Part shown: one piece after another, positions 1 to 64,000 of the stretch
Position numbering within the stretch: the first letter of the stretch is position 1
How the letters are laid out: each line of letters opens with the position of its first letter
Origin: Shigella phage SP18
Sequence record: GQ981382
Strand: one strand, 5' to 3'
Length of the DNA stretch: 64,000 nucleotides
Made by a program: the position numbers and the translations under genes
The notes under the pieces: generated by a model
The model's input: only the letters and a program-made list of their open reading frames with translations
Told to the model about the DNA's origin: nothing
Database searches by the model: none

Positions 1-200
1 GCACTAGCAACGAAGGTGCGACCAGCTTCTTCCCCATAACAAGAGCTGTTCAACCAGTCTTCAAGACGGACTTCGCCGTCATAATCATCAAGCTCAACAC
101 CAAAATCTTGAGCAGAAGCCATATCTTTTACTTTCTTATACAGTGCAGCCAGTTCAAGGGCGGCTTTTTCTAATTCAGCACGTTCAACAGCAGTAGTCAT
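1..200 (-). CDS. hypothetical small acidic protein, 5' part only (runs off the window start); contains an internal W-L-N-S-S-C motif resembling the C-terminal motif of the adjacent paralog array
   Basis: ATG at complement 198-200, 9 nt after the stop of the upstream gene (GGTGATAAA spacer); frame open to position 1; absent from ORF track because truncated. Confidence 0.4.
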   Translation of the reverse strand, partial: MTTAVERAELEKAALELAALYKKVKDMASAQDFGVELDDYDGEVRLEDWLNSSCYGEEAGRTFVAS

Positions 201-209
201 TTTATCACC

Positions 210-437
210 TTAGCAAGACATAGAGGAGTTAAACCAGAAACCTTTACCATCTGGGATACCGTAATCACCACGAATCCAGTCATACTCTTCGTATTCTGGA
301 CAACCCGCAGGAATATATCGTTGAAGACTGTCAGCATACACATGAAAGTATTCACCAGTTTTATCGGCCAGTTGTTCACCTTCACAGATTAGTGCACGGA
401 TTTGGTCTTCAATTTCTTTAACAGTTTTAGCAGTCAT
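210..437 (-). CDS. small protein, paralog A of tandem array; C-terminus G-F-W-F-N-S-S-M-S-C
   Basis: ORF track 75 aa; C-terminal motif shared with the next three genes; AAGGAAAT RBS context. Confidence 0.6.
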   Translation of the reverse strand: MTAKTVKEIEDQIRALICEGEQLADKTGEYFHVYADSLQRYIPAGCPEYEEYDWIRGDYGIPDGKGFWFNSSMSC

Positions 438-446
438 TTTATTTCC

Positions 447-644
447 TTAGCATTCATAAGAGGAGGACACCCAGGAGCCACCCGTAATTGTAATACAGCC
501 ATTGTAAATCGTGATATGACGGTCCAGATGGTTTTCACCTTCGATATAGATGTCGGCTTCTTCACGTTCTTCTTTACAAATCTGGATAACGTTTTCAATA
601 GCTGCCGCGGCAGTACGGATTGCACAATCTAATTCACGAGACAT
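447..644 (-). CDS. small protein, paralog B; C-terminus G-G-S-W-V-S-S-S-Y-E-C
   Basis: ORF track 65 aa; conserved C-terminal motif; 9-nt spacing to next gene. Confidence 0.6.
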   Translation of the reverse strand: MSRELDCAIRTAAAAIENVIQICKEEREEADIYIEGENHLDRHITIYNGCITITGGSWVSSSYEC

Positions 645-653
645 AATAATTCC

Positions 654-935
654 TTAACATTCAGAAGAGGAGGACACCCAACCACCTTTTTCCAGGTCAG
701 TTGTATAGTCATGAGTATTAACAATAGCCCATTCAGGATGACCATGTTCTTCCCAATGGGCAAGGTCTGCTTTCAGGGCGCCAGGAGAATAATAGTCACC
801 GCCCATACCGCGAGCAGGGTATATATTAAAATGAGTCTCATATTTGTCTGCAATTTCCTCGGCACGACGAATAGCTTTATGGATGTCATTTACTGCGTTA
901 GCCAGTTCTTTATTTTTACGGTAATCATTCATCAT
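654..935 (-). CDS. small protein, paralog C; C-terminus G-G-W-V-S-S-S-S-E-C
   Basis: ORF track 93 aa; EEIADKY helix motif plus conserved C-terminus. Confidence 0.6.
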   Translation of the reverse strand: MMNDYRKNKELANAVNDIHKAIRRAEEIADKYETHFNIYPARGMGGDYYSPGALKADLAHWEEHGHPEWAIVNTHDYTTDLEKGGWVSSSSEC

Positions 936-944
936 AACGTTTCC

Positions 945-1235
945 TTAGCACATTGCCGAAGAGGAGACCCAAGCACCAACTGTAACGACACCGTTTTCAA
1001 CTTCACCGCCGTTGTTTTCAATTTCATTTTTAAACCACTGGGAGCATTCATAACCGACAGGATAATATGTACGGCCCGAACCATAATCACCGGTACCAAA
1101 TTGGATACCATATTCATCTGCGATTTCTTCACAGTGTTTTTCAATTTCAGAGGTCTTATTTAGAAGAGAATAGATAGCTTTTTCTGCAGATTTCTCATCA
1201 TAATACTTGGGGATAGCAATTTCAATTTTATTCAT
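945..1235 (-). CDS. small protein, paralog D; C-terminus G-A-W-V-S-S-S-A-M-C
   Basis: ORF track 96 aa; EEIADEY motif plus conserved C-terminus; ATGA overlap with upstream gene. Confidence 0.6.
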   Translation of the reverse strand: MNKIEIAIPKYYDEKSAEKAIYSLLNKTSEIEKHCEEIADEYGIQFGTGDYGSGRTYYPVGYECSQWFKNEIENNGGEVENGVVTVGAWVSSSAMC

Positions 1236-1585
1236 GATTTACATTCCTTAATAAAGGTTTCAAGTTCATTGCGTTTTGTTTTGTCTAGGAACTTATTATA
1301 CTCAGCCATTGCTGAAGCATATCTCTTCCGACTAGGAGCATTCACGGCATTTGTGTGACAGATATCATACACAACAGGGATAAAATAAGACACAACAGCC
1401 GGAGCGATTATCATAAAGAAGCCCATCTCAATAGGCATCACTCCCTCGATTGCAGCCATAACCGTGGTCATTACCAGACCAACCAGGCCGCCAAGCATGG
1501 CGGTGACAATCCCTAATAATAAATTGGCACCAATATCATATTCAGCCAATTGATAAACATGTGATGCAAGACTAGGCCGTTCCAT
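1232..1585 (-). CDS. small membrane protein with two predicted transmembrane helices
   Basis: Internal ATG at complement 1583-1585 preceded by AAGGAGG; two hydrophobic stretches followed by a basic C-terminal tail. Confidence 0.55.
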   Translation of the reverse strand: MERPSLASHVYQLAEYDIGANLLLGIVTAMLGGLVGLVMTTVMAAIEGVMPIEMGFFMIIAPAVVSYFIPVVYDICHTNAVNAPSRKRYASAMAEYNKFLDKTKRNELETFIKECKS

Positions 1586-1931
1586 TACGAACCTCCTTAA
1601 TAAATTCTTCGGCGCATTTAATTTTGTGCTCTTCTTGTAGGGAAACACATTTTTGTTCCCACTCTTTAACTCGTCCACGATATCCTTTATTCATATGATT
1701 TTGATGCCACACATTTATCAATATCATACACAGGACCGTAATAAAAGGAGCTGCAATTACTAGCGTCCAGGCGACTCCAACACTAATGATATTCATATCC
1801 CCACAAAGCACCATCATTATAACCCCAACGATGCACATGGACAGAGCCCCAAATGGAGGCATAAGGTCTTTATCAATCTTGTCCGCGTACACAAATTTTT
1901 CTGGTTTACTTGGCAGATATAACGTTCGCAT
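1572..1931 (-). CDS. small membrane protein with two predicted transmembrane helices, similar architecture to the downstream gene
   Basis: ATG at complement 1929-1931 with AAAGGGG RBS; two hydrophobic segments; 14-nt overlap with next gene. Confidence 0.5.
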   Translation of the reverse strand: MRTLYLPSKPEKFVYADKIDKDLMPPFGALSMCIVGVIMMVLCGDMNIISVGVAWTLVIAAPFITVLCMILINVWHQNHMNKGYRGRVKEWEQKCVSLQEEHKIKCAEEFIKEVRNGTA

Positions 1932-2460
1932 TTTGAACCCCTTTAGCATATTCACGACATTCAGCAATAAAACGATTAAGCTTACGTTTCCGTTTACGAC
2001 TCTCTAATGTGTACTCAGCCGCCAAATCAAGAAGCTCATCTTTATCATAATTTTTAATATCAGTATAAGTTGGACGACGGTCAACCATTCCAAAGTGGTC
2101 ACCATTTTCTAACATCAAATAACATACCAAATGGTCATCATCATCCGCATTAATAAGTTGTTTATAATCGCTAGGGTCGTTTAAAGCATATACTGAATAA
2201 CTCAGCCCAGCGAATTCCACTCGTTGAATACCCAGATTTACGTCAATAATTTCCAGGGCATCTGTGAAAGAAAGGTCTTCAGCTAAAGCAAAAATAAAAG
2301 GCAATTTTGTAGTATCACCGCGGCTAGTTGTTCTTCTTAAGAAATCATTGGAATAACCCAAGTCACCGCGGATTCTATAAAGAACTGTGTTAGTTTCAGT
2401 GGCAAGACCACTACCGCCAAACCAGTCTACATTTGATAGAAGGTCAGTATATAAGCTCAT
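1906..2460 (-). CDS. hypothetical protein
   Basis: ATG at 2458-2460 with GGAGAGGAG RBS; 184 aa; preceded by GGGGGC-AAA-GCCCCC hairpin. Confidence 0.55.
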   Translation of the reverse strand: MSLYTDLLSNVDWFGGSGLATETNTVLYRIRGDLGYSNDFLRRTTSRGDTTKLPFIFALAEDLSFTDALEIIDVNLGIQRVEFAGLSYSVYALNDPSDYKQLINADDDDHLVCYLMLENGDHFGMVDRRPTYTDIKNYDKDELLDLAAEYTLESRKRKRKLNRFIAECREYAKGVQNANVISAK

Positions 2461-2478
2461 AATATTCTCCTCTCCCAA

Positions 2479-2503
2479 TTAGGGGGCAAAGCCCCCTTTT
2501 ATC
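2479..2503. terminator. intergenic hairpin GGGGGC-AAA-GCCCCC with T-run on plus side
   Basis: Perfect 6-bp GC stem between two minus-strand genes. Confidence 0.4.
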
Positions 2504-3097
2504 TTACTTAAGCGAATTGATATATTCTTCAATGTCAGCGGACGTGGTATCCACACCAACCTGTGGGCCTTTGAAGGTTTCAACACGCATCAGAGTGTCT
2601 TCAATATCAATCTTAGTCAATGCAGCGATTTCAACAACATCATCTGCGGTTGCAATACCCAGTGCAGACACCTTACGGGTTTCGCGGATGTATTCCAGTT
2701 TAACAGCTAGTTCCTGACGAGAGTCATCCAGCTCTTTAACTTTCAATTTAATTTCATTACGCATTTCAACATAATCATCTGCCTTCTTACGAAGTTGTTT
2801 AGCAGTGCGACGATACAGGAGACCCAGTTTAGCATGGACCTGGACATCTGCACCATCAGCAATCAGTTTTCGGATTTCACGCTCTTTTGAAGCGGCGAGC
2901 TGGTCTTTTTCATTCGCTAACTCGCGGATGCGTTTTTCTTCATTAACAGACTTAACGTGGGCAGTCTGGAGCTCAGTAATCTTATCAATCAGGGTAGAAG
3001 CAGCTTTAGTATATTGGTCTTCAATAGACAGGTTTTGCGCCATTGCAGTACCCAGTTTGGAGCGGATGAATTCAACAAGTTTCTTTAAAGTATTCAT
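2504..3097 (-). CDS. hypothetical coiled-coil protein
   Basis: 197-aa ORF, heptad-rich charged sequence; MotA-box type promoter upstream. Confidence 0.55.
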
Positions 3098-3133
3098 GGT
3101 ATTTCCTTCAGTTAGTTAATGTTTTATTATCCC

Positions 3134-3165
3134 GGGAACATACTATCATGTTCCCGTTAAAGCAC
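3134..3165 (-). promoter_or_regulatory. MotA-box-like promoter (GTGCTTTAA-N11-TAGTAT) with -10 inside inverted repeat GGGAACAT/ATGTTCCC, upstream of gene 2504-3097
   Basis: Box to -10 spacing 19 nt; 8-bp inverted repeat flanking the -10. Confidence 0.4.
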
Positions 3166-3169
3166 TAAT

Positions 3170-3475
3170 TTAGATTTTGTTTTCCTGCACACCATAATAA
3201 AGTTCATCAGACACAATATCCAGGATGCGGCGAACATATTCATCATGGTATTGACAGTCAAAATCAAATGTAACAGTAGTTTCCGCTTCACGAGTGAATT
3301 TAACTTGCACATTCAGGTGATTAACAACGTTAGTTAATTTATCAGTAAAGAACTCTTTTGCTACCGCCTGTTGGACTTGCACTTTGAACTTGGTGTTACG
3401 AATCATATTTTCAGCAGATGCGAAATTACCAGTTTTATCAAAGTCAACAAGCGCCATGTTGATGATGAATTTCAT
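3170..3475 (-). CDS. hypothetical protein
   Basis: 101-aa ORF; GGAGAATAAA-ATG RBS; early promoter repeat upstream. Confidence 0.55.
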   Translation of the reverse strand: MKFIINMALVDFDKTGNFASAENMIRNTKFKVQVQQAVAKEFFTDKLTNVVNHLNVQVKFTREAETTVTFDFDCQYHDEYVRRILDIVSDELYYGVQENKI

Positions 3476-3496
3476 TTTATTCTCCAGTGTTTTATT

Positions 3497-3545
3497 GTGT
3501 AACTCAGTATGGAATCATTATGCCTTAAAGCAGGGGGCTTGTATA
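3497..3545 (-). promoter_or_regulatory. sigma70-like early promoter repeat (-35 TATACA, 17 bp, -10 CATAAT, conserved leader GATTCCATACTGAGTTACAC); -35 lies in loop of the upstream terminator hairpin
   Basis: One of three near-identical 26-nt copies (3497, 4543, 41998). Confidence 0.5.
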
Positions 3546-3557
3546 CCCCCTTTTTGA
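3531..3557. terminator. hairpin GGGGG-CTTGTATA-CCCCC followed by TTTTT (plus side); overlaps early promoter -35
   Basis: GC stem plus T-run. Confidence 0.4.
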
Positions 3558-3558
3558 A

Positions 3559-4002
3559 TTAAATTTCAAATTCTTTGCGGAAGTTGGAAGCATAAGACTG
3601 AACTGATGCTTTGTTGAATCCAAACTCACGCACAATCATATCAATAACAGCCCTACGAGCGGCACCATTAGACATATTGACAGTTTTGAACATATCATAG
3701 CATAAATCTTTGTTGCTCATACCGGAGCGTTTAGGTGTCTTACGTTCAGTTTTTGGTTCAGTCTTAGGAGTAGGTTTAACTTCTGGTTTAACCTGTCCAT
3801 CATTCAGACCTTTAAAAATTTTACCTGCCAGAGTTGCCAGTTTAGCAGCTTCGCCACGAGTGATACCAAATACTGCCGGGTTAAATGAAATACCTTCAGC
3901 TGTCAGACGTTTAAAGAACATACGTGCGGCGGATTGTGCTTCAGCTTCAGAAGAGTTGTTTAATGCCAGTTTAACATACTTAACCAGTTTTGAAGTTTTC
4001 AT
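3559..4002 (-). CDS. hypothetical protein sharing a C-terminal domain (AARRAxID...VQSYASNFRK) with the upstream paralog
   Basis: Internal ATG at 4000-4002; C-terminal 45 aa alignable with gene 4086-4511. Confidence 0.55.
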   Translation of the reverse strand: MKTSKLVKYVKLALNNSSEAEAQSAARMFFKRLTAEGISFNPAVFGITRGEAAKLATLAGKIFKGLNDGQVKPEVKPTPKTEPKTERKTPKRSGMSNKDLCYDMFKTVNMSNGAARRAVIDMIVREFGFNKASVQSYASNFRKEFEI

Positions 4003-4037
4003 TTTATTATCCCGTTTGTTTATTTGGTAACTCAATA

Positions 4038-4073
4038 TGGGATAATTATACACTATCCCACCTGGAAGTAAAA
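4038..4073 (-). promoter_or_regulatory. early promoter variant with -10 TATAAT in loop of inverted repeat TGGGATA/TATCCCA; -35 TTTTAC
   Basis: Related to the TATCCCAT promoter family; upstream of gene 3559-4002. Confidence 0.45.
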
Positions 4074-4085
4074 CACTTTTCTCAA

Positions 4086-4511
4086 TTATTTTTGAGCTTT
4101 GCGGAAGTTGGATGCATATGACTGAACAACAGTCTTTTTGATATCATGGGTGGTAACCAGAACATCAATCAGAGCGCGACGAGCTGCATTATCATTCATA
4201 TCAATTTCTGAAAATGCCTGGAAGCAAATGTCACGAGCGTTACCAGATTTGGACTGGATTTTTTCTTCTTTAACTTCTTCAATTGGGAATTCAATCATTT
4301 CAGCTTGGATTAATTCAATGATAGATTCTTTTGACTGTTTGGTGTTTACCTTCAGTTCAGAATTAAGGGACTTGGCGATGGCAACAATCTGGGTTGAAGT
4401 CAGATGAATAAGTGCATCTTCACGAATGCAGATTTCACATACTTCGTCAGCAACCATTTTGTTGGTGATGCGGGTAACAGAGAATGCAGAGGTCAGGGTC
4501 AGGAAGTTCAT
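4086..4511 (-). CDS. hypothetical protein, paralog of 3559-4002
   Basis: ATG at 4509-4511 with GGAG RBS; C-terminal ...NAARRALIDVLV...VVQSYASNFRK. Confidence 0.55.
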   Translation of the reverse strand: MNFLTLTSAFSVTRITNKMVADEVCEICIREDALIHLTSTQIVAIAKSLNSELKVNTKQSKESIIELIQAEMIEFPIEEVKEEKIQSKSGNARDICFQAFSEIDMNDNAARRALIDVLVTTHDIKKTVVQSYASNFRKAQK

Positions 4512-4542
4512 TTTATTTCTCCAAAGTTTTGTTTGATTCAGT

Positions 4543-4591
4543 GTGTAACTCAGTATGGAATCATTATGCACCCGGTCAATTCGGATGTACA
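4543..4591 (-). promoter_or_regulatory. sigma70-like early promoter repeat (-35 TGTACA, 17 bp, -10 CATAAT, conserved leader)
   Basis: Immediately downstream of minus-strand terminator and upstream of gene 4086-4511. Confidence 0.5.
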
Positions 4592-4630
4592 CTACTTTTT
4601 GAAGAAAATTTCAAATTTATTCGGGGTATA

Positions 4631-4659
4631 AAAAAAGCCCCAACCTTTCGGAAGGGGCT
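4631..4659 (-). terminator. rho-independent terminator (AGCCCC-loop-GGGGCT then U7 on minus strand) downstream of tRNA region
   Basis: Stem 4636-4641/4654-4659, A-run 4631-4636 on plus. Confidence 0.6.
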
Positions 4660-4660
4660 A

Positions 4661-4860
4661 TACCTTGTCGGGGTTCCACCTGCAAGGCAAGTGTTTGTAC
4701 GAAACGCCGGGATTCGAACCCGGTTATTAAGCAGTTGACGCTACTCAATATTTTTAAAAGGCCATATCTCGACCATATCCGAACGTTCCGTCAAAAACGC
4801 TACTCGGCTTACGGCAAAGATATTTCCTCGAATCGATAATTCGGTGCGCCGTTTCAGCTG
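4661..4860 (-). ncRNA. candidate stable RNA with a perfect tRNA-like T-arm (CCGGG-TTCGAAT-CCCGG) that does not fold as a canonical tRNA
   Basis: No ORF over about 300 nt between tRNA cluster and terminator; T-arm at complement 4704-4720; possible acceptor-like pairing CGGAACG/CGTTTCG. Confidence 0.3.
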
Positions 4861-4960
4861 TGAGATAAGGGACTTTAAGAGGTCAACTCATGTACGCCTT
4901 AAAGTCGGGTCTTATTCAGGGAACTTCAGTCCGACGACTTACCGGTAGCGACCCGGTTTC

Positions 4961-5200
4961 TCATTCAATTGTAATAGCTAATTTGACTTTAACAACCTTA
5001 TAATTGGAATCAAGGTCATTGAATTCCATAAAATTTGTTGCTAATCTGCGAGTCGGGAAACTTAGATATTTATTATGCTCAGGTGGAGCAGTTAATGCAA
5101 ACCATGGGACTTGTTTATCATTTTCATCAAACTCATCAAAGCTATAAACCAGCTCGTTGCTGGTTATATCCATAACTGCATATGATTCACTAATAACCAT
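4961..5200 (-). CDS. hypothetical protein
   Basis: ORF track 79 aa immediately downstream of tRNA cluster. Confidence 0.45.
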   Translation of the reverse strand: MVISESYAVMDITSNELVYSFDEFDENDKQVPWFALTAPPEHNKYLSFPTRRLATNFMEFNDLDSNYKVVKVKLAITIE

Positions 5201-5215
5201 AATATCCTCAGTAAT

Positions 5216-5291
5216 TGGTCGAGACAGTAGGGATCGAACCTACGACCTAGGACTTAGAAGGTCCTTGCTCTTCCTTCTGAGCTATGCCTCG
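5216..5291 (-). tRNA. tRNA-Arg (anticodon UCU), CCA encoded
   Basis: Manual cloverleaf: acceptor CGAGGCA/TGTCTCG, D-stem GCTC/GAGC, anticodon stem AGGAC/GTCCT with loop CTTCTAA, T-arm GTAGG-TTCGATC-CCTAC. Confidence 0.8.
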
Positions 5292-5298
5292 TAATTTG

Positions 5299-5370
5299 CG
5301 GACACACATGGATTCGAACCATGGACCAATTGATTAACAGTCAACTGCTCTACCACTGAGCTATGCATCC
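5299..5370 (-). tRNA. tRNA-Asn (anticodon GUU), CCA not encoded
   Basis: Manual cloverleaf: D-arm GCTC-AGTGGTA-GAGC, anticodon loop CTGTTAA, T-arm CATGG-TTCGAAT-CCATG, acceptor with two G-U pairs. Confidence 0.75.
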
Positions 5371-5374
5371 AAAT

Positions 5375-5449
5375 TGGTGGCCCTTGCTGGTTTCGATCCA
5401 GCTACCTATCAGTTATGAGCTGACAGCTCTCCCATTGAGCTAAAGGGCC
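5375..5449 (-). tRNA. tRNA with CAU anticodon (Met or Ile2), CCA encoded
   Basis: Manual cloverleaf: acceptor GGCCCTT/AAGGGCC, D-arm GCTC-AATGGGA-GAGC, anticodon loop CTCATAA, T-arm GCTGG-ATCGAAA-CCAGC. Confidence 0.75.
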
Positions 5450-5542
5450 AATTCTATTATGAAAGGCTCTTTGAGGGAAGAACCTTTGGTAATAGAGGGT
5501 ACTTATTAATAATAACACATAACTCTTAAAGCATATTACTTG

Positions 5543-5944
5543 TTAACCTTCATCAACAATAGTATGTGTATTGGCATTGACAATCTGCCACCAGTCAAAA
5601 CGGTTGGAACCATAACAAGGCTTCTTCTCGTTTTCTTTAATGATAACGCGCAGTTCATCTTCAGTCGCAGCCTTTGCGATTAAGTCAGCATAACCGCCAC
5701 GAGGATAATAGCTATCACCCGCGAACAAAAGGAAATTTACCTTCCCAGAAGGGATATAGGCTTCCTTTGGATACTTGTTTCCTGCATGGTCTACCACTTC
5801 AATATAACGATAAGGAATATCAGTATTTTCAATCCATTGCCACGCCGCGGCAGGAGAATCAAAAGCATCTACACCTAAACGGTTATCTTCATCTTTAGAC
5901 GGGTTATTTTCATAATCCGCATATACATAATATTCAACGTTCAT
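5543..5944 (-). CDS. hypothetical protein
   Basis: ORF track 133 aa; TAATG overlap with upstream small ORF. Confidence 0.5.
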   Translation of the reverse strand: MNVEYYVYADYENNPSKDEDNRLGVDAFDSPAAAWQWIENTDIPYRYIEVVDHAGNKYPKEAYIPSGKVNFLLFAGDSYYPRGGYADLIAKAATEDELRVIIKENEKKPCYGSNRFDWWQIVNANTHTIVDEG

Positions 5945-6063
5945 TATTCACCTTTAGAGATTTTATCCATAACGAAAGAGATTGAACCAATTAAAAATGC
6001 AACTACTAAAGAGATTATATTCTCAGAAGTTGAAAGCATATTCAACATAAAGCCAGCAAACAT
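5944..6063 (-). CDS. small hydrophobic peptide (39 aa), possibly the 3' part of a gene split by a frameshift from the 21-aa ORF at 6065-6130
   Basis: ATG at 6061-6063 without RBS; upstream tiny ORF 6065-6130 has a strong GAGGAG RBS and ends in a T-run. Confidence 0.3.
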   Translation of the reverse strand: MFAGFMLNMLSTSENIISLVVAFLIGSISFVMDKISKGE

Positions 6064-6150
6064 GCTAAAACCAAAAAGCGGTAACAGCAACAAGGGCAGT
6101 AACATTTCTAATTAATTCGCAACGTTTCATTTTATTCTCCTCAGTAGTTG

Positions 6151-6187
6151 ATGGGATAATCATACTACAGTTATCCCATCACGTACA
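6151..6187 (-). promoter_or_regulatory. early promoter variant: -35 TGTACG, 17 bp, -10 TATGAT inside inverted repeat GATGGGATAA/TTATCCCATC
   Basis: Near-duplicate of element at 6484-6521. Confidence 0.45.
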
Positions 6188-6466
6188 CTAAATTTTTGTA
6201 TATTGTCCAGCTTTAACTTTTTTCAGTTCACGAGGGCTTACCGCGTAAGTGAATGGAGCATTCCAGGAAGAACTGACTTTGTAACCTTTAGTCAACATCA
6301 TTGCTGAAACTTTCTTGTTATCAGGACCGTTTTCGCCTTTAACAAGAAACAACTCAAATGCGCCACCATCAACCGGTTTGGCCTTAACCATCAGATATCC
6401 TTTCAGGTCTTCCAGCATATCCGGGTGACTAATTGATTCGTTAATAAATTCTTGATAAGTTTTCAT
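6188..6466 (-). CDS. internal protein (IP) family member with capsid-targeting N-terminus MKTYQEFINE
   Basis: N-terminal 10 aa matches the T4 IP capsid targeting sequence; promoter with TATAAT in hairpin loop upstream. Confidence 0.7.
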   Translation of the reverse strand: MKTYQEFINESISHPDMLEDLKGYLMVKAKPVDGGAFELFLVKGENGPDNKKVSAMMLTKGYKVSSSWNAPFTYAVSPRELKKVKAGQYTKI

Positions 6467-6483
6467 TAGTAGCTCCAGTAGTT

Positions 6484-6521
6484 GATGGGATAATTATACT
6501 GCAACTATCCCATCACGTACA
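6484..6521 (-). promoter_or_regulatory. early promoter variant: -35 TGTACG, 17 bp, -10 TATAAT inside inverted repeat GATGGGATA/TATCCCATC, upstream of IP gene 6188-6466
   Basis: -10 within hairpin loop; followed by GGAG RBS. Confidence 0.5.
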
Positions 6522-6529
6522 TTACATTT

Positions 6530-6812
6530 TTACATTTTTGAACCACGAATTACACCATAAGCGGCGAAGTCGTCAGAAATATCTTTAGGAGAGTTCTTAC
6601 CAGTTTCAATGAAGGCAATGCTTGACTTCTGACTAAAAGAGGTAATTTTGTTATAGTTGGAGTCAAGGAAGGTATAACCATTTTTACGCAGCTGGTCAAA
6701 GTCTTCAGCGTCGCCTTTACCTTTGAAGTCAACCCATTTGTAGGTGTTTTTCTTCTGAAGACCCAGAGGCCAGGTAATTGTTTTCTACCAAAAATTCATG
6801 AAAAGTTTGCAT
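6530..6812 (-). pseudogene. internal protein-like gene interrupted by an apparent +1 frameshift in a 5-nt homopolymer (plus-strand T run 6747-6751)
   Basis: ATG at 6810-6812 gives MQTFHEFLVENNYLASGSSEE then TGA; the remaining 66 codons are open in the adjacent frame and lack any start codon. Confidence 0.5.
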
Positions 6813-6820
6813 TTGAAATC

Positions 6821-7093
6821 CTATTTTAGATAAATTGCGTATTTTTTATAACCAGCCGTCTCATGACGGAGACCCTTGTCATTGGCAAAACGCTCAATGT
6901 TATTAATTTGGTTCTGGTCAAGTTCTGAAATGTCAAACGCGAAAAAGTTGCGTTTGTTACCAATTGTTATATGGTCAGTCAAGTCAATGCTATACAAGTG
7001 ATTGATATTGTCAATCATAGCTTTGACTGCTTTACTAATTTTTACTTCTTCGTTCAGTTGGGACTCGTTGAAAAATTCATTGAAAGTTTTCAT
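6821..7093 (-). CDS. internal protein (IP) family member, N-terminus MKTFNEFFNE
   Basis: ORF track 90 aa; CTS-like N-terminus. Confidence 0.65.
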   Translation of the reverse strand: MKTFNEFFNESQLNEEVKISKAVKAMIDNINHLYSIDLTDHITIGNKRNFFAFDISELDQNQINNIERFANDKGLRHETAGYKKYAIYLK

Positions 7094-7101
7094 AAGAAAC
7101 C

Positions 7102-7434
7102 TTATTTATAAAGTTTTGCCAGTTCTTTACGTCCACGAGCAGACATAATAAATTGTTCATCGCCAATTTTAAAATAAGCCATACCACCGTCAACAGCGAT
7201 ACCAATTTCTTTAGTACCTTCTTTGCCTTTCCACTTGCCACCAGATTTCAGGACAGCTTCAACTGCAGCTTTGGAATATTTGGACGTTTGAAAACGTTCA
7301 TTACCAATCTGAAAGAAAACACCATCTGCATTTTTGGTTAAACCAAATTTCAGAGAGCCTTCACTATCATCAATTGATTTGGTCTCATTGATGGCGGATT
7401 CGGCTAAAAACTCGTTGTAAGTTTTGACGCTCAT
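7102..7434 (-). CDS. internal protein (IP) family member, N-terminus MSVKTYNEFLAE
   Basis: Internal ATG 11 codons into the track ORF; CTS-like N-terminus with L-x-E cleavage context. Confidence 0.6.
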   Translation of the reverse strand: MSVKTYNEFLAESAINETKSIDDSEGSLKFGLTKNADGVFFQIGNERFQTSKYSKAAVEAVLKSGGKWKGKEGTKEIGIAVDGGMAYFKIGDEQFIMSARGRKELAKLYK

Positions 7435-7494
7435 TTTAACTCCGTTTGTTCGTTGGTGTAGGAACATATTACTGCACCTACACTCATTTGTACA

Positions 7495-8182
<688 letters not shown>

Positions 8183-8183
<1 letters not shown>

Positions 8184-8860
8184 TATATTACCTTATTAAT
8201 TTTATCAAAAAGTTCATCGAGTGTGCCATCGTTTTTAATAACAATGTCACTAGCTAGTGGTGGAAGTCCAGCTTCCGTAATGTGTGTATCAGTAGAATGA
8301 TTTGCTTCATCGCGTTCTACAAAGATTATTGTAGCACCCATCGCCCGAAGCGAATCAAGTTCGTTCTTTTGGCGAACATCTGGGACAACGTAATATTTAT
8401 ATCCAGAATAGAGGTTGTCAAGATAGTTGCATGCAAAAGTTTTAATCCAAAACATGCTGTCGAACTCTGTACAAACGATGTCAGTTCCAAGGGTCTGCAT
8501 GAAACGTCTAACTGTCCAGGGCTCAACATTATTTAGTGTGTGAAATTCAATAATTTTACGAACCATATCTGGATTCGGAAGGTCAAGATTGTATTGTTGT
8601 TTCAACCATTCAAGAGCATCAACCAGAAGAATATAAGCTTCGGTGTTGTTCATTATCAAGGTTTTTTCACGGTCATAACCTTGTCCATCAAAATTTTCCA
8701 GGGTCAAATTGTGTGGCAGGTCTTGACGAATCCACGCGTTATAAAGCGCTTCTTTAATCGGACCTGCAAGCTGCCACTTTGTTCCATTTTGACTAATAAC
8801 ATAATCAGCAGTCGTATCTTTACCACTGCGTTTTTTACCCACAATCGCAATTAATTTCAT
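8183..8860 (-). CDS. 1: deoxynucleoside monophosphate kinase (gene 1)
   Basis: P-loop GKKRSGKDT and strong similarity to recalled T4 gp1 along its length. Confidence 0.9.
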
Positions 8861-9456
8861 ACGTTTCTCATAGATGGATGCATTGACTTAGACCTGATTT
8901 CCTGTTGCATTGCTGCATTACTATCAATCTGTGGTCTACCTTCTATTATTATACCATCAATTTCTACAGCAAAAGACTTAAAGTTGAAAGTTGCTGTTGC
9001 GTTGATAGCGGGGTCAGAATCTTCTTTATATGAATACTGAATCTCTGACAGGTCGGACGGCCATGCTCCATAGTAATGGATTGACATGACAATTTTGTCC
9101 TTGTTGTTATCTAAGATATGAAGCGTAACCGCTTCAGGACGACCCTTTGGATGCCATGCTTTTGATTCGTGTGTGATGTAGTTGTTGAGCGAGAGCATCC
9201 ATTTATAGATATCAAGCCATGCTCTTAAGTCTTTGTCGCACAGAAAGTTAACAATCAACGGGTCGAATTCTATTGTACTACCAGGAAGACTGGAGCGATT
9301 TATACCTTGTGTTCCCCCAGGGACATCCGTCACAGGAATGTGAACTCCTGGAAGGGTAACGTCTTGAACGTTGAGTTTAAAGGTCTGTGTGAGGTTTGAA
9401 TCGCTTACCTCTAATATAAAGTTAGTCGTGTTAGTTTGATTATATAAACCTGACAT
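8857..9456 (-). CDS. 3: gp3 tail completion / sheath stabiliser protein (assigned by position and size)
   Basis: ATG at 9454-9456 with AAGGTG RBS; 199 aa between genes 1 and 2 as in T4; the longer track ORF is rejected. Confidence 0.55.
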   Translation of the reverse strand: MSGLYNQTNTTNFILEVSDSNLTQTFKLNVQDVTLPGVHIPVTDVPGGTQGINRSSLPGSTIEFDPLIVNFLCDKDLRAWLDIYKWMLSLNNYITHESKAWHPKGRPEAVTLHILDNNKDKIVMSIHYYGAWPSDLSEIQYSYKEDSDPAINATATFNFKSFAVEIDGIIIEGRPQIDSNAAMQQEIRSKSMHPSMRNV

Positions 9457-9467
9457 AGTGCACCTTG

Positions 9468-9506
9468 TTTGCTTTAAAACAATCAGTGTTATAATGGTTC
9501 TAGACC
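9468..9506 (+). promoter_or_regulatory. MotA-box middle promoter (TTTGCTTTA-N13-TATAAT) with conserved start region GGTTCTAGACC, oriented antisense to genes 2 and 4
   Basis: TGCTT to TATAAT spacing 20 nt; identical -10/+1 block to copies at 44487 and 50159. Confidence 0.55.
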
Positions 9507-9541
9507 TTTTGTCCTTACCAATAACACTGACCGATAATAGA

Positions 9542-10375
9542 TTATGAATTTCTCCAAACTTTTTGTGCAGAGAATTTTTTGCCTTTGCTGTAAAAAGCTT
9601 GCAACGGAAGCATAACAACGTTTGCCCAGTCACTGGGCTTGATTTCAGTGATAGTACCTTTTATATTGCCAGGTATATATGCTTTAATCATCTGGTCAGC
9701 CCCTTTAAATCCCTTCACCTTTGACCAATCAATTTTCAGATGAGTCTTGTTCGTAATCGTAGGAGTATTAGCATATTGCTTAAGAAGTTCCTCAAGGAAC
9801 TCTTGACGCGCCTTCGGCGGAATATAGTGCAAGTTCAAACCATACATCAAATTGTGCTTACCTAGCCCAAGATAAATGATTAACGGATATTTGTCCCAGT
9901 ACGGAAGAGTATCCTTATGCTTTGCATCATAGATATAAGCATAAATTTTACCCGGTTGAGGTTTAGCCGTTACGTGGCCACGAACTGATTTCTTAATTGT
10001 CTCAGCGAACCATCTGGCAGATTTGGTGTTGCTTGCTGCACCTTCGTTAGCAATCTTATCTCTTATGCTCTTTCTAAAGCTATTCACCATTATCAGCTGG
10101 CGTTCAGCCTTCGTAAGTTTACCAGCAGGTTTCTTTTTGAGTTTGGATACTTTATAAGCAGTCTGAATTCTCGAATTGTATCTTGACATGCTTTTGGTAA
10201 AGGTCGAATAGTTGATTCCTTTCTCTTCAGCAAACTTCTTCGAAGTCATTCCCTTTTCTTTTGCTGTATAAAATTCAACCCCTATCTCAACCCATTGTTG
10301 TTCGGATTTACTGGGTTTTGGACCTGGTTTATCTGCAGATTCATTGATAAATGTAAAAATACTCATCCTTTCCAT
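9542..10375 (-). CDS. 2: gp2 DNA end protector protein (assigned by position and size)
   Basis: 277 aa, basic; lies between 3 and 4 as in T4. Confidence 0.55.
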
Positions 10376-10812
10376 CCTAATTTTTTCAGTGAGTTTTCAG
10401 TGATTATCCTGAACGTTATACCCATCTTATCCGCGGTAGCTTGTGCAGCTTTCCATTTGTCAGAGTTAACGCTCCAGGTGTACATTTCGTTAATAAATCT
10501 CTTTTTACTCGCAGTGGTATTATTGGCCGGTTTGGTTGGGGGTCTTGTTTCTTTTAATGGCTTAACTTCGAAAAAGAACTGCTGTCCTGTATCGAACTTA
10601 ACCCAGAAATCCATATAATATCTGCGCTTTTTACCTTCAGCATTGCAGAAGTATGGAATAATCACAGTCTCAGAGCCCCATTGAACAACGTTCGGATGGT
10701 TGTCGAGCCATCTCATCAACCAAGCCTCCCAGCTTGACCGGTATTGTATTTTCTTCCAGTCGCCCTTATATTTTTCTATGTTGGTGGGCTTGAATTTCCC
10801 GGAGTATGCCAT
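10363..10812 (-). CDS. 4: gp4 head completion protein
   Basis: 149 aa with GGAGG RBS and TATAAATA late promoter on minus strand 24 nt upstream; divergent from gene 53 as in T4. Confidence 0.65.
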
Positions 10813-10840
10813 ATAGCCTCCTAATAAATATTGATATACT

Positions 10841-10852
10841 TATTTATAAATG
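10841..10852. promoter_or_regulatory. palindromic late-promoter element between divergent genes 4 and 53 (TATAAATA on minus strand; TATAAATG on plus)
   Basis: Sequence TATTTATAAATG; exact 8/8 T4 late consensus on minus strand 24 nt from gp4 ATG. Confidence 0.6.
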
Positions 10853-10860
10853 GAGGCTTT

Positions 10861-11463
10861 ATGCTTTTTTCATTTTTTAACCCTATTGATTATGATGCGA
10901 AAACAATCAGAAAAAACTCGGCATCATTGACGAAAGAAGATGTCTTAAGCATTCCAATGACTGACATCTTCAGAAACTACCGCGCTTATTTCGATAAGGT
11001 CGCTGCTAATTATACACCCAAAACCTATTACATTGCAGGAGCTCCGAGACCCGAAGAATTGGCATATCAGCTCTATGGTAACACACAACTCTATTGGGTT
11101 CTCCTGATGATTAATGACATCTATGACCCTTATTATGGTTGGCTTGGTTCTCAGGAATCATCCTATCAGGCATCTATTCAGAAATATTCGAATGTCGGTG
11201 GTAACCAGGTCCTTTATCATGTGAATGAAGATGGTGAGAAGTTCTGGAACCTTGTATCTTATCCTGATAATCCATACACCTGGTACGATAAAGGTGATAA
11301 GAACAAATTATACCCGCAGTATGAAGGTCCATTAGCTGCAGTGGATATCTATGAAGATGCTATCCGTAAAAATGAATACAAACGCGAAATAAAAATAATT
11401 GACCCGGAAGACATTGAGTCATTTATTTCCGCGCTTATCCGTGAAATGGAGAAGGCTTTATGA
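10861..11463 (+). CDS. 53: gp53 baseplate wedge subunit
   Basis: ATG at 10861 with GGAGG RBS; 200 aa; immediately precedes gene 5 with ATGA overlap. Confidence 0.7.
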   Translation: MLFSFFNPIDYDAKTIRKNSASLTKEDVLSIPMTDIFRNYRAYFDKVAANYTPKTYYIAGAPRPEELAYQLYGNTQLYWVLLMINDIYDPYYGWLGSQESSYQASIQKYSNVGGNQVLYHVNEDGEKFWNLVSYPDNPYTWYDKGDKNKLYPQYEGPLAAVDIYEDAIRKNEYKREIKIIDPEDIESFISALIREMEKAL

Positions 11464-13247
11464 TTAATATGTCAGATAATGTAAGTTGGTTCGTCGGGGT
11501 TGTCGAAGACCGAATGGACCCACTTCAGCAAGGTCGTGTGCGTGTTCGTGTATGGGGTATGCATCCATATGAGAAAGCACAAGGGCCTGTTAAAGGTATC
11601 AGAACCGAAGACCTTCCTTGGATGTCTGTATTGATGCCGACATCATCTGCATCAGTTTCTGGGATTCAAACTGCCATGACTGGTATGGTCCCAGGTACTC
11701 AAGTATATGGTCACTTTTTAGACAAGTGGAAGCTCAACGGTCTTGTTATTGGTACGTATGGTTCAGCCTCAAGACAAAAGGCAAATCCTAACGAAGGCTT
11801 CTCTGACCCTACAGGACAATACCCGCTTTATGTTGGTAATGATGCTGCAGCGCTTAACCGTGGCGGTGAAGTCGGTTATGATGCAACTTCGAACGTAATT
11901 CAGGATGCGAACCTTGACCTTGGTATTAACCCAGATGGTCTTGATTTGAGCCAGGTTAAGCCTGATGATAATCCTAATTTCACAATTGAAAATATGCTCC
12001 ACCGTGATGAAGGTCTTCGACTGAAGGTATATTGGGACACCGAAGGTTATCCTACTATAGGCATAGGACACTTAATTGCACCACAACCTATTAGAGATAT
12101 GAATCAGATAAACAAAATATTATCTAATCAAATAGGCCGTGAAGTTAAAGGTAACCCTGGTGCAATATCAATGGACGAGGCTTCTAAGTTATTCCAAGAA
12201 GACCTTAAAAAAGTCCAAAACGATATAGGTAGGCATAGTGTTGTGGGTCCGGTTTATAATAAAGAAAACCGTTCGAGACAAATGGCTCTTGAAAACATGG
12301 CTTTCCAAATGGGATTAGGTGGATTGGCTAAATTCCGTGGAATGCTTAGCGCAATGTTAGTAGGTGATTATAAAAAAGCATTTGAGGAAGCTCGTAATTC
12401 AGTATGGTTTAACCAAACTAAAGGACGTGCATCAAGGGTATCAATGATTATCCTTACCGGTAATATGGAATCATATGGTATTATGGCTCCTAAAGAAAGG
12501 TCATTTAAAGGGCGTTCATATAGGATGATTCAAACCTTTGCAGCCCCTGCAAATTCTGACCCAGCCGACCCATGGACTCCAGAAGATACACGGATTCTAT
12601 TTAAAGAGCCAGAATCAAGTTACAAGGGCGAATATCCTTACGTGCAGACAATGCAAACTGAAGGCGGTCATATTCAGGAATTCGATAACACCCCTGGACA
12701 AGAACGTTATCGACTGATTCACCCAACCGGTTCCTACGAGGAAGTTGCACCAGATGGTCGTAAGACTTCGAAGACAGTGGCCGATGGTTATTATATGACC
12801 CAGGGTGATTCGAGTACTTACGTTGGTGGTAATAATAAAGTCAACGTTGGCGGTGATGAAACCTATTATAATATGGCTAATGTTCGTCGTCAGACCGATG
12901 GAAACGAAAGCATTCATATTCGTGGGAATGAAACCAAAACTGTAGAAGGTAATGGAACTTTGCTTGTTAAAGGAAATGTTAAAATAGTTATTATGGGTAC
13001 TGCTGATATAACTGTTGAACAAGAAGCATATATTACGGTTGAAAAAGATACAACAGTTAATGTCAACCAGAATGCAGATATAAGTGTTAAACAAAAGGCC
13101 ACAATCAATGCTCAAAATATGGATGTAAATGTCGAACAAGATTTAAATTTTGCAGCGACGAACATTAATTTAAACGCATCAAATACTGTGCATATGGATG
13201 GTGGTTCATTAGCTAAAGTATCTGGTGGCAACGTACAGGTCGGTTAA
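11460..13247 (+). CDS. 5: gp5 baseplate hub subunit and tail lysozyme (cell-puncturing device)
   Basis: N-terminal NVSWFVGVVED...; internal T4-lysozyme-like domain (HRDEGLRLKVYWDTEGYPTIGIGH); C-terminal beta-helix repeats. Confidence 0.9.
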   Translation: MINMSDNVSWFVGVVEDRMDPLQQGRVRVRVWGMHPYEKAQGPVKGIRTEDLPWMSVLMPTSSASVSGIQTAMTGMVPGTQVYGHFLDKWKLNGLVIGTYGSASRQKANPNEGFSDPTGQYPLYVGNDAAALNRGGEVGYDATSNVIQDANLDLGINPDGLDLSQVKPDDNPNFTIENMLHRDEGLRLKVYWDTEGYPTIGIGHLIAPQPIRDMNQINKILSNQIGREVKGNPGAISMDEASKLFQEDLKKVQNDIGRHSVVGPVYNKENRSRQMALENMAFQMGLGGLAKFRGMLSAMLVGDYKKAFEEARNSVWFNQTKGRASRVSMIILTGNMESYGIMAPKERSFKGRSYRMIQTFAAPANSDPADPWTPEDTRILFKEPESSYKGEYPYVQTMQTEGGHIQEFDNTPGQERYRLIHPTGSYEEVAPDGRKTSKTVADGYYMTQGDSSTYVGGNNKVNVGGDETYYNMANVRRQTDGNESIHIRGNETKTVEGNGTLLVKGNVKIVIMGTADITVEQEAYITVEKDTTVNVNQNADISVKQKATINAQNMDVNVEQDLNFAATNINLNASNTVHMDGGSLAKVSGGNVQVG

Positions 13248-13248
13248 T

Positions 13249-15312
13249 ATGAATTACTACGATAAAGTTGATGAAGTGGTAGGGACTGTAACAAGTCCCT
13301 GTGATGACGCAGTAGGACCCGGTGAATATCGCCGGGTTAAATGGGAATTATATAACCCAACAGGTGCTTTTATTCAACCTGGGAATGGCGTTGAATGGGA
13401 TACCGAGATTATTCCACTAGCTACACATTTATACACACAAAATCCATTTGGTAATAAGTCCGAAACTTTTCCTGCACCTCCGCCGCCGGAAGATGGAACA
13501 AGTCAAGGTATCTGGTGTGCTAAACTCGGAATATTCTTTATTACGCAATTGGATTTAGAAAATTATGTAGAATCGATTGGTGCAACTCTTTTGTCCGGTA
13601 ATGATTGGTACGGTGCTGATTTATCAAAATCCGTATTGTATAAAACATCTATTGAATATGATATGTATCGCATCGAAAACTGTGGCGGTGTATGGACGTC
13701 ACAAGGCCCTAGAATGGACCCCAGGACGATGATTGCAGTTACGGCTGATTATCATATGTATGTCAACTTTAACGGCCTTGGTGACTCCCGCAGGGCTTAT
13801 TTGAAGTACTATGAGACAAAACCTTGTACTTATGTTGGACTGGTATTAAATCTAGATGTTGATATGAGTATCCCAGGAACTCCGATTCCGGGACCGGTAT
13901 CCATTGGGTCTTTACCGCCAGAAATAACCGGGCGAGCCAGGGCAATAAGCTGTGTTCCTTTTACAGCGGAATTCCCTTACAACGGATTGACCAATGCGAT
14001 TATGGCTTCATGGAATACATCTAGGAATTCATTCAAATTATATTGGGATATGCTCCCTGGATGGCCATCATCTGGTGGAACCGATTGGGAAAAATTCTTC
14101 GATTCTGGTTATAGTAAGCTATCGGTCGCAATGGAAGAGCTAGGCAACTCAGCTGTTGCTATGTGTCAATATGTTCAGCAAATGGCTTTTCTTGCATTTA
14201 AAGATGCCATATCACAGGTCTTGAATATTGTTGGCGGTGGGTGGGACTTACTTAAAAGCTTTTTACCCTCGATTACTATTATGGGCATGACTATTGACCT
14301 GGAAGACCTCTGCACTTCAGGTGATGGTGTACAGAAATTAAAAGAAGCATGGAAAAACTTTAATTTAGAAGAAACCATCCAATCGATTTATTCTGCCATT
14401 GGGTCGGCATACGATTATTCGGTTGAACGCGTCAAGATGTATTCGCGTGACCTTATTGATGCAATTACAGACTTGTATGACTGGGCCTGGTCTCAATTGC
14501 TTATGGCTGGTGTTGCATTATCAAAACTGTGTGTAGACCTCGCTCAAATATGGAGTATGCCTCCTATAGTTCCGAACCCAGTTTGGAGCGTTATTACTGC
14601 GGTCAAGGAAATGATGAAGCAAGTTAAACCACTGGACATGATAATGAGCGGTAACTTTCCAGGATTCACAGCATCAGATGTTTATCAAATGGTTATGGAA
14701 AAGGTAGACCAGAAAATAGACGAAGCTTATGCAATGATTGAGGCTCTTAAAACCAAGGCACTCAATCTGTGGAATGAGATTAAGCTCAAAAAGCAAGAAG
14801 TACAAAAACAAGCTATTGAATTTAAACAATATCTTTCAGGAATGTACGAAAAAGTTACAGACGAGCTAACTGCTCAGAAGGAAGCCGCATTATCACAAGC
14901 TGAAGCTGCACTTGAACTTTTAAAGAATAAATATAATCAGATTAAGAACTCTATTACCGAAAGTCAAACCTCTGTTTCTGATGTATTAGATATGGCTTTA
15001 GAAGAATTCAAAAAACTTCCTATTGTGGCTCAAATGGAAGAACTTCTCGGTATGCTCGGAGCTACTGTAGATGATATCATGGTTATATACGAGAACTCAG
15101 TAACTAAAGCAAAATCTTTATATCACGAATTTACTGATGGTTCCAGGTCAATGAAAGACTTGTGCAAATCAATGTATAACCAAATATCAACATTATCCTT
15201 AAGTAAGGTGGTACAATGGATTAATAAGATGCTGGGAATATTCGGTTTAACGATTGCATTTCCATCCCTTTCCATTTGCATACCTTGTTTAGAATCTCCT
15301 ACTAGGAATTAA
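13249..15312 (+). CDS. unrecognised 687-aa protein between genes 5 and 6; Pro-rich N-terminal half, long helical C-terminal half
   Basis: ATG at 13249 just after gp5 stop (TAATATG); continuous ORF ending 1 nt before gene 6; no T4 counterpart recalled at this position (T4 has small 5.1/5.3/5.4). Confidence 0.6.
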   Translation: MNYYDKVDEVVGTVTSPCDDAVGPGEYRRVKWELYNPTGAFIQPGNGVEWDTEIIPLATHLYTQNPFGNKSETFPAPPPPEDGTSQGIWCAKLGIFFITQLDLENYVESIGATLLSGNDWYGADLSKSVLYKTSIEYDMYRIENCGGVWTSQGPRMDPRTMIAVTADYHMYVNFNGLGDSRRAYLKYYETKPCTYVGLVLNLDVDMSIPGTPIPGPVSIGSLPPEITGRARAISCVPFTAEFPYNGLTNAIMASWNTSRNSFKLYWDMLPGWPSSGGTDWEKFFDSGYSKLSVAMEELGNSAVAMCQYVQQMAFLAFKDAISQVLNIVGGGWDLLKSFLPSITIMGMTIDLEDLCTSGDGVQKLKEAWKNFNLEETIQSIYSAIGSAYDYSVERVKMYSRDLIDAITDLYDWAWSQLLMAGVALSKLCVDLAQIWSMPPIVPNPVWSVITAVKEMMKQVKPLDMIMSGNFPGFTASDVYQMVMEKVDQKIDEAYAMIEALKTKALNLWNEIKLKKQEVQKQAIEFKQYLSGMYEKVTDELTAQKEAALSQAEAALELLKNKYNQIKNSITESQTSVSDVLDMALEEFKKLPIVAQMEELLGMLGATVDDIMVIYENSVTKAKSLYHEFTDGSRSMKDLCKSMYNQISTLSLSKVVQWINKMLGIFGLTIAFPSLSICIPCLESPTRN

Positions 15313-15313
15313 A

Positions 15314-17272
15314 ATGGCTACTCCTACGAATTACCAATTAACAAGAACCGTTAACGCAATCCCAAAAGTATTTGTGGGAGCTACGTTTGAAGAAATTAAA
15401 AAGAACATCATTGACTGGTTATCAAGCCAGGATGAATTTAAGGATTATGATTTCGTAGGTTCGCGAATGAATATCCTGATTGATATGCTTGCATACAATA
15501 CATTGTATATGCAACAGTTTGCTAACACGGCAGTTTACGAATCATTTATCGGAACTGCAAACCTAAGGTCTTCGGTTGTTCAAGCTGCACAGGATAATGG
15601 TTATCTTCCATCTTCGCGTTCGGCCGCAAAGACTTCGGTTATGCTGACATGTTCTCACGCTCTCCAACCATCGAATATTGAAATCCCGCGTGGGACTAAG
15701 TTCCTGGCTTATGCTCGTGATACATCAGCTGACCCTTATATGTTTGTCACAACGGATAATGTAATCGCGGTAAAAGACATTAACAACCAATATCTGCCGA
15801 TTGTATCCCTTGCACAAGGTCGTATTATTCGTACTGAACTTTTGTATGACCCGAAACAACCTATTCTTATTCGTGACCCGGATATTGACCGAAAAGAAGT
15901 TAAGCTTTTTGTGAACGGTATCGAGTGGACTGACTGGACAAACAAATCAATGGTTCATGCTGGCTCAACGTCCACCATTTTCTATATGCGTGAAACTGTT
16001 GATGGTAATACCGAATTCTTCTTCGGTGAAGGTGAATCGACCAAATCTGTTGCCGGTGGCGTATTGGAAGCCAACTATATTGGTGGATTGAAACCCGTAC
16101 AGGATTCGACAATTGTTATCGAATATCTTCGCACATCAGGGGCCGATGCAAATGGTGCAGTTGATTTCAGCTATGCAGACTCCTTGACTTATATCACTGT
16201 TGACAAGATTACAGAAAACTACAATAACGATAAAGATTACGTTGGAGCTGATGGCGGTGGTGACCCGGAAGATATTGAACGAATCCGTGAACTGGCTGTA
16301 GTTAAACGTGAAGCGCAGATGCGTGCTGTCACCGGGACCGATTATGATACATTCGTATCAGAAAGATTCGGCTCAATCGTACAAGCCGTACAGACGTTTA
16401 CAGACCCAAATAAACCTGGATATGCGTTTATATCAGTTAAACCTAAATCGGGCTTGTATCTCACCGCAGTGCAGCGTGAGGACATCAAAAACTACCTTAG
16501 TGAGTTCAACGTATCGACAATTACACCATCAGTTATTTCTCCTGATTATTTGTTCCTTAAACACAATATCAAAGTGTCTTATGCGCTGAATAAATTACAG
16601 GAATCTGAACAGTGGTTGCAAGCACAAATCATTAACCAGATTGACCGCTATTATATTGATGAAGTTGAATTGTTTAACCACAGTTTTGCTAAATCGAAAC
16701 TGCTCACTTATGTAGATAATACCGACCATAGTATTTTGGGTTCGTCTGCAACGGTGACAATGGTTCGCGAGGTCTTGAACTTCTTTAAGACTCCAGAATC
16801 CGGCATTAAATATTATAATCAATATACTAATAGGTCGGTGGAATCAAGCGAATTTGAATTCGTTCCAACAAACCAAAGCGATACCGTTACCTCATATAAC
16901 GTCCGTATTGTAGCGACTGACCGCAACTCATCTGGTGATGGTAAAATGGTCATTGGTCCGTTCCGTCCAGGTGATGTTCAGCTTAATGCGAATATTCAAC
17001 CTTACACAGGTAATGACTTTAATAAGATGGTTGCACCAGCTGACCAGACTCAATACTTTGTAATCGGTGAAATCGATTATTGGTCTGATTATATCTTCTG
17101 GGACATTGCCGCGATTGGTTTGACTTCGGACCGTTTTGAAGTGCAATCAATCGAACTGTATGCGGGTCCAGACCAGGACAACATCTACACAAAAGACGGT
17201 TCGCTTATCGTATTCGAAAATGACCTTCGTCCACAGTATACGACTATTAATTTAGAACCAATTACATTATAA
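15314..17272 (+). CDS. 6: gp6 baseplate wedge subunit
   Basis: N-terminus MATPTNYQLTRTVNAIP... aligns with recalled T4 gp6; 652 aa. Confidence 0.9.
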   Translation: MATPTNYQLTRTVNAIPKVFVGATFEEIKKNIIDWLSSQDEFKDYDFVGSRMNILIDMLAYNTLYMQQFANTAVYESFIGTANLRSSVVQAAQDNGYLPSSRSAAKTSVMLTCSHALQPSNIEIPRGTKFLAYARDTSADPYMFVTTDNVIAVKDINNQYLPIVSLAQGRIIRTELLYDPKQPILIRDPDIDRKEVKLFVNGIEWTDWTNKSMVHAGSTSTIFYMRETVDGNTEFFFGEGESTKSVAGGVLEANYIGGLKPVQDSTIVIEYLRTSGADANGAVDFSYADSLTYITVDKITENYNNDKDYVGADGGGDPEDIERIRELAVVKREAQMRAVTGTDYDTFVSERFGSIVQAVQTFTDPNKPGYAFISVKPKSGLYLTAVQREDIKNYLSEFNVSTITPSVISPDYLFLKHNIKVSYALNKLQESEQWLQAQIINQIDRYYIDEVELFNHSFAKSKLLTYVDNTDHSILGSSATVTMVREVLNFFKTPESGIKYYNQYTNRSVESSEFEFVPTNQSDTVTSYNVRIVATDRNSSGDGKMVIGPFRPGDVQLNANIQPYTGNDFNKMVAPADQTQYFVIGEIDYWSDYIFWDIAAIGLTSDRFEVQSIELYAGPDQDNIYTKDGSLIVFENDLRPQYTTINLEPITL

Positions 17273-17300
17273 GCCTCTTCGGAGGCTTTAAGGAATCTTA

Positions 17301-20300
17301 ATGACTGTTAAAGCCCCTTCTGTTACTAGCTTGCGGATTGATAAACTATCTGCTAACCAGGTTAGTATTAAATGGGATGATGTAGGCTCCAACTTTTACT
17401 ATTTTGTGGAGATTGCCCAAATCACAGAAAATGGAGTACGCATCCCAACTAGAGATTTAATTTGGCGCGACCTTGGTTATACCGCAGACAATGAATGGTT
17501 CGAGCAGGAATATATTCGTCCGTTGACAAGTTATCAGATGCGTGTGTCTGTTGCGGCAATGGGCTTCGAACGGTCTGATTGGGAATATACCGAGGAATTT
17601 GAAACCTTTGCAACGAACGCATATACTTTTGAACATATGCGCGAATTTAGTTTGGCCAATAAATTCATTGAAGAAAAATTCACCAATAAAAATCAGAGCT
17701 ATATCAACTTTAACAATGATATTATTATGGCTTCATTGATGTCCGAAGACTTTACATGGACTTCTGCTTATTCTCATTTGTCTTCAATTTCGAACTATGT
17801 TTTGCAAGAAGACCAATATCATGAAATCCAGGGACCGATTCAAGCAGTTTGTGTTGACCAAAACCGTACGATGCTTGCTGAACTTGGTGGCGTGCTTTAT
17901 CTGTTCGAACGCTTTCAGCCGATGGTTAAAGTCTCCAATGACAAAGGTCAGAACTGGTATTATATAAGACTCTTTAATGAGCGTATCGGTAACCCTGTGT
18001 CAAGGACTGTATATTATCAGACTGATACCACAACTTACGTTCTGGGCTATGACCGCATATTCTATGGTCGCCAATCAAGCGATATAAGATGGTCTGCGGA
18101 TGATGTTCGATTCAGTTCTGAAGACATTACATTTGCTAAAGTCGGTTCAGATATTAACCTTGGATTTGATATTGAAATCTTCGGGAACTATGCAAGACTT
18201 CCGGCCTATATTTCACAAATAGCTGAAGCTATCACGGTTTCGGATGAATTCATTTATGTTGCGGCGCGCGGTCGTGTATATAAAGCAAAAACCTCTGATG
18301 CACCGATTGATACAACTCCAGGGTCTCCGACCTTCGGTGAAAAACTATTTGAAACTGGTTACAGTACAATTACGACAAACCCTAAAGCAGTTTGTTATAA
18401 AATGGATTCAGTTCAAGGTCATACGTTTGCATTAATTACGGGTGAAGTTAAAGAAGAAAGACAAGACCCAACTAAACCTGAAAACGTTGTTGACTCTCTG
18501 GATAAAGGCGTTTATAAATTAGACCCCGATACTGATACATGGACGAGAGTTTTTGGCAATACAGAAGAAGAACGTCGTCGAATCGAACATGGTTATGCGA
18601 GCATGTCAACTGATGGCATCGAAGTGTTCTTTAGCTCCAGTAACTTCAAATATTCGGTTGAGCCTGATACTGAACTACCTCTTAAATATCCTGATGAAGT
18701 TAATGAAGCAGTCAAATACGTTTACGATGAGCAATGGATACATGATAAGCATTACCTGATGATGAGCTTCAGAGCTGGCGAAGATTCTGGCTTCGAAGAG
18801 TTCAAACCAGGCCGTATGACTTACTATGCAGAGCCGTTCTTTAACTGGTCAAGACGTGACGATACTCGTTGTTGGATTACGACTTCAGACCGAGCAATGG
18901 TTGTCTATAACGATATTCTTTATCAGTACATCATCGATACATTTGGTGGAACTTCCCCGGAACGTATCGTGCATGAATATTGGAACAAAGGTCGAGTAAC
19001 GATTACTGCACCTAACATCGAATTCAACGGCTTTAAAAAATATGCGTCCGGGATTATGCTTCATAAAAATACCGGGGAATTAATTGGCTATTTTGAATTT
19101 GACTATCGCGTGCGTGATGAAGTGCGTATCATCTGGAAGCCAAAAGAAATTATGCTTATGGCTGAACTACAAAATCAGGAACATGATATTCCGTGGACTC
19201 CGGAAAATGAGAATAAGGAAAAAGACCCGGACTTGCAACCACTGTTAACGAAGATGATTCCAGATAGTTATCTTTTACAGGATAGTAAATTTGAAAAATT
19301 CTGTGAATACTATTTGCAGTTCATCAGTGATGGTTCCGGTACATATTATAACAACCTGTTGAATCTTATTCGTAATCAATATCCGCGCGAGGAAGATGCA
19401 TGGGAATATCTCTGGAGCGAAATGTACAAACGCAACATTTACCTCTCCAAGGAAAAACGTGACGAAGCTGTTCGATTCTTCCAGGCCCGACAGTCTGATT
19501 TTTGGGCAACAAAAGGTACAGAAGCGTCTTATAAATTCCTGTTCAAATTACTGTATAATGAAGATGTTGAAATTGACATCGAATCCAAGAACGGAACCGA
19601 GTATGATATCGTAGTTGAATCTGATAATATCAGTGAAGACATTGTAGGCCAAACCATTTATACCGCAACTGGGCGCAGTAATGTGACTTATATGGAGCGC
19701 GATTATAAAGATGGTAAATTAAGATGGCGTATTACTATTCATAACCTCCTGGGACGTTTTATTGTTGGACAAGAAATTAAATCAGAAAGAACCTCATTCG
19801 AGGGGATGATTGTACAAGGTGTTCGTGGTAAAGAGTTGTTGAGTAACAACATCGATTATATTAACCGTAATCGCTCTTATTACGTAATGACAATTAAGTC
19901 AAACCTTCCGACCTCCCGTTATCGTAATGACGTTTTGAGATTCGTTCACCCGGTTGGATTTGGATTCATCGGTATCACGTTGCTGACAATGTTTGTTAAC
20001 GTTGGTTTGACTCTTAAACATACCGAGACAATCATTAATAAATTAAGTAACTATAGATGGTCTTCTGGTATTCCATCAGAATGGAATGACCGAGTTGCGG
20101 TGATTGGTGTTGATGGCACTATTGAGAAAAACCCTATCACAGGTGAAGCAATATATAACATCGCTCCTAATGCTGGCCAGCCTTTCCCGTTACCAGCCGA
20201 TTATGACGCCGAGAACGATTTCTCTATGTTCTATGGATTGTTACCGTCACAACGTCGTGGAAAATATAGTCCACTGTTTGACCAGTCAGCTGTTACATTC

Positions 20301-20396
20301 TCGAACTGGAGAGCATTAGTTGACCAACGTCTTAAAGATGATATTGGTAATCCAAGAGACCCGGTTAATCCTACACAGGTAAATGTAAATGAATAA
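17301..20396 (+). CDS. 7: gp7 baseplate wedge initiator
   Basis: 1031 aa (T4 gp7 1032 aa), in conserved position. Confidence 0.85.
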   Translation: MTVKAPSVTSLRIDKLSANQVSIKWDDVGSNFYYFVEIAQITENGVRIPTRDLIWRDLGYTADNEWFEQEYIRPLTSYQMRVSVAAMGFERSDWEYTEEFETFATNAYTFEHMREFSLANKFIEEKFTNKNQSYINFNNDIIMASLMSEDFTWTSAYSHLSSISNYVLQEDQYHEIQGPIQAVCVDQNRTMLAELGGVLYLFERFQPMVKVSNDKGQNWYYIRLFNERIGNPVSRTVYYQTDTTTYVLGYDRIFYGRQSSDIRWSADDVRFSSEDITFAKVGSDINLGFDIEIFGNYARLPAYISQIAEAITVSDEFIYVAARGRVYKAKTSDAPIDTTPGSPTFGEKLFETGYSTITTNPKAVCYKMDSVQGHTFALITGEVKEERQDPTKPENVVDSLDKGVYKLDPDTDTWTRVFGNTEEERRRIEHGYASMSTDGIEVFFSSSNFKYSVEPDTELPLKYPDEVNEAVKYVYDEQWIHDKHYLMMSFRAGEDSGFEEFKPGRMTYYAEPFFNWSRRDDTRCWITTSDRAMVVYNDILYQYIIDTFGGTSPERIVHEYWNKGRVTITAPNIEFNGFKKYASGIMLHKNTGELIGYFEFDYRVRDEVRIIWKPKEIMLMAELQNQEHDIPWTPENENKEKDPDLQPLLTKMIPDSYLLQDSKFEKFCEYYLQFISDGSGTYYNNLLNLIRNQYPREEDAWEYLWSEMYKRNIYLSKEKRDEAVRFFQARQSDFWATKGTEASYKFLFKLLYNEDVEIDIESKNGTEYDIVVESDNISEDIVGQTIYTATGRSNVTYMERDYKDGKLRWRITIHNLLGRFIVGQEIKSERTSFEGMIVQGVRGKELLSNNIDYINRNRSYYVMTIKSNLPTSRYRNDVLRFVHPVGFGFIGITLLTMFVNVGLTLKHTETIINKLSNYRWSSGIPSEWNDRVAVIGVDGTIEKNPITGEAIYNIAPNAGQPFPLPADYDAENDFSMFYGLLPSQRRGKYSPLFDQSAVTFSNWRALVDQRLKDDIGNPRDPVNPTQVNVNE

Positions 20397-21393
20397 CTCT
20401 ACCGTAGTTTACCGTTCGATTGTTACATCAAAATTCAGAACGGAAAAAATGTATAACTTCTACAGCGTCATCGGAGATGGCGCCAATGAAAATACAATGT
20501 ATGTCACGTTCGGTCGTGCAGAACCATGGGCTGCAAACGAGAACGACCCGGGCTTTGCTCCACCTTATCCGGTTGATGATGCCCAAGGTGTTGAAGATGT
20601 TTGGACTAATATGATGGGTGCAGTCAAGGTGTATAAATCCATGCTTGACTGCGTGGTTCCTCGTAAGGATTGGGGTGATGTTCGTTATCCTAACCCGCTG
20701 AACTTTCAGATTGGCGAAATCGTCGTAAGTAATACCGCACCATATAACCGAACTGATGTTGGTAAAGGTTGGATGGTTTATCGTTGTGTGGATGTTCCTG
20801 AATCTGGGACCTGTTCGATTTATTCCATCACTAATAAGCAAGAATGTCTTAAGCTTGGTGGTAAATGGACTTCAGACTATGCTTCCAGCCGAGCACCATC
20901 AGGGACTGGTGATACTGAAGGACGTGTTGATATGGGTGATGGTTATCTCTGGGAATATCTCTATGAGATTCCACCTGACGTATCCATTAACCGTTGTACA
21001 AACGAATATATCGTTGTCCCATGGCCAGAAGAAATTGCAGAAGACCCTGAACGTTGGGGATACAAAGATAACCTGACATGGCAGCAAGATGATTATGGTT
21101 TAATCTATCGTATCAAGGGAAATACAATTCGATTCAAGGCTTTCATGGATTCGATTTATTTCCCTCAGTTCAGTCTTCCAGGTAACAAAGGTTTTAGACA
21201 AATTTCAATTGTCGCTAACCCTCTGGAAATTAAAGCTGCTCCTAATGACCCGAATATCAAAGCAACAAAAGAATATTACGATGCTATTGATTTGAGTCGA
21301 CATTCTGGTGAAATGATTTACATGGAAAACAGACCACCTGTTTATCGTGCGATGGACCAAACCGAAGAAGTAAATATTATTTTTGAATTCTAA
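20389..21393 (+). CDS. 8: gp8 baseplate wedge subunit
   Basis: 334 aa as in T4; terminator hairpin follows. Confidence 0.85.
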   Translation: MNNSTVVYRSIVTSKFRTEKMYNFYSVIGDGANENTMYVTFGRAEPWAANENDPGFAPPYPVDDAQGVEDVWTNMMGAVKVYKSMLDCVVPRKDWGDVRYPNPLNFQIGEIVVSNTAPYNRTDVGKGWMVYRCVDVPESGTCSIYSITNKQECLKLGGKWTSDYASSRAPSGTGDTEGRVDMGDGYLWEYLYEIPPDVSINRCTNEYIVVPWPEEIAEDPERWGYKDNLTWQQDDYGLIYRIKGNTIRFKAFMDSIYFPQFSLPGNKGFRQISIVANPLEIKAAPNDPNIKATKEYYDAIDLSRHSGEMIYMENRPPVYRAMDQTEEVNIIFEF

Positions 21394-21396
21394 CTA

Positions 21397-21420
21397 GGGA
21401 CCTTCGGGTCCCTTTTTATT
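21397..21420 (+). terminator. rho-independent terminator GGGACC-TTCG-GGTCCC-T5 after gene 8
   Basis: UUCG tetraloop hairpin plus T-run. Confidence 0.75.
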
Positions 21421-21421
21421 T

Positions 21422-21429
21422 TATAAATA
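21422..21429 (+). promoter_or_regulatory. late promoter TATAAATA upstream of gene 9
   Basis: Exact consensus 27 nt before ATG. Confidence 0.65.
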
Positions 21430-21456
21430 TAGCTATATCAATAATGAGGCTTACCT

Positions 21457-22326
21457 ATGATTAATCAAACCCCAAAACTTTTAATAGATGTCGGCGAAAT
21501 TGGTAACGCCAGCACCGGCGATATCTTATATGATGGTGGTCGTAAAATTAACGAAGATTTTAATAACGTCTATAATACCTTCGGTGACCAACGTCTTTAT
21601 TCAATCGATAACGGCCAGAACTCTCAGGTCTTGCATGCTACAGGTTATTATCAAAAAGCAACAAACATAATCGAATGGAACACTCCTGTTGCGCTTGGTT
21701 CTCTCCGCGATGTCGATACCTCCAAGGGTGTTGTTACTGCCAGGATTGCCCGCGGTAAAATGGGTGAAGGTATTATCTTCATTAACTCTAACGGGACTTT
21801 ATCACCAACTCAATCTCTGGAAATCGAACTTCAAGGCACAGATACTTTCGTTTCGGCTCCGACCAACAAAATTCGCTTCACAAGCCCTTATACAAAGATT
21901 ACTCTTTGGTGTATCGATGACGCAAACGGCGTTGGCACCTGGGATTATTCAATCGAAAATATGTTTGGTGTAAAACATATTCCTTTGGACCGAACTTATA
22001 ATATCGGTCTGAACGCAAGAGATATTCCGATTGCATTGCGCGGTGATTTCAAAACAATGAAACTTTTGTTAACCGCTATATCTACTGATGAAACTAAATA
22101 CAAAGCATCAGAGGTCATGCTCTTTGTAGACACTCAAGCTAACCAAGTGTATAGCACAGAATACGGTGTATTGCGTCGTGGTCACGTGGATGACGATGAT
22201 GAGTTATATACCATTAACTTTAAAATAGGCGCTGACAACTTCGTTACGGCGACCGTAAGCGCACCAGTCTCCATGAAGCTCGCCATTAAGGTAGCCGAGA
22301 CACAAACCATTGGGGTAGCAATCTAA
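21457..22326 (+). CDS. 9: gp9 baseplate wedge subunit / long tail fibre socket
   Basis: 289 aa; TATAAATA late promoter at 21422-21429. Confidence 0.85.
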   Translation: MINQTPKLLIDVGEIGNASTGDILYDGGRKINEDFNNVYNTFGDQRLYSIDNGQNSQVLHATGYYQKATNIIEWNTPVALGSLRDVDTSKGVVTARIARGKMGEGIIFINSNGTLSPTQSLEIELQGTDTFVSAPTNKIRFTSPYTKITLWCIDDANGVGTWDYSIENMFGVKHIPLDRTYNIGLNARDIPIALRGDFKTMKLLLTAISTDETKYKASEVMLFVDTQANQVYSTEYGVLRRGHVDDDDELYTINFKIGADNFVTATVSAPVSMKLAIKVAETQTIGVAI

Positions 22327-24136
22327 TGAAACAAAATTTAAAAATAGGCGTGATGGTCGATGATGGTACCGGCGATTATCTTCGTCTCGGCGGCCAAAAA
22401 TTAATAATAACTTTGATGACCTTTACTACCAGCTCGGTGATGGAGAAAATCCTCATGCTGCTGGTGCATGGAAAACATGGTCAGTAGCCGACGGTACAAC
22501 TCTGGAAGCCGTTATGGGTCGTAGCTATGCAGTGAATACCTCAAATGGTATGATTACTGTTAAGCTTCCTAAAGGAACTCCGTCTGAATATAATTACGTT
22601 ATTCGTTTGCGTGATGTGTTTGCAACTTGGCAAGTCTCCCCGGTGACGATTGTTCCGGCTGTTGGCGACACAATGAAAGGTTCTCCTGACCCTGTTGTTA
22701 TCCGTCGTAACCTGGCAGATATCGAACTGGTTTATTGCTCTCCTGGCCGTTGGGAATATATTGACAACAAACAGATTGACAAGATTTCGAATAACGACGT
22801 GGCAACTGTTGAGACCCAGCAATTCATCGCAACAGAAGGTCAAACGGACTTCCTGGATGTGTTTAATGGTCGTCCTTATAACATTGCAAGTCTCGAAGTT
22901 AAACATCGTGGTAACGACCTGTTTTATGGCAAAGATGATATTTTCGACCCGGTGAATGCTGAATTCGGTTCGCCTGGTGCAGCGCCTGGTGAAATTGTAA
23001 CCCTTGACGGTCGCAATATTCGTTTACGTATGCCTTGTGCAGCTGGTGACACGGTTATTGTCAGAACATTCAACGATGGTATTGCTCAGTATCGTAGTTC
23101 TTATAACCGTCGAGATGTTCAAATCCGTGATTCGAAATTTACTCTTGAAACCCCGGTCGAAGGCTCTTTGGTTGTAGCTGATTTATCTACTAAACACACA
23201 TTTATGGTTACTGAACTTGCGGTATCTCCTAGCAGTCCAATTAACCCGAATGCATGTGAAGTTTATATCAACAGCATATTACAGCACGAAGCAGGAACTG
23301 CAAACTATCCAGCTTATACATGCGAAGGTGCTAATGGTGACACTGCAGAAGAGTGTACAGATAATGGTGGTCAATGGGCTAAATCAAAAGAAGACTATAT
23401 AACAACCTTTGATGAAGACAACCGTATTGAATCTTTTGAGTTTGCTCGCACATTTGAAGATGGTGATATTCTGTCTATCGTTTGGTATAATAACGATATT
23501 GGCACCACAATGACTCTTGATGAAATTACAGATGAAACAAATAACATCTATGTTTCCCAGGGTCCAGAAGTTTCAATCACCGGTGATATAAGAATTACGG
23601 ATTACGATAATCCATTTGCTCCTAACCTGGAACCGGTTGACCCGAGCGAAATTAAACCATCTGCTGTTTCGATTCTCTTTAATATGTTCCATCCAATTGG
23701 CACAATTTACGAGAATACGACTAACCCAAATAACCCTGCGACATATATGGGTATGGGAACATGGAAGCGACTTGAAGAGCGTGTTTTGATTGGTTGGTCT
23801 GCTGACCCAGCCTCAAACTTCCATACAAACAATAACGACCTGGATTCTTCTGGTGTTCCGCAGGCAACCGCAGGGGGTACTGGTGGTAATGTACAAATTC
23901 ACATTAAACCAACCAATATTCCTAAAATTCAGACCGATGAAAAAGTATTGGTAGCTGATGCAACTGGCCCAATTATTGTTGGTGGTTGCCTGATTGACCC
24001 GGATGCACAAGGTCCTGCTTATACAAACTATCGCGAAGATTATGCGACTATTAATGAAGCTCTTGACCCACTGGCACAGCCAATAGATACGCTTCCTCCA
24101 TATTTGATTGTTTACCGTTGGGTAAGGATTGCATAA
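22326..24136 (+). CDS. 10: gp10 baseplate wedge subunit, reading frame interrupted by an apparent 1-nt deletion in an A5 run (22396-22400)
   Basis: ATG at 22326 (TAATG with gp9) gives MKQNLKIGVMVDDGTGDYLRLGGQ in frame A; from the A-run the T4-like sequence KINNNFDDLYYQLGDG... continues in the -1 frame to 24136; joined length 603 aa versus T4 602. Confidence 0.75.
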
Positions 24137-24801
24137 TGACTACGTTGACAAATAAAAAGGCGAGTGTAATATCTCGCCATGCTGGTTACCTCCAGTTTGA
24201 TTATACCACTACCGATTCCACTGCTGTAGCGGGTAACCGCTATATCGGTGGTCCATCTGCTAACCAGACAAATGACGGTGTATTCTATCCGACAGTCCAG
24301 AGCGCAATTGATGATATTGCATTTCGTGCAGAACTTCCTGTCGGGTCGATAATTACTCGTCATGAGAATACTGCTCCTGGATTTATTAGTCAGTCAGATA
24401 AGATTAAGTTCACCGGGTCTATTTCTGGCGAAAACCTTGGCGAAACGGTTCTTATTAAAGTATTCGGTTTCCCGGTAGAAGTTATTGTCGGTGACTCGAG
24501 CGTGCTGGTTGCATCGAAAGTCAATGACGTTCTTTTGACTGCAATTTCACAGGGAATGATTATTTCTGCGACTGCTATCGATGCACTGGACCAGTCTATA
24601 TTAAATATTACATATAACGACTATCAGAATCACATCTTTGCTCCCATGACTCAATATGGTTGTGTTATGGAACAAACTATTGTTCAACAACCACGTGCCG
24701 GGTATGGGCAATGGGAATATCTTGGTTTACAAGATGTAACATTGCAAGGCGGTTCGGTTAATGGTCCAACATCTCTTTACTACTATAAGCGAGTCTACTA
24801 A
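24136..24801 (+). CDS. 11: gp11 baseplate wedge subunit (short tail fibre attachment)
   Basis: TAATG overlap start; about 221 aa; similarity to recalled T4 gp11. Confidence 0.85.
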   Translation: MTTLTNKKASVISRHAGYLQFDYTTTDSTAVAGNRYIGGPSANQTNDGVFYPTVQSAIDDIAFRAELPVGSIITRHENTAPGFISQSDKIKFTGSISGENLGETVLIKVFGFPVEVIVGDSSVLVASKVNDVLLTAISQGMIISATAIDALDQSILNITYNDYQNHIFAPMTQYGCVMEQTIVQQPRAGYGQWEYLGLQDVTLQGGSVNGPTSLYYYKRVY

Positions 24802-26333
24802 TGACAACGACTAACACGCTAAAACATATTAGCGATAAATCCGAATATAAAACATTTGACCCGGTGGGAACTTCATTTCCTCCGTCGGTAACAAATGTTC
24901 AGGAAGCATTGGGAGCTTTGGCTCCTATTGCTATTGATGGATTTATCCCAGAATCTACGGTTGCAGTACCAGGTATTATTCGCCTGGCGACCGAACAAGA
25001 AGTTATTGATGGCATAGGCAATAACACTGCGGTAACCCCCGAAACTCTTAAAGCTCGTTTGAATATTCCAACTCAGGCCACAGAGACTGTTGTCGGAATT
25101 ACCCGTTACGCAACCGATGTAGAAGCTATTGATGGCACAGTAACCGATGCAGCTATTGTCCCATCAAGTCTTAAAGCTTCTATTGATAATACATTTAATA
25201 CCCGCACTTCTACAGAAGACCGTAATGGTGTAATTAAGATTTCGACTCAAGCCGCTGCTCTGGCAGGAACAGATGATACAACGGCAATGACTCCTTTGAA
25301 GGTTTCATTGGCCATCGGTGCAGCAACTGCAGCTCTTCCAACTTATAGCACAGCAACAACCACTGTACAGGGGATTGTTAAAATTGCAACCCCAGCCGAG
25401 GTTCAAGCCGGTGCAATGAATAACGGTGTGGCAGTTTCTCCACTTGGACTTATTTCATTGACTGCAAATGCCTCTCGCAGAGGGTTGGTCCAATTGGCTT
25501 CCAGTGCTGAAGCAATTACAGGTACGGATGCAACAAAAGCAATTACCCCACAAGCTCTTCAGGCAAAAACTGGTAATACCGGACGACTTGGTATTGTCAA
25601 ACTGACAACTACCGTTGGTTCAGGGGATGGTAACACTGCTCTTGCATATAATGCAAACGTAATTTCAACCACTGGTGGTACAATTACTGGAACTCTTAAC
25701 GTCAACGGAACTTTACGTAGAAATGGCCAGGACGTTGTAACCCGCAATGAAATTAAAGATGATGTTCCAATCGGAACTATTATTATGTGGGGTGGACAGA
25801 CAGGAAATATTCCTTCTGGTTGGGAAATTTGTGACGGTGGTAATGTCGGTGATGCTGGTTTCCGAAATGTCGTTGGTAGTAAATGGGGCGCAACTGGTAA
25901 TAAGCCAGATTTTCGTGGATTATTCCCTCGCGGTTCCAATAGCTCTAACGATGGCGCTATGAAGGAATGGGAAACAAACATTAATATAAGAAACGCCAAG
26001 GGAAATGATTCCAAACAAAAACCTAAATTGGGTCAAGGTGTTGGTTCATATGGCCATGGTACAGTGCAGGCACAACAACTCCGTTTCCACAAGCACGCAG
26101 GTGGGTTTGGTGAATTTTCTGATGACGGCTCTTTTGGTAATAGCATACGTTCTAATTTTGTAGGGACTAGCAAAAAAATAGACTGGGATAACCGCTCATA
26201 TTATACCAACGAGGGATATGAAATAGATGGTAATAATCGCACCCCTAAAAGTACATTAAACAGCGAAGGTCTGATAGGTAATGAAAGCCGCCCATGGTCC
26301 ATGTCCATTCTTTTTATTATTAAGGTCAGATAA
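24801..26333 (+). CDS. 12: gp12 short tail fibre
   Basis: 510 aa; Thr/Ala/Gly-rich repeats; conserved position. Confidence 0.85.
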   Translation: MTTTNTLKHISDKSEYKTFDPVGTSFPPSVTNVQEALGALAPIAIDGFIPESTVAVPGIIRLATEQEVIDGIGNNTAVTPETLKARLNIPTQATETVVGITRYATDVEAIDGTVTDAAIVPSSLKASIDNTFNTRTSTEDRNGVIKISTQAAALAGTDDTTAMTPLKVSLAIGAATAALPTYSTATTTVQGIVKIATPAEVQAGAMNNGVAVSPLGLISLTANASRRGLVQLASSAEAITGTDATKAITPQALQAKTGNTGRLGIVKLTTTVGSGDGNTALAYNANVISTTGGTITGTLNVNGTLRRNGQDVVTRNEIKDDVPIGTIIMWGGQTGNIPSGWEICDGGNVGDAGFRNVVGSKWGATGNKPDFRGLFPRGSNSSNDGAMKEWETNINIRNAKGNDSKQKPKLGQGVGSYGHGTVQAQQLRFHKHAGGFGEFSDDGSFGNSIRSNFVGTSKKIDWDNRSYYTNEGYEIDGNNRTPKSTLNSEGLIGNESRPWSMSILFIIKVR

Positions 26334-26342
26334 GGAATAAAA

Positions 26343-27920
26343 ATGATTAACAAATTAGAATTAGCGAATCTTCCGTTTGTCGATGGTGTACCAGAAGCTG
26401 ACCAGAAACGAATTGAATGGATTCGCAATGGTGATTGCTTAACTGCAGCCACTACCAAATATGGGCACGATGGTGCCCTTAACGCCGCAGCTTTTGGCGT
26501 ACAGACCAACGTTGAAACTCTGGAAAAGAATGACACAACCACTAAGGACAAAGTAAACGAAATTGTCGATAGTGTTAACCAGATTAAAGAAGCTCTGGAT
26601 ATTTCCACTGATGCAAGCGTTATCCAACAGATTGAAACCAACCGTCTTAATATTGTAAGTCTCCAGACGGGTTTAGCCGAAACTGATATTGCTTTACTTG
26701 ATACCAGCACAAATCTCGGTGAATTACAGGAAGATGTTGGTTATTATAACCCACTGGAAGATGGACCATATTTGACCGTTCGTGCTAATATTAACCGTAT
26801 TAAGCATGAAATGGGCCATTATGCAAACCAAGATATCAATGGTGACCCATTGCCTGAAGGCGAAACTAATGATGCCACCGGGATGAAACGTATTATCATC
26901 GATAACAGTACAGCAATTGCAACTACGCAACGTCGTCTTACTATTCTCGAGGAAAATTACAATGATTCTGATGTAGGTGGGCTCACGATTAAATTAAATG
27001 AGATACGCGAAGAATTAGGTCCGCGTACAGAAGGTATTGGTAAATCTCCTGTTTATACTCGTTTAACTGCAGTCGAAGCTAAAGCCGGAACTAATGAAAC
27101 TGATATAGGGAATATCAAAACCGCAATTGGTTTTGGCCAAGGTCAAAGTATCGCAAACCGTGTCGGGACTCTGGAAACCAAGGCAACAAATTTAGAAAAT
27201 ACCACTTCTGGTATGAATACAAGATTGTCGAAAGTTGAAACAGATATTGGTACTGATGCCGAACCGACTTCCATTAATGGTCGTCTAAAAACGTTGCGTG
27301 ATGACATGACAGGTGTTCGTGTTGTTATCGGGGAAAATACAAGCAGTGGTTTACAGGGACAAGTTGTTGCCCTTAACGTTGCAGTAGGTATTAGTGATAG
27401 CCCGGCACCGACTTCCTTAATTCCTCGTATGCGTGAAGTCGAAACTTCTAGTCGTGCGAACGCTGCAGCTATTCAGGATATTCAGGCTGAAATCGGTAAC
27501 AATCAGTCAGGCATCAAAGGTTCTATCCTGACTATTAAATCACAAATCGATGGGACCAACCCAAACGGTTCGACTGTTGCTGAAAAAGGTATTCTCCCGA
27601 CTGTTGAAGGTCTGGTCAATGAAATGCTGACTAAGCTCAGTGATGCACCATCTGATACGAAGATTTACGGTCGCCAAGACGGTGCTTGGGCCGAAATCGT
27701 TGGTGGTGATATTCCTGCTCTAGTATCACGTGTGGATGGTATCGAATCGCGCACCAGTGGAGCCGAGATACTGATAACTGAACTTGAAGGTAAAGTATCA
27801 GCCTTAGAAACAGAGCTCGCCAAAAGGCCTCCTGTCGCTCCTACGACTGACGGACTTCCTTATGTGCTCGTTGATAATGCATGGGTTCCTTTGTCGACAT
27901 TCGTGACTGTTGGACCATAA
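26343..27920 (+). CDS. wac: fibritin (wac), neck whiskers
   Basis: 525 aa; coiled-coil repeats with C-terminal foldon-like ...DGLPYVLVDNAWVPLSTFV. Confidence 0.85.
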   Translation: MINKLELANLPFVDGVPEADQKRIEWIRNGDCLTAATTKYGHDGALNAAAFGVQTNVETLEKNDTTTKDKVNEIVDSVNQIKEALDISTDASVIQQIETNRLNIVSLQTGLAETDIALLDTSTNLGELQEDVGYYNPLEDGPYLTVRANINRIKHEMGHYANQDINGDPLPEGETNDATGMKRIIIDNSTAIATTQRRLTILEENYNDSDVGGLTIKLNEIREELGPRTEGIGKSPVYTRLTAVEAKAGTNETDIGNIKTAIGFGQGQSIANRVGTLETKATNLENTTSGMNTRLSKVETDIGTDAEPTSINGRLKTLRDDMTGVRVVIGENTSSGLQGQVVALNVAVGISDSPAPTSLIPRMREVETSSRANAAAIQDIQAEIGNNQSGIKGSILTIKSQIDGTNPNGSTVAEKGILPTVEGLVNEMLTKLSDAPSDTKIYGRQDGAWAEIVGGDIPALVSRVDGIESRTSGAEILITELEGKVSALETELAKRPPVAPTTDGLPYVLVDNAWVPLSTFVTVGP

Positions 27921-27925
27921 CAAAA

Positions 27926-27943
27926 GGGCTTCGGCCCTTTTTT
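27926..27943 (+). terminator. rho-independent terminator GGGC-TTCG-GCCC-T6 after wac
   Basis: UUCG tetraloop hairpin plus T-run. Confidence 0.7.
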
Positions 27944-27945
27944 CG

Positions 27946-27953
27946 TATAAATA
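27946..27953 (+). promoter_or_regulatory. late promoter TATAAATA upstream of gene 13
   Basis: Exact consensus, follows wac terminator. Confidence 0.65.
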
Positions 27954-27971
27954 CAGTAAAGAGGAAAACAT

Positions 27972-28910
27972 ATGGCAACTGAATCATACAACCCGAAACA
28001 ATTAAAAGATGCAATCCTTCGTCGTCTTGGTGCTCCAATCACGAATATCGAAGTTACGACCGAACAGGTTTATGATTGTATCCAGCGCGCATTAGAATTA
28101 TATGGCGAATATCATTATAATGGCTATAACAAAGGTTATCAGGCTTTTTATATCGGTCATGATGAAGTTTCACAACAGAAATTCCGTGATGGTGTTTTCG
28201 ATTTAAAAGGTCGTAATATTTTTGCAGTAACGCAGATTATTCGTACTAACGTCGGTTCATTAACTTCGATGGATGGTCAAGCAACATATCCATGGTTCAC
28301 AGATTTCGTTCTGGGGCTGGCTGGTATTAATGGTGGAATGGGTAGTTCGTGTAATAGTTTTGGTCCAAATGCTTTTGGGGCAGACCTTGGTTATTTTACA
28401 CAGCTTATGCAATATCGTTCGATGATGCAAGACCTGATGGTTCCACTTCCAGATTACTGGTATAATGACGATACGGAACAACTTAAAATTATGGGCAACT
28501 TCCGTCAGGGAGATGTTATTGTAATTGAAGTTTACACCAAATCCTTTAATGGTGTTGATGCAATGGCCAGCAATACTGCGGGTTACGGTTATGCTTCTGG
28601 TGATTGTTCAAATCCATGGAATGCTGGTGCACAGTGGGATAACCCTGCACGCAGAATAAGCGGTATGAGAGCCGGTGAGGACTTCGGACTTCAAGATGGC
28701 GCATACAACAACCGTTGGGTGAAAGACTATGCCACGGCACTCGTTAAGGAAGTTAACGGCAACGTATTGGCTAAACACCAGGGAATGATGATGCCAGGTG
28801 GTGTCACAGTTGATGGTGTCCGTTTAATCGAAGAAGCTCGCATGGAAAAAGAACGTCTTCGCGAAGAACTTGACCTGCTGGATGCACCGGCTGGAATACT
28901 AATTGGGTGA
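27972..28910 (+). CDS. 13: gp13 neck protein
   Basis: 312 aa; late promoter TATAAATA at 27946-27953. Confidence 0.85.
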
Positions 28911-29549
28911 TTAATGACTACATACTATAGACTTTATGTATCAACATTTGAAACATCTAATGGGATAATGGTATATGGCGGTAAACGCCATTCACATTAT
29001 GAAGATTCTAAAGCGGATAGTTATTTCGGTTCTGGTACTATTGTCAAGCGAGCTAAACAAAAATACGGAAGGAAATGTTTAGTCGACATTACATGGTCTA
29101 AACCTTTTGAATCGCCTGCTCTATTAAAAGAAGCCGAAGCCTTACTAGTCAGTGAGCTTTTAGAAAGTTTCGATAATTGTGCAAATTTACATCCAACAGG
29201 GGGAGGTGGACCAGAAGGTTATAGTTGTCCAGAAGATTCCCCTGCCTTTGGTAAAAAGAGAACAGCAGAATCAAGAAAACGAATGTCAGACGCAGCAAAA
29301 CAAAGGGAATGGTCAGAAGAAGGATTAAAACGTCGTAAAGAATCAACAGCTCGAATGTGGATTGATTTTAAGGACAGACATCCAGATTTTTCTGATGATA
29401 AAAATCCGGCCGCGCGTAAAATTATTACCGGCGACCTAGAATTTTGTACCGGAAGAAAATGTGCAGAATATTATTCGATAACACCGGCGACGGTCATTTA
29501 CAGATGTAAAAGTACAGCCGAAAAATGGAAATTATGGAATTATGCGTAA
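28911..29549 (+). mobile_element. free-standing GIY-YIG-type homing-endonuclease cassette inserted between genes 13 and 14
   Basis: Genes 13 and 14 are adjacent in T4; inserted ORF has homing-endonuclease hallmarks. Confidence 0.5.
28914..29549 (+). CDS. putative GIY-YIG-type homing endonuclease (seg-like) with NUMOD3-like motifs and I-TevI-like C-terminal DNA-binding tail
   Basis: Inserted between genes 13 and 14 (adjacent in T4); degenerate GIY/YIG segment YRLYV...IMVYGG; C-terminus ...[16 protein letters not shown] resembles I-TevI end. Confidence 0.6.
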
Positions 29550-30330
29550 TTCTTATGATGCAAGCTTATTCGCTCGGCTCGAAGATGGAACCGGGTATGA
29601 CAATACAAACTCGTCAGAGATACTCAACCAATATGTAAACTTTATGCATCATGAAAATACCCAGACTTTAGCAGATGCTATTGTTGCTGAAAGTATTCAG
29701 ATGCGCGGAATGTCTCTCTATTATATCCCAAGACAATTCGTTAAACCAGATTTGTTATTCGGTGAAGACCTCCAGAGTAAATTTGATAAAGCATGGAAAT
29801 TTGCTGGTTATCTGGATACGTTCGATGCTTATCAGGGTGATGGTTCTATCTTTAGTAAATGGGGTATGTCTGTGAACGATGAAATCACAATATCGATTAA
29901 CCCTAATCTGTTTAAACACCAATGCAATGGAACTGAACCTATTGCCGGGGATTTGATTTATTTCCCTCTTGATAACAGCCTGTTCGAGATAACCTGGGTG
30001 CAACCTTATGACCCGTTCTATCAGGTAGGTCAAAACGCCATTCGTAAAATAACTGCGAGCAAATACATTTACTCCGGGGAAGAGCTTAAACCTGAATTAC
30101 AACGAAATGAAGGTATTAATATTTCAGAATTCAGTGAGCTCGATTTGCAACCAATCCACAATATCGATGGCCTTACAGATATCAGCGATATCCCTTATGC
30201 AGAATCCGATGAGATTAACGCAGAAGCGGCTGAATATGTTAAACCATATTTTGTGCAGAACGGTCGTGGACTTGAGTCTCCTCCTAAGGCAAAACAGGAT
30301 AGCTTTGACGATAGTTTCTTTGACGAATAA
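29542..30330 (+). CDS. 14: gp14 neck protein
   Basis: Strong similarity to recalled T4 gp14 (...ILNQYVNF...[24 protein letters not shown]...). Confidence 0.9.
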
Positions 30331-30373
30331 ATACATTTATTAATGCGCCCGAACTGGGCGCCTGGAGGTTACT

Positions 30374-31245
30374 TTGTTTGGGCATTTTTATAATTCGTCT
30401 CTGCGTCGCTATATCGTTTTAATGGGCGATTTATTTTCCCATGTACAAGTGGCCAGAACCAGAGAAGACACTGGACTTAAATATATTAAGGTCCCTATTT
30501 CTTATGCGTCAAAAGAAAAATTCATGATGCAGCTTGGAAAATGGACCGCTATTCAGAATACACCGACTCCTGACATGTCGCCACAAGAACGTGCTGCTCA
30601 GAAGGCTAAAATCGAGACCGTATTGCCCCGTATGAACCTACATATGGTTGACTTGATGTATAACGGACAATATAAAACGGCTCTCCAGAATCACACACAG
30701 GCGCGATTTGCTAATAACGACCCTCGCAAGCAGATATCTCAATATTCTCCTGTGCCGGTCAAAATGATTTTCGAGCTTGGAATATATACAAGGCATCAAG
30801 ATGATATGTTCCAGATTATCGAACAAATCATGCCTTACTTCCAGCCACACTTTAATACAACCATCACCGAACTTTATACGAATGAAATTACGTTCGAACG
30901 TGATATAAGAATTGTATTGCAGTCCATAGCAATGGATGAGCAAATTGAAGGTGATGCAATGACTCGTCGTAGACTCGAATGGTCCATTATGTTCGAAGTT
31001 AACGGTTGGTTATATCCACCGGTCAAGGAAGTAGCCGGGGAAATCCGTACTATCTATCTTGACTTCTTTGCAAATTCCAGAGAGCTTGCACCGGAAGGTA
31101 ATTTCGAATCTGTTGACTCGGAAGCCGTTCCACGAGACGTCGACCAAGAAGACTGGCAAGGCGAATCTGTTCAAACCTATTCGCAGGATATTCCTGTACC
31201 GGTTGACCCAGCACCTCCAGCTCCAAGAAAAAATAGGGTACCATT

Positions 31246-31249
<4 letters not shown>
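30374..31249 (+). CDS. 15: gp15 tail sheath stabiliser and completion protein
   Basis: [13 protein letters not shown]... matches recalled T4 gp15. Confidence 0.9.
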
Positions 31250-33556
<2,307 letters not shown>

Positions 33557-33585
33557 AAGTAAAGCAAACTATTAGAGGACTCAAA

Positions 33586-35565
33586 ATGGCTTTATTATCC
33601 CCGGGCATTGAGCTCAAAGAAACAACGGTCCAAAGCACTGTTGTTCGTAACGCGACGGGTCGTGCGGCGCTGGTTGGTAAATTCCAGTGGGGCCCAGCTT
33701 TCCAGGTAACTCAGATTACAAACGAAGTAGAACTTGTTGATTTGTTTGGTGGCCCGAACAATATCACGGCTGACTACTTTATGAGTGGAATGAACTTCCT
33801 TCAATATGGTAATGACCTGCGTACTGTTCGTGTAGTTAACCGCGACCACGCTAAAAACGCATCCCCGGTAGCAGGGAACATTGAAAGTACAATCGCTACT
33901 GCTGGTTCTAACTATGCAGTCGGTGACGCTATCCAGGTTAAATACAACCAGACTGTTGTTGAAACTTCTGGCCGTATCACCAAGGTTGACGTTGACGGGA
34001 AAATCCTCGCGGTCTTCATTCCGTCTGACAAAATTATTTCCTTTGCAAAATCTGTAAACCAGTATCCCGCTTTAGGCTCGGCTTGGACTGCTGAAATCCT
34101 GACCACTTCTTCAGGTGTGTCTGGCACGATTACCCTCGGGAAAATTGTTACCGATTCTGGTATCCTGTTGACCGAAGCAGAAAATAGTGAAGAAGCTATT
34201 ACCTCTCTGGAATTCCAGGCTTCCCTGCAGAAATATGCAATGCCGGGTGTTGTTGCTCTTTATCCTGGTGAAATCGGTTCGACTCTCGAAGTTGAAATCG
34301 TTTCCAAAGCTGCTTATGATGCTGGCTCTTCAAAGATGCTTGACATCTATCCGAATGGCGGTTCCCGTGCTTCTGTAGCTCGTGCAGTGTTTAACTATGG
34401 CCCACAGTCTGACGACCAGTATGCAATCATCGTTCGCCGTGATGGTGATATCGTTGAAAACGTCGTTCTGTCAACTAAAGAAGGCGATAAAGACGTTTAC
34501 GGCAACAACATTTATCTGGATGACTACTTTGCAAAAGGTACTTCCAATTACATCTATGCAACTTCTCTGAACTGGCCAAAAGGTTTTGCAGGCATCATCA
34601 ATCTGATGGGCGGTATTTCTGCAAACGACCAGGTGACCGCTGGTGATTTGATGCAAGGTTGGGACCTGTTTGCTGACCGTGAAGCACTGCATATTAACCT
34701 GCTTATTGCTGGTGCTTGTGCTGGTGAAGGTGATGCGACTGCTTCCACTGTTCAGAAGCACGTAGTTTCTATCGCTGACGAACGTCAGGATTGCTTGGCA
34801 TTTATCTCTCCACCGAAAGGTCTGTTGGTTAACGTTCCCCTGACCCGCGCAGTGGATAACCTGATTGACTGGCGTACAGGTAGTGGTGCATTTGATACTG
34901 ATAACATGAATATCAGCACGACTTATGCAGCGATTGATGGCAACTATAAATATCAGTATGATAAATATAACGACGTTAACCGTTGGGTTCCTCTGGCAGC
35001 TGATATGGCTGGTCTGTGTGCTCGTACTGATGATGTTTCTCAGCCTTGGATGTCTCCGGCCGGCTATAACCGTGGTCAGATTCTGAACGTTCTGAAATTG
35101 GCAATCGAACCACGTCAGACTCAACGTGACCGCATGTATCAGGAAGCTATCAACCCGGTTGTTGGTTTCGCAGGTGGCGATGGTTTTGTTCTGTACGGTG
35201 ATAAGACTGCAACTAAAGTTCCATCTCCGATGGACCATATCAACGTTCGCCGTCTTACGAATATGCTGAAGAAAAATATCGGTGACGCATCCAAATATAA
35301 ACTGTTTGAGCTTAACGATAACTTCACTCGTGCATCATTCCGTATGGAAACTTCTCAATACTTGGATGGTATTCGTGCGCTCGGTGGCATTTATGAAGGT
35401 CGTGTAGTTTGTGATACTACTAACAACACCCCAGCGGTCATAGACCGCAATGAGTTCGTTGCTAGCATTTATTATAAGCCTGCGCGCAGCATCAACTATA
35501 TACAGCTTAATTTCGTAGCCACTAGCACTGGTGCTGATTTTGATGAGTTGATTGGGCCACAATAA
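33586..35565 (+). CDS. 18: gp18 tail sheath protein
   Basis: 659 aa as in T4; late promoter TATAAATA at 33549-33556. Confidence 0.9.
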   Translation: MALLSPGIELKETTVQSTVVRNATGRAALVGKFQWGPAFQVTQITNEVELVDLFGGPNNITADYFMSGMNFLQYGNDLRTVRVVNRDHAKNASPVAGNIESTIATAGSNYAVGDAIQVKYNQTVVETSGRITKVDVDGKILAVFIPSDKIISFAKSVNQYPALGSAWTAEILTTSSGVSGTITLGKIVTDSGILLTEAENSEEAITSLEFQASLQKYAMPGVVALYPGEIGSTLEVEIVSKAAYDAGSSKMLDIYPNGGSRASVARAVFNYGPQSDDQYAIIVRRDGDIVENVVLSTKEGDKDVYGNNIYLDDYFAKGTSNYIYATSLNWPKGFAGIINLMGGISANDQVTAGDLMQGWDLFADREALHINLLIAGACAGEGDATASTVQKHVVSIADERQDCLAFISPPKGLLVNVPLTRAVDNLIDWRTGSGAFDTDNMNISTTYAAIDGNYKYQYDKYNDVNRWVPLAADMAGLCARTDDVSQPWMSPAGYNRGQILNVLKLAIEPRQTQRDRMYQEAINPVVGFAGGDGFVLYGDKTATKVPSPMDHINVRRLTNMLKKNIGDASKYKLFELNDNFTRASFRMETSQYLDGIRALGGIYEGRVVCDTTNNTPAVIDRNEFVASIYYKPARSINYIQLNFVATSTGADFDELIGPQ

Positions 35566-35601
35566 TTATCATCGCTTAGAAAGAATTAATTAGCAGCAAA
35601 A

Positions 35602-35652
35602 CCGTAGAACCATTATACAGTGCTATAAATAAAAGCATAATCGGTTCTACGG
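35602..35652 (-). promoter_or_regulatory. MotA-box middle promoter (ATGCTTTTA-N12-TATAAT-GGTTCTACGG) on minus strand between genes 18 and 19; -10 lies between 10-bp inverted repeats CCGTAGAACC/GGTTCTACGG
   Basis: Fourth copy of the conserved promoter block; inverted repeat at 35602-35611 and 35643-35652. Confidence 0.5.
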
Positions 35653-35710
35653 GCTCCTGTGGTTGATTCTGGGAAGCCATTATCTTGAGATGATGAATCA
35701 TATTACCTAG

Positions 35711-35718
35711 TATAAATA
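35711..35718 (+). promoter_or_regulatory. late promoter TATAAATA upstream of gene 19 (second copy at 35624-35631)
   Basis: Exact consensus motifs in the 205-nt gp18-gp19 spacer. Confidence 0.55.
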
Positions 35719-35770
35719 CATGCATCAGGGACGCGTTCGCGCGACCTGTGTCTATAAAGAGGATTCCTTA

Positions 35771-36262
35771 ATGGAACTTACCGATATCACCAGAGCCTTC
35801 GAGTCAGGGGACTTTGCTCGCCCTAACTTGTTCGAAGTCGAAATCCCATTCCTGGGTAAAAACTTTGCTTTCCATTGTAAAGCAGCCCCGATGCCAGCTG
35901 GCATTGTAGAAAAAGTTCCGGTCGGTTACATGAACCGTAAAATCAACGTAGCGGGTGACCGTACATTTGATGACTGGACTATTACGATTTATAACGACGA
36001 TGCTCATAAAGTTCGTCAAGCAATTGTTGATTGGCAAAATCTGTGTCACGGTATGACTAACGAAATCACCGGTGCAGCTCCTGCTGATTATAAGAAAACT
36101 GCTACTGTCCGCCAGTTCCATCGTGACGGCAAGACCATTACGAAAGAAGTTGTTATTACCGGCATGTGGCCAACCAACGTTGGGGAAGTCCAGATGGATT
36201 GGGACAGTAATAATGAGATTGAGACGTTTGAAACGACGTTCGCAATTGACTGGTGGGAATAA
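35771..36262 (+). CDS. 19: gp19 tail tube protein
   Basis: ATG at 35771 with AAGAGG RBS; ...TRAFESGDFARPNLFEVEI... matches recalled T4 gp19; 163 aa. Confidence 0.9.
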   Translation: MELTDITRAFESGDFARPNLFEVEIPFLGKNFAFHCKAAPMPAGIVEKVPVGYMNRKINVAGDRTFDDWTITIYNDDAHKVRQAIVDWQNLCHGMTNEITGAAPADYKKTATVRQFHRDGKTITKEVVITGMWPTNVGEVQMDWDSNNEIETFETTFAIDWWE

Positions 36263-36263
36263 G

Positions 36264-36271
36264 TATAAATA
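36264..36271 (+). promoter_or_regulatory. late promoter TATAAATA upstream of gene 20
   Basis: Exact consensus immediately after gp19 stop. Confidence 0.65.
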
Positions 36272-36319
36272 AAGTTATTATGAGGCTTCGGCCTCATTTC
36301 CCAAACTTCGGAGACTCTA

Positions 36320-37894
36320 ATGGCAGGTTTTAACACAATACTAAATTTTCTTAAGCCTTGGGCTAAAGAAGATGAACAAGAATATAAGCAACAAGAAAAA
36401 AATAATTTAGAGTCAATGACCGGGCCGAAGTTTGATGATGGGGCTCGCGAAATTGAGTCACAAGAACAAAACGTCCCGTATAATGCATTGATGCAACAGA
36501 TGTTCGGGAGCAATGAACCTGAAGTAAAAAATACCAGGGAATTAATTGACACTTACCGCAACCTACTAAATAATTATGAAGTTGATAACGCGGTGCAAGA
36601 AATTGTGTCTGATGCTATCGTTTTTGAAGACGGTAAAGATGTTGTAGCTCTTAACCTTGATGCTACCGAATTTAGTCAGAAAATTAAAGACCGAATCCTT
36701 GAAGAATTCGCGGAAGTTAATAACCTCCTTAATTTCGAGCGTAAAGGTTCTGACCATTTTAAACGTTGGTACGTGGATTCTCGAATTTTCTTCCACAAAA
36801 TTATCAACCCATCAAAACTTAAAGATGGTGTCCAAGAACTTCGTCGTCTTGACCCAAGACAAATCCAGTTCATCCGTGAAATCGTTACACGCATGGAAAA
36901 TGGTACAAAAATTGTCGACGGTTACAGAGAATATTTTGTATACGATACGGGCCATGAAAGTTATTGTGCCGATGGTCGTATATATGAAGCAGGTACTAAA
37001 ATAAAAATTCCTCGTGCGGCAATTGTATATGCGCATTCTGGATTACTCGATTGTTGTGGCAAGAATATCATCGGATACTTGCAACGAGCAATTAAACCTG
37101 CAAACCAATTAAAACTATTAGAAGATGCTTTAGTCATTTATCGTATAACTCGTGCTCCAGACCGCCGAGTCTTTTATATCGATACCGGGAATATGCCGTC
37201 TCGTAAAGCAGCAGCACACATGCAACATATTATGAACACGATGAAAAACCGTGTCGTATATGATGCAACCACGGGTAAAATCAAAAACCAACAGCACAAC
37301 ATGTCAATGACAGAAGATTATTGGTTGCAACGTCGTGATGGTAAAGCAGTCACTGAAGTTGATACACTCCCGGGTGCGCAAGGCATGTCGGATATGGACG
37401 ATATTCGCTGGTTTAAGAACAACCTATATCAGGCTCTCCGAATTCCATTATCTCGTATTCCTAACGACCAGAACAGCGGCGTTATGTTTGATGCGGGTGC
37501 GACAATTACTCGCGATGAATTGAATTTCTCTAAATGGATTCGACAGCTACAGAATAAATTTGAAGAAGTTTTCCTCGACCCGCTTAAAACCAACCTTATC
37601 CTGAAAAAAATTATTTCAGAAGAGGAATGGGAAAAGGAACTAAATAATATTAAAGTTACGTTCAACCGTGATAGCTATTTCACCGAAATGAAAGATGCAG
37701 AAATCATGGAACGCAGAATCAATATGCTAACGATGGCTGAACCGTTTATCGGTAAATATATTTCGCATCAAACGGCTATGAAGGATTTCCTCCAGATGTC
37801 TGATGAAGAAATTAATCAAGAAGCTAAGCAAATTGAATTGGAGTCCAAAGAGGCTCGTTTCCAAAACCCTGAAGAAGAAGAAGAGGATTTCTAA
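36320..37894 (+). CDS. 20: gp20 portal vertex protein
   Basis: 524 aa; high similarity to recalled T4 gp20. Confidence 0.9.
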
Positions 37895-38145
37895 TGGATG
37901 ATTTATTTGAAGCCATTAAATCAAACGACCTCGTAGCCGTTCGCAAATATTTTGCTGAAAACATTGGCCCAGTATGCGGTAGTTTGATTGAAGAACGTAA
38001 GATTGAAATTGCACGTTCCATCATGATTGAAGGCGAAGAGCCTAAAGAAGAAGATGAAGACGACGGTAAAGCAGAAAAGAAAGACAAAAAAGAATCTGAT
38101 GACGCTGACGAAGGCGACGACGATGAAGATGAGGACGATGAATAA
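37894..38145 (+). CDS. 67: gp67 prohead core protein
   Basis: 83 aa, acidic C-terminus, conserved position after portal. Confidence 0.75.
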
Positions 38146-38573
38146 TGTTTATTATCCCTGATGATTACGAATTAACTCTTGAAAACATTGAAAGTGTTTC
38201 CGAAGAAGCTCAGGGACAATTTGATTCATTATCTGAAGCCTTAGAAAAAGACGATATAAATATTATTGTAGAAAACATGTTTGCAGCCGGTGAATACGAA
38301 AAAGCAACGGTTATCGGCGCTCTGAATGAAGGTGTTCAGCTTAACGAATTTATCGTTAAACATGTATCGTCTCGCGGTGAGTTAACCCGCACAAAAGACC
38401 GAGCTACTCGTAAGCGTAATGCTTTCCAAACAACTGGTCTTTCTAAAGCTAAACGTCGTCAAATTGCCCGTCTGGCTACTAAAACGAAAAGAGCAAACCC
38501 ATCTACGCAAATCAGAGCAGAGCGCAAGCGCAAAAAAGCTCGAGCTAAGCGTAAAGCATTCGGACTTGATTAA
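38145..38573 (+). CDS. 68: gp68 prohead core protein
   Basis: 142 aa in conserved position. Confidence 0.75.
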
Positions 38574-39211
38574 TGGAACAGAAACCAGAGTTACTAATCG
38601 AACACTGGGGTCAACCGGGCGAAATTAAAGATGGTGTACCGATGTTGGAATCTCATGATGGTTCCAGCAGCGGTTTAAAGCCAGGACTTTATATTGAAGG
38701 TATTTTCCTACAAGCTGAAGTTGTTAACCGTAATAAACGACTTTATCCTAAACATATTTTGGAAAAAGCCGTTGCGGACTATATCGCCGAACAGGTTGAA
38801 ACCAAGCAGTCTCTTGGAGAATTAAACCATCCACCTCGTGCAAACGTTGACCCTATGCAGGCGGCAATTATTATCGAGGACATGTGGTGGAAAGGGAATG
38901 ATGTATATGGCCGCGCGCGTATTATCGAAGGCGACCATGGCCCAGGTGATAAACTTGCTGCGAATATAAGAGCAGGTTGGATTCCTGGTGTATCTAGTCG
39001 TGGACTTGGTTCCTTGACTAAATCAGCAAAAGGTTATAGCATCGTTAATGAAGGTTTTAAATTGACGGTTGGAGTAGATGCAGTATGGGGGCCAAGTGCT
39101 CCGGACGCTTGGGTCAAACCAAAGCAGATTACAGAATCACAAACGGCAGTTGCCGATACCAGTGCCGATGACGCCTTTATGGCTCTCGCAGAGGCTTTAA
39201 AGACGTTATAA
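38573..39211 (+). CDS. 21: gp21 prohead core scaffold protein and protease
   Basis: 212 aa as in T4. Confidence 0.85.
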   Translation: MEQKPELLIEHWGQPGEIKDGVPMLESHDGSSSGLKPGLYIEGIFLQAEVVNRNKRLYPKHILEKAVADYIAEQVETKQSLGELNHPPRANVDPMQAAIIIEDMWWKGNDVYGRARIIEGDHGPGDKLAANIRAGWIPGVSSRGLGSLTKSAKGYSIVNEGFKLTVGVDAVWGPSAPDAWVKPKQITESQTAVADTSADDAFMALAEALKTL

Positions 39212-39214
39212 ATA
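39207..39214 (+). promoter_or_regulatory. late promoter TATAAATA upstream of gene 22
   Basis: Exact consensus 30 nt before ATG. Confidence 0.65.
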
Positions 39215-39243
39215 AATGTATATCTTAACAACAGGACTACAAA

Positions 39244-40062
39244 ATGCTTAAAGAACAACTCATTTCTGAAGCTCAGAATATCGATGCTTCCGTTGCTCTT
39301 GATAGTATTTTCGAATCAGTTAATTTGTCCCCGGAAGCGAAAGCTACCTTCGGCACTGTATTCGAAGCTACCGTCAAGCAACACGCCATCAAACTGGCAG
39401 AATCTCACATTCACGCCATCGCTGAAAAAGCTGAAGAAGAAGTCGAAAAGAATAAAGAAGAAGCCGACGAAAAAGCAGAGAAAAAACTGAAAGAATCTGC
39501 AGCTAAATTCCTGGACCACGTTGCTAAAGAATGGCTCGCTGAAAATAAACTGGCTGTCGACCGCGGCATTAAAGCTGACCTGTTCGAATCCATGTTCACC
39601 GGCATGAAAGAACTGTTCGTTGAGCACAACGTTGTTGTTCCAGAAGAATCTGTCGATGTTGTTGCAGAAATGCAGGAAGAACTGGCTGAACAGAAAGAAG
39701 AAACCGCTAATCTGTTCGAAGAAGTTGCTAAGCGTGATGCTTATATCAATTATGTCCAACGTGAAGTTGCGTTGACTGAAGCGACTAAAGACCTGACTGA
39801 ATCCCAAAAAGAAAAAGTTGGTTCTCTGGTAGAAGGCATGGAATACTCTGATGCATTCGGTACCAAAATTGGCGCTATCGTTGAAATGGTTAAAGGTCAG
39901 GTAGAACCCACCAACAAACCAATCACCGAAGCCGCTATAAATAAAAATGTAGACGATGCTGCGGCACTGAATTACATTTCAGAAGCAGTTGAAGAAAAAG
40001 GCGCCAAGCCTACCCTGTCCTTCGCGGACTTGTCTGCTCTCGCAGCATCACGAATTTCTTAA
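39244..40062 (+). CDS. 22: gp22 prohead core scaffold protein
   Basis: 272 aa, highly charged helical; late promoter at 39207-39214. Confidence 0.85.
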   Translation: MLKEQLISEAQNIDASVALDSIFESVNLSPEAKATFGTVFEATVKQHAIKLAESHIHAIAEKAEEEVEKNKEEADEKAEKKLKESAAKFLDHVAKEWLAENKLAVDRGIKADLFESMFTGMKELFVEHNVVVPEESVDVVAEMQEELAEQKEETANLFEEVAKRDAYINYVQREVALTEATKDLTESQKEKVGSLVEGMEYSDAFGTKIGAIVEMVKGQVEPTNKPITEAAINKNVDDAAALNYISEAVEEKGAKPTLSFADLSALAASRIS

Positions 40063-40083
40063 TTTAATAAGGTTATACAACAC

Positions 40084-41643
40084 ATGAAAAAGAATGCATT
40101 AGTTCAAAAATGGTCCGCTCTGTTGGAAAACGAAGCTCTTCCGGAAATCGTTGGTGCTTCTAAACAAGCTATCATCGCTAAAATCTTTGAAAACCAGGAA
40201 CAAGATATTCTGACCGCTCCTGAATACCGTGACGAAAAAATCTCCGAAGCATTTGGTTCTTTCCTGACCGAAGCTGAAATCGGTGGTGACCATGGTTATG
40301 ATGCTACCAATATCGCTGCTGGCCAGACCTCTGGTGCAGTAACTCAGATTGGGCCGGCAGTTATGGGTATGGTTCGTCGTGCTATCCCGCATCTGATTGC
40401 GTTTGATATTTGTGGCGTACAGCCTCTGAACAACCCGACTGGCCAGGTATTTGCACTGCGTGCAGTATACGGTAAAGACCCTGTCGCTGCTGGTGCTAAA
40501 GAAGCTTTCCATCCGATGTATGCTCCGAACGCTATGTTCTCTGGTCAGGGCGCTGCTCAGACTTTTGAAGCACTGGCTGCAAGCAAAGTTCTGGAAGTTG
40601 GTAAAATTTATTCTCACTTCTTCGAAGCAACCGGTTCTGCACACTTCCAGGCCGTTGAAGCTGTAACCGTTGATGCCGCTGCTACTGATGCTGCTAAACT
40701 GGATGCCGCCGTAACCGCTCTGTTGGAAGCTGGTAAGCTGGCTGAACTGGCTGAAGGTATGGCTACCTCCATCGCCGAACTGCAAGAAGGTTTTAACGGT
40801 TCCCAGGATAACCCGTGGAACGAAATGGGCTTCCGTATCGACAAACAAGTTATCGAAGCTAAATCTCGTCAGCTGAAAGCAAGCTACTCCATCGAACTGG
40901 CACAGGACCTCCGCGCTGTTCACGGTATGGATGCTGATGCCGAATTGAGTGGTATTCTGGCTACCGAAATTATGCTAGAAATCAACCGCGAAGTTATCGA
41001 TTGGATTAACTACTCCGCACAGGTTGGTAAATCTGGTATGACCAACACCGTTGGCGCTAAAGCTGGTGTGTTTGACTTCCAGGACCCGATTGATATCCGT
41101 GGTGCTCGTTGGGCTGGTGAAAGCTTCAAAGCTTTACTGTTCCAGATTGATAAAGAAGCCGCTGAAATCGCTCGTCAGACCGGTCGTGGTGCAGGTAACT
41201 TCATCATCGCTTCCCGTAACGTAGTTAACGTGCTGGCTGCTGTTGATACTTCTGTTAGTTATGCTGCTCAGGGTCTGGGTAAAGGTTTCAACGTTGACAC
41301 CACTAAAGCTGTGTTCGCCGGTGTTCTGGGTGGCAAATACCGTGTCTATATCGACCAGTATGCTCGTGCAGACTATTTCACCATCGGTTACAAAGGCGCT
41401 AACGAAATGGATGCTGGTATCTACTACGCACCATATGTTGCACTGACCCCGCTGCGTGGCTCTGACCCGAAAAACTTCCAGCCGGTTATGGGCTTCAAAA
41501 CCCGTTACGGTATCGGTATCAACCCGTTTGCTGACCCTGCTGCTCAGGCTCCGACCAAGCGCATTCAGAACGGCATGCCGGACATCGTTAACAGCCTTGG
41601 CTTGAACGGTTACTTCCGCCGCGTATATGTTAAAGGAATTTAA
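40084..41643 (+). CDS. 23: gp23 major capsid protein
   Basis: 519 aa; near-identical to recalled T4 gp23 over long stretches. Confidence 0.95.
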   Translation: MKKNALVQKWSALLENEALPEIVGASKQAIIAKIFENQEQDILTAPEYRDEKISEAFGSFLTEAEIGGDHGYDATNIAAGQTSGAVTQIGPAVMGMVRRAIPHLIAFDICGVQPLNNPTGQVFALRAVYGKDPVAAGAKEAFHPMYAPNAMFSGQGAAQTFEALAASKVLEVGKIYSHFFEATGSAHFQAVEAVTVDAAATDAAKLDAAVTALLEAGKLAELAEGMATSIAELQEGFNGSQDNPWNEMGFRIDKQVIEAKSRQLKASYSIELAQDLRAVHGMDADAELSGILATEIMLEINREVIDWINYSAQVGKSGMTNTVGAKAGVFDFQDPIDIRGARWAGESFKALLFQIDKEAAEIARQTGRGAGNFIIASRNVVNVLAAVDTSVSYAAQGLGKGFNVDTTKAVFAGVLGGKYRVYIDQYARADYFTIGYKGANEMDAGIYYAPYVALTPLRGSDPKNFQPVMGFKTRYGIGINPFADPAAQAPTKRIQNGMPDIVNSLGLNGYFRRVYVKGI

Positions 41644-41666
41644 TCCTAGATTAAGTTAAATAAAAA

Positions 41667-41695
41667 GGGACCCTTGAGGTCCCTTTCTTGTTTTC
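41667..41695. terminator. hairpin terminator GGGACC-CTTGA-GGTCCC between gene 23 and the minus-strand gene 41694-41975
   Basis: 6-bp GC-rich stem, T-rich 3' flank. Confidence 0.65.
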
Positions 41696-41975
41696 ATACC
41701 ATACCATTTAAATGAACTTCTACTCGGCGCTTGATAAGGTCTCTGAAGTTAACATTGTTTTCTTGAAGTTTCAACCAGTTACCATTTTTATCTTTAGTGT
41801 GAGTAGAATAATTACCATTCCACCAGAAATCAGTGTCATATGCTAAGTTTTCATATTTTTTAACTAGTTTGTTCAGAGCATTACCATTAACACCATTTGG
41901 GTATTTGTTAACCAAGGCAATAACTTCAATTTCCAGATTTTTAAAGGTGTTCAGAAGGAAAGTTGCTTTGTTCAT
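41694..41975 (-). CDS. hypothetical protein between genes 23 and 24
   Basis: 93-aa ORF with GGAG RBS and early promoter repeat upstream. Confidence 0.55.
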   Translation of the reverse strand: MNKATFLLNTFKNLEIEVIALVNKYPNGVNGNALNKLVKKYENLAYDTDFWWNGNYSTHTKDKNGNWLKLQENNVNFRDLIKRRVEVHLNGMV

Positions 41976-41997
41976 TTTTAAACTCCAGGTTTTGTTT

Positions 41998-42045
41998 GTT
42001 AACTCAGTATGGAATCATTATGTCTTATCTTAATCTGGTTGTAAA
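41998..42045 (-). promoter_or_regulatory. sigma70-like early promoter repeat (-35 TTTACA, 17 bp, -10 CATAAT, conserved leader)
   Basis: Upstream of gene 41694-41975. Confidence 0.5.
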
Positions 42046-42052
42046 CAACTTT

Positions 42053-42060
42053 TATAAATA
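42053..42060 (+). promoter_or_regulatory. late promoter TATAAATA upstream of gene 24
   Basis: Exact consensus 26 nt before ATG. Confidence 0.65.
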
Positions 42061-42085
42061 AAGTATATCACAAAAGGAAATAGCA

Positions 42086-43366
42086 ATGGCTAAAATTAAC
42101 GAACTCTTAAAAGAGTCGACCACGACCACAAGTTCTTCGATTGGTCGACCGAATCTAGTAGCTTTAACCAGAGCTACGACTAAACTGATTTACACCGATT
42201 TAGTAGCACAACAGCGCACATCCCAGCCACTGGCGGCATTATACGGTCTTAAATACCTGACTCAGCAAGATGAATTATCTTTCCAGACTGGTGCAACCTA
42301 TTCCGGTGCAGTATCAGTAAAAGACCGTGCGACCATTCCGGTTTTTGTTGCTGGCGCAGTTTATGCTAAAGACGATTTGTTCCAGTTTGAAAATGTAGTT
42401 TATAAAGCGCTGGTAGCAACTCCATTTGCTGGAGCAACGGGCGATGAGTATGACCAGCTTCAAGAAGCGATGGTTAAATTGACCATCCGTATTATGTCCG
42501 AAGCTGCAATCACCGAACGTTTTGAAGGACCACAGGAAGTCGAAATTGCCGAAGCTAAATTTTTGGTTAACAAATGGAATGCTCCGGTTAAATCTCGTAA
42601 GCTGAAAAGCACTGTTACAGTGGAACTGGCCCAGGACCTGGAAGCAAACGGTTTTGACGCTCCAAACTTCCTGGAAGACCTGTTAGCTACCGAAATGGCT
42701 GATGAAATTAACAAAGATATCCTGCAATCCCTGGTAACAGTTTCCAAGCGTTATAAAGTTGCTGGGCTATGTGATGATGGCCTGATTGACCTGTCTTATA
42801 CTAACTCTCCGGAAGCTTCACGCAAGTTGTACGAAATCATGTGTGAGATGGTCTCCCATATTCAGCGGGCAACTTCTTACACCGCAACATACGTTGTTGC
42901 TTCTACGCGTGTAGCTGCAGTTTTGGCTGGTTCCGGTTGGTTGAAGCATCGTCCACAAGATGAGAAATATCTCTCCGATAATGCGTATGGTTTCTTGGAT
43001 AATGGTCTACCGCTTTATTGCGATACGAACACTCCATTTGATTATGTGACTGTTGGTGTTAAAGAAGATTTCGGTGGGAAAGAGATGGTGGGTTCACTGT
43101 TTTATGCACCTTATACCGAAGGTCTTGACCTGGAAGACCCTGAACATGTTGGTTCGTTCAAAGTTGTCGTTGACCCAGAAAGTTTGCAGCCGTCTATTGC
43201 ATTAATGGTTCGTTATGCGTTAGCAGCTAACCCTTATACAGTGACTGCTGATGATAAACAAGCTCGTATTATTGATGCAACAAATATGGATTTGATGGCA
43301 GGACGTTCAGATATGTCTGTACTGCTTGGTGTGAAACTTCCTAAAGTTCTGACTGAAATAAATTAA
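42086..43366 (+). CDS. 24: gp24 head vertex protein
   Basis: 426 aa; late promoter at 42053-42060. Confidence 0.9.
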   Translation: MAKINELLKESTTTTSSSIGRPNLVALTRATTKLIYTDLVAQQRTSQPLAALYGLKYLTQQDELSFQTGATYSGAVSVKDRATIPVFVAGAVYAKDDLFQFENVVYKALVATPFAGATGDEYDQLQEAMVKLTIRIMSEAAITERFEGPQEVEIAEAKFLVNKWNAPVKSRKLKSTVTVELAQDLEANGFDAPNFLEDLLATEMADEINKDILQSLVTVSKRYKVAGLCDDGLIDLSYTNSPEASRKLYEIMCEMVSHIQRATSYTATYVVASTRVAAVLAGSGWLKHRPQDEKYLSDNAYGFLDNGLPLYCDTNTPFDYVTVGVKEDFGGKEMVGSLFYAPYTEGLDLEDPEHVGSFKVVVDPESLQPSIALMVRYALAANPYTVTADDKQARIIDATNMDLMAGRSDMSVLLGVKLPKVLTEIN

Positions 43367-43369
43367 AAA

Positions 43370-43394
43370 GGGACCTTCGGGTCCCTTTATTTTT
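43370..43394. terminator. bidirectional terminator GGGACC-TTCG-GGTCCC between gene 24 (+) and rnlB (-)
   Basis: Hairpin flanked by A-run upstream and T-run downstream. Confidence 0.7.
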
Positions 43395-44400
43395 ATTCAC
43401 TAACTAATGCAATCCAAACATGTCTTAATGTTTCTCTTACATTTGCGATGAGTTGCTTTTTAACTTCAACAGGATTTTCCGTCAGAGACAATTCAAGACC
43501 TTCGCGCCCCGCTTCTTCCAGAATATCTTGGACTGTTAACCCCATTACCTTTCCAAAATCCTTCGGTGTTACTTCCCCAATTTTACTGATAACATTGTTG
43601 ATACGGTTAACAGTCACATAATCAGTGAAATTCCACAGTAAATCCATATCATTTTGGCTCAGAACCACTGCAGCCTTAATAGGCTTATCAGACTTTTTCT
43701 TTTCACTGAATTTAGAGTTCTTACATTTAATCGCCACACGCTCGCCGTTAGGTAACCAGGCAGGAACATCAGGTTTTAATACAAATCCTTCAGCAGTGAA
43801 TACTTTACCTTCCACCTTTGCATCAAAATCAGTGGTATTTGCTGTAGTCAATCCTGCGTTATCCACTGTAAAATTGTAATCAGGGACCACAGAATCCAGG
43901 TCATTAGGTAGCTTAATTAATTCTTCAAAACTACCTGTAGCCAGGCGCGGGGCAACTTTAAACTTATGAATAATACAAAAGGCTTCCATAAGTGTGTCAG
44001 TCAGGACGGATTCAGAGCCATCTTCCTTAGTAACGCGGATATCAAACACATAGAAATCTTTATCGCCGTAATTCACATTCTTCTGAATACCTGTACCAGC
44101 AAACTCACCATAAATCTGATATGCCTGGTAATTAATATCCTGCAAAAGTTTCTGCACAGATTTAATAGAATCTACGTAGTTCTTTAATACAATTTCATAA
44201 CCATAGAAATCTTCTGCAGGTAGGATAGGTCCAGTGCGTTTCGCGCATGTCACATTGTCTTGTTCAATAATTAATGAAAAATTGGTACCATGAATTTTCT
44301 CGCGGGCTACCCATTCACCGCTGGTGAAGCCTTGTAGGCGAATTTTTTCAATGAATTTGTTGTTATAGTGATTTTCAAGGCTGTTATATTTCTTAAACAT
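43393..44400 (-). CDS. rnlB: RNA ligase 2 (RnlB)
   Basis: [13 protein letters not shown]...[16 protein letters not shown]... matches recalled T4 Rnl2 including KxHG motif. Confidence 0.9.
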
Positions 44401-44486
44401 ATTCTCTCACTTTTGATGTTATAAATATCATTATAAATTAGACCCACTATACTTTCTTTCTCTGAAAGGAATTAATAGTTGCAAAG

Positions 44487-44525
44487 GGTCTAGAACCATT
44501 ATACCGCATTTTTATTTGAAGCAAA
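44487..44525 (-). promoter_or_regulatory. MotA-box middle promoter (TTTGCTTCA-N13-TATAAT-GGTTCTAGACC) upstream of rnlB
   Basis: Canonical box/-10 spacing; conserved start block. Confidence 0.6.
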
Positions 44526-44530
44526 AAGGG

Positions 44531-44794
44531 TCAGAATTTTACATACAGCATTGGCTTGGATTCTTGCCAATCATAATTCCAGGTAAAAGATGTAAATTTT
44601 TCTGCTCGCAGAAATTCAGATATCTTTGTGCGGTTTCCTTCTTCATACTCTTTTTCAGAAACTGCCATATTAACAGCATCTTTGCCATTTTCAGCGGCGG
44701 CAATAGCCACTTTGCGAAATATAGAAATAAAGTCATTTGCAACTTTATCTTGTGACTCTTTGGCTATTTGGCGTAGTTCTTCTGCGAATGTCAT
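44531..44794 (-). CDS. hypothetical protein
   Basis: ORF track 87 aa between rnlB and hoc. Confidence 0.5.
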   Translation of the reverse strand: MTFAEELRQIAKESQDKVANDFISIFRKVAIAAAENGKDAVNMAVSEKEYEEGNRTKISEFLRAEKFTSFTWNYDWQESKPMLYVKF

Positions 44795-44994
44795 TTCTTC
44801 ACCTTTTTGTTATTCAAACGTTTACGATAAACAATCTTTTCTTTCGCTTTAAATTTAGCTTTAGCTTGCTCTACATCAACCCAGGCCTTTGCCATCTCTT
44901 TAGCAGTCCCGCCTAATACCTTGGCGATTTCAATAAATGTCATACCAGATTCATGCAGAAAATGTACTTTAACCTTATCCATAATGATTCTCAT
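44791..44994 (-). CDS. hypothetical small basic protein with possible helix-turn-helix
   Basis: ORF track 67 aa; ATGA overlap with downstream gene. Confidence 0.45.
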   Translation of the reverse strand: MRIIMDKVKVHFLHESGMTFIEIAKVLGGTAKEMAKAWVDVEQAKAKFKAKEKIVYRKRLNNKKVKK

Positions 44995-45088
44995 GTTGAG
45001 TTAGTGAAGCTATCTTAACATGGAATTTTTAACTTGTAAACAGGGTTTTTATGCCAGGCAACGCTTGCCCAGTACCATAAAAAATAAA

Positions 45089-45110
45089 GGGACCTTCGGG
45101 TCCCTTTTTA
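45089..45110 (-). terminator. terminator GGGACC-TTCG-GGTCCC downstream of hoc (minus strand)
   Basis: Hairpin with flanking A/T runs. Confidence 0.65.
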
Positions 45111-45111
45111 A

Positions 45112-45960
45112 TTAATAAACGTAATCGTATATAATACCAGCTTCTAAAGCGGTGCGATGAATAATTCGACCATTACGAGATTCTTGTACATCAACCTCTG
45201 GATAGTCGGTAATCATTTTTTGAAGGGTATATCGGTGCAAATAATATGGGCTATCTGGAGCATCAGTTTTCCAGTCTTGTCCAGCAAGAGTCATTTTCTG
45301 AATTTCGTCCATAACCCACCAACCACACCAGATATAAGCTGAATTACGAACTGGCAGCGGATGAACGTAAGGTAATTCGCCATCTGGAACTGGTGCGACT
45401 TTAGCCGTGACTGTTACATTACCAGTTTTTGTGACAGTCACCGGGTCATAATCAGTCGCCGAAACCACAACAGAAACTTCAATAACCTGTGAACCTTCAG
45501 CGCTTGTATCGATTACCAGAGTATCCGTGGTGCCAACTACAGGAGAACCGTCTTTCTTCCAAGAATAGGCAAAAGTAGCATCACCAGGTGCGCCAACTAC
45601 ATCCGCTTTAAAAGAAGCCGGAGTACCTTCCTGAACATTAATTGATTCTGGGGTTAATGTCACAGAAACATCAGACATAGTTTTATTCTGGATAGTTAAA
45701 GTCGTCTCAGCTTCAGCTGTTTCTGGTTCGCCGTCCGCTGGTGTAGTTGTTGCAACAACTTTAATAGTCTTGCTACCTGCTGGACCAACAGCAACATAAT
45801 CCATTGCAGCAGTCACAGAAGATTGAGGAACACCATCAACGGTCCAGACAAATGATTCGGTACCTTCAGCTGCAGCACCGGAACCGGTTGCAGTGAAATT
45901 GGTTGTTGCTCCAATAACGGCCGTAGCCGCCAAAGGAGCAATATCTACGGTATAAGCCAT
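45112..45960 (-). CDS. hoc: Hoc outer capsid protein, apparently with two Ig-like domains (T4 Hoc is longer)
   Basis: C-terminal ...PYVHPLPVRNSAYIWCGWWVMDEIQKMT...YYLHRYTLQKM... matches recalled T4 Hoc capsid-binding region. Confidence 0.85.
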   Translation of the reverse strand: MAYTVDIAPLAATAVIGATTNFTATGSGAAAEGTESFVWTVDGVPQSSVTAAMDYVAVGPAGSKTIKVVATTTPADGEPETAEAETTLTIQNKTMSDVSVTLTPESINVQEGTPASFKADVVGAPGDATFAYSWKKDGSPVVGTTDTLVIDTSAEGSQVIEVSVVVSATDYDPVTVTKTGNVTVTAKVAPVPDGELPYVHPLPVRNSAYIWCGWWVMDEIQKMTLAGQDWKTDAPDSPYYLHRYTLQKMITDYPEVDVQESRNGRIIHRTALEAGIIYDYVY

Positions 45961-45969
45961 AATAAACCC

Positions 45970-46635
45970 TTATTTTAAAGTGACAAAAGATGAGTTACGA
46001 GTTTCTCGTACTAGAACAGACCCATTACGATTGATGTAATAAATCAAACTGAATAGAGTTTGGTGCGCGGTGGGATGTGGGAAAGCAGTTGGACGTTCTT
46101 TCCAATCTGGAGTCTCGGCAATCCACTGATAAATCCACCATGGAACAGTACAGAATCCAGGGTTCTTACCAATAAGCATTAAATTCGGGCTAAAGTTTTT
46201 TGGCAAATCAAATACAGGTTTTTCAGATTCGATAACCTTAGCAACAGCAGCTTCGAACTTTTCTTCGACAAAAGGAACGTCCTCTTCGACCAAAACAACT
46301 GGTTCTTCGATTTCAACAACTTCAACCTTTGCTTCGGTTGGAGCATCAAATAAGAGCTTAGCTTCTTCTTTAGCTGACTCATCGCCATCAAATTTAGCAC
46401 CTGACAATTCGTCATCGGCATCGATAAGGTCAGTGATGCTCAGTCCCTCATTATCATCAGGCATGGGCATGTCAGCAAATGCTTTAAGCCCTGCTTCCAG
46501 GTCAGCCAACATATTATCAAAGGTTTTTGTTTTCTTAACATCAACACCAAGTGATGCTGCATATTCGGCTAATTTTTCTTTGGCTTCTTTTTTCTCGAGG
46601 ACACGAATTTCCTCAATGTAGTTCTTGTCAATCAT
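45970..46635 (-). CDS. inh: Inh-like protein (inhibitor of prohead protease), assigned mainly by position
   Basis: 221 aa, acidic, directly downstream of hoc as in T4. Confidence 0.55.
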   Translation of the reverse strand: MIDKNYIEEIRVLEKKEAKEKLAEYAASLGVDVKKTKTFDNMLADLEAGLKAFADMPMPDDNEGLSITDLIDADDELSGAKFDGDESAKEEAKLLFDAPTEAKVEVVEIEEPVVLVEEDVPFVEEKFEAAVAKVIESEKPVFDLPKNFSPNLMLIGKNPGFCTVPWWIYQWIAETPDWKERPTAFPHPTAHQTLFSLIYYINRNGSVLVRETRNSSFVTLK

Positions 46636-46653
46636 GATGAACCTCGGTTAGTG

Positions 46654-46661
46654 TATAAATA
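46654..46661 (+). promoter_or_regulatory. late promoter TATAAATA upstream of uvsW
   Basis: Exact consensus 29 nt before ATG. Confidence 0.6.
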
Positions 46662-46689
46662 TAGATATATTTATTACCTTGGAATCATC

Positions 46690-48189
46690 ATGGATATTAA
46701 AATCAACTTTCTAAATTTTAGTCACGTGCATGTTGAATGTGAAGATGGAATCTTCTACGAACTCCGTGATTACTTCAGCTTCGAAGCTGAAAACTATCGC
46801 TTCAATCCAAAGTTCAAGCAGGGAGTTTGGGACGGACGAATCCGCCTCCTGGATTACAATCGTAAATTACCATACGGTTTGGTTAATCAAATTAAAAAGT
46901 TCGCTGACCAGTTTGGTTATTCATTCTGGATTGACCCGCAAATCACCGAGAAAGAAGAAATCTCTCGCGAAGAATTCGACAAATGGGTTGAGTCAAAAGA
47001 AATCTATTCAGGCAATACCAAGATAACGCCTCATTGGTATCAATCTGACGCCGTATATGACGGTCTGGTCAACAGAAGAAAGATTCTGAACTTACCTACG
47101 TCTGCAGGTAAAAGCCTCATCCAGGCGCTTCTGGCGCGATATTATCTCGAGAACTATGAAGGCAAGGTGCTTATCCTTGTTCCTACAACCGCGCTTGTTG
47201 ACCAGATGATTAATGACTTTGTTGATTATCGGCTTTTCCCTCGTGAAGCTTGTCTGGGTATTCGTTCCGGGACTAAACGCGATTCTGATGCGATGATTTA
47301 TGTATCGACTTATCAGACGGCTGTAAAACAACCTAAAGAATGGTTTGGCCAGTTTGGCCAGTTTATGAATGACGAATGCCACATGGCTACAGGTAAATCG
47401 ATTTCGACGGTTATCGAAGGCCTTACGAATTGCATGTTTAAATTTGGTCTGTCAGGTTCACTCCGTGATGGCAAAGCCAACCTTATGCAATATATGGGTC
47501 TGTTTGGTGATATCTTTAAACCAGTATCAACATCCAAATTGATGGAAGATGGCCAGGTTACTGACCTTAAAATAAATAGTATTTTCCTTCGTTACCCTGA
47601 TGAATTCACTGTTAAAATGAAAGGTAAAACTTATCAGGATGAAATTAAGGTAATTACAAAAGCTACACGCCGAAATAAATGGGTAACAAATCTTGCTCTC
47701 AAGCTTGCTAAAAAAGATGAAAACGTCTTTTTGATGTTTAAGAATATCGAGCACGGTAAATCGATGTTTGAAATGCTTAAGGAAGCTGGTCATGAGAAAG
47801 TGTATTATGTTTCCGGGGAAGTTGATACCGAAACCCGTAATGCTCTGAAGGTCATGGCAGAGAATGGAAAGGGAATTATTGTTGTAGCTTCATACGGTGT
47901 ATTCTCAACGGGGATTTCCGTTAAAAACCTCCATCATATTATTTTCGCTCACCCGGTCAAGTCAAAGGTAATTGTACTCCAGACAATTGGTCGTGTGCTT
48001 CGAAAACATGAATCCAAATCACAAGCAAACGTTTTTGATATCGTTGATGATATGGGTGTTAAACCTAAATCAGCAAATGCTAAAAAGAAATATGTTCATC
48101 TTAACTTTGCCCTAAAACATGGCCTTGAACGTATACAACGATATGCTGATGAACGTTTTAACTATGTAATTAAACAGGTGGAAATTTGA
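46690..48189 (+). CDS. uvsW: UvsW helicase
   Basis: ATG at 46690; MDIKINFLNFSHV... and helicase motifs (LPTSAGKS, MNDECH) match recalled T4 UvsW; late promoter at 46654-46661. Confidence 0.9.
   Translation: MDIKINFLNFSHVHVECEDGIFYELRDYFSFEAENYRFNPKFKQGVWDGRIRLLDYNRKLPYGLVNQIKKFADQFGYSFWIDPQITEKEEISREEFDKWVESKEIYSGNTKITPHWYQSDAVYDGLVNRRKILNLPTSAGKSLIQALLARYYLENYEGKVLILVPTTALVDQMINDFVDYRLFPREACLGIRSGTKRDSDAMIYVSTYQTAVKQPKEWFGQFGQFMNDECHMATGKSISTVIEGLTNCMFKFGLSGSLRDGKANLMQYMGLFGDIFKPVSTSKLMEDGQVTDLKINSIFLRYPDEFTVKMKGKTYQDEIKVITKATRRNKWVTNLALKLAKKDENVFLMFKNIEHGKSMFEMLKEAGHEKVYYVSGEVDTETRNALKVMAENGKGIIVVASYGVFSTGISVKNLHHIIFAHPVKSKVIVLQTIGRVLRKHESKSQANVFDIVDDMGVKPKSANAKKKYVHLNFALKHGLERIQRYADERFNYVIKQVEI
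48168..48185 (+). repeat. 18-bp direct repeat AATTAAACAGGTGGAAAT, copy 1 (3' end of uvsW)
   Basis: Exact second copy at 48860-48877 at the 3' end of the HNH endonuclease gene. Confidence 0.9.
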
Positions 48190-48877
48190 ATTATCAAAAA
48201 ATATATGATGATTTAATTGGGAGTCGAAAGGCTTCCAAACCGATTGGATACACGGAATCTCACCATATCATTCCAGAATGTATGGGTGGACCTGATACAC
48301 AAGAAAACAGAGTCAACCTTACTCCGGAAGAACATTTCGTTGCGCATAAATTATTGGCCAAAATTCATCCTAATCATTACGGTCTTATAAAGGCCGTCAT
48401 TGCTATGGGTATGAGCTCTCGAACACATCAACGACAATTCAATAAATCGTATGGATGGGAGCGTAGACAAATGTCAGTTCTTCAAACTGGTGAAGGCAAT
48501 CCTTTTTATGGTAAACACCATACTGAAGAACATAAAGAATATATGAGCCAATTATTAAAGGGTCGCAAAATAACTTGGGCTGATAAAATATCCGCGACAA
48601 AGAAAGCGAATCCGTATAAATACTCTCAAGCACAATGTCAAGCTATATCTGAAAGAAATAAAGGTGAAGGTAATTGGATGTATGGTAAATCACATACACC
48701 AGAAGCATCAAAGAAAATTTCAGATAAAGCAAAAGAACGTTATAAGGACCCATCCAAAAATCCTGCCGCTAAGAAAGTGGTTTTAAACGGGATTGAATAT
48801 GGTTCGATGAAGCAAGCTTCTGTAGCAACGGGGCTTTCTTTATATAAAATCAGAAATTTAATTAAACAGGTGGAAAT
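48186..48877 (+). mobile_element. free-standing HNH homing-endonuclease cassette inserted between uvsW and uvsW.1
   Basis: HNH ORF bounded by 18-bp direct repeats; uvsW and uvsW.1 are adjacent in T4. Confidence 0.6.
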
Positions 48878-48881
48878 ATAA
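48186..48881 (+). CDS. HNH homing endonuclease (mob-like) with NUMOD3-like repeats
   Basis: TTG start overlapping uvsW stop; ESHHIIP...N...EH HNH core; inserted between uvsW and uvsW.1. Confidence 0.7.
   Translation: MNYQKIYDDLIGSRKASKPIGYTESHHIIPECMGGPDTQENRVNLTPEEHFVAHKLLAKIHPNHYGLIKAVIAMGMSSRTHQRQFNKSYGWERRQMSVLQTGEGNPFYGKHHTEEHKEYMSQLLKGRKITWADKISATKKANPYKYSQAQCQAISERNKGEGNWMYGKSHTPEASKKISDKAKERYKDPSKNPAAKKVVLNGIEYGSMKQASVATGLSLYKIRNLIKQVEI
48860..48877 (+). repeat. 18-bp direct repeat AATTAAACAGGTGGAAAT, copy 2
   Basis: Exact match to 48168-48185; both encode the terminal IKQVEI. Confidence 0.9.
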
Positions 48882-49108
48882 TGAAATCCTTCGAAGAAAT
48901 TATGTACGAAGCATCAATTGAAGGCTTTATGGCTAAGATTGGCTCCTGTCAGACCATGGACGGTCTGAAGGAGTTGGAAGGCTATTATAAGAAACGCAGC
49001 AAAGAAGCTGAACTGAAAGATTCCGATGATATCAGTGTTCGTGACGCTCTTGCCGGTAAACGCGCCGAGCTTGAGGATATGGACGACGACGAAGACGAAG
49101 ATTTCTAA
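48881..49108 (+). CDS. uvsW.1: UvsW.1 small acidic protein
   Basis: 75 aa with acidic tail DDDEDEDF, TAATG start, in conserved position. Confidence 0.7.
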   Translation: MKSFEEIMYEASIEGFMAKIGSCQTMDGLKELEGYYKKRSKEAELKDSDDISVRDALAGKRAELEDMDDDEDEDF

Positions 49109-49115
49109 ATAAAAA

Positions 49116-49150
49116 GGCCCCAACCAAAAGGAAGGGGCAAAACCAAAAAA
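49116..49150 (-). terminator. rho-independent terminator for minus-strand uvsY operon (GCCCC-loop-GGGGC then U-run on minus)
   Basis: Stem 49117-49121/49134-49138, A-rich plus-strand flank 49139-49150. Confidence 0.6.
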
Positions 49151-49166
49151 TGGTTAACAACACTAG

Positions 49167-49334
49167 CTAAATTAAAAGTTGGGTCTCGTTCAGTTGCTCT
49201 TCTGTATTTTCCGTAACTGGCAAACTCTGAACATAATTATAACAGGCGCCCGGATGCACCGGACCTTGGTCTGTATCCACAACCAATGCAGAATCGATTG
49301 GAGTTTTACAGACAACACAAATCTTATCTGACAT
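49167..49334 (-). CDS. small Cys-containing protein (55 aa), position of T4 uvsY.-2
   Basis: Manual translation MSDKICVVCKTPIDS...; below the 60-aa track cutoff; followed by minus-strand terminator. Confidence 0.4.
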   Translation of the reverse strand: MSDKICVVCKTPIDSALVVDTDQGPVHPGACYNYVQSLPVTENTEEQLNETQLLI

Positions 49335-49362
49335 GATTGTCTCCTCAGTTAAACTTACATAT

Positions 49363-49473
49363 CTATTTAGTGCTCTTCATAATAGCAGCACGAGCTTTCA
49401 TCTCATTAACAATTTCAGTTATTCGGTTTGCAGAGATAACCATCTCGTCAAGAATCTTACTAATATTTTTCAT
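49363..49473 (-). CDS. tiny ORF (36 aa) immediately downstream of uvsY.-1
   Basis: ATG 1 nt after uvsY.-1 stop with AAGGAA 5 nt upstream. Confidence 0.3.
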   Translation of the reverse strand: MKNISKILDEMVISANRITEIVNEMKARAAIMKSTK

Positions 49474-49707
49474 TTAATTTTCCTTAAAGTATCTCATACC
49501 GGTATCTATCCCCATATTGTGAGAATAGAACGCATCATCGATGTATCCTGCAAATTTACCTTTAACATAGATAACATCTTCACCACAAGGGTGGTCAGCG
49601 CAGATACGAATATCCGCACGATTCAATTTCCATTCCTTCATCATATACTTAATTTCTTCTTCGAACTCTTCGTCTTGGTTAAACGCATCGTCGATAGAAT
49701 ATCGCAT
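49474..49707 (-). CDS. UvsY.-1-like protein
   Basis: 77 aa directly downstream of uvsY, translationally coupled. Confidence 0.6.
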   Translation of the reverse strand: MRYSIDDAFNQDEEFEEEIKYMMKEWKLNRADIRICADHPCGEDVIYVKGKFAGYIDDAFYSHNMGIDTGMRYFKEN

Positions 49708-50141
49708 TACTTGCCTGCCTCGAATTGTCTTATTTCTAACATATGTTTAAGTGCGAAACTTCGTGACTTAACACCATCTAATGCAGCGCTACAGAAGTCC
49801 TGGAGTAGTGCCCAATACTGAATTGAAGTATCAATCTTCAGTATGTTTGAATCTGCGGCCATGACTGTTTTCAATTCTGACTTCTCGTATACATCCATGC
49901 ATACTTCTTCCCCTGGGTCACCCCTTCCTGTATAATGGTCTAGCCGTTTTTTCAGTGCAGTTTTCTTCTGAATCTCAAGACGCATTATTTCTTTCTTGCA
50001 GTTGGTATACAATCTCAACCATTTGCTATGCAACAAAACGTTGTTTTGTGTTTCATATTGAAGTTGCGTACCATCAATTTTTAAATCTGCATCCAACTCA
50101 TCCTGAAAGACTTCTAACTTATATTCAATCTCTGTTTTCAT
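49707..50141 (-). CDS. uvsY: UvsY recombination mediator
   Basis: ATG at 50139-50141; ...LQYETQNNVLLHSKWL...YWALLQDFCSAALDGVKSRSFALKHMLEIRQFEAGK matches recalled T4 UvsY; MotA-type promoter upstream. Confidence 0.9.
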   Translation of the reverse strand: MKTEIEYKLEVFQDELDADLKIDGTQLQYETQNNVLLHSKWLRLYTNCKKEIMRLEIQKKTALKKRLDHYTGRGDPGEEVCMDVYEKSELKTVMAADSNILKIDTSIQYWALLQDFCSAALDGVKSRSFALKHMLEIRQFEAGK

Positions 50142-50158
50142 AATGTATCCAATGTAAG

Positions 50159-50196
50159 GGTCTAGAACCATTATACAGCCATAAAATTAAAGCATT
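50159..50196 (-). promoter_or_regulatory. MotA-box middle promoter (AATGCTTTA-N12-TATAAT-GGTTCTAGACC) upstream of uvsY
   Basis: T4 uvsY is a classical MotA-dependent middle gene; motif 18 nt upstream of ATG. Confidence 0.65.
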
Positions 50197-50584
50197 AACC
50201 GTTTTGACTTAACTGAATCCTGATTTGTTCGAGGGTGTCAGGGTCATCAACAATGCTAAACTGAACCGTTACGATAATGGAGTTATCATCATACATAGGG
50301 ACAACTGCAACCCGTAGATTGCTTATCCGTGGTTCGAAGTTCCGCACAGCGGAGACGATGTTGCGTTTAATGGTATCTGTGATTAATGGAGTGATATTCT
50401 CAAAAAGCTGATTACTTATATCACATCCAAATTCAGGCATAAAAGGCCTTGACCCTTTTCTTGTGGTGATTATTCCCAGAAGGCTGTTCTTAACAGACCT
50501 TGCGCCGGTTACTTTAGCAACGTCTTTATCCCAACTCATTGACAAGTCAGGAGACACATCGCTATACATTTTGTTTATATTCAT
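50195..50584 (-). CDS. 25: gp25 baseplate wedge subunit
   Basis: MNINKMYSDVSPDLSMSWDKDV... matches recalled T4 gp25. Confidence 0.9.
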   Translation of the reverse strand: MNINKMYSDVSPDLSMSWDKDVAKVTGARSVKNSLLGIITTRKGSRPFMPEFGCDISNQLFENITPLITDTIKRNIVSAVRNFEPRISNLRVAVVPMYDDNSIIVTVQFSIVDDPDTLEQIRIQLSQNG

Positions 50585-51208
50585 TTACATAAACTTAAAG
50601 AATTCTTTAAGCCCCTTAATTACATGGACAGAATGCGCTCCACACTCGCAAGAGATAGGAATAGCCATTTGGACCTGTGGCTTGAGAAGTTCTTCCGTTA
50701 GTGCATTTATATCATCGAGGGTAATTGCATTGTACAGGTCCTCGATTTCGGCTTCATTTAAGTCATCAACAACGATGCGCTCACCGCCTTCCGTGATAAT
50801 ATATTCGATACAACAAGCAATCATTTTTCCTTTATCGCCATCTTCAAACAGCCCAGGATAACGGAATTTAATTTTAAACGCCCCGAAATCACGAATAACT
50901 TCAGACTCATCCACGATGCTTGCGCGACTTATAGTCACAGGAATATCTTGTTCCTTTCCGCACTCACATATCCATGTATGCTCGACGTTAACAGCTCCGA
51001 GACTATTTGCCCAGAGATTAATAAGAAGCAGTTCAGCTTCCTGTTTGTTTAACCCTTTAGCATCAGTGCATTTATTAAGCAGTTCAATTATTGCAGGTTC
51101 CATACGCTTTTCTAATTTTGCTTGAAGCAAATCTTTGTATTCGCGCAAGGTAAAAGCCCTACAATTTATAGTTTTATTTTTAATTTGGACAATAAATTCA
51201 TAAGTCAT
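50585..51208 (-). CDS. 26: gp26 baseplate hub subunit
   Basis: ATG at 51206-51208 with AAGGAG RBS; 207 aa; minus-strand TATAAATA 16 nt upstream. Confidence 0.75.
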   Translation of the reverse strand: MTYEFIVQIKNKTINCRAFTLREYKDLLQAKLEKRMEPAIIELLNKCTDAKGLNKQEAELLLINLWANSLGAVNVEHTWICECGKEQDIPVTISRASIVDESEVIRDFGAFKIKFRYPGLFEDGDKGKMIACCIEYIITEGGERIVVDDLNEAEIEDLYNAITLDDINALTEELLKPQVQMAIPISCECGAHSVHVIKGLKEFFKFM

Positions 51209-51225
51209 AATTTGCTCCTTTACTG

Positions 51226-51237
51226 TATTTATAAATA
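51226..51237. promoter_or_regulatory. palindromic bidirectional late promoter between divergent genes 26 and 51
   Basis: TATTTATAAATA contains TATAAATA on both strands. Confidence 0.65.
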
Positions 51238-51261
51238 TCAATAAAGATAAAAGGGGATTCT

Positions 51262-52014
51262 ATGGCCAATATCGTAAGATGCGAAATGCCAGACGGAGTT
51301 CATCGTTTCAAACCGTTTACAGTCGCTGATTACCGTGATTTACTGCTTGTGCGAAACGACATGAACAACAAACCCGTCGAAGAACAAAAACAATTATTAG
51401 ACGAACTGTTGGAAGATTATTTTGGAGAGTATCCGAAAGCATGGAGGCCATACATATTCTTGAAGGTATTCACTTCCTCTATCGGTAAGACAAAAGTCCC
51501 GGTAGCGTTCGAATGTCAAAAATGTAAAAAGACAAAGCAGACTTTGTTTAATATGAGTCAAGGGCCATTGATAAATCCAACAATGGAAACTGCGGGGATA
51601 AAAATACAATTTAAGTTCCCCGAAGTGGAATATAAAGATAAGTCGGAGCTTGTTCTAAACACCATCCAGACTGTCGAAGACTCAGAACAAAAGTACAATT
51701 GGGAAGACCTTCCTGAAGAAACGAAGATGCAGGTTATTGATGCAATTGATATAGAGAGTCTCGAAGAGCTCCTTAAGAAAATGCATTCAGTTTATATTCC
51801 ATTTACATATGGTTGCTGCGAAAAACACAAAACCGAATATACAGACTTGATTGATGTCTTTAAGCTTATCCTTAACCCGGATGAAGTCTTTGTATTTTAT
51901 CAAATTAACCACTTGCTGGTAAAGAACCAATATACGCTCGATAGCATCATGCACATGATTCCCATCGAACGAGGTATTGCTTTATCGTTAGTTGAGAAGG
52001 ACTTGAAGAAATGA
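51262..52014 (+). CDS. 51: gp51 baseplate hub assembly catalyst
   Basis: 250 aa, divergent from gene 26 with shared palindromic late promoter. Confidence 0.75.
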
Positions 52015-53180
52015 CAGCTAAATCTATGCAGCGTGAAGGCTTTCCTAATATCAGCATACGCCTTTACGAAGATTATGATGCCTGGCTCGAACACCGTTTT
52101 GTAGAACTGGCTGCAACATTTACAACCATGACCATGCGCGATTCTCTTTACGGAAGAAACGAAGGCCTGTTGCAATTCTACGACACAAAGAACTTGCATA
52201 CAAAAATGAACGGTGAACAAATTATACAAGTCTCCGTTAAGAATGCCAACTCAGACCGAACCCAATCCAGGATATACGGAAGTAAGCACTTTGCTGTTTC
52301 CGTGGATTCAAAGGGTGATAACATAATTACAATTCAGCTGGCACCGATTCATGAAATTGAAGACCTGAAATTTAGTCGTATGTTTTATCCGAGTGTGCAA
52401 GAAACATTGGTCGAAATGACCGGGGTAATTTATCAGGATAGACCTTTGCTTGCTCCTCCGATAAACGGTATAAACGTTTATGCTCCTAATGTTCCGTGGT
52501 GTGATTCGATGAGCCAGTATATGGAATTCATCAGGGAAGTTGGTCTTGCAGTTGAATCTGATAAATTTGTATTTGTATGGCAAGATATTGACGGCATAAG
52601 TATCCAGGATTATGAATGGTTAATCGCGCAAGAGCCGATTAATTTCGTGGTGGGGGAACCCCGATTGGTTGGTCAGTTTGTACAAAACCTCGAGACCCCT
52701 TTGGCCTTCGATTTCGAATGGTTAACAAAGGCGAACCAACATACAAGAAAACCATACGAAAACGCAACCGTGTATGCGCATTCATTCCTTGATAAGAACG
52801 CAACCAGAATAACTTTTGGGGAAGGACAAAACAGCATTCTGGTATCTCGTTCTGGCGGCTATTCGGATTATACATATCGAAATGGTTTCGAGGAAGCACA
52901 ACGATTAATAACCATGTCACAATATGACGGTTACGCGCATTGCAAAACATACGGGAACTTTGAATTAACTCCGGGCGATAAGATAAATTTCTATGACCCG
53001 AAGAACCAATTCAAATATGATTTTTACGTAGACGAAGTTATTCATGAAGTGAGTAACAATACATCAATTACAAACCTCTATATGTTTACCAATGGTAAGC
53101 CTATCGAAGTTGAAGAACCACCGAAGGTTAAAAATGAACTTAAAACTGATTCTGCCGACGAAGAAAATACAGCTGGGTGA
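52011..53180 (+). CDS. 27: gp27 baseplate hub subunit
   Basis: 389 aa (T4 391). Confidence 0.85.
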
Positions 53181-53652
53181 TAAAGAGATTCACGTTCCCA
53201 AGCTTGGACTCAAGCATCACAATCTGATTAAAAACGAACCTAATCCTTATGTTGCATTAAGAAAGATTATGCAATCGATATTCCCTAATCTTACAGCAGC
53301 CGAATCCGACTTTGTATCTTTACATCTTCTGGAATTCAATGGTAAGCTAAAAGACAAACGCGAGATTAATGGATTTACATATAAGCTGGATGATGTTTAT
53401 ATCTGTCAGCGCCTTGAATTCTCTTATCAAGGAAAGACATTTAAATTCCGCTCCAATAAACCGTATGAAGAATTCGGACCAGTTGACAATCTCCTGGAGA
53501 CCCTTTATCTCGGGGAAGATGTTCCAGACTTTCTGGATATGCCTGCTTTTGTTGCTAAGTGGGCAGACGATATCACAAGCACATTAGCAATCCCGGGCCC
53601 GAATGGTCCTGTTAAGGGGTTACTGAAAATAATGGAACTCCTAAATGAATAA
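53134..53652 (+). CDS. 28: gp28 baseplate hub distal subunit
   Basis: ATG at 53134 with GAAGG RBS, overlapping gp27 3' end; 172 aa. Confidence 0.7.
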
Positions 53653-55390
53653 GAACTCCGAACAAACGAGCTTCAGACGCGGTGGACCTAATAAAAAGCT
53701 TATCGAAGAATTAGCACCACAAAGGAGGGCGGAAGCCCTCTCTGCTGAACAGAATGATGAATTATCGAATCTGAATACAACTCTTACAAATACTCAGGCT
53801 GCAACCGAACTTGTATCGGAAGCTATTGAGGATAAGGGTAATCAGATTATAGAGAATATCCAAACCAATAATGGAGTCCTCCAGGATATCAGTGCTGGGG
53901 TCGAACTGACGGCCGAAGCCACCGAGAAGACTCAACAAGGGATTAAAAACCTCACGGATATTCTCTCGGATAAGCTCGACAAACTCAGCGCAATGATAAG
54001 TGGTAAACTAGGCGTCACGTCTCCTGTGGCTGGTTCTGAAAGCCTTAAACCTGTGGAGGATGCACTACCAGAGCCTGAAGAGAATAAGCCCACGGCGAGC
54101 GTTCCAACGCTCATACCGCCTGAAGAACAAAAGCCCGACGCTGACTTCATTCCGGAACCAGAACAGCCAAAAACCGATGCAGAAGGCAAAGAGACTAATA
54201 CCTGGTCACTTGGTGATAAGCTTGATACCCTTTCGAAGATAACCGAAAAAGGATTTAAGGCATCGATTTCTGTAGCCGACCGAATCTCCGGAATGTTGTT
54301 CAAATATACAATTACAGCTGCAGCCGAAGCAGCCAAGCTTATTGGTGGATTATTGTTGTTGGTATTCGGTATCGATGCAATACGAGTTTACTTCCAATAT
54401 TTCATGAAGCAATTCGAAAAAGGATGGGCCGAATTTAATGATAAGTTCAAAGAATGGGGCCCACTGCTTGAAGGACTAATGACTTGGGCTAAGAACGCGC
54501 AAGCGATGTTTAGTGAAAAGAATTGGTTGGGATTAGCTGAAGCTATTATCCGTGGGATGGTCAACTTAACGAAGAACATGGCTCAACTTCTTATGCTTGG
54601 TATTTCGAAACTGATTTCAGCTATCTTAAGCAAAATCCCTGGGATGGGCGATTTAGCAGATAATGTGGAAGCCTCAGCTTTGATGTCTTATCAGCAAAAT
54701 ACAGGGGCAACTCTGGATGATGAAGACCAAACCAAGATAGCAAAATATCATGACAAACGTTCGGCTGAAGCAATGGAAGCTACAGAGAAGATGAATAAGA
54801 AGTATAAGGATAAACCTGAACTAATTAATCAAGCCGAAAAATATGGTAACCTTACCAAGGAACAAGCCGACCAGCTTCGCGCGGGTGGTATTGACACAAG
54901 CTTCAGAGACCTTCCGGAAGAAGAACGTCTGGACTATTTCAAGAAGCGTGACAAAGCACAGGCTGATATTATTCGTTTGACCCAAACTGCTGACAACCTA
55001 ATGAAGCCAGACGCAACCGATAAAAAGAATGCGATGGAAATGAGAGCTAACATTGAAAAACAATTAGCTGACCCATCTATGGCAAAAGGTGGAGCTCCGA
55101 AAGACCTGAATATGCGCGCCCTGTTGGAAAAACTTGATAAGTCTCTCGAGAAGTTCAAAGACGAACCGAAAGTTAAACCGCCGGATGTTAAGACTTCTCC
55201 GGATGCACAACAAGCTGCGAAGGTTGACGAAGGCATGAAGGCCAAAGAAAATAAATACAAGGATGCACCAGCTCAGGCACAAATTAACACAGTCAATAAT
55301 ATTCAGAAGACTTCCAGGACGCAATACAATATGCCTCCTCAAAGTTCAACCCCTGCCCCTGGCATGAGACAGGCCACGAGAATTAACTAA
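53645..55390 (+). CDS. 29: gp29 baseplate hub subunit / tail length determinator
   Basis: 581 aa (T4 590), conserved position. Confidence 0.8.
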   Translation: MNKNSEQTSFRRGGPNKKLIEELAPQRRAEALSAEQNDELSNLNTTLTNTQAATELVSEAIEDKGNQIIENIQTNNGVLQDISAGVELTAEATEKTQQGIKNLTDILSDKLDKLSAMISGKLGVTSPVAGSESLKPVEDALPEPEENKPTASVPTLIPPEEQKPDADFIPEPEQPKTDAEGKETNTWSLGDKLDTLSKITEKGFKASISVADRISGMLFKYTITAAAEAAKLIGGLLLLVFGIDAIRVYFQYFMKQFEKGWAEFNDKFKEWGPLLEGLMTWAKNAQAMFSEKNWLGLAEAIIRGMVNLTKNMAQLLMLGISKLISAILSKIPGMGDLADNVEASALMSYQQNTGATLDDEDQTKIAKYHDKRSAEAMEATEKMNKKYKDKPELINQAEKYGNLTKEQADQLRAGGIDTSFRDLPEEERLDYFKKRDKAQADIIRLTQTADNLMKPDATDKKNAMEMRANIEKQLADPSMAKGGAPKDLNMRALLEKLDKSLEKFKDEPKVKPPDVKTSPDAQQAAKVDEGMKAKENKYKDAPAQAQINTVNNIQKTSRTQYNMPPQSSTPAPGMRQATRIN

Positions 55391-55398
55391 GGAATAAC

Positions 55399-56487
55399 AT
55401 GAAAGTAAAAGAACTCGATATTGCGGGTTTATTTAACGGAGGTTCTAAGACCTCCGCTGGGCAGTCAAAAGCTGCCCAGACTCAAGCTACTATTGTGGCG
55501 CAATATCCAGCAGAACGAGCTTCCGGTAATGATTCTTCAGATGATATGCGAGTTAATGACCTTTATAAAAATGGTCTGTTATTCACGGCATACAATTTCA
55601 GTTCAAGAACATCTCCGGAATTACGCTCAGACAGGTCAAGCCAATTGACTTCATTAAAGAAAGTTTCCAATGGCGCTTCATTTAACCCGGTTAAAAGTTT
55701 AACATCTTTTGCTAAATCGAAATTAACCGGCGCTGGCTCAACAGGTAAAAGTTTTGATTCAAACGCTGTTGCAAATATCCTGTTGCCTCGTTCGAAGTCT
55801 GATGTAGAATCCGTATCGCACCGATTCAACGATGTTGGTGAATCTCTTATTACGAAAGGGGGCGGCTCAGCTACAGGTATTCTTAGTAACATCGCATCGA
55901 CTGCAGTTTTCGGCGCACTCGAATCAGTTACAAATGGTGTAATGGCCGACCATGGTGAACAGATTTACACAACCGCGCGAAGCATGTATGCTGGTCCTGA
56001 TAACAGGACAAAAGTTTACACATGGGAAATGACTCCACGTTCGGCCCAGGACTTAATCCAGATAGTGAAGATATACGAGATTTTTAACTATTATTCCTAT
56101 GGAGAAACCGGCAAAAGTTCGTTTGCTTCCGAGCTGAAAGAAAAAATCGATACATGGTATAAATCCACCTTCAAAAAAGAAGCAATCGATAACTTTGACG
56201 GCAAGTTGCTCGGTGAAGAGATAACAAGCTTCCTAACGAACGTTCTGGTGGTCTCTAACCCTACTATCTGGTATATCCGCAACTTCGGCGATACAAGCTC
56301 GTACGATGGTCGTGGGGAGCTATTTGGGCCGTGTCAGATTCAGAGCATACGATTTGACAAATCACCGGATGGTCATTTCGGTGGATTAGCTATTGCTCCT
56401 AACCTACCATCGACTTTTGTGCTTGAAATCACTTTCCGTGAAATCATTACGCTTAACCGTGGCTCGTTATATGCGGAGGGTTTCTAA
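55399..56487 (+). CDS. 48: gp48 baseplate tail tube cap
   Basis: 362 aa (T4 364). Confidence 0.8.
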   Translation: MKVKELDIAGLFNGGSKTSAGQSKAAQTQATIVAQYPAERASGNDSSDDMRVNDLYKNGLLFTAYNFSSRTSPELRSDRSSQLTSLKKVSNGASFNPVKSLTSFAKSKLTGAGSTGKSFDSNAVANILLPRSKSDVESVSHRFNDVGESLITKGGGSATGILSNIASTAVFGALESVTNGVMADHGEQIYTTARSMYAGPDNRTKVYTWEMTPRSAQDLIQIVKIYEIFNYYSYGETGKSSFASELKEKIDTWYKSTFKKEAIDNFDGKLLGEEITSFLTNVLVVSNPTIWYIRNFGDTSSYDGRGELFGPCQIQSIRFDKSPDGHFGGLAIAPNLPSTFVLEITFREIITLNRGSLYAEGF

Positions 56488-57431
56488 TGTTTACTTTACA
56501 AGAATTCCAAACGCAGGCGATTAATATCGACTTACAAAGGAATAACCTTTTTAGTGTGGTCTTCGCGACCGCACCTTCCTCTAAATCTCAGAATCTTCTG
56601 GACCAGTTTGGTGGCGCATTATTCAGCAACCTTCCTGTTAACTCAGATTGGTTCGGATTAACACAAGGTGACTTAACTCAAGGGATAACAACTCTTGTTA
56701 CTGCCGGAACACAAAAGCTTATTCGCAAATCAGGGATAAGCAAATATCTTATTGGGGCAATGAGTAACCGTGTTGTGCAATCATTATTAGGGGAATTTGA
56801 GGTTGGTACTTACCTGCTTGATTTCTTTAATATGGCTTATCCAACGGCTGGTCTATTAGTTCACTCTGTTAAGCTTCCGGATAACACATTGAACTACGAA
56901 ATGGACCTTAACCATAATGCGCCAAATATCAAGATAACAGGGAGAGAATATTCTCCGTTGGTATTGAGCTTTAGAATGGATTCAGAGGCGGGGAACTTCA
57001 GAGCATTTAACGATTGGGTTAACTCTGTACAGGACCCAGTTACCCAGCTAAGGGCTTTGCCTGAAGACGTTGAAGCTGATATTCAGGTTAACCTTCATTC
57101 GCGTAATGGGTTACCACATACGGTTGTTATGTTAACCGGTTGTGTTCCTGTAAGTGTATCAGCGCCTGAATTGAGCTATGAAGGGGATAATCAGATAGCT
57201 ACATTTGATGTAACTTTTGCTTATCGCGTTATGTCAACTGGTGCGGTGGGAAGAGCTGCAGCATTGGAATGGTTGGAAGATAAGGTTATTAAAGGTGTAT
57301 CTGGTATTAGTTCAGATAACAACTTGAACGCAGAAGTTGCCAAATTGAGTCGCTTGTCTGGTGCTCAATCTGGATTAACAAGTCTATACAATACGTTTAC
57401 TGGTTCTGGCGGAAGTCAACGTATATTATAA
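56487..57431 (+). CDS. 54: gp54 baseplate tail tube initiator
   Basis: 314 aa (T4 320); terminator follows. Confidence 0.8.
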   Translation: MFTLQEFQTQAINIDLQRNNLFSVVFATAPSSKSQNLLDQFGGALFSNLPVNSDWFGLTQGDLTQGITTLVTAGTQKLIRKSGISKYLIGAMSNRVVQSLLGEFEVGTYLLDFFNMAYPTAGLLVHSVKLPDNTLNYEMDLNHNAPNIKITGREYSPLVLSFRMDSEAGNFRAFNDWVNSVQDPVTQLRALPEDVEADIQVNLHSRNGLPHTVVMLTGCVPVSVSAPELSYEGDNQIATFDVTFAYRVMSTGAVGRAAALEWLEDKVIKGVSGISSDNNLNAEVAKLSRLSGAQSGLTSLYNTFTGSGGSQRIL

Positions 57432-57438
57432 AAAGAAA

Positions 57439-57459
57439 GGGACCGAAGGTCCCTTTTTA
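57439..57459. terminator. bidirectional terminator GGGACC-GAA-GGTCCC-T5 between gene 54 (+) and minus-strand gene
   Basis: Hairpin plus T-run; A-run upstream. Confidence 0.7.
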
Positions 57460-57746
57460 TTTGCGGAATGAAATGAAACCTGCTGCAGTCATTACAACTT
57501 CTTTCTTAGCAAAGACTGTAATTGCAATTGGTGCTTCAGATTCAAGTTGCCCAGTTACTACACCATTAAAAATATTTTCTGTTTGTTCAGAATTTACAAA
57601 GTTTTCAACAGGGCGAAGGTCAAACTTCTTATCTTCGCCAAACACGCGCCGCAGTTCATTACCCACCGCGCTGTCAAACTCTTCTGAAGCCGGGATAACA
57701 TTCTCAACTACCAGTTCCTGGCCATTAAAGCGAAAAGATGATTTCA
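57457..57746 (-). CDS. hypothetical protein downstream of alt
   Basis: Internal ATG at 57744-57746 with GAGGAAAA RBS; 96 aa. Confidence 0.5.
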
Positions 57747-57811
57747 TTTTGTTTTCCTCATGTGCAATTGATATGAACATTGTATCGCACTTCCTTGTGC
57801 TTGTAAACCCC

Positions 57812-59872
57812 CTACGAAAGGAATTTAGGAGGAATAGCTTCCAAATTAATACAACTAGCAAGAATACCAAGACCTTGATTGACTTTCTTCGTTACCCCAG
57901 AGGATGCAAACGATGCAAAGTCAACAGATTCTACTGGCTCTTCTGTTTCCTCGCCCTGATAAACGACAAGCTCACCAGTTTCCATCAACACATCACCATC
58001 ATAGATAACTGCATTTTCATCCAGTTGGTCAGTGGTCTGGATATCAGCTTCCAGCATTTTGACGTTCGCGTTTCCTTTATACGAAGCATCCGTAATTTTG
58101 GTAATCTTAACTACAGTTCCACGTGGAAGAATAACTTCCTGCTCGGATGGGTTGCCTGACAATTCCCCAGGAACAATTACGTTAATTAAGTCTGCCCCAG
58201 AAATTTTCCAACCGACATGAATCATTGCGTTGTCCGGGTTTGCACCTGGGATATTTGGTAAAACAATTTCGTCATCAGCCTGGAAAGATGTCCCGTCGCG
58301 ATAGTCCTGATGAACTGCGGCCATAGCAACGTTCGCCACCCAGCCACCAAAGATAATTGGTTTAAATGATGTTGATACATAGTTCCTAAAATAGAATAAT
58401 TTCGACTGTTTAATTTTATTAAATGTAGGAACGTTTAAATATTGACCACGCCAAAGAGTTGTATTAGGTGGCAACTTATGTCCAATTTCAAAGGCCGAAT
58501 CCAATTCCTTAATTGTTTCGACAACTCTGTCTAGATTTAGGAATTCGGTGTCTTCTTCATAATAATTACCCATCAAATAATTATTAATATCGACATAGTT
58601 GGCTCCACAATAATCTGCAATTGCTTCACGCTGGCCATAATGGAAACGGTTGTCAGTATACCCTGCTGTGAAATTAAGAGTATTTTCTGATGCTTCTTCT
58701 GCAAAGTCTTTAACTGCAACACGAATGGCGCTTGTGTATTCTTCTTCCCAGAGCGTGGCTGCATAAGTGGCTGCATCCAGGTTAGGAGGAGCATCATTCA
58801 TTTTTCTTTCGATAAATGCGGCTTTGCGAAGGTTAAGAATCTCTGCACATGATTCGGCAAAAATCTGCATCTGCTTCATACTACCAACTGGAGCACGTTT
58901 AAGTTCGCGATGCATACGGTTAAAAATTGGGTCAGAGTCTTCAACACGAATTTCTTCTTTCCAAACACCATTTGCACGCATAGCCGTATCTGCTGCGCGC
59001 ATACGAGCCATAGTATTCGTTTCGGAAGGTCGAACAAAAATTTCCAGTTCTTCGTAATCATCGATAAGTTCTGCCGTAGCCGGTCGACTAAACTTAGCAG
59101 CTTCTGCATCAATTTCGTCCCAACCTTCTGGCACGGAATCACTTGGAGCGTACTGGGCTTGTGCAATAGCTCGGCGACTGATTTTAGTTTTCTGGGCAAC
59201 AGCAGCATCGGTCTTTTTGTTTGCTGCATCAATCAGAACTTCGGCTGCGATTTCTTGTTTGGAGACTTGTGCGCCTGTATCTTTATTAGTGAATACATCG
59301 CCGACTTTAGTTTCAACTTTTTGATATTTCTCAGGGACCGGTGGCATACCATCAACCGAAAGCAGGTCAACACCCTTTTTGTACATAATTACATAAGCGT
59401 TCTTTTTACCGAGGCCGGAAGCATTCGGAAGAACATGATAACGCCCGCTGGTTTTCATTTGAATCAGTCGATTCATAATACGAATAACAGCTTGGTCTTG
59501 CCCTTTCATCTTTTTGGATGGGAAACGGAACAAGACTACATCAGGTTTGCCTAGTTTAATGCTTTCCCAGACTGTAACAAAAATCAGGTTAATCGCATCA
59601 AGAGGTTTTTCACCTAGACCACCCTTCAGAGGAACAGCATGGCCATGTGAAGTCCCGGATAACAGGAATACCTCGGCAATTGCATCGCCACGTTTATATT
59701 GTTTAACTGTTTCTTTGCCCGTGAATTGCATCAAACGGGCCATAAGAGAATTGGTCCCAGGAACACCGAATTGCCAAACCTGCGGGACCTTGTATTTTGG
59801 ATTCATATTAATGACAGGATAACCGAAGGCTTCGATATATTTGTCAAAGAGTTCATTTAATTGTTCAGACAT
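57812..59872 (-). CDS. alt: Alt-like ADP-ribosyltransferase (virion-packaged), copy 1
   Basis: 686 aa (T4 Alt 682); S-T-S and E-x-E motifs near C-terminus (YVSTSF, SEQEVILPRG). Confidence 0.8.
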   Translation of the reverse strand: MSEQLNELFDKYIEAFGYPVINMNPKYKVPQVWQFGVPGTNSLMARLMQFTGKETVKQYKRGDAIAEVFLLSGTSHGHAVPLKGGLGEKPLDAINLIFVTVWESIKLGKPDVVLFRFPSKKMKGQDQAVIRIMNRLIQMKTSGRYHVLPNASGLGKKNAYVIMYKKGVDLLSVDGMPPVPEKYQKVETKVGDVFTNKDTGAQVSKQEIAAEVLIDAANKKTDAAVAQKTKISRRAIAQAQYAPSDSVPEGWDEIDAEAAKFSRPATAELIDDYEELEIFVRPSETNTMARMRAADTAMRANGVWKEEIRVEDSDPIFNRMHRELKRAPVGSMKQMQIFAESCAEILNLRKAAFIERKMNDAPPNLDAATYAATLWEEEYTSAIRVAVKDFAEEASENTLNFTAGYTDNRFHYGQREAIADYCGANYVDINNYLMGNYYEEDTEFLNLDRVVETIKELDSAFEIGHKLPPNTTLWRGQYLNVPTFNKIKQSKLFYFRNYVSTSFKPIIFGGWVANVAMAAVHQDYRDGTSFQADDEIVLPNIPGANPDNAMIHVGWKISGADLINVIVPGELSGNPSEQEVILPRGTVVKITKITDASYKGNANVKMLEADIQTTDQLDENAVIYDGDVLMETGELVVYQGEETEEPVESVDFASFASSGVTKKVNQGLGILASCINLEAIPPKFLS

Positions 59873-59881
59873 TTTTAACCC

Positions 59882-61756
59882 TTAATTGAGAAGGTGTACA
59901 AGTTTTTCCATAGACAAATCATAAGAGATTCTGTCATATTTTTTCAAAAGCGAATTTGATTCGTCTATCTGGTCATTTTCTAAGATAGAGCATTCAACGA
60001 GAATGTATTTACCCATCGAACCCATCATGCCAGCTGTAGCACCATAGACTTTATCAATCTTAAGCATTGTTCCACGTGGAAGAATAACTTCGGTTTCAAC
60101 GGACCAGTTTGCCAGGTCACCAGGAATAACTACCTTGATATTTTCTGCACCTTTGATAATCATACCAATCTTGATTGTAGGTTTCGCCGAACCAGTTGCA
60201 CTTTTAATAGTTGCATCGATTGCCCCATCATCGATATCACTCGATAATGCATTTGGGTCAAGGTTCGCAGCGGTGTGGCCCATACGACCGAAAATATTTG
60301 GCGCCAGAGATGTACTCGCAAACATAGGAAGATACATCGTTTTATTTTTTATGGAATTAATTGCCATATCGGTTGGCATGACTTGAGCACGGTAGATGAT
60401 AGTTCCTTTTGGAAGCTTAACACCGTTTTCAAATACTTTATCCATATCGGAAATCATTTTGATTTCGCTTTCTTTTGCGTCAGCTTTCCCTAGCAGGAAA
60501 TTATTGATTGCAGTATATTTTCCGCGAGTATACGCCTTAATTGCTTCGGCCTGGTCTTCAGTTATTTCAGGGTTGTCGGAGATATGAAATAATGGTTGGA
60601 TGGCCTTGGTGTAAATTTCATCTGCGATAATACGAATAGCTTCTTTAGTCTTATCTTCGCGCGCCCAGGTCCCCACAATGGAGTCGTCAAGCAACATATC
60701 AGCAACTCTACGCAATGTATCAACAGGATTCTTTGAGGCCCGCAGGACGTTCGAAAACTCACTTATTTTGTGTTCCATGTCAACTTCTTTAAGAGCATTA
60801 AACACATCCATGGCTACACGAGTTTTTGTCTTATCTTCACCAACACCACCTTGTGCAACTAAATCAAAATAGTCTGCATACTCATCACCCGCACGGTCGA
60901 TTACTTTTATTGAAGCTTTAGCTATCTGACTTTCTCTGGCATCATCTGCTGAATGCACTGCGCTACTGGTCGAGAGTTTTGTATAAATCTCTTTGTGCTC
61001 TGGTGAGAATTTAGCAAGGCCAGTTGGTTCGTTCCCCGAATACAATGCGTTAATAGCTGCGCGTTTAGAAAACTTGGTTTTAACAACAACTGCCTGGTCT
61101 GTACGTTTTTCTTCAACCTTTGCAATAGAGGCCGCAATAGCTTCATTCTTGGTAACAGTTTCGCCGGTGGCTTTGTCTACATAAACATCACCGACTTTCG
61201 ATTCCACTTTTGTGTACAATTCGGTATTGATGCCAGGAATTCCGGCGATAGATTCAATTGGTTTGGATTTACGATAAATCAATACGTAAGTATGTTTACC
61301 CGTGTACTGATACATATCATCCAGAACTTTGAACTGACCGCCGGCACGGGCCATAATAAGCCGAGCAAGAACACGCTGAATAGTTCGTTCTTGTCCCTTC
61401 ATTTTGCGGGTCGGGAAGCGGAACATAATTGCATCCATTTTCATCAGTTTTACTTGTTCGTAAACTACATCAAAAATGGATTTAATTGCTCCAATCGGGT
61501 TATCACCAAGACCACCTTTAAGAATAGCTGGAGTACCGTTTGAATTTAATGACATCAAAATAACGTGTGCATACTTATCGCCAGTTTTGACCTGTTTAAT
61601 AGCATCGCCTTCGGATGCGTAAGACACCATACGAGCAATAAGATTATCATTCCCCGGGACCTGGATATTCCAAATCTGTGGAACTTTTGACTTTGAAAGG
61701 TTAATGGCCGGGATATTAGATTCCCCTTCAAAAACCTCTGACAATAATTCGGTCAT
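59882..61756 (-). CDS. Alt-like ADP-ribosyltransferase, copy 2 (tandem paralog)
   Basis: 624 aa; N- and C-termini alignable with copy 1 (FASTSL, VETEVILPRG). Confidence 0.75.
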   Translation of the reverse strand: MTELLSEVFEGESNIPAINLSKSKVPQIWNIQVPGNDNLIARMVSYASEGDAIKQVKTGDKYAHVILMSLNSNGTPAILKGGLGDNPIGAIKSIFDVVYEQVKLMKMDAIMFRFPTRKMKGQERTIQRVLARLIMARAGGQFKVLDDMYQYTGKHTYVLIYRKSKPIESIAGIPGINTELYTKVESKVGDVYVDKATGETVTKNEAIAASIAKVEEKRTDQAVVVKTKFSKRAAINALYSGNEPTGLAKFSPEHKEIYTKLSTSSAVHSADDARESQIAKASIKVIDRAGDEYADYFDLVAQGGVGEDKTKTRVAMDVFNALKEVDMEHKISEFSNVLRASKNPVDTLRRVADMLLDDSIVGTWAREDKTKEAIRIIADEIYTKAIQPLFHISDNPEITEDQAEAIKAYTRGKYTAINNFLLGKADAKESEIKMISDMDKVFENGVKLPKGTIIYRAQVMPTDMAINSIKNKTMYLPMFASTSLAPNIFGRMGHTAANLDPNALSSDIDDGAIDATIKSATGSAKPTIKIGMIIKGAENIKVVIPGDLANWSVETEVILPRGTMLKIDKVYGATAGMMGSMGKYILVECSILENDQIDESNSLLKKYDRISYDLSMEKLVHLLN

Positions 61757-61796
61757 ATTGTTTTCCTTATAAAATATGATGTATTTATACGAAAAA

Positions 61797-61820
61797 GGGC
61801 CGAAGCCCTTTTGTTATTTT
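61797..61820 (-). terminator. terminator GGGC-CGAA-GCCC downstream of DNA ligase (minus strand)
   Basis: Hairpin with A-run on plus upstream side (U-run on minus). Confidence 0.6.
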
Positions 61821-63355
61821 AATCCAGTCTTTGACCAGTCGCCAAATACATCTTCGAATGTGTCTGCATGGTCTTTATCGAAACGGAACCCTTTGATAAT
61901 CGGCAGGAACAATGCAACCGTATTATCTTTACGAGTCTCGGAAGTCACCCAACCATTACATTCACAGTCAGCAATCATTCCAACCAATTCACCTTTACGA
62001 GCTTTAACCATCAAGGCTTCACGGTCCAGTTCGTGACGTTCATCAATCGGAATAGAAACCCATTTTTTGGTTTTCTTATCTTTCACTTGAGTTGTGTCTT
62101 TAAAACCAGACCCACAGTTATTTGTAATCTTGCCACAAGAAGAACGAAGCACAACACCGCCAATTTTATCTGGGTCTTTATCGTGCTCGTAATATCCAAT
62201 GATTTCCATTGCAATGTCAATTACTTCTTTGAACTTATACAAGTTCTTTGAGCGCTTGTTTTCCCAAATCGATGCCATATTCTTAAGGATAATACCTTCA
62301 AGACCTTCATCAACATATTTCTTATAGATAACTTTCGCTTCATCGAGATTGTTAACAACATGGTTTTCAATCAGAATCATGCGGTCGAAACCATGCAGCA
62401 CCACATTATCTGCAATCATCTTTTCCAGAACAGCAAAACGCACATCGTATTTCAACGGATTGAGAATCTTAACATCAGAATAGACTTCAATCAGCGGAAC
62501 ATAATCCCAAACCTGGAATTTCATGCAAGAAGCTTCTGCTGCAGAAATAGTTCCTTTCAATGATTTGTTTGCCAGACCATTTGAAAAGGTTCTTGATTCC
62601 GCGAATTCTGTGAATTCTTTTGCCTTACTAAGCTCAGGCATATCGTCAAAAAGGAAGCTCAAACCATCATTCTGGGGAGCTATTTTCTGTTCATGATATA
62701 CTAACTCGCCGTCAATCAAAACGCCCTCAGGATGTCTCTCACGCGCTTCACGGGTAGCTTCAATCAATTCCTTTTTAAGGAGGTCAAGCTTGAGGTATTC
62801 GTTGCCAGCTCGGGATAACAATCGAACATCATCCAACTCATCGCCACGAACTTCTGCAAAACACCGAGCGCCGTCGGCTTTCAATTGCGCAAAGGCCGGG
62901 AACTTAATGTTCTTGGCAATACCGGCTTCATCATAGGAAGAAGCGAGCATCTGCGGTTGTTCAGGAATTAAACCTTTCCAAACCTTATTTGCAATTGATA
63001 CGGATGCCCCGCATTCCAGGTCACGCATCATAACACGCCGCAGGACTTCAACATCTGCTTTTTTACCATCAGCAATATAGCCAGATAATTCCTCGATTGC
63101 AGCATTACCTGTTAATTTACGAGAGGCTAATGTGAATTCAATAAAGTCAAGCATATCATCGATATTCAGCATACCAAAGCTTTGAGTCGTTGTCCCAGGT
63201 TTTGGCCATTTCTTAATATAGAACTGGATGCCTTTGGAATATGTCAAACGATACACACGTTTGAGGGTTTCATTGTCAGAATACGATTCCAGAATAGCTT
63301 GTTTCTCTTTAGTAGAATCGGTTGCAGCAATTTCATTTAAAATATCTAAAATCAT
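61814..63355 (-). CDS. 30: DNA ligase (gp30)
   Basis: ATG at 63353-63355 with AAGAGGTGA RBS; MILDILNEIA...KADGARCFAEVRGDELDDVRLLSRAGNEY... matches recalled T4 ligase incl. adenylation lysine motif. Confidence 0.9.
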   Translation of the reverse strand: MILDILNEIAATDSTKEKQAILESYSDNETLKRVYRLTYSKGIQFYIKKWPKPGTTTQSFGMLNIDDMLDFIEFTLASRKLTGNAAIEELSGYIADGKKADVEVLRRVMMRDLECGASVSIANKVWKGLIPEQPQMLASSYDEAGIAKNIKFPAFAQLKADGARCFAEVRGDELDDVRLLSRAGNEYLKLDLLKKELIEATREARERHPEGVLIDGELVYHEQKIAPQNDGLSFLFDDMPELSKAKEFTEFAESRTFSNGLANKSLKGTISAAEASCMKFQVWDYVPLIEVYSDVKILNPLKYDVRFAVLEKMIADNVVLHGFDRMILIENHVVNNLDEAKVIYKKYVDEGLEGIILKNMASIWENKRSKNLYKFKEVIDIAMEIIGYYEHDKDPDKIGGVVLRSSCGKITNNCGSGFKDTTQVKDKKTKKWVSIPIDERHELDREALMVKARKGELVGMIADCECNGWVTSETRKDNTVALFLPIIKGFRFDKDHADTFEDVFGDWSKTGLK

Positions 63356-63364
63356 AATCACCTC

Positions 63365-63646
63365 TTAGTCGTTGGCTCTATTATATGCCACATCTTCCAA
63401 AAGCAAATCCAGACGCTTATGATAAGAGAACACAAATCTCATTCGCCCATCTGGTTTAAACTTAGACATAAAGTGAACATAGATAAACCCTTGCTCAACA
63501 CATTCACGCCAAACCGGATGGTCTTTGGCTGGGTTAATATCAAACGAGTAATCATGATTCACATGACGAATAAACTGATTAACATGACCATAATCCATGG
63601 TAGTAGTAGGACCATAATCAGAAATAGTATGAACGACAAACATCAA
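63365..63646 (-). CDS. hypothetical protein
   Basis: ORF track 93 aa upstream of ligase. Confidence 0.45.
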   Translation of the reverse strand: MMFVVHTISDYGPTTTMDYGHVNQFIRHVNHDYSFDINPAKDHPVWRECVEQGFIYVHFMSKFKPDGRMRFVFSYHKRLDLLLEDVAYNRAND

Positions 63647-63960
63647 TTACCCCCTTGGCCGCCGGTCGGTTGATTGTACCAATATTCAATGCCAGTACCT
63701 ACGCATGGGCCATATTGATATGGATATGCTGGATTATAACCAGGAGTCCATGGTTGACCTGGCTGCCAGCCTTGTTGCATTTGTTGTTGAAGACGGCGAG
63801 TTTCACGAAACAGTTCGTCCAGTTTACGGAGTTCATCAGGGGTGAATTCTGGTTTGACCGGTTCATCTTTGTGTTTCAGTTTAAGCTGTCCAGCAACATC
63901 GTCCCAATTAAAAACTTTGGAAGCTGTTTTAGGAATAGCATCACGTTCGCCACGGGCCAT
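63643..63960 (-). CDS. hypothetical Gln/Pro-rich protein; reading frame stays open upstream to window end, so true start uncertain
   Basis: ORF track 105 aa; same frame open through 64000. Confidence 0.4.
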   Translation of the reverse strand: MARGERDAIPKTASKVFNWDDVAGQLKLKHKDEPVKPEFTPDELRKLDELFRETRRLQQQMQQGWQPGQPWTPGYNPAYPYQYGPCVGTGIEYWYNQPTGGQGGN

Positions 63961-64000
63961 CCAATAAACCGGGACTTCAAGGATTTCACTCGCATGGTCG

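Follow-up and report, generated by a model that had tools for sequence, protein, structure and literature searches.

The 687-codon gene between baseplate genes gp5 and gp6 of Shigella phage SP18 probably encodes the Tevenvirinae counterpart of RB43 orf205w, namely a large spike-tip protein of non-PAAR type that stands in for gp5.4 (and gp5.1) where the gp5 beta-helix ends. The family is already known, as is the proposal that RB43 orf205w is a non-PAAR spike tip. The new element, from sequence comparison, is that the gene and the final ~88 codons of gp5 make up an exchangeable cassette. The first-pass annotation of this DNA had named the product, from its position beside the cell-puncturing spike, as a candidate tail-tip accessory or injected protein. 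The tail-tip part of that reading is supported by exclusivity with gp5.4, by co-inheritance with the gp5 tail in three genera, by the agreement of gp5 signature and tip type in 13 phages and by the larger tip of RB43.

The locus bears on the passage of contractile tails through the punctured envelope and on the part that the spike tip plays in it. The importance of T4 gp5.4 was demonstrated only recently, on hosts with deep-rough LPS. Around one in seven T4-like phage records in the collection searched (214 with the 687-type gene versus 1375 of the PAAR type) would carry a different, 7-fold larger tip.

The gp5–gp6 interval and its gene family

The window is the whole stretch of SP18 DNA that was analyzed (64,000 nucleotides; GQ981382). 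Within it, the 687-codon ORF is intact and, as had been claimed, fills the entire gap between gp5 and gp6. The last nucleotide of the stop codon is 13247 for gp5 and 15312 for the ORF, and gp6 begins with an ATG at 15314, which leaves a 1-nt gap on each side. The T4-like neighborhood is borne out as well, since gp53, gp5, gp6 and gp7 are recognized by Pfam; gp5 shows the Gp5_OB, lysozyme and Gp5_C domains. The genes concerned are as follows.

10861..11463, + strand: gp53 baseplate wedge gene (Pfam Phage_gp53, E=7e-74); 603 nt, as in VR20 and Bp7 gp53
13249..15312, + strand: putative tip-protein gene, 687 aa (phrog_5296; RB43 orf205w orthologue), translationally coupled to gp5 and gp6
15314..17272, + strand: gp6 baseplate wedge gene with five gp6 Pfam domains; VR20-like backbone, 98.1% identical to VR20

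The ORF is listed from a GTG (13225..15312, + strand). Translation from the conserved start, an ATG at 13249, yields 687 aa; this start is supported by the first residues, M1-N-Y, which are at least 90% conserved among 60 homologues. The true start of gp53 is likely the ATG at 10861, which has a GGAGG Shine-Dalgarno sequence, and not the listed TTG at 10831. A search for a late promoter directly upstream of the ORF found no TATAAATA on the + strand from 8401 to 21422. The gene is presumably transcribed by read-through from upstream within the gp53-gp8 block.

The gene had been described as unrecognised, which is wrong: it belongs to phrog_5296, a common conserved family that includes RB43 orf205w. 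The phrog_5296 profile matches residues 1-682 over profile positions 1-684 of 685 (E=0, 1192 bits), and a tblastn search against RB43 covered 99% of the query at 42.9% identity (E=2e-172). Matches were found in 214 phage records and are approximately full length in 212 of them. The ORF is far beyond chance, because 62 homologues at 31-99% identity share 47 invariant columns. Full-length homologues have ~670-760 aa and occur in at least eight genera. The first-pass annotation had held that a common, already annotated gene with a known role would speak against its reading. The family is indeed common; the role published for it, that of RB43 orf205w, is only putative.

A profile search of 1.8 billion representatives for farther relatives returned only ~8 full-length clusters plus fragments, and no PAAR, VgrG or toxin fusions of the family. 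The phT4A homologue lacks residues 1-192. An N-domain swap was considered for this case and rejected; the loss is most likely a deletion or an assembly problem, because the record is labeled a "partial genome" and leaves 170 nt unannotated behind gp5.

Synteny in related phages, which the first-pass annotation had proposed as a check, is strict. The gene follows gp5 directly, where T4 has genes 5.1-5.4, in the window, Bp7, CJ20, RB43, PD112, KP27 and PM2; RB43ORF205w occupies the same locus in RB43 as the gene studied here. The remote metagenomic homologue likewise follows a gp5 C-terminus.

An HMM was built from 57 gp5.4 sequences and recovered T4 gp5.4 as a control with E 2.7e-57. In six-frame translations of the window and of the remaining Bp7 genome it found no PAAR/gp5.4 ORF (best E 0.91). 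This agrees with the earlier statement that the interval holds no gp5.4-type ORF, and the separate gp5.4 homologue that might have lain elsewhere was found neither in the window nor in the rest of Bp7. In the genomes examined, the 687-type gene and gp5.4 are mutually exclusive.

The gp5 tail, the adjoining gene and their junctions

The backbone of the window is overall 97-98% VR20-like (Gaprivervirus, PAAR type). Identity profiles change within gp5 and again just before gp6. Between these points the DNA is 97-100% identical to Dhakavirus Bp7 and has no VR20 homology, whereas the flanks are 63-85% identical to Bp7 and 91-100% identical to VR20. The cassette itself is 99-100% identical to Bp7. 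VR20 has gp5.1 and a PAAR gp5.4 at this position.

11460..12981, + strand: gp5 body (OB, lysozyme and most of the beta-helix; Gp5_OB 1.6e-60, Phage_lysozyme, Gp5_C); VR20-like backbone
12966..12981, + strand: left junction, codons for VKGNV in the gp5 beta-helix, common to both cassette types; VR20 homology stops at 12981
12982..13247, + strand: gp5 C-terminal tail module of the 687 type, last 88 codons, ending ...NTVHMDGGSLAKVSGGNVQVG
12982..15302, + strand: putative spike-tip cassette (gp5 tail and tip gene), standing in for the gp5 tail, gp5.1 and gp5.4 of VR20, JS98 and T4
15303..15316, + strand: right junction, TAGGAATTAAA plus the gp6 ATG; gp6 ribosome-binding region common to both cassette types; VR20 homology resumes at 15303

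Up to 12981 the DNA of the gp5 body is 96.7% identical to VR20, and its protein is 99% identical to VR20 and 89% to Bp7. Body and tail of gp5 behave differently, with identities (body/tail) of 99/29% for window and VR20, 89/100% for window and Bp7, 99/36% for T4 and PD112 and 66/89% for PD112 and window. The comparison of PD112 with T4 (Tequatrovirus) breaks on the left at the same gp5 codon as the window, immediately after ...GTTAAAGGnAAyGTTA. For Bp7 and JS98 (Dhakavirus) the left break, taken as the HSP end, is ~50 nt further 3'. The right junction is identical in all three pairs (window-VR20, PD112-T4 and Bp7-JS98).

These breaks indicate that the gp5 tail and the tip gene form one heritable block that has been exchanged among Gaprivervirus, Dhakavirus and Tequatrovirus. 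The gene had been described as inserted beside an otherwise T4-like locus; instead, it replaces gp5.1, gp5.4 and the last ~88 codons of gp5. Because close Gaprivervirus relatives carry gp5.1 and gp5.4, the 687-type gene is an allelic alternative and not a fixed lineage trait. Co-transfer of the gp5 tail could be due in part to where homology permits crossing-over rather than to co-adaptation.

The gp5 of the window is 15 aa longer than the PAAR-type gp5 of VR20 and JS98 and 20 aa longer than that of T4. Its tail is 100% identical to those of Bp7 and CJ20, 89-91% to PD112 and ~40% to RB43 and KP27; identity to PAAR-type gp5 tails is only 20-36%. Across 13 phages, the C-terminal sequence of gp5 predicts the type of tip gene without exception. 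Where a 687-type gene follows, all eight gp5 proteins have the C-terminus ..xGxLxK(V/I)(S/T)G(G/A)(N/T)V(Q/S)VG, with V-F in place of K-(V/I) in the most distant of them (the metagenomic relative, 31% identity); the signature is common to the window, RB43, KP27 and PM2. Four of the five PAAR-type gp5 proteins end in IDGSRI(D/N)(I/L)G, and Acinetobacter AM101 has a different end. Identities of tail and tip run in parallel (100/100, 91/72, 51/58, 39/44, 40/43 and 25/32%). From this co-inheritance with the gp5 tail we infer that the protein would bind the blunt end of the trimeric beta-helical spike.

Evidence on a location at the spike tip of the virion comes from RB43, whose virions show a larger spike-tip density by cryo-EM at 17.7 Å, which is too coarse to identify the protein (PMC12407873). 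Mattenberger et al. (bioRxiv 2025; PMC12407873) tentatively assigned this extra density to orf205w; an attempt in the same preprint to co-express orf205w with a fragment of the gp5 beta-helix was unsuccessful.

Natural near-isogenic pairs that differ essentially only in the putative cassette are available (window or CJ20 versus VR20, PD112 versus T4, and Bp7 versus JS98), and the role of the tip is therefore directly testable with T4 genetics. The junctions also show exactly where engineered constructs could be joined, on the left behind the VKGNV codons of gp5 and on the right at the ribosome-binding site of gp6.

Predicted architecture and competing readings

An AlphaFold2 (AF2) monomer model was calculated from a 60-sequence alignment, with a mean pLDDT of 87.3 and a pTM of 0.78; the interface with gp5 is outside the reach of this model. 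The predicted protein has three parts.

13249..14124, + strand: N-terminal alpha/beta domain, aa 1-292; Pro-rich, invariant C18 and C193, near-invariant C235; proposed gp5-capping domain
14125..15216, + strand: helical region, aa 293-656; helices 294-328, 398-435, 475-529, 538-575, 579-602 and 631-664
15217..15297, + strand: hydrophobic C-terminal segment, aa 657-683; conserved, with beta-strand 673-682 and C677

The outline drawn in the first-pass annotation holds in all three parts. Its Pro-rich N-terminal half with several Cys residues corresponds to 8.2% Pro and 5 Cys in aa 1-292, against 2.8% Pro in the C-terminal half, where 39% of the residues are K, E, Q, A or L. The long helical C-terminal half is seen in the AF2 model by DSSP as helices of 35-55 residues, and the hydrophobic, Cys-containing tail is the highest peak of family-averaged hydropathy (1.76, at 657-683). 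Conserved motifs of the helical region are GGGW (aa 329-332), PPxVPNP (aa 438-444) and GNFPGFT (aa 468-474).

The hydrophobic segment is predicted to fold back onto the N-domain. When the N-domain is modeled alone, confidence drops at aa 229-292 compared with the full-length model. C235 is missing in only two of the 60 sequences, and the same two are without C677; C18 and C193 are retained where C235 and C677 are lost. Self-alignment of the N-domain (hhalign with -alt) found no three-fold internal repeat. The locus points to a new protein fold that may cap a trimeric beta-helix. A tip of 76 kDa is counter-intuitive for a piercing device.

The protein could also be read as a fused or degenerate PAAR protein, with a cryptic N-terminal PAAR cone and a C-terminal extension like those of "evolved" T6SS PAAR-effectors. 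T6SS PAAR proteins with long extensions exist, the gene sits in the same genomic slot as gp5.4 and the N-terminal half carries conserved Cys residues. The cryptic PAAR fold that had been suggested for the N-terminus was looked for and rejected, with no similarity in sequence, profile or fold. The PAAR_motif family (PF05488) gave no Pfam match to the 687-aa protein (VR20 gp5.4 control, 1.7e-10), hhalign against the gp5.4 profile returned a probability of 0.2%, and the protein lacks a conical PAAR beta fold in the model. This explanation is largely refuted and we give it very little credence. A relationship of the N-domain with gp5.1, which is displaced as well, was also rejected (BLASTP E≥1.5). 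The gp5.1 protein has no Pfam family.

Two further explanations place the protein away from the tip. It could be a virion protein that is tape-measure-like or internal, located inside the hub or the lumen of the tube and expelled before the DNA, with a longer gp5 beta-helix that is bare or self-capping. Beyond the family, it resembles only tape-measure proteins in sequence (aa ~472-667), and some depositors have labeled homologues "tail length tape measure protein". The 15-20 aa by which the 687-type gp5 tail exceeds PAAR-type tails also fit this reading, and T4 without gp5.4 still assembles and infects (PMC12407873). We nevertheless consider this unlikely, because co-variation and co-transfer with the very C-terminal end of gp5, a part external to the tube, would not be expected of a protein in the lumen. 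The tape measure of T4-like phages is gp29, the Pfam search found no TMP signature domain (PhageMin_Tail), and RB43 has its extra density at the tip. That density also argues against a non-structural late protein absent from the mature particle, either an assembly chaperone dedicated to the variant gp5 tail or a selfish gene traveling with a divergent gp5 allele. Such a role would suit a locus that is a known landing site for mobile genes (e.g. segC in T4), as well as the failure of the recombinant complex with gp5 (PMC12407873). We found no virion proteomics of any phrog_5296 member in the literature; the mass spectrometry studies found concern PAAR-type Jiaodavirus phages or report gel bands only. 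A non-structural role is nonetheless hard to reconcile with conservation over the full length (~670-760 aa) that extends to homologues of 31% identity in at least eight genera and leaves 47 positions invariant, with strict synteny directly after gp5 and with a gene that replaces the only tip gene; we regard it as quite improbable.

With the preferred reading as a spike-tip protein, a mechanism can be proposed. The novel alpha/beta N-domain would cap the blunt trimeric end of the matching gp5 tail, and the hydrophobic C-terminal strand would clamp onto the N-domain via the C235-C677 pair. The bundle of long helices would form the enlarged tip, and sheath contraction would drive this tip first into the outer membrane. 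More speculatively, the amphipathic, tape-measure-like helices and the hydrophobic C-terminus could then be released, act on a membrane or on a periplasmic partner and aid DNA delivery. The gp5 tail and tip together might behave as a swappable "penetration module", for which the wedge proteins would need no compensating change, because gp6 and gp7 are 98% identical between the window and VR20. In its strongest form, which we offer tentatively and think rather doubtful, the block is a horizontally exchangeable envelope-penetration module with a new-fold cap, much like swappable receptor-binding modules. After puncture of the outer membrane the C235-C677 clamp would unlatch, and the helices would enter a membrane or open a route through periplasm and inner membrane. 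The module would be a phage counterpart of T6SS effector-bearing tips and would tune which envelopes (LPS or capsule types) can be penetrated.

Comparison with known systems

The closest known protein is RB43 orf205w (YP_239181; phrog_5296; Pseudotevenvirus RB43). It is a full-length orthologue with 43-44% identity in the same gp5-gp6 slot, and it has the same two-part architecture and the same gp5 C-terminal signature (...GSLTKITGGTVQVG). The protein of the window differs from it in being encoded on a backbone of Tevenvirinae (Gaprivervirus) type, the close relatives of which have gp5.1 and gp5.4. AF2 is confident for the window protein (pLDDT 87, 60-sequence alignment), whereas low confidence was reported for RB43 (PMC12407873).

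T4 gp5.4, the PAAR-repeat tip (PDB ID: 4KU0; PF05488), occupies the same slot and presumably does the same job, capping the blunt end of the gp5 beta-helix. It has 97 aa compared with 687 aa here, and the larger protein needs another, longer gp5 tail and displaces gp5.1 too.

Tape-measure proteins likewise have long amphipathic helices and hydrophobic segments. The profile similarity to them is weak (aa ~472-667; library-wide E 2e-8 to 3e-4) and may be compositional. PHROG tape-measure families match at E=1.5e-4 and 5e-3, with reciprocal matches that cover only aa ~472-667. This may reflect coiled-coil composition, as coiled-coil matches in PADLOC are similarly strong. The gene of the window lies between gp5 and gp6, not beside the tail-tube and chaperone genes, and its length is constant at about 690 aa. 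Membership among the tape-measure proteins was rejected, given a weak similarity confined to helices, the lack of a TMP domain and the wrong genomic position. A defense or anti-defense role was rejected as well; PADLOC gave coiled-coil matches only (ZorA, LeoA and LmuB, E≥5.6e-4), and NCBIfam gave none. Alpha-helical pore-forming toxins and translocators (YaxB, PDB ID: 6ek8; XaxA, 6gy6; IpaB, 3u0c and 5wkq) are among the closest systems compared, and a structural resemblance to them may be that of generic helical hairpins.

With the "specialised" PAAR/VgrG effectors of the T6SS and the apex domains of P2 gpV and phi92 gp138, the protein shares a concept, that of a swappable spike-tip module able to carry extra domains. 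In those tips the fold is of the PAAR or apex type and holds a metal site, whereas the window protein has neither fold. Its conserved Cys residues behave as pairs and not as a Cys4 site, since loss of C235 goes with loss of C677 and leaves C18 and C193 in place.

The gene between gp5 and gp6

The 687-aa gene that the first-pass annotation had placed in the gp5-gp6 gap (here the tip gene) is real and intact. Its + strand ORF is open throughout, without interruption, to the stop at 15312. The mechanical ORF call began at GTG 13225, and conservation places the start at ATG 13249, since M1-N-Y is conserved in at least 90% of 60 homologues. The positions listed below leave 1-nt gaps between the three genes. 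By Pfam, the neighbouring genes are gp53, gp5 (Gp5_OB, lysozyme and Gp5_C repeats), gp6 and then gp7.

Features around the tip gene (window coordinates, strand)
10841-10848, -, late-promoter motif TATAAATA, serving the divergent gp4 side
ends 13247, +, gp5 stop, from the sequence
13249-15312, +, tip gene
15314, +, gp6 ATG, from the sequence

The composition read from the sequence was also confirmed: the N-terminal half has 8.2% Pro and five Cys, Pro makes up 2.8% of the C-terminal half, where K, E, Q, A and L are abundant, and aa 657-683 form the top hydrophobic segment of the family-averaged hydropathy profile. G+C is 0.34-0.35 across 14750-15500, at the 3' end of the gene, against ~0.40-0.43 elsewhere in the gene and its flanks. 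The mechanical start of gp53, TTG 10831, is probably wrong; ATG 10861, with GGAGG upstream, is favoured and gives a 603-nt gene, as in phages VR20 and Bp7.

Across the whole window we counted 21 copies of the T4 late-promoter motif TATAAATA, where 4.8 would be expected; none of 100 shuffles had that many. None lies on the + strand in 8401-21422, and the gp53-gp5-tip-gp6-gp7 block is therefore without a perfect internal late promoter.

The tip gene is inherited with a matching gp5 tail

We compared window 8749-21313 with Bp7 (L001), VR20 (L008) and CJ20 (L009). In its gp53/gp5 N-part and in gp6-gp7, the window shares 97-98% identity with VR20, P896 and phage 212 (Gaprivervirus), and only 63-85% with Dhakavirus Bp7. 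The segment 12982-15302 (2.3 kb) is 99-100% identical to Bp7, WG01 and relatives; in the identity profile, ~13000-15400 is 97-100% identical to Bp7. Homology to VR20 ends at 12981, 88 codons before the gp5 stop, and resumes at 15303, 10 nt before the tip gene stop. By sequence comparison, the phage is a mosaic of a VR20-like Gaprivervirus backbone and a Bp7-like cassette (gp5 tail plus tip gene). CJ20, also a Gaprivervirus, carries the same cassette. The same ~0.7% separates the window from each of the ten database copies, and the window therefore represents an independent isolate of the cassette.

Comparable break points separate Bp7 from JS98 in Dhakavirus and PD112 from T4 in Tequatrovirus (flanks 96% identical); Bp7 and PD112 have the tip gene (687-type), and JS98 and T4 have gp5.1 and the PAAR tip protein gp5.4 (PAAR-type). 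The left junction directly follows the gp5 beta-helix VKGNV codons in the Gaprivervirus and Tequatrovirus pairs, and the Bp7-JS98 HSP extends ~50 nt further. The right junction, TAGGAAWTAAA-ATG at the gp6 start, is common to all three pairs. The swap requires no matching change in the wedges, since gp6 and gp7 of the window remain 98% identical to those of VR20.

Identity of the gp5 body and gp5 tail (last ~88 codons)
window - VR20: body 99%, tail 29%
window - Bp7: body 89%, tail 100%
T4 - PD112: body 99%, tail 36%
PD112 - window: body 66%, tail 89%
Bp7 - JS98: body 89%, tail 35%

The gp5 end preceding a 687-type gene reads ...xGxLxK(V/I)(S/T)G(G/A)(N/T)V(Q/S)VG in eight of eight cases, which include Bragavirus PM2, Slopekvirus KP27, Pseudotevenvirus RB43 and a metagenomic relative; the last, the most distant, has V-F for K-(V/I). 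PAAR-type gp5 ends in ...IDGSRI(D/N)(I/L)G in four of five; that of Acinetobacter AM101 differs, yet is not 687-like. Identities to the window for tail and tip protein (%) run in parallel: 100/100, 91/72, 51/58, 39/44, 40/43 and 25/32. This association over deep divergence, together with the decoupling of tail and body in recombinants, makes the strongest computational case for a contact of the protein with the extreme C-terminus of gp5, which would place it on the spike tip.

An HMM built from T4 gp5.4 and 56 homologues (T4 gp5.4 control, E=2.7e-57) detected no gp5.4/PAAR in six-frame translations of the window or of the rest of the Bp7 genome (E no better than 0.91), which bears out the earlier remark that the interval lacks a gp5.4-type ORF. 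The same interval in VR20 holds gp5.1 and PAAR gp5.4. The tip gene is conserved, mutually exclusive with PAAR and inherited as a unit with its gp5 tail.

gp5.1/gp5.4 intervals (own locus coordinates)
3722-5073, T4 (L003)
4368-5200, VR20 (L008)
2041-2776, Acinetobacter AM101 (L015)

gp5.1, which has no Pfam family, travels with gp5.4 in T4, VR20, JS98 and Acinetobacter AM101, is lost along with it upon cassette swap, and may have a function linked to the PAAR tip. Aeromonas 60AhydR15PP (L014) has gp5.4 without gp5.1, and its gp5 is on the opposite strand. Homing endonuclease genes lie within the PAAR cassette of T4 (segC, between 5.1 and 5.3, L003 4197-4619) and close to that of VR26 (segA, near gp5); such genes could promote exchange at this locus. 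P896, PSD2001 and P479 match window 10831-12400 in two pieces over ~2.2 kb, against 1.57 kb in the window, with an extra "hypothetical protein" annotated beside gp53 and gp5 under the match. This looks like a ~635-bp insertion absent from the window.

A known family and a published hypothesis

The gene had been described as unrecognised, which does not hold. It aligns with phrog_5296 ("unknown function") over its full length (E=0), and of the 214 phage records that tblastn matches, 212 have a near-full-length copy; the hosts of these phages include Klebsiella, Escherichia, Enterobacter, Cronobacter, Citrobacter and Proteus. Homologues are labeled "hypothetical protein" nearly throughout and "tape measure" in a few cases. 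A search of 5.8 billion proteins gave 62 homologues (31-99% identity), nearly all of 664-764 aa, with one 580-aa fragment. When the family profile was run against 1.8 billion representatives, it turned up no domain fusions and only ~8 clusters of full length. The tip gene is directly 3' of gp5 at every locus opened (Bp7, CJ20, RB43, PD112, KP27, PM2 and a metagenomic contig with a 31%-identical relative), and is also present in Tequatrovirus sutha and Moonvirus KM16. The phT4A homologue (L004, NC_055712, 3846-5473) is without the first ~192 residues and lies 170 nt from gp5. As the record is labeled "partial genome", this is probably a deletion or assembly artefact, not a natural N-domain variant.

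RB43ORF205w is the orthologue (43-44% identity). A 2025 bioRxiv study by the Leiman and Belin groups (PMC12407873; last updated March 2026) reports that gene 5.4 is absent from RB43, RB16 and Lw1, that orf205w takes up the 5.1-5.4 locus, and that the RB43 spike bears a larger tip in a 17.7 Å cryo-EM map, "possibly encoded by orf205w". Co-expression of orf205w with a gp5 fragment failed, and AlphaFold confidence was low (PMC12407873). We found no virion proteomics for family members in the literature. Because this orthologue was already proposed as the tip, the idea is a published, unproven hypothesis (PMC12407873), and with family and hypothesis both in the literature, the window gene adds a new member to a type of protein proposed recently. 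The candidate tail-tip reading of the first-pass annotation gains support from the tail-tip association, cassette inheritance, PAAR exclusion and the larger RB43 tip (PMC12407873). Added here are a precisely delimited "gp5 tail + tip" cassette exchangeable between genera, natural near-isogenic pairs (one of them versus T4), and a confident predicted model with a putative novel capping domain.

Predicted structure and likeness to tape-measure proteins

The AF2 model (60-sequence alignment, A1) has a mean pLDDT of 87.3 and a pTM of 0.78, and its predicted architecture is in two parts with a covarying Cys pair.

Elements of the AF2 model (aa)
1 to ~290, alpha/beta N-domain
294-328, 398-435, 475-529, 538-575, 579-602, 631-664, grouped here as helices of 35-55 residues
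673-682, C-terminal beta-strand

Residues 229-292 are confident in the full model and lose confidence in an N-only model, suggesting that this region depends on the C-terminal part. C235 is missing in two of 60 sequences (P0041 and P0062), and C677 is missing in exactly the same two; the odds are ~1/1770 if each loss is placed at random. From this shared loss, C235 and C677 most likely form a pair (disulfide or shared ligands) clamping the hydrophobic C-terminus onto the N-domain. C18 and C193 never vary. Two other Cys are lineage-specific: C639 occurs in 52 of 60 sequences, with I or F instead in two clades, and C355 in 34 of 60.

We infer that the N-domain and clamped C-terminal strand would cap the gp5 trimer. 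The helices would build the enlarged tip, which would reach the outer membrane first. More speculatively, the hydrophobic C-terminus and amphipathic helices might be released after puncture to engage a membrane or a periplasmic partner.

Outside the family, its profile matches tape-measure proteins only (aa ~472-667, E=2e-8 to 3e-4), and PHROG TMP families match the ORF weakly. PADLOC coiled-coil segments match about as strongly as tape-measure proteins, so the similarity may stem from composition instead of homology. It offers a lead on function and does not count as evidence that the protein belongs to that family. Tape-measure proteins are ejected and interact with membranes, and the likeness to them lies in the amphipathic helices of the C-terminal half, aa ~472-667.

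What the first reader, a model, noticed from the sequence alone, without database searches (positions are those of the whole stretch)
22326..22520. Essential baseplate gene 10 is interrupted by an apparent 1-nt deletion in an A5 run
From the ATG at 22326 the first 24 codons (MKQNLKIGVMVDDGTGDYLRLGGQ) match the T4 gp10 N-terminus, then the frame hits TAG at about 22497. The T4-like continuation KINNNFDDLYYQLGDGENPHAAGAWKTW... is in the -1 frame starting exactly at the run CAAAAATT (22395-22402); one additional A would give GGQKINNNF. Restored length would be 603 aa versus T4 602. Either the deposited sequence has a homopolymer error, or the phage needs slippage to make gp10.
Basis: seen in the sequence. 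Interest (0 to 1): 0.5.

Follow-up and report, generated by a model that had tools for sequence, protein, structure and literature searches.

The report
Homopolymer sequencing error splits gp10
The baseplate gene 10 of Shigella phage SP18 looks broken only because the deposited, pyrosequenced genome is almost certainly one A short in a run of six, so this is an ordinary database error and not a new way of making the protein.

Summary
From ATG 22326 the frame runs 53 codons to a TAG at 22485-22487. The gp10 sequence continues in the -1 frame from the A5 run (22396-22400) to the stop at 24134-24136. Adding one A restores a 603-aa protein that aligns end to end with T4 gp10 (602 aa, E = 7e-219).

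The window is Shigella phage SP18. Its record annotates the two pieces as "hypothetical protein SP18gp170" (53 aa) and a 540-aa gp10 starting at Met 22514.

All 15 related sequences I read carry A6 and an intact 603-aa gene. These are 5 GenBank Gaprivervirus genomes and 10 independent Logan assemblies that encode the identical gp9. One assembly is 99.54% identical to SP18 over 15.5 kb. The only two indels in that stretch are this A-run and a T-run at 21412, and SP18 is one base short in both.

A second conserved gene near 6073 is also broken by an SP18-only homopolymer length change. A review states that SP18 was pyrosequenced, a chemistry known for such errors.

There is no conserved frameshift signal, and the internal Met has an unremarkable ribosome-binding site.

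Verdict: a sequencing artefact (about 0.88). A real mutation rescued by slippage remains a small residual possibility.

The parts
22326..22487 (+). 5' piece of gene 10 as it stands in the record. It is a 53-aa ORF annotated as hypothetical protein SP18gp170, and only its first 25 codons are true gp10 sequence.
   Evidence: sequence and ORF; exact match to ADO19510.1, a singleton cluster; Pfam T4_gp9_10_N profile positions 1-25
22396..22400 (+). The A5 homopolymer. It is A6 in all 15 related sequences read, and it is the site of the apparent 1-nt deletion.
22400..24136 (+). The rest of gene 10 in the -1 frame, from KINNNF... to the stop at 24134-24136. The record annotates only 22514-24136 (540 aa) as gp10.
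22514..22516 (+). Internal ATG that the GenBank/RefSeq annotation uses as the gp10 start. This is an annotation consequence of the frameshift.
   Evidence: ADO19511.1 / YP_003934794.1 equals the 540-aa ORF; anti-SD pairing -3.3 kcal/mol, and 30% of all ATGs in the window score at least as well
21408..21412 (+). T5 tract after the terminator-like hairpin between gp8 and gp9. It is T6 in all 5 GenBank relatives and in 8 of 10 Logan assemblies, including the nearest relative. In the other two (L015, L019) the gap falls in a shifted alignment column. The pattern matches the gp10 site: SP18 is one base short in a 6-mer homopolymer.
6073..6077 (-). A5 on the + strand (T5 on the coding strand), where VR20, CJ20 and the SRR4022189 contig have a run of 4. 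It cuts a conserved 61-aa Trna.4-like gene to 21 aa. This is a second homopolymer frame break in the same record.

Best explanation
The deposited SP18 sequence undercalls a six-A homopolymer as five, a typical pyrosequencing (454) consensus error. The real phage most likely has CAA AAA ATT and encodes an ordinary uninterrupted 603-aa gp10. That gene would start at ATG 22326, translationally coupled to gp9 through the overlapping TAATG. The 53-aa hypothetical protein and the N-terminally truncated 540-aa gp10 in GenBank/RefSeq are annotation artefacts of that single missing base. The allele comparison, the second broken gene and the sequencing chemistry are shown by the evidence. That the physical SP18 DNA has A6 is inferred.
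For: (1) All 5 close GenBank relatives (phage 212, VR20, CJ20, VR25, VR7; 95.6-98.5% identical) have A6 and a 603-aa gp10.
(2) Ten independent Illumina-era Logan assemblies that encode SP18's exact gp9 all have a 603-aa gp10 immediately downstream, and an A fills the alignment column that is missing in SP18.
(3) The nearest relative, the SRR4022189 contig, is 99.54% identical over 15,484 bp. The only two indels in that stretch are A6>A5 at 22395 and T6>T5 at 21412, with SP18 the short one in both. A genuine 3-nt gp12 deletion is shared by the two genomes, which shows how close they are.
(4) A second conserved gene, the 61-aa Trna.4-like gene, is frame-broken in SP18 alone by a 4>5 homopolymer change at 6073. 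VR20 and CJ20 show no breaks in annotated genes over the same 64 kb.
(5) On the SP18 branch there are 4 isolated 1-nt indels per 792 substitutions, against 1 per 1275 on the other two branches (Fisher p = 0.075). Three of the four lie in runs whose longer allele is 5 or 6 bases.
(6) A review citing Kim et al. 2010 states that the SP18 genome was obtained by pyrosequencing (PMC3694061).
(7) The 63 N-terminal residues, encoded across the two frames, are 100% identical to those of phage 212, CJ20, VR25 and VR7.
(8) The 53-aa stub forms a singleton cluster among about 15 billion proteins.
(9) gp10 is one of the seven gene products of the strictly ordered wedge assembly, and its N-terminal domain carries the short tail fibre (PMC3004832). 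SP18 was isolated as a lytic phage of S. sonnei (PMC3694061).
Against: No reads or chromatograms for SP18 could be examined, so the A6 state of the physical DNA is inferred and not observed. Homopolymers are also natural indel hot spots. The branch-normalised excess of indels in SP18 is only marginally significant (p = 0.075). The intergenic length differences could be real polymorphisms.
Confidence: 0.88

Rival explanations
1. The A5 allele is real in the sequenced stock. Full-length gp10 would then be made at low level by spontaneous -1 ribosomal slippage of tRNA-Lys on A_AAA (22397-22400), or the lysate was a mixture of A5 and A6 genomes and the consensus picked the defective allele.
For: The geometry allows it. 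A tRNA-Lys reading AAA at 22398-22400 can re-pair perfectly with AAA at 22397-22399, and the next -1 codon ATT restores ...QKINNNF. From general knowledge, A-runs read by tRNA-Lys are slippage-prone in E. coli. A predicted hairpin lies downstream at 22427-22466 (z = -3.46).
Against: The flanking sequence is identical to that of relatives that are in frame with A6, so nothing here has evolved to promote shifting. The hairpin begins 26 nt after the run, whereas known -1 stimulators sit about 5-9 nt away (general knowledge). No good Shine-Dalgarno-like element lies 10-14 nt upstream. A P-site CAA cannot re-pair in the -1 frame, so this is not a tandem-slippage heptamer. Unstimulated slippage of about 1% or less would starve assembly of a protein present as a trimer in each of six wedges. 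The same record carries another singleton homopolymer frame break.
Confidence: 0.07
2. gp10 of SP18 really starts at Met 22514, as annotated, and works without its first 63 residues. The 53-aa ORF would then be a separate small protein or a remnant.
For: This is what GenBank and RefSeq annotate. The three C-terminal Pfam domains are intact in the 540-aa product.
Against: The 540-aa product lacks profile positions 1-75 of the 175-position T4_gp9_10_N domain. That is the trimeric domain to which gp12 attaches coaxially (PMC3004832). The -1 frame is open and perfectly conserved for 38 codons upstream of Met 22514, and the residues there are identical to those of relatives. The ribosome-binding context of ATG 22514 is ordinary (-3.3 kcal/mol, the 30th percentile of all ATGs), whereas ATG 22326 is coupled to the gp9 stop. 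The other gp10 proteins listed in the 50-member cluster are 603 aa, apart from one of 594 aa (P896), whose genome record begins just before the gene.
Confidence: 0.02
3. This is a programmed recoding site that Gapriverviruses use to make two products from gene 10.
For: None beyond the presence of an A-run at the junction.
Against: A programmed site would have to be conserved, yet every relative examined is in frame at this position. In the A6 genomes a -1 slip would give a short out-of-frame product that shows no sign of conservation.
Confidence: 0.01

Closest known systems
Bacteriophage T4 gp10 (baseplate wedge protein / tail pin; PDB 2FL8, 5IV5, 5HX2)
   Same: The restored 603-aa protein aligns from residue 1 to the end with T4 gp10 (602 aa, E = 7e-219). 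It has the same four Pfam domains: T4_gp9_10_N, T4_gp9_10_C, Gp10_D3 and Gp10_C. Gene order gp8-gp9-gp10-gp11-gp12 is the same.
   Different: As deposited, the reading frame is interrupted after codon 25 by a missing A. Otherwise this is just a diverged orthologue.
gp10 of other Gaprivervirus phages (VR7, VR20, VR25, CJ20, phage 212) and of metagenomic assemblies
   Same: 95.6-99.7% nucleotide identity, and an identical N-terminal 63 residues in four of the five GenBank genomes.
   Different: They carry A6 where the SP18 record has A5, and all are uninterrupted 603-aa ORFs.
Homopolymer-length miscalls of 454 pyrosequencing
   Same: These are single-base under- and over-calls confined to mononucleotide runs (A6>A5, T6>T5, A4>A5, C4>C5, A6>A7). 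They are seen only in this record, and the genome is reported to have been pyrosequenced.
   Different: The attribution is circumstantial, because the raw flowgrams or reads were not available.
Programmed -1 ribosomal frameshifting (E. coli dnaX; phage tail chaperone G/GT-type sites)
   Same: An A-rich run lies at the junction, and a -1 shift would restore the frame.
   Different: There is no X_XXY_YYZ tandem-slippery heptamer, no stimulator at the right distance, and no conservation of the out-of-frame arrangement in relatives.

Membership tests
T4 gp10 baseplate wedge protein family | Full-length sequence homology to T4 gp10 | tested here: met
   Restored 603-aa protein against PDB 2FL8/5HX2 gp10: residues 1-603 against 1-602, E = 7e-219.
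T4 gp10 baseplate wedge protein family | Domain architecture T4_gp9_10_N + T4_gp9_10_C + Gp10_D3 + Gp10_C | tested here: met
   All four Pfam domains score above their gathering cut-offs in the restored protein. The annotated 540-aa product retains only profile positions 76-174 of the N-terminal domain.
T4 gp10 baseplate wedge protein family | Position between gp9 and gp11 in the baseplate wedge cluster | tested here: met
   ORF order in the window, and the annotated synteny in VR20, VR7 and CJ20.
T4 gp10 baseplate wedge protein family | A single uninterrupted reading frame | tested here: not met
   Not met in the deposited sequence because of the A5 run. Met in all 15 relatives. The failure is attributed to a sequence error.
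Programmed -1 ribosomal frameshift site | The out-of-frame arrangement is conserved in related genomes | tested here: not met
   All relatives are in frame, with A6.
Programmed -1 ribosomal frameshift site | Tandem slippery heptamer X_XXY_YYZ in the zero frame | tested here: not met
   The zero-frame sequence is C_CAA_AAA. The P-site codon CAA cannot re-pair as CCA, and only the single tRNA-Lys could slip.
Programmed -1 ribosomal frameshift site | Stimulatory structure about 5-9 nt downstream, or an SD-like element about 10-14 nt upstream | tested here: not met
   The first 26 nt after the run are unpaired and AT-rich, and the predicted hairpin spans 22427-22466. The upstream sequence GATTATCTTCGTCTCGGCGGCC has no GGAGG-like element at that distance.
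Programmed -1 ribosomal frameshift site | Measured frameshift product | not testable with these tools
   This needs a reporter assay or mass spectrometry.
Pyrosequencing homopolymer artefact | The indel is confined to a mononucleotide run and is unique to the one record | tested here: met
   A5 against A6 in 15 relatives, and the stub ORF is a singleton cluster.
Pyrosequencing homopolymer artefact | Further errors of the same kind elsewhere in the same record | tested here: met
   6073 (breaks the Trna.4-like gene), 21412, 4630-4636, 57808 and 57442/57453 are all SP18-only homopolymer length changes. The branch-normalised excess is marginal (p = 0.075).
Pyrosequencing homopolymer artefact | The genome was produced with flow-based chemistry | tested here: met
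   [quoted passage not shown] 2010. The primary paper was not read.
Pyrosequencing homopolymer artefact | Independent reads of the same DNA show the longer run | not testable with these tools
   No SP18 read data are accessible here.

The most novel reading that the evidence does not exclude
The SP18 stock really carries A5 in gene 10 and survives because unstimulated -1 slippage of tRNA-Lys on A_AAA, or a minority of A6 revertant genomes, supplies enough full-length gp10. That would make it a natural leaky frameshift in an essential baseplate gene.
Probability: 0.07. Interest if true: 0.45.

Novelty: not a real feature. Interest (0 to 1): 0.06.

Why it matters
The biological significance is small, but there is some curation value. 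The RefSeq/GenBank record of the exemplar Gaprivervirus phage SP18 propagates a truncated gp10 (YP_003934794.1, 540 aa), a spurious 53-aa hypothetical protein (YP_003934793.1), and at least one more broken small gene. Anyone who uses SP18 proteins for structural modelling, pangenomes or recoding-site surveys would be misled. The record should carry a frameshift/pseudo note or be corrected after resequencing. If the A5 allele were real, it would be a modestly interesting case of an essential structural gene living on spontaneous slippage, but nothing here points that way.

Tried and rejected
(a) I searched the phage collection for the window's own record to see how it was annotated. It is not there (best hit 98.5%), so I identified the source by exact protein look-up instead.

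(b) I scanned IMG/VR and the JGI metagenome contigs for the exact A5 allele and found 0 hits. These nulls are nearly uninformative. A gap-tolerant control pattern found only VR20 and VR25 in IMG/VR (both A6) and nothing at all in the metagenome set.

(c) The raw indel census against VR20 and CJ20 gave 50 shared events, most of them paired compensating gaps in divergent stretches. I replaced it with a split-gene test and an isolated-indel test.

(d) The apparent split of a window + strand ORF at 57461-58159 in VR20 and CJ20 turned out to be an antisense ORF over the minus-strand alt region. The underlying C4>C5 change at 57808 is intergenic.

(e) The branch-normalised indel excess is only p = 0.075, so I do not rely on it alone.

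(f) A literature search for published comments on SP18 frameshifts found nothing relevant. One search failed on a term that was too short.

(g) The downstream hairpin (z = -3.46) was considered as a frameshift stimulator and rejected because it lies 26 nt away and the same sequence is present in in-frame relatives.

Full report
**What is in the sequence**

The window has an ATG at 22326-22328 that overlaps the TAA of the upstream 289-aa gp9 gene (TAATG). Frame 0 reads MKQNLKIGVMVDDGTGDYLRLGGQK, then 28 unrelated residues, and stops at a TAG at 22485-22487.

The run C-AAAAA-TT is at 22395-22402, with the five A at 22396-22400. The -1 frame is open from 22364. From the last A of the run it reads KINNNFDDLYYQLGDGENPHAAGAWKTW... 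through Met 22514 to the stop at 24134-24136. Adding one A gives a 603-aa protein.

That protein aligns residue 1 to 603 with T4 gp10 (602 aa, PDB 2FL8/5HX2) at E = 7e-219. It contains the four gp10 Pfam domains. In T4_gp9_10_N (175 positions), the 53-aa stub carries profile positions 1-25 and the 540-aa ORF starts at position 76. The interruption therefore falls inside a single domain.

**Where the window comes from**

Exact-sequence look-up shows that the window is Shigella phage SP18 (170,605 bp). The 53-aa ORF is ADO19510.1 / YP_003934793.1, "hypothetical protein SP18gp170". The 540-aa ORF is ADO19511.1 / YP_003934794.1, "baseplate wedge subunit and tail pin". The split is thus already in GenBank and RefSeq, but it is annotated as two genes and not flagged.

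The stub forms a one-member cluster among about 15 billion proteins. The listed members of the 50-member gp10 cluster are 603 aa, apart from SP18's 540 aa and one 594-aa entry (P896) whose genome record begins just upstream of the gene.

**Comparison with relatives**

SP18 belongs to the T4-like genus Gaprivervirus. Five GenBank relatives (phage 212, VR20, CJ20, VR25, VR7) are 95.6-98.5% identical over this region. All have six A at the site and an uninterrupted 1812-nt gene 10.

Ten independent Logan assemblies that encode exactly SP18's gp9 protein all have a 603-aa gp10 called immediately downstream. All ten have an A in the alignment column that SP18 lacks.

The most informative relative is a 23.8-kb contig from SRR4022189. 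Over 15,484 aligned bases (window 10844-26325) it is 99.54% identical to SP18. It shares a genuine 3-nt deletion in gp12 with SP18. The only two indels in that stretch are A6>A5 at 22395 and T6>T5 at 21412, and SP18 is one base short of a six-base homopolymer in both.

The 63 N-terminal residues that SP18 encodes across two frames are 100% identical to those of phage 212, CJ20, VR25 and VR7.

**Is this an isolated defect in the record?**

I mapped all ORFs of 70 aa or more from VR20 and CJ20 onto the window with tblastn. Only two genes are split between frames in SP18.

- One is gp10.
- The other is a 61-aa minus-strand Trna.4-like gene (Pfam Phage_T4_Y07D in the SRR4022189 contig). SP18 alone has a run of 5 where VR20, CJ20 and SRR4022189 have 4 (window 6073-6077). 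This cuts the protein to 21 aa, while the remaining residues stay conserved out of frame.

The reciprocal controls found no split in any annotated gene of VR20 or CJ20 over the same 64 kb. The apparent splits there are antisense ORFs over minus-strand genes.

Further SP18-only homopolymer length differences lie in intergenic DNA:

- 4630-4636: A7 against A6.
- 57808: C5 against C4.
- 57442/57453: C2 against C3 and T5 against T6, at a hairpin.

I then normalised by branch over 46.3 kb. SP18 has 4 isolated 1-nt indels per 792 substitutions, against 1 per 1275 for VR20 and CJ20 together. The Fisher p-value is 0.075, which is suggestive but underpowered. The window contains 247 A or T runs of 5 or more, so there was plenty of opportunity for such errors.

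**Sequencing chemistry**

A review of Shigella phages, citing the primary paper (Kim et al. [quoted passage not shown] It also says that SP18 lyses S. sonnei (PMC3694061). From general knowledge, flow-based pyrosequencing is known for miscalling homopolymer length in both directions. That is the pattern seen here: both under-calls and over-calls, always by one base and always in a mononucleotide run.

**Could the interruption be biological?**

Three alternatives were weighed.

(i) Slippage. A tRNA-Lys on AAA (22398-22400) could re-pair with AAA at 22397-22399, and ATT would then restore the frame, so the geometry allows a -1 shift. Several points count against it:

- The zero-frame context C_CAA_AAA is not a tandem slippery heptamer.
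- The 26 nt after the run are unpaired and AT-rich. The only predicted hairpin (22427-22466, z = -3.46) is too far away to act as a stimulator.
- No SD-like element sits at the distance that promotes -1 shifts.
- All of this flanking sequence is identical in relatives that are in frame.
- From general knowledge, five A is far below the run length at which E. coli RNA polymerase slips appreciably.

(ii) Initiation at Met 22514, as annotated. The anti-SD pairing there is -3.3 kcal/mol, and 30% of all ATGs in the window score at least as well. ATG 22326 scores -6.0 and is coupled to the gp9 stop. The truncated product would lose 75 of the 175 profile positions of the N-terminal domain. Leiman et al. 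describe that domain as trimeric and gp9-like, and as the coaxial attachment site of the short tail fibre gp12. They list gp10 among the seven gene products of the strictly ordered wedge assembly (PMC3004832).

(iii) Programmed recoding. This is excluded because no relative shares the out-of-frame arrangement.

**Searches that added little**

Scans of IMG/VR and the JGI metagenome contigs for the exact A5 allele returned nothing. A gap-tolerant control showed that IMG/VR contains only VR20 and VR25 at this site (both A6) and that the metagenome set contains no copy at all. These nulls therefore carry almost no weight. A literature search for published remarks on SP18 frameshifts found nothing.

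**Conclusion**

The finding is a correctly observed, already deposited but unflagged frame break. It is best explained as a one-base homopolymer undercall in a pyrosequenced genome (confidence about 0.88). The real gene 10 of SP18 is most likely an ordinary 603-aa T4-type gp10.

The residual alternatives are:

- a genuine mutation tolerated through leaky slippage or population heterogeneity (about 0.07);
- a truly truncated gp10 (about 0.02);
- programmed recoding (about 0.01).

Resequencing across 22300-22550, or a junction-spanning peptide from virions, would settle it. Interest is low, and the practical value is in correcting the reference record.

Noticed in passing
window 5944-6165 (minus strand), run at 6073-6077: A conserved 61-aa Trna.4-like small protein gene that looks like a membrane protein (Pfam Phage_T4_Y07D in the nearest relative). 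In SP18 it is frame-broken after 21 aa by an SP18-only homopolymer change from 4 to 5 bases. It is intact in VR20, CJ20 and the SRR4022189 contig. This is probably a second sequencing error in the record.
   Followed up: yes
window 21397-21420: The terminator-like hairpin GGGACCTTCGGGTCCC between gp8 and gp9 is followed by T5 in SP18. The 5 GenBank relatives and 8 of the 10 Logan assemblies, including the nearest relative, have T6. A near-identical hairpin motif at about 57436-57458 also shows SP18-only C and T run shortenings.
   Followed up: partly
window 13225-15312 (+): A 695-aa ORF directly after a 595-aa gp5 (phrog_5296, unknown function, no Pfam hit above cut-off). It occupies the place where VR20-type genomes have gp5.1 and the PAAR protein gp5.4. 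CJ20 and some Logan assemblies share this alternative cassette. It raises the question of what caps the gp5 spike in these phages.
   Followed up: partly
window 26230 (gp12, 24801-26333): SP18 gp12 is 510 aa against 511 aa in most relatives because of an in-frame 3-nt deletion. The 99.5%-identical SRR4022189 contig shares it, so this difference is real and not an error.
   Followed up: yes
window 22427-22466: A predicted RNA hairpin inside the gp10 coding region (MFE -22.1 kcal/mol for the 80-nt segment, z = -3.46 against shuffles). It lies 26 nt downstream of the A-run. The sequence is the same in the in-frame relatives, and its significance is unknown.
   Followed up: partly
L001 (PQ765507.1, Escherichia phage 212): The closest GenBank relative annotates gp8, gp10 and gp11 only as misc_feature "similar to ...", although its gp10 reading frame is intact (603 aa). 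This is an annotation oddity in that record.
   Followed up: partly
L023 5542-6676 (SRR4022189 contig): The nearest relative has an extra 235-aa minus-strand gene with no Pfam hit between gp4 and gp53, and its gp4 is called at 118 aa against 149 aa in SP18 (window 10363-10812). It may be a mobile insertion that SP18 lacks.
   Followed up: no
window 4630-4636 and 57804-57808: SP18-only homopolymer over-lengths in intergenic DNA (A7 against A6, C5 against C4). These could be either polymorphisms or further pyrosequencing over-calls.
   Followed up: partly

Follow-up and report, generated by a model that had tools for sequence, protein, structure and literature searches.

A predicted Seg-type homing endonuclease gene, apparently copied in recently, between neck genes 13 and 14 of Shigella phage SP18

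The ORF at 28914–29549 and its setting

The window analysed here is a stretch of 64,000 nucleotides from the genome of Shigella phage SP18 (GQ981382). In this window we identified a free-standing ORF, hereafter HEG for the homing endonuclease gene that it is predicted to be, between the genes for the neck proteins gp13 and gp14, which are direct neighbours in T4 with 1 nt between them (T4 sequence). The region contains the following features.

27946–27953, plus strand: consensus of a T4-type late promoter, TATAAATA, located 19 nt before gp13 (motif scan)
27972–28910, plus strand: gene 13, neck protein/head-tail adaptor Ad2, 312 aa (phrog_211, E 6.7e-42; annotated gp13 in relatives)
28890–28920, plus strand: putatively co-converted left flank, differing from relatives that lack HEG by 10 substitutions and a 4-nt insertion (alignments)
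28914–29549, plus strand: HEG, ATG start, 211 aa, assigned to the Seg type (PHROG, homologues, dN/dS)
28914–29213, plus strand: predicted GIY-YIG catalytic domain, aa 1–100, with a SegF-type motif and conserved Y8, Y21-G22-G23, E75 and N91 (profiles, alignments, AF2)
29226–29363, plus strand: basic linker, matching NUMOD3 once below threshold and containing a further basic stretch of similar kind (Pfam, homologues, AF2)
29376–29546, plus strand: predicted I-TevI-type helix-turn-helix (HTH) DNA-binding domain at the C-terminus, aa 155–211 (profiles, Foldseek, hhalign)
29542–29549, plus strand: gp14 start within the last HEG codons (W-N-Y-A-stop), ATGCGTAA (raw sequence)
29542–30330, plus strand: gene 14, neck protein/head closure Hc2, 262 aa (Pfam T4_neck-protein, E 2.4e-101)
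29552–29631, plus strand: HEG-linked tract of 80 nt at the 5' end of gp14 (alignments; search of 31 records)

The gp13 stop codon TGA (28908–28910) is followed by a 3-nt spacer and then by the HEG ATG at 28914, and a Shine-Dalgarno-like GGTGAT (28906–28911) overlaps this stop. At the other end of the ORF, ATGCGTAA contains both the gp14 ATG and the HEG TAA, an overlap of 8 nt. The sequence-only reading of this DNA had described a 211-aa ORF that separates two genes adjacent in T4 and overlaps the gp14 start with its last 8 nt; both statements were borne out, with all coordinates correct, by the ORF listing, the sequence itself and the profile matches of gp13 and gp14. HEG is a stand-alone ORF that lies outside any intron or intein, and its flanking genes adjoin each other in T4 and in HEG-less relatives. 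The N-terminus of SP18 gp14 reads MRNSYDAS.., as it does in the other carriers, compared with MATYDSR.. in relatives that lack HEG. The base composition across the insert showed no clear anomaly.

The HEG protein gave a full-length match to PHROG 314 “homing endonuclease” (E 1.8e-29). Homologues with 48–100% identity were found in 65 phage records by tblastn, a protein-database search returned nine homologue clusters (52–99% identity), and an exhaustive HMMER search returned 7069 relatives at E<=0.001. Comparison of the SP18 allele with that of phage vB_EcoM_VR26 over the whole ORF gave 36.5 synonymous and 8.5 non-synonymous differences, corresponding to a dN/dS of 0.05. The PHROG match, the homologues and this ratio together argue that the ORF did not arise by chance. 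Overall, we regard it as a real gene under purifying selection, mobile and selfish, of the well-known T4 Seg (GIY-YIG) kind. We also considered the start at Met19 that is used in the shorter VR26 annotation. This was rejected, because residues 1–18 form beta-strand 1 and carry the positions R6, L7, Y8, F12, S15 and G17, which are invariant across genera.

The late promoter motif occurs 21 times in the window, compared with 4.8 matches expected. On the plus strand, no such motif was found between 27954 and 33049, and thus none within HEG; the next one lies at 33050. Because the copy at 27946 is the only upstream late promoter on this strand, gp13, HEG, gp14 and gp15 are probably carried on one late transcript, and HEG is most likely a promoter-less cassette in this 13-14-15 message. 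Scans for sigma-70 promoters and terminators returned hits at or below the chance level. Promoter-less cassettes are known from T4, in which segC, segF, segG and several mob genes are of this kind (PMC2988022).

Upstream of the gp14 ATG in SP18 there is only a weak GGA. Based on the conserved overlap with HEG (8 or 14 nt, see below) and this weak Shine-Dalgarno sequence, coupling of gp14 translation to that of HEG by termination and reinitiation is plausible; the sequence-only reading had also taken the overlap to imply coupled translation of gp14. Translational coupling, as well as elements that downstream genes require and that are embedded in HEGs, has been described in T4 (PMC2988022). RNA folding gave z-scores of -0.97 at the HEG start, -0.31 at the gp14 start and +0.26 at the empty junction, with no sign of a regulatory hairpin; neither RNA structure nor a strong Shine-Dalgarno sequence backs any particular model of translation at these starts.

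Domain architecture of the HEG protein

For remote comparisons we used a family profile of ten homologues and a wider set of 43 relatives that match the N-terminal domain. In hhalign comparisons with the family profile, T4 SegF was matched with a probability of 98.5% (E 2.8e-15, residues 2–102, 35% identity) and T4 SegD with 96.7% (E 4.2e-10, aa 19–194 against 18–210). The N-terminal domain of T4 SegE was matched with E 6.9e-7 (BLASTP E 6e-8), and I-TevI proved collinear over aa 42–209 (E 7.9e-7). In the latter alignment, E75 and N90 of I-TevI fall on E75 and N91 of the HEG protein, both of which are invariant in the ten homologues and the 43 relatives.

The equivalents of the GIY and YIG motifs are R6-L7-Y8 and Y21-G22-G23. 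They represent a variant form that is invariant in the 10 homologues and aligns to FYRTY and WYAGK of SegF, with a motif spacing of 13 residues as against 11 in I-TevI. Across the wider set, Y21, G23, Y37, G39-S40-G41, E75 and N91 are invariant (43/43), and Y8 is conserved in at least 90%. The catalytic R27 of I-TevI, part of the helix that follows YIG, falls on H28, which is not conserved, and no equivalent of this arginine was identified by alignment. The neighbouring K24, R25 and H26 are conserved among close homologues only; a GK(H) pattern is also present in SegD, SegE and SegF. The AlphaFold2 model has a pLDDT of 72–88 over aa 1–90 and a predicted beta-beta-alpha-beta-alpha topology, as in the GIY-YIG catalytic fold, in which helices flank a sheet of three strands.

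Searches with the SP18 protein alone were less informative. Pfam gave no match to GIY-YIG (PF01541) or SegE_GIY-YIG (PF19835) at E<=1, and the PF19835 threshold was reached only through relatives (6 of 43). A phmmer search of the PDB with the single protein returned no match, and a Foldseek search with the model retrieved no GIY-YIG structure.

The catalytic domain is followed by a basic linker, in which NUMOD3 was matched at aa 109–125 with E 0.01 and 16.2 bits, below the Pfam cut-off of 20.4; one homologue passes with 20.7 bits. The linker is modelled with low confidence (pLDDT <50 over aa 91–115). A zinc finger is absent from it, C105 being the sole cysteine within aa 100–160, and I-TevI residues about 143–180 are mostly unmatched in the hhalign alignment. 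The alignment reaches residues 197–244 of I-TevI. The C-terminal part of the family profile (aa 147–206) matched the DNA-binding domain of I-TevI (PDB 1i3j, E 3.4e-5), which was also the top Foldseek match of the model. Six close homologues match PF20987 (I-TevI_DNA-bd) with E down to 1.6e-10, and the SP18 protein alone gave no match to it at E<=1. NCBIfam TIGR01453 “group I intron endonuclease” was matched at aa 107–208 with E 0.0024, below its cut-off.

These profile and structure results support a protein in which a SegF-like GIY-YIG domain is joined by a basic linker, similar to NUMOD3, to a C-terminal HTH of the I-TevI/SegD kind. The sequence-only reading had arrived at a similar layout, with a degenerate GIY-YIG N-terminus, NUMOD3-like basic repeats and an I-TevI-like tail. 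The tail holds (1i3j and the PF20987 matches of the homologues), and so does the GIY-YIG assignment, as supported by SegF, SegD and the collinear I-TevI in the profile-profile check of the fold that it had proposed. The term degenerate does not, the motif being a normal SegF-type variant (YRLY...VYGGKRHS...DSYFGSG), and the repeats reduce to the single sub-threshold match, clear repeats not being found. None of the tests run placed the protein in a non-nuclease family.

Distribution of the gene and the patch around it

SP18 is a Gaprivervirus (VR7 group of Tevenvirinae), and the 2.5-kb region around HEG is 93–96% identical to Gaprivervirus phages. In the phage collection, HEG is present in five Gapriverviruses besides SP18 (vB_YenM_P8, pEC-M719-6WT.2, TH40, vB_EcoM_RZ and VR26) and absent from 21, including VR7, VR20, VR25, 212 and P896. 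The comparison with relatives lacking the insert, which the sequence-only reading had put forward, thus yielded exact boundaries: the insertion follows codon 4 of gp14 (codon 4/5), with a length of 635 nt in SP18 and of 631 nt in VR26. Where the site is empty, the two neck genes share one base (..GGGCTAATGGCTACTTATGAC..), so that gp14 is normally coupled to gp13. In VR26, HEG begins on the original gp14 ATG (TAATG; MATY-YRLY..).

Sequence changes are present on both sides of the gene. On the left, the last seven gp13 codons of SP18 encode PAGILIG* in place of PTPILVG*, a replacement that is common to P8, M719, RZ and TH40 and is not found in VR26. On the right, the tract at 29552–29631 differs by 15–16 substitutions from every HEG-less Gaprivervirus and by 0–3 from every carrier. 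A search with 29552–29700 across 31 records gave a bimodal distribution with no exception, carriers being 96.6–100% and non-carriers 87.9–89.9% identical.

In a sliding comparison, the backbone of SP18 was closest to the HEG-less phage 212, with 94–100% identity over most of 23.9–34.4 kb. The four P8-type carriers are 48–74% identical to SP18 in wac and 85–98% in gp13. The mismatches to one phage of each type are distributed as follows.

27972–28859 (gp13 body): 24/888 against 212 (no HEG), 60/888 against P8 (HEG)
28890–29631: 25/107 alignable positions against 212, 3/742 against P8
29829–30330: 8/502 against 212, 29/502 against P8

By these counts, SP18 carries a patch of the P8 type within a backbone of the 212 type. 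At 28890–29631, this patch is 99.6% identical to the HEG-carrying phages. It spans at least 742 nt (28890–29631) and at most about 970 nt (28860–29828), and so extends beyond the gene by at most about 55 nt on the left and by 80–280 nt on the right. Its pattern is the one expected of break-initiated gene conversion, of which it would be the sequence footprint, and HEG appears to have been copied recently into SP18 between neck genes 13 and 14. Since T4-like phages recombine so freely, exchange with no targeted break could in principle also have produced the patch. We consider 29552–29631 the candidate region in two respects: in genomes that lack HEG, for the site that the enzyme recognises or cleaves, and in carriers, for their resistance. 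The target in phages without HEG would then comprise the junction together with the 5' end of gp14, and the insertion together with the linked substitutions would render carriers resistant.

Homologues of HEG occupy the 13/14 junction in five genera (Gaprivervirus, Tequatrovirus, Krischvirus, Slopekvirus and Dhakavirus). Those outside Gaprivervirus share 49–59% identity with HEG and were found at 13/14 in Tequatrovirus F2, Krischvirus G5211, Slopekvirus phT4A, Dhakavirus vB_EcoM_005 and the unclassified Klebsiella phage RCIP0008. In all four genera with a readable junction (the neck ORFs of the Dhakavirus record are fragmented, and the count covers the other four), the gp14 ATG lies within the conserved C-terminal W-N-Y codons of HEG, and the two genes overlap by 8 or 14 nt. 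In Slopekvirus and Krischvirus, HEG has its own spacer and a strong Shine-Dalgarno sequence (GGAGGA or GGGGGA). Krischvirus phiS (194 aa, 31% identity, E 6e-8 against the SP18 protein) and E26 (311 aa) have more distant genes of the Seg type at this junction. Both match Pfam SegE_GIY-YIG (29.8 and 35 bits, respectively; cut-off 25), and both overlap gp14 by 8 nt. Taken together, the homologues of the family and these two genes mark the 13/14 junction as a hot spot for such elements.

In some genera, HEG also uses the original start of gp14. The cassette of F2 is bracketed by ATGGCAACATAC (MATY, HEG start) and ATGTCGACGTAT (MSTY, gp14 start), the T4 sequence being ATGGCTACTTAT; the two brackets represent an imperfect duplication of the first four gp14 codons. 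A conversion tract was also sought in Tequatrovirus by comparing F2, which carries HEG, with T4, which does not. None was visible, identity being 65–90% throughout and the two phages too diverged.

Proposed homing cycle, alternatives and known relatives

We propose that HEG encodes a functional homing endonuclease and belongs to the free-standing genes of the T4 Seg type, a reading to which we assign a probability of roughly 0.85, with nuclease activity predicted from the sequence. HEG would be transcribed late in the 13-14-15 message from the promoter at 27946 and translated beside the gp13 stop codon. In a mixed infection, the HEG protein would cut the intact 13/14 junction of a relative, at or near the junction itself, and repair of the break by recombination with the HEG-carrying genome would copy the gene and a short flank into the cut genome. 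Protection of the carrier would come from two features: the conserved start region ATGGCTACTTATGA of gp14 is interrupted by the insertion, and the first 80 nt of gp14 bear about 15 linked substitutions. The element would also provide gp14 with a new start codon within its own last codons. Termination of HEG translation and synthesis of gp14 would then probably be coupled, and with a clean deletion of the element the gp14 start would be lost.

Part of this evidence is also compatible with a domesticated or inactive endonuclease that no longer cuts, is kept for the start and translation context of gp14 or as a DNA-binding regulator, and spreads by ordinary homologous recombination. The lack of a Pfam GIY-YIG match for the SP18 protein and of an equivalent of the catalytic arginine would fit this explanation. 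Because the ORF contains the gp14 start, selection would act against its deletion with an active and an inactive nuclease alike, and for the regulator variant there is a precedent in the documented autorepression by I-TevI, which acts at its operator (PMC2988022). However, the dN/dS of 0.05 holds for the whole ORF, the catalytic domain included, and Y8, Y21, G23, E75 and N91 show little or no variation among the 43 distant relatives. The same motif variant is found in SegF, which is given as active (Table 1, PMC2988022). Moreover, the patch is tightly centred on the gene within a backbone of another lineage, as break-initiated conversion predicts. We therefore regard an inactive protein as unlikely. 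An active enzyme with its target outside 13/14 and a main role in competition or as an accessory (marker exclusion directed at co-infecting relatives, or recombination-driven amplification or repair), as opposed to its own homing, is less probable still. In its favour, the cuts of Seg enzymes are often made hundreds of bp away from the gene (PMC2988022), and the abstract of PMC13096335 links SegB to immune evasion by amplification. Against it, the perfect linkage of the right-flank allele to HEG in 31 records and the fidelity of the family to one site in five genera both point to a target at or next to the junction.

Returning to a functional homing endonuclease, the most unusual aspects of HEG are the capture of the gp14 start and its fidelity to one site across genera. 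Tentatively, we suggest that a single Seg-type lineage has remained faithful to the gp13/gp14 junction in five genera of Straboviridae, maybe through what we term start-codon capture. The cassette may be bracketed by an imperfect duplication of the MATY codons, of which the left copy starts HEG and the right copy, read in another frame within W-N-Y, starts gp14. Synthesis of gp14 would thereby come to rely on translation of HEG, and a phage that lost the element precisely would not survive. If true, start-codon capture would constitute an addiction-like mode of retention, distinct from the embedded promoters of T4.

GenBank entries for identical or near-identical proteins are labelled “homing endonuclease”, “GIY-YIG endonuclease” or “putative endonuclease ... 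SegC”. The 13/14 site is absent from the list of 15 T4 HEGs in the review cited above (PMC2988022), and our literature search returned no description of an endonuclease at this junction. Based on these labels and the absence of the site from both sources, we class HEG as an uncharacterised member of the known Seg group and of an ordinary kind. Its annotation is routine by itself; its value lies in providing a clean natural example of intron-less homing, in which genomes of both the donor and the recipient type are found, the limits of the conversion tract can be placed to within tens of nucleotides, and the candidate target is the conserved, essential start region of a neck gene. The locus also illustrates how two structural genes with coupled translation can accommodate a selfish gene and stay intact, the latter donating a new start codon. 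This makes it a testable case both for the retention of HEGs and for coupling that tolerates an inserted cistron. The predicted enzyme, with its SegF-type nuclease and I-TevI-type HTH and no zinc finger, would be a compact candidate for new GIY-YIG specificities.

Among characterised enzymes, T4 SegF has a homologous catalytic domain, with the common motif (F/Y)YR.Y...Y(A/G)GK.(H)(E/S)...D.Y.GSG...KYG...WSK...E.E..L...C.N(I/L)..GG.GG, and shares the PHROG assignment (it is labelled phrog 314 in a T4 record). Like HEG, segF is a promoter-less cassette in an existing transcript and abuts the upstream ORF (PMC2988022). The C-terminal halves of the two proteins are unrelated, the alignment ending at aa 102. 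The two genes also differ in insertion site (56/soc for segF, 13/14 for HEG) and in their overlaps, which involve 11 bp of the upstream gene in segF and 8 bp of the downstream gene in HEG. The activity of SegF has been demonstrated, whereas that of the HEG protein is a prediction. T4 SegD, encoded between genes 23 and 24, is collinear with the HEG protein over both domains, including the basic linker and the C-terminal HTH, and is likewise flanked by late structural genes, although identity is only about 25%. The segD gene lies on the strand opposite to its neighbours and lacks an obvious promoter (PMC2988022), whereas HEG is co-oriented with its neighbours and tightly packed between them.

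I-TevI, encoded in the td intron of T4, shares with the HEG protein the order of GIY-YIG domain, flexible basic linker and C-terminal HTH, as well as late expression, which in SP18 is predicted. In contrast to this intron-encoded enzyme, the HEG protein is free-standing, 34 aa shorter and devoid of a linker zinc finger; the helix bearing Arg27 in I-TevI is replaced by a loop, and HEG possesses neither its own late promoter nor its own operator. The segG gene of T4 contains the promoters of gene 32, which favours its retention (PMC2988022), whereas HEG contains the start and first codons of gp14 and no promoter. The junction of the VR26 allele, which begins on the gp13 stop codon (TAATG), resembles that of T4 mobE, which begins on the stop codon of nrdA (UAAUGA) (PMC2988022) and, unlike HEG, encodes an HNH enzyme.

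Endonuclease genes at the gp13/gp14 junction

Genes at this junction were also found in the gp13/gp14 regions of four relatives, each numbered in coordinates local to its own region.

L017 1295-1879: Seg-type GIY-YIG gene of Krischvirus phiS, 194 aa
L018 874-1809: Seg-type GIY-YIG gene of Krischvirus E26, 311 aa
L016 1237-1879: homologue in Krischvirus Brandy, with an apparent frameshift after about codon 21
L002 1511-2146: endonuclease ORF of VR26 (KP007362.1)

The phiS and E26 genes are far more distant Seg-type relatives that occupy the identical gp13/gp14 site, and each overlaps the gp14 start by 8 nt. Both proteins exceed the Pfam SegE_GIY-YIG threshold. The gp13/gp14 junction is a hot spot at which several homing endonuclease lineages have inserted.

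The apparent frameshift in Brandy falls in an A-run, GGTAAAAGATAT, and the annotation covers only the 141-aa C-terminal ORF; this homologue is a copy in decay or else reflects a sequencing error. The VR26 endonuclease is annotated in GenBank from an internal methionine as a protein of 193 aa, which leaves out the conserved first beta-strand with the tyrosine equivalent to that of “GIY”. The ORF in fact starts on a TAATG that also holds the stop of gp13.

A second endonuclease gene between uvsW and uvsW.1

The window carries a second free-standing homing endonuclease gene, inserted in the uvsW/uvsW.1 interval and flanked by a direct repeat.

48186-48881 (+): homing endonuclease gene, 231 aa, TTG start
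48167-48185 and 48859-48877: perfect 19-nt direct repeat TAATTAAACAGGTGGAAAT

In the encoded protein, visual reading picks out an HNH-like motif (ESHHIIP..N..LT..EH..H); Pfam matches two NUMOD3 motifs (E 6.7e-19), and the C-terminus holds an HTH like that of I-TevI. Its TTG start overlaps the uvsW stop. The repeat is the duplicated uvsW 3' end and takes in the Shine-Dalgarno of the downstream gene; because of this duplication both uvsW and the endonuclease ORF terminate in ..IKQVEI*. Among the relatives, UPEC01, DK-13, M719 and TH40 carry the uvsW-linked gene, and VR7, VR20, 212, RZ and others are without it; based on this presence and absence, the uvsW-linked and 13/14 genes assort independently.

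Mosaic boundaries and late-promoter motifs

Additional mosaic boundaries were observed at window positions ~25300-27900, the wac (fibritin) region, and ~33700-34400. The window wac shows only 48-74% identity to the endonuclease-carrying relatives versus 94-100% to phage 212 across most of its length. The stretch at ~24900-26200 has also diverged from 212 (70-89% identity). At 33700-34400 the window is 212-like again (96-100%, versus 68-88% to the P8 group).

Matches to the T4 late-promoter consensus, TATAAATA, number 21 in the whole window (4.8 expected), and 15 of these lie within 21422-51237 on the + strand. This is consistent with a block of late structural genes in a T4-like phage.

What the first reader, a model, noticed from the sequence alone, without database searches (positions are those of the whole stretch)
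35602..35652. Middle-promoter copy between genes 18 and 19 points antisense into gene 18 and lies inside a 10-bp inverted repeat that also frames a late promoter
The gp18-gp19 spacer is about 205 nt, long for this compact gene block. It contains CCGTAGAACC ... GGTTCTACGG (35602-35611 / 35643-35652) flanking, on the minus strand, ATGCTTTTA-N12-TATAAT-GGTTCTACGG, and on the plus strand a TATAAATA late motif (35624-35631). Overlapping divergent middle and late promoters within one hairpin-capable element suggests a regulatory switch or antisense control of sheath gene expression.
Basis: seen in the sequence. Interest (0 to 1): 0.55.

Follow-up and report, generated by a model that had tools for sequence, protein, structure and literature searches.

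The report
Backward-facing middle promoter between tail genes
The gap between the tail-sheath and tail-tube genes of this T4-like phage holds a convincing copy of the phage's middle-stage promoter that points backwards into the sheath gene. A forward late promoter overlaps it and an inverted repeat brackets both. It is a new, untested example of known promoter types, not a new kind of switch.

Summary
The window is a Gaprivervirus, a T4-like phage. The 205-nt gene 18/19 spacer carries TATGCTTTT-N13-TATAAT on the minus strand. A matrix built from 58 identified T4 middle promoters scores it 16.4 bits, above 74% of them, and random windows give 0.13 such sites. Its -10 and start region, TATAATGGTTCTA, recurs exactly at three other MotA-type promoters in the window: upstream of rnlB, upstream of uvsY, and in the gene 2/3 spacer. 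T4's identified PnrdC.7 promoter has the same 13-mer.

TATAAATA on the plus strand sits inside this promoter's spacer. Among 15 relatives, every loop substitution falls in the six positions outside the three promoter motifs. The element is a conserved island (54/58 identical) between unalignable flanks. It occurs only in this genus.

The 10-bp inverted repeat is not rare by chance. It is an inverted duplication of the promoter's -10/+10 segment and is missing in VR26, which keeps the promoter core.

The transcript would be non-coding. In VR7-type relatives it first enters an inserted gene 19.1, so sheath-specific control is unlikely. A hairpin switch is unsupported. Its function is untested: origin-like R-loop, antisense RNA, or a recombining promoter cassette.

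The parts
33586..35565 (+). Gene 18 (tail sheath, 659 aa). This is the gene the minus-strand promoter points into.
   Evidence: ORF list. It is 97.6% identical in protein to VR7 gp18 and the same length as T4 gp18.
35602..35611 (.). Left arm of the inverted repeat (CCGTAGAACC). On the minus strand it is the initial transcribed sequence GGTTCTACGG of the middle promoter.
   Evidence: It is invariant in 14 of 15 relatives and partly kept in VR26.
35605..35605 (-). Predicted start of the antisense middle transcript (an A, the 7th base after the -10 hexamer).
   Evidence: In 49 of the 58 aligned T4 middle promoters the mapped start is the 7th base after the -10 hexamer. This is an inference, not a measurement.
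35612..35617 (-). -10 hexamer TATAAT of the middle promoter.
   Evidence: It is invariant in all 15 genomes, including VR26.
35618..35623 (.). The only six loop positions that belong to none of the three promoter motifs. All loop substitutions among relatives fall here.
   Evidence: variation occurs at 35619, 35620 and 35623, and 35623 shows all four bases.
35624..35631 (+). Late-promoter motif TATAAATA (upstream late promoter for gene 19). It lies inside the spacer of the minus-strand middle promoter.
   Evidence: 21 copies in the window against 4.8 expected, strand-matched to the late genes. It is invariant in 15 genomes. T4's own 18/19 spacer also has two TATAAATA motifs.
35631..35639 (-). 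MotA box TATGCTTTT, 13 nt upstream of the -10 hexamer.
   Evidence: PWM alignment. It is invariant in 15 genomes.
35643..35652 (.). Right arm of the inverted repeat (GGTTCTACGG). Together with 35636-35641 (CATAAT) it forms an inverted duplicate of the -10/+10 segment of the middle promoter.
   Evidence: It is absent from VR26 through an 11-nt indel, TCGGTTCTACG.
35656..35692 (.). Variable segment that separates the element from the proximal gene 19 control block.
   Evidence: 35% identity to VR7, against 93% for the element and 100% for the next block.
35711..35718 (+). Second, proximal late promoter TATAAATA for gene 19.
   Evidence: It lies in a block that is 78/78 identical to VR7.
35726..35748 (+). 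Hairpin with a UUCG loop in the gene 19 leader (CAGGGACGCG-TTCG-CGCGACCTG).
   Evidence: Sequence. It is present in both the minimum-energy and centroid folds.
35771..36262 (+). Gene 19 (tail tube, 163 aa).
9468..9502 (+). Sibling promoter 'E2' in the gene 2/gene 3 spacer: TTTGCTTTA-N13-TATAAT-GGTTCTA. It is also antisense to its flanking late genes.
   Evidence: 17.6 bits. It is conserved in VR7, T4 and at least three other T4-like lineages.
44491..44525 (-). Sibling promoter upstream of rnlB, with the same TATAATGGTTCTA.
   Evidence: 17.0 bits. VR7 has the same site upstream of its annotated rnlB.
50163..50196 (-). Sibling promoter upstream of uvsY, the position of T4 oriF. It has the same TATAATGGTTCTA.
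   Evidence: 19.8 bits, best in the window. VR7 has an identical site upstream of its annotated uvsY. T4 oriF is annotated at this position.

Best explanation
The element at 35600-35655 is a composite control module between two genes, built from known T4-type parts.

(1) Middle promoter. On the minus strand it is a MotA/AsiA-dependent middle promoter: box 35639-35631, -10 at 35617-35612, start about 35605. It is one dispersed copy of a promoter cassette family that shares TATAATGGTTCTA. In this genus the same family drives rnlB, uvsY, nrdC.6 and cd.3. The closest paralogue is another antisense copy, in the srd/modA spacer. During the pre-replicative period it should make a non-coding transcript that runs antisense into gene 18. 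In VR7-type relatives that transcript first enters the inserted gene 19.1.

(2) Late promoter. On the plus strand, TATAAATA lies between the MotA box and the -10 hexamer. The two promoters therefore cannot be occupied together. They are used in succession as the phage changes RNA polymerase from sigma70+AsiA+MotA to gp55/gp33/gp45. That ordinary temporal programme is the 'switch'.

(3) Inverted repeat. It is an inverted duplication of the promoter's -10/+10 segment. Only late transcripts that read through from gene 18 carry both arms. In those transcripts it should fold as an intercistronic hairpin, like the hairpins that precede late promoters in T4's own 18/19 spacer.

What is shown: the motifs, their copies, their conservation and the absence of coding potential. 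What is inferred: promoter activity, the start site and any role of the RNA. My preferred role is a pre-replicative antisense transcript of the kind made by T4's ori(34) promoter. It may be kept partly because the repeated cassette recombines.
For: - Promoter strength. The PWM score is 16.4 bits, above 74% of 58 identified T4 middle promoters, and random windows give 0.13 such sites.
- Shared 13-mer. The exact 13-mer TATAATGGTTCTA is shared with three other MotA-type promoters in the window and with seven sites at up to 1 mismatch in the whole VR7 genome. The experimentally identified T4 PnrdC.7 carries it too (PMC2988021 Table 1).
- Required factors. The genus encodes motA and asiA.
- Conservation. 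The -10 hexamer, MotA box and TATAAATA are invariant in 15 genomes. All loop substitutions fall in the six free positions, which by my arithmetic has about a 0.004 chance, C(6,3)/C(31,3). The element is 54/58 identical to VR7 while its flanks are 41% and 35% identical. VR26 keeps only the 36-nt core between unrelated flanks.
- Non-coding transcript. T4 gene 18 has no antisense ORF of 70 aa or more. The window's 255-aa antisense ORF is broken in VR7. The small spacer ORF is disrupted by a 2-nt indel and an unalignable stretch.
- Precedents for the orientation. The T4 oriG primer RNA runs opposite to gene 34. The antisense E2 promoter is conserved in T4 and several genera.
- Hairpin. The 10-bp stem plus extensions is present in the minimum-energy and centroid folds of the plus-strand RNA, with z = -4.2 for the spacer. 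T4's spacer has hairpins directly before each late promoter, and VR26 has a separate hairpin after gene 18.
Against: - There are no transcript data for this phage or genus, so activity is inferred from sequence alone.
- The MotA box departs from consensus at its last base, and there is no extended -10 (TGn).
- Some conservation could come from the overlapping late promoter, or from gene conversion among cassette copies, rather than from selection on the antisense promoter.
- The comparison rests on only three allele types: no insert, VR7-type and VR26.
- The arms never vary, so the hairpin has no covariation support. The one variable inner-stem position breaks its pair.
- No conserved terminator or downstream structure defines a discrete RNA.
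- The element is confined to one genus, so it is dispensable for T4-like phages in general.
Confidence: 0.6

Rival explanations
1. Origin-type element. The antisense middle promoter makes a primer RNA that forms a persistent R-loop just downstream and starts leading-strand DNA synthesis, as at T4 oriF (uvsY) and oriG (gene 34). This would be an extra origin specific to the genus.
For: - The minimal T4 oriF and oriG are a MotA-dependent middle promoter plus an A+T-rich unwinding element (PMC3016281).
- The oriG primer RNA is antisense to late gene 34.
- The promoter here shares its -10/+10 sequence with the uvsY (oriF-position) promoter of the same genome.
- The first 50 nt downstream are 66-68% A+T in the window and in VR7, even though the two downstream sequences are unrelated. 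R-loop formation is reported not to need a specific sequence.
- Most early T4 synthesis starts in late-gene regions.
Against: - The shared -10/+10 signature also occurs at non-origin promoters (rnlB, nrdC.6/PnrdC.7, cd.3), so it does not mark origins.
- Helix instability downstream is unremarkable (23rd percentile in the window). The same measure fails to flag T4 oriG, so the test is uninformative.
- The site is inside a one-directional late block, not at a transcription-strand switch where oriE, oriF and oriG lie.
- T4 has no promoter or annotated origin here.
Confidence: 0.2
2. The hairpin or cruciform formed by the inverted repeat toggles between the divergent middle and late promoters, and the antisense RNA controls sheath (gene 18) expression.
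For: The two promoters physically overlap inside the repeat. The whole element, both arms included, is a conserved island. The plus-strand RNA fold contains the stem.
Against: - VR26 keeps both promoter motifs without the right arm.
- Sibling promoters work without such a frame.
- Neither promoter's own transcript includes both arms.
- A 10-bp repeat with a 31-nt loop is expected by chance about 5 times per window, and cruciform extrusion with so large a loop is unfavourable (general knowledge).
- In at least four VR7-type genomes the transcript meets gene 19.1, not gene 18, for its first 600 nt or more.
- Middle and late promoters are already separated in time.
Confidence: 0.1
3. Promoter cassette as a recombination module (PeSL/PmSL-like). 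The element persists mainly because repeated promoter copies serve as homology patches for exchanging neighbouring DNA. Here that DNA is the gene 19.1 alleles. Any antisense RNA is a by-product.
For: - The cassette is repeated at least 7 times per genome.
- The closest paralogue aligns from -31 to +18 only.
- The core sits exactly at the junctions of three alternative alleles: no insert, 19.1 to its left (VR7), and a 35%-identical 19.1 to its right (VR26).
- The flanks are unalignable while the core is kept.
- PmSLs built on Mot-box promoters near indels have been described (PMC4122927).
- Third-codon identity of gene 18 against VR7 falls to 0.53-0.65 near the junction, against 0.88 overall.
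Against: - The defining PeSL layout is absent: no separate stem-loop just upstream of the promoter and no ribosome site and start codon downstream.
- The site is in the core late cluster, not in a hyperplastic region.
- The pattern of substitutions fits motif-level selection better than mere homology.
- This reading and an active promoter are not mutually exclusive.
Confidence: 0.3
4. Only the plus-strand late promoter matters. The minus-strand MotA-type match is fortuitous or silent.
For: TATAAATA is invariant and correctly oriented. In VR26 the core is the main late promoter upstream of 19.1 and gene 19. T4 lists no middle promoter in the whole gene 3-24 late block. Some consensus-looking T4 sites are inactive in vivo (PMC2988021).
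Against: A late promoter needs only TATAAATA at -13 to -6 (PMC1524935). That does not explain the invariant ATTATA at 35612-17 or the shared 13-mer with validated-type middle promoters. The PWM score has a chance expectation of 0.13 per window.
Confidence: 0.1

Closest known systems
T4 P34i, the promoter of ori(34)/oriG
   Same: It is a MotA-box promoter with TATAAT (TTTGCTTCA-N13-TATAATGG...). It is embedded in a late-gene region and fires opposite to the late gene, and its transcript has no coding role.
   Different: P34i lies inside the gene 34 coding sequence, not in a spacer. No late promoter overlaps it and no inverted repeat frames it. Its origin activity is experimentally shown; nothing is shown here.
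T4 PuvsY (oriF) and PnrdC.7, and their Gaprivervirus orthologues
   Same: They have the same promoter architecture and the same extended -10/start sequence: TATAATGGTTCTA in PnrdC.7 and in the window's uvsY and rnlB promoters.
   Different: Those copies sit upstream of genes they express. The copy studied here has no gene downstream for more than 20 kb of antisense late genes.
Antisense promoters in the gene 2/3 spacer ('E2') and in the srd/modA spacer of T4-like phages
   Same: They are MotA-type promoters that point against the neighbouring genes and share the family's -10/start signature. The srd/modA copy is the closest paralogue.
   Different: E2 is conserved across several genera and in T4, whereas the 18/19 copy is genus-specific. 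Neither E2 nor the srd/modA copy overlaps a late promoter. Neither is in the list of identified T4 middle promoters that I could read, so they too are predictions.
PeSL/PmSL composite promoter-stem-loop cassettes of T4-like phages (Arbiol 2010; Comeau 2014)
   Same: They are short conserved promoter modules, repeated in the genome, associated with a stem-loop, and found next to insertions, deletions or replacements between close relatives.
   Different: In PeSLs the stem-loop lies just upstream of the promoter and a ribosome site and start codon follow. They lie mostly in hyperplastic early regions. Here the arms bracket the promoter, no gene follows, and the site is in the core late cluster.
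Hairpin-plus-late-promoter modules in T4's own 18/19 spacer
   Same: There are two TATAAATA motifs upstream of gene 19, and stable hairpins lie between gene 18 and those promoters.
   Different: In T4 each hairpin is compact (6-bp and 5-bp stems with 5-nt and 9-nt loops) and precedes the promoter. Here the arms enclose the promoter with a 31-nt loop, and a middle promoter occupies the other strand.
'Anti-late' RNA of T4 (1970s hybridisation studies; recalled from memory, no paper found in the library)
   Same: It is RNA complementary to late messages, made before late transcription under delayed-early control. An antisense MotA promoter in a late cluster would produce exactly this.
   Different: The sources of anti-late RNA were never mapped to such promoters as far as I know. 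No link is demonstrated.

Membership tests
MotA/AsiA-dependent (T4-type) middle promoter | A MotA box (a/t)(a/t)(a/t)TGCTTtA centred near -30 | tested here: met
   TATGCTTTT matches 8 of 9 positions; the last base is T. The identified T4 promoters P61, P42 and P52 have the same variant.
MotA/AsiA-dependent (T4-type) middle promoter | A spacing of 12 +/- 1 bp between the box and the -10 element | tested here: met
   The spacing is 13 bp. In my alignment 28% of the T4 promoters use 13.
MotA/AsiA-dependent (T4-type) middle promoter | An excellent sigma70 -10 element (TAtaaT) | tested here: met
   TATAAT at 35617-35612, invariant in 15 genomes.
MotA/AsiA-dependent (T4-type) middle promoter | The phage encodes MotA and AsiA | tested here: met
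   Both are annotated in the congeneric VR7 genome. The 64-kb window itself does not cover that region.
MotA/AsiA-dependent (T4-type) middle promoter | A MotA-dependent transcript start in vivo or in vitro | not testable with these tools
   It needs 5'-end mapping or in vitro transcription.
T4 late promoter | TATAAATA at -13 to -6, on the sense strand upstream of a late gene | tested here: met
   35624-35631 on the plus strand, upstream of gene 19. The motif is strongly enriched and strand-matched in the window and is invariant.
T4 R-loop origin (oriF/oriG type) | A MotA-dependent middle promoter within the minimal origin | tested here: met
   By sequence only, as above.
T4 R-loop origin (oriF/oriG type) | [quoted passage not shown] | tested here: inconclusive
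   The region from +1 to +50 is 66% A+T and at the 23rd percentile of instability. The same measure puts T4 oriG at the 65th percentile, so it does not discriminate.
T4 R-loop origin (oriF/oriG type) | A persistent R-loop and autonomous replication of a plasmid carrying the element | not testable with these tools
   Experimental.
PeSL/PmSL cassette | A stem-loop located just upstream of the promoter | tested here: not met
   One arm lies upstream of the MotA box and the other covers the transcription start, so the promoter is inside the loop.
PeSL/PmSL cassette | A Shine-Dalgarno sequence and start codon of a downstream gene at the 3' end | tested here: not met
   No conserved ORF follows on the minus strand.
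PeSL/PmSL cassette | Repeated conserved copies that lie next to indels between close relatives | tested here: met
   VR7 has 7 copies. Three alternative alleles are joined at the core.
Intrinsic terminator | A G+C-rich stem, a short loop, and a U run directly after the stem | tested here: not met
   The loop is 31 nt. There is no U run on the plus strand (GCUCCUG follows) and only UUUU on the minus strand. The consensus scan does not report the repeat itself as a terminator.
Known RNA families (Rfam 15) | A covariance-model match | tested here: not met
   No match at E of 1 or less in 35000-36300 on either strand.

The most novel reading that the evidence does not exclude
The 18/19 element, the conserved gene 2/3 element and the srd/modA element together define an unrecognised class in T4-like phages. 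These are 'orphan' MotA-dependent promoters that point against their neighbouring genes. Two of the three lie in late-gene clusters and next to homing-endonuclease insertion sites. All share an extended -10/start signature with the oriF (uvsY) promoter. They could be additional R-loop replication or recombination start sites, or the long-sought sources of T4 anti-late RNA. T4 itself carries two such sites, at about 76000 and about 11897, that are absent from the list of identified middle promoters.
Probability: 0.2. Interest if true: 0.65.

Novelty: new member of a known kind. Interest (0 to 1): 0.4.

Why it matters
If the promoter is active, Gaprivervirus phages start pre-replicative transcription in the middle of a late structural operon, against the direction of the late genes. 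The only well-studied T4 precedent for this is the ori(34) replication origin. The element would then mark either an extra origin or recombination start site, or a defined source of antisense RNA against late or homing-endonuclease genes.

Either outcome bears on open questions listed for T4: which origins use R-loops, and what governs origin choice. The practical points are modest. The element shows how tightly middle and late promoters can be packed on opposite strands. It also flags a recombination-prone junction that explains the alternative gene 19.1 alleles. Finally, it warns annotators that the small ORF called here in some GenBank records is probably spurious.

Tried and rejected
- The strict MotA pattern TGCTTNA-N11-13-TANNNT missed the site. 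I replaced it with a PWM built from the 58 T4 promoters. The first PWM build drifted out of register and was redone.
- A 14-mer scan of IMG/VR (GTATAATGGTTCTA) returned only random matches and was useless. A longer core pattern found only VR20, VR25 and VR26.
- Coding potential was rejected. The 255-aa antisense ORF in gene 18 and the 49-aa spacer ORF are not conserved.
- A discrete small RNA was rejected for lack of evidence. There is no conserved terminator downstream of this promoter or of E2, and no Rfam match.
- The idea that the shared start sequence marks origin promoters was rejected, because non-origin promoters share it.
- The idea that the VR7 srd/modA copy matches T4 oriA was rejected, because oriA is at gene 56.
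- The helix-instability test for an unwinding element was uninformative.
- The inverted repeat as the target site of the gene 19.1 endonuclease is unlikely. Genomes that carry VR7-type 19.1 keep the repeat intact. This was not tested further.
- Pfam gave no hit for gp19.1. PHROGs places both alleles in phrog_5104 (unknown function), with a weak endonuclease VII hit. The HNH assignment therefore rests on the DH...N...N motif only.
- Literature searches for antisense or anti-late transcription in T4 found nothing usable. The Miller 2003 genome review is not held.
Full report
**Identity of the window.** The region matches Escherichia phages of the genus Gaprivervirus (TH15, UPEC01, VR20, VR25 and others) at 90-95% identity. 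These are T4-like phages (Straboviridae, Tevenvirinae). The ORF at 33586-35565 is gene 18 (tail sheath, 659 aa). Gene 19 (tail tube, 163 aa) starts at 35771. The spacer is 205 nt.

**The observation.**
- CCGTAGAACC lies at 35602-35611 and GGTTCTACGG at 35643-35652, perfectly complementary and 31 nt apart.
- The minus strand reads ATGCTTTTA-N12-TATAAT-GGTTCTACGG.
- TATAAATA is at 35624-35631 on the plus strand.
- A second TATAAATA (35711-35718) sits just before a hairpin with a UUCG loop and the gene 19 ribosome site.

**Is the minus-strand motif a promoter or chance?** In the canonical register it is TATGCTTTT, then 13 nt, then TATAAT. The last box base departs from the consensus (a/t)(a/t)(a/t)TGCTTtA (PMC2988021), so a strict pattern search missed it.

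I assembled the T4 genome and aligned the 58 identified T4 middle promoters from Table 1 of that review.
- Six of them have T at the last box position, among them P61, P42 and P52.
- In 49 of the 58 the mapped start is the 7th base after the -10 hexamer. That places the start here at A35605.
- A two-block matrix from these promoters scores the site 16.4 bits. This is 7th best in the window and above 74% of the known T4 promoters. First-order Markov random windows give 0.13 sites per 64 kb at or above that score.

The -10 hexamer plus the next seven bases, TATAATGGTTCTA, occurs exactly four times in the window. Each copy follows a GCTT box at the right distance.
- 9502 (+), in the gene 2/3 spacer.
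- 35605 (-), the site under study.
- 44491 (-), upstream of rnlB.
- 50163 (-), upstream of uvsY.

The whole VR7 genome has seven copies at up to one mismatch. They include copies upstream of nrdC.6 and cd.3, and one on the plus strand in the srd/modA spacer. The identified T4 promoter PnrdC.7 carries the same 13-mer. VR7 encodes motA and asiA. The label 'middle-promoter copy' is therefore well founded.

**Conservation.** The spacer element is present in all 32 Gaprivervirus records that match. It is absent from the 18/19 spacer of 76 other T4-like gp19 loci and from T4. Three alleles exist.
- Most genomes resemble the window.
- VR7, RZ, DCP80 and TH57 have a 606-651-nt gene 19.1 inserted between gene 18 and the element. 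The element itself is intact, with a loop of 33 nt. DK-13 gives the same partial blast match but was not fetched.
- VR26 has a different 19.1 allele, 35% identical and in the same PHROG family, on the other side of the element. It keeps only a 36-nt core (CCATTATACCGTGTTATAAATAAAAGCATAA) between unrelated flanks, and it lacks the right arm through an 11-nt indel.

Between the window and VR7 the element is 54/58 identical. The left flank is 41% identical and the following 37 nt are 35% identical. The proximal gene 19 control block is 78/78 identical.

Among 15 distinct genomes every substitution inside the loop falls at 35619, 35620 or 35623. These lie in the only six positions that belong to neither the -10 hexamer, nor TATAAATA, nor the MotA box. 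By my arithmetic the chance of that is about 0.004. A late promoter requires only TATAAATA at -13 to -6 (PMC1524935). The invariant ATTATA at 35612-17 is therefore best explained by the minus-strand -10 element.

**The inverted repeat.** Perfect 10-bp inverted repeats with loops up to 60 nt occur 6 times in the window, against 4.9 expected. The chance for one 205-nt spacer is about 0.015. The repeat is not significant on its own.

It is, however, longer than reported. CCGTAGAACC-ATTAT pairs with ATAAT-C-GGTTCTACGG. The right side is thus an inverted duplicate of the promoter's -10/+10 segment.
- The plus-strand RNA fold contains this stem in both the minimum-energy and centroid structures, with z = -4.2 for the spacer.
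- The arms never vary, so covariation cannot be assessed.
- The inner stem predicted in the loop is not maintained. Position 35623, predicted to pair with G35635, takes all four bases.
- Neither promoter's own transcript would include both arms. Only late read-through from gene 18 would.
- T4's 18/19 spacer has a compact hairpin directly before each of its two late promoters. VR26 has a separate hairpin after gene 18.

I therefore read the repeat as this clade's version of the intercistronic late-mRNA hairpin, not as a promoter switch. It does not meet terminator criteria, and nothing in Rfam matches.

**What the antisense transcript could be.** It is non-coding.
- T4 gene 18 has no antisense ORF of 70 aa or more. 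The window's 255-aa antisense ORF is split in VR7.
- The 49-aa spacer ORF, annotated as hypothetical in some records, is broken by the 2-nt indel and the unalignable segment.
- No conserved terminator follows.
- In VR7-type genomes the transcript first crosses gene 19.1. A role tied to the gene 18 sequence therefore cannot be the conserved one.

Precedents exist for antisense MotA promoters in late regions.
- The T4 oriG primer RNA runs opposite to gene 34, and P34i is a standard MotA promoter.
- The minimal oriF and oriG are a middle promoter plus an A+T-rich unwinding element, and R-loop formation is not sequence-specific (PMC3016281).

My helix-stability test could not discriminate, because T4 oriG itself is unremarkable by it. 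The shared start-region signature also occurs at non-origin promoters. The origin reading therefore stays a minority possibility.

**A wider pattern.**
- The gene 2/3 spacer promoter ('E2') is likewise antisense to its late neighbours. It is conserved in VR7, in T4 (ATGCTTTA-N12-TATAATGGGTCTAAGTCCC, start about 76000 on the plus strand) and in at least three further T4-like lineages.
- T4 also has GGTATAATGAATCTAAGTCC on the plus strand of the srd/modA spacer, identical over 20 nt to PuvsY. VR7 has the equivalent site.
- Neither T4 site is in the list of identified middle promoters.
- The closest paralogue of the 18/19 element is the srd/modA copy. The alignment covers -31 to +18 only, as expected for a copied promoter cassette.
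- In VR7 both late-cluster elements lie just 3' of an inserted gene: a MobB-like HNH endonuclease gene at gene 2/3 and gene 19.1 at 18/19.
- Third-codon identity of gene 18 falls from 0.88 overall to 0.53-0.65 in the last 30-60 codons next to the insert. That is what co-conversion with a mobile gene would give.

This resembles the PeSL/PmSL idea of conserved promoter modules at exchange points (PMC4122927). The defining layout of those cassettes is not met here.

**Verdict.** The element holds a strong, conserved, genus-specific copy of a MotA-type middle promoter that faces backwards, and a forward late promoter physically overlaps it. Mutual exclusion follows from that overlap and from the normal T4 temporal programme. 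The hairpin-switch and sheath-control ideas lack support.

The function of the antisense RNA is open. In my ranking:
- a pre-replicative non-coding antisense transcript of the oriG/'anti-late' kind, about 0.6 for the promoter being real and non-coding;
- persistence aided by cassette recombination, about 0.3 and not exclusive of the first;
- a true origin, about 0.2;
- a silent motif, about 0.1.

It is a new member of known kinds. It is of moderate interest, and mainly as part of a possibly unrecognised class of antisense middle promoters.

Noticed in passing
window 9457-9541: The spacer between late genes 2 and 3 (both on the minus strand) carries a consensus MotA-type promoter on the plus strand: TTTGCTTTA-N13-TATAAT, start about 9502, 17.6 bits. 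It is antisense to its neighbours and is associated with its own perfect 10-bp inverted repeat (9483-92 / 9521-30). It is conserved in VR7, T4 and at least three other T4-like lineages.
   Followed up: partly
L145 about 1469-1501 (T4 75968-76000, + strand) and L144 11866-11897 (T4, + strand): T4 itself has two plus-strand MotA-type promoter motifs that share 18-20 nt of -10/start sequence with PuvsY (oriF). One is in the gene 2/3 spacer and one is in the srd/modA spacer, pointing antisense into modA. Neither is in the list of 58 identified T4 middle promoters.
   Followed up: partly
L003 190-795; L007 359-1042; loci L148, L150, L154, L155, L169, L178, L180: The 18/19 spacer is a recurrent insertion site for a gp19.1-family ORF (phrog_5104, with a DH...N...N motif that suggests an HNH-type endonuclease). 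Several genera have spacers of 645-893 nt. Two alleles that are 35% identical sit on opposite sides of the promoter core in VR7 and VR26.
   Followed up: partly
window 35386-35565 versus VR7 gene 18: Third-codon-position identity of gene 18 between the window and VR7 drops from 0.88 overall to 0.65 in the last 60 codons and 0.53 in the last 30, next to the 19.1 insert. This is as expected for co-conversion with a mobile gene.
   Followed up: no
L140 21548-22204 (VR7 71548-72204): VR7 has a MobB-like HNH endonuclease gene inserted between gene 2 and the E2 promoter. In VR7 both late-cluster antisense promoters therefore fire into the 3' end of an inserted gene, one of which has a Pfam HNH hit.
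   Followed up: no
window 35693-35770: The proximal gene 19 control block is 78/78 identical to VR7, although the 37 nt before it are only 35% identical. The block comprises the late promoter, a hairpin with a UUCG loop at 35726-35748, and the ribosome site.
   Followed up: no
window 35576-35725 (- strand): A 44-49-aa ORF across the spacer is annotated as a hypothetical protein in UPEC07 and pEC-M719-6WT.2, and probably also in Yersinia phage P8. It is not conserved in VR7-type genomes because of a 2-nt indel and an unalignable stretch, so it is probably spurious. Several records also label gp19 'tail fibers protein'.
   Followed up: yes
window 34471-35238 (- strand): A 255-aa ORF lies antisense inside gene 18. 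It is split in VR7 and absent in T4, so it is not a gene.
   Followed up: yes
window 6149-6181 and 6483-6515: The same inverted repeat, TGATGGGATA...TATCCCATCA with a 13-nt loop, occurs twice about 334 nt apart.
   Followed up: no
window 44420-44451: Just outside the rnlB start there is a plus-strand TATAAATA (44420-27) that points against the following minus-strand genes. A partial second copy of the promoter's -10/start motif, TATAGTGGGTCTA, lies at 44451-44439 on the minus strand, about 50 nt downstream of the rnlB promoter start.
   Followed up: no
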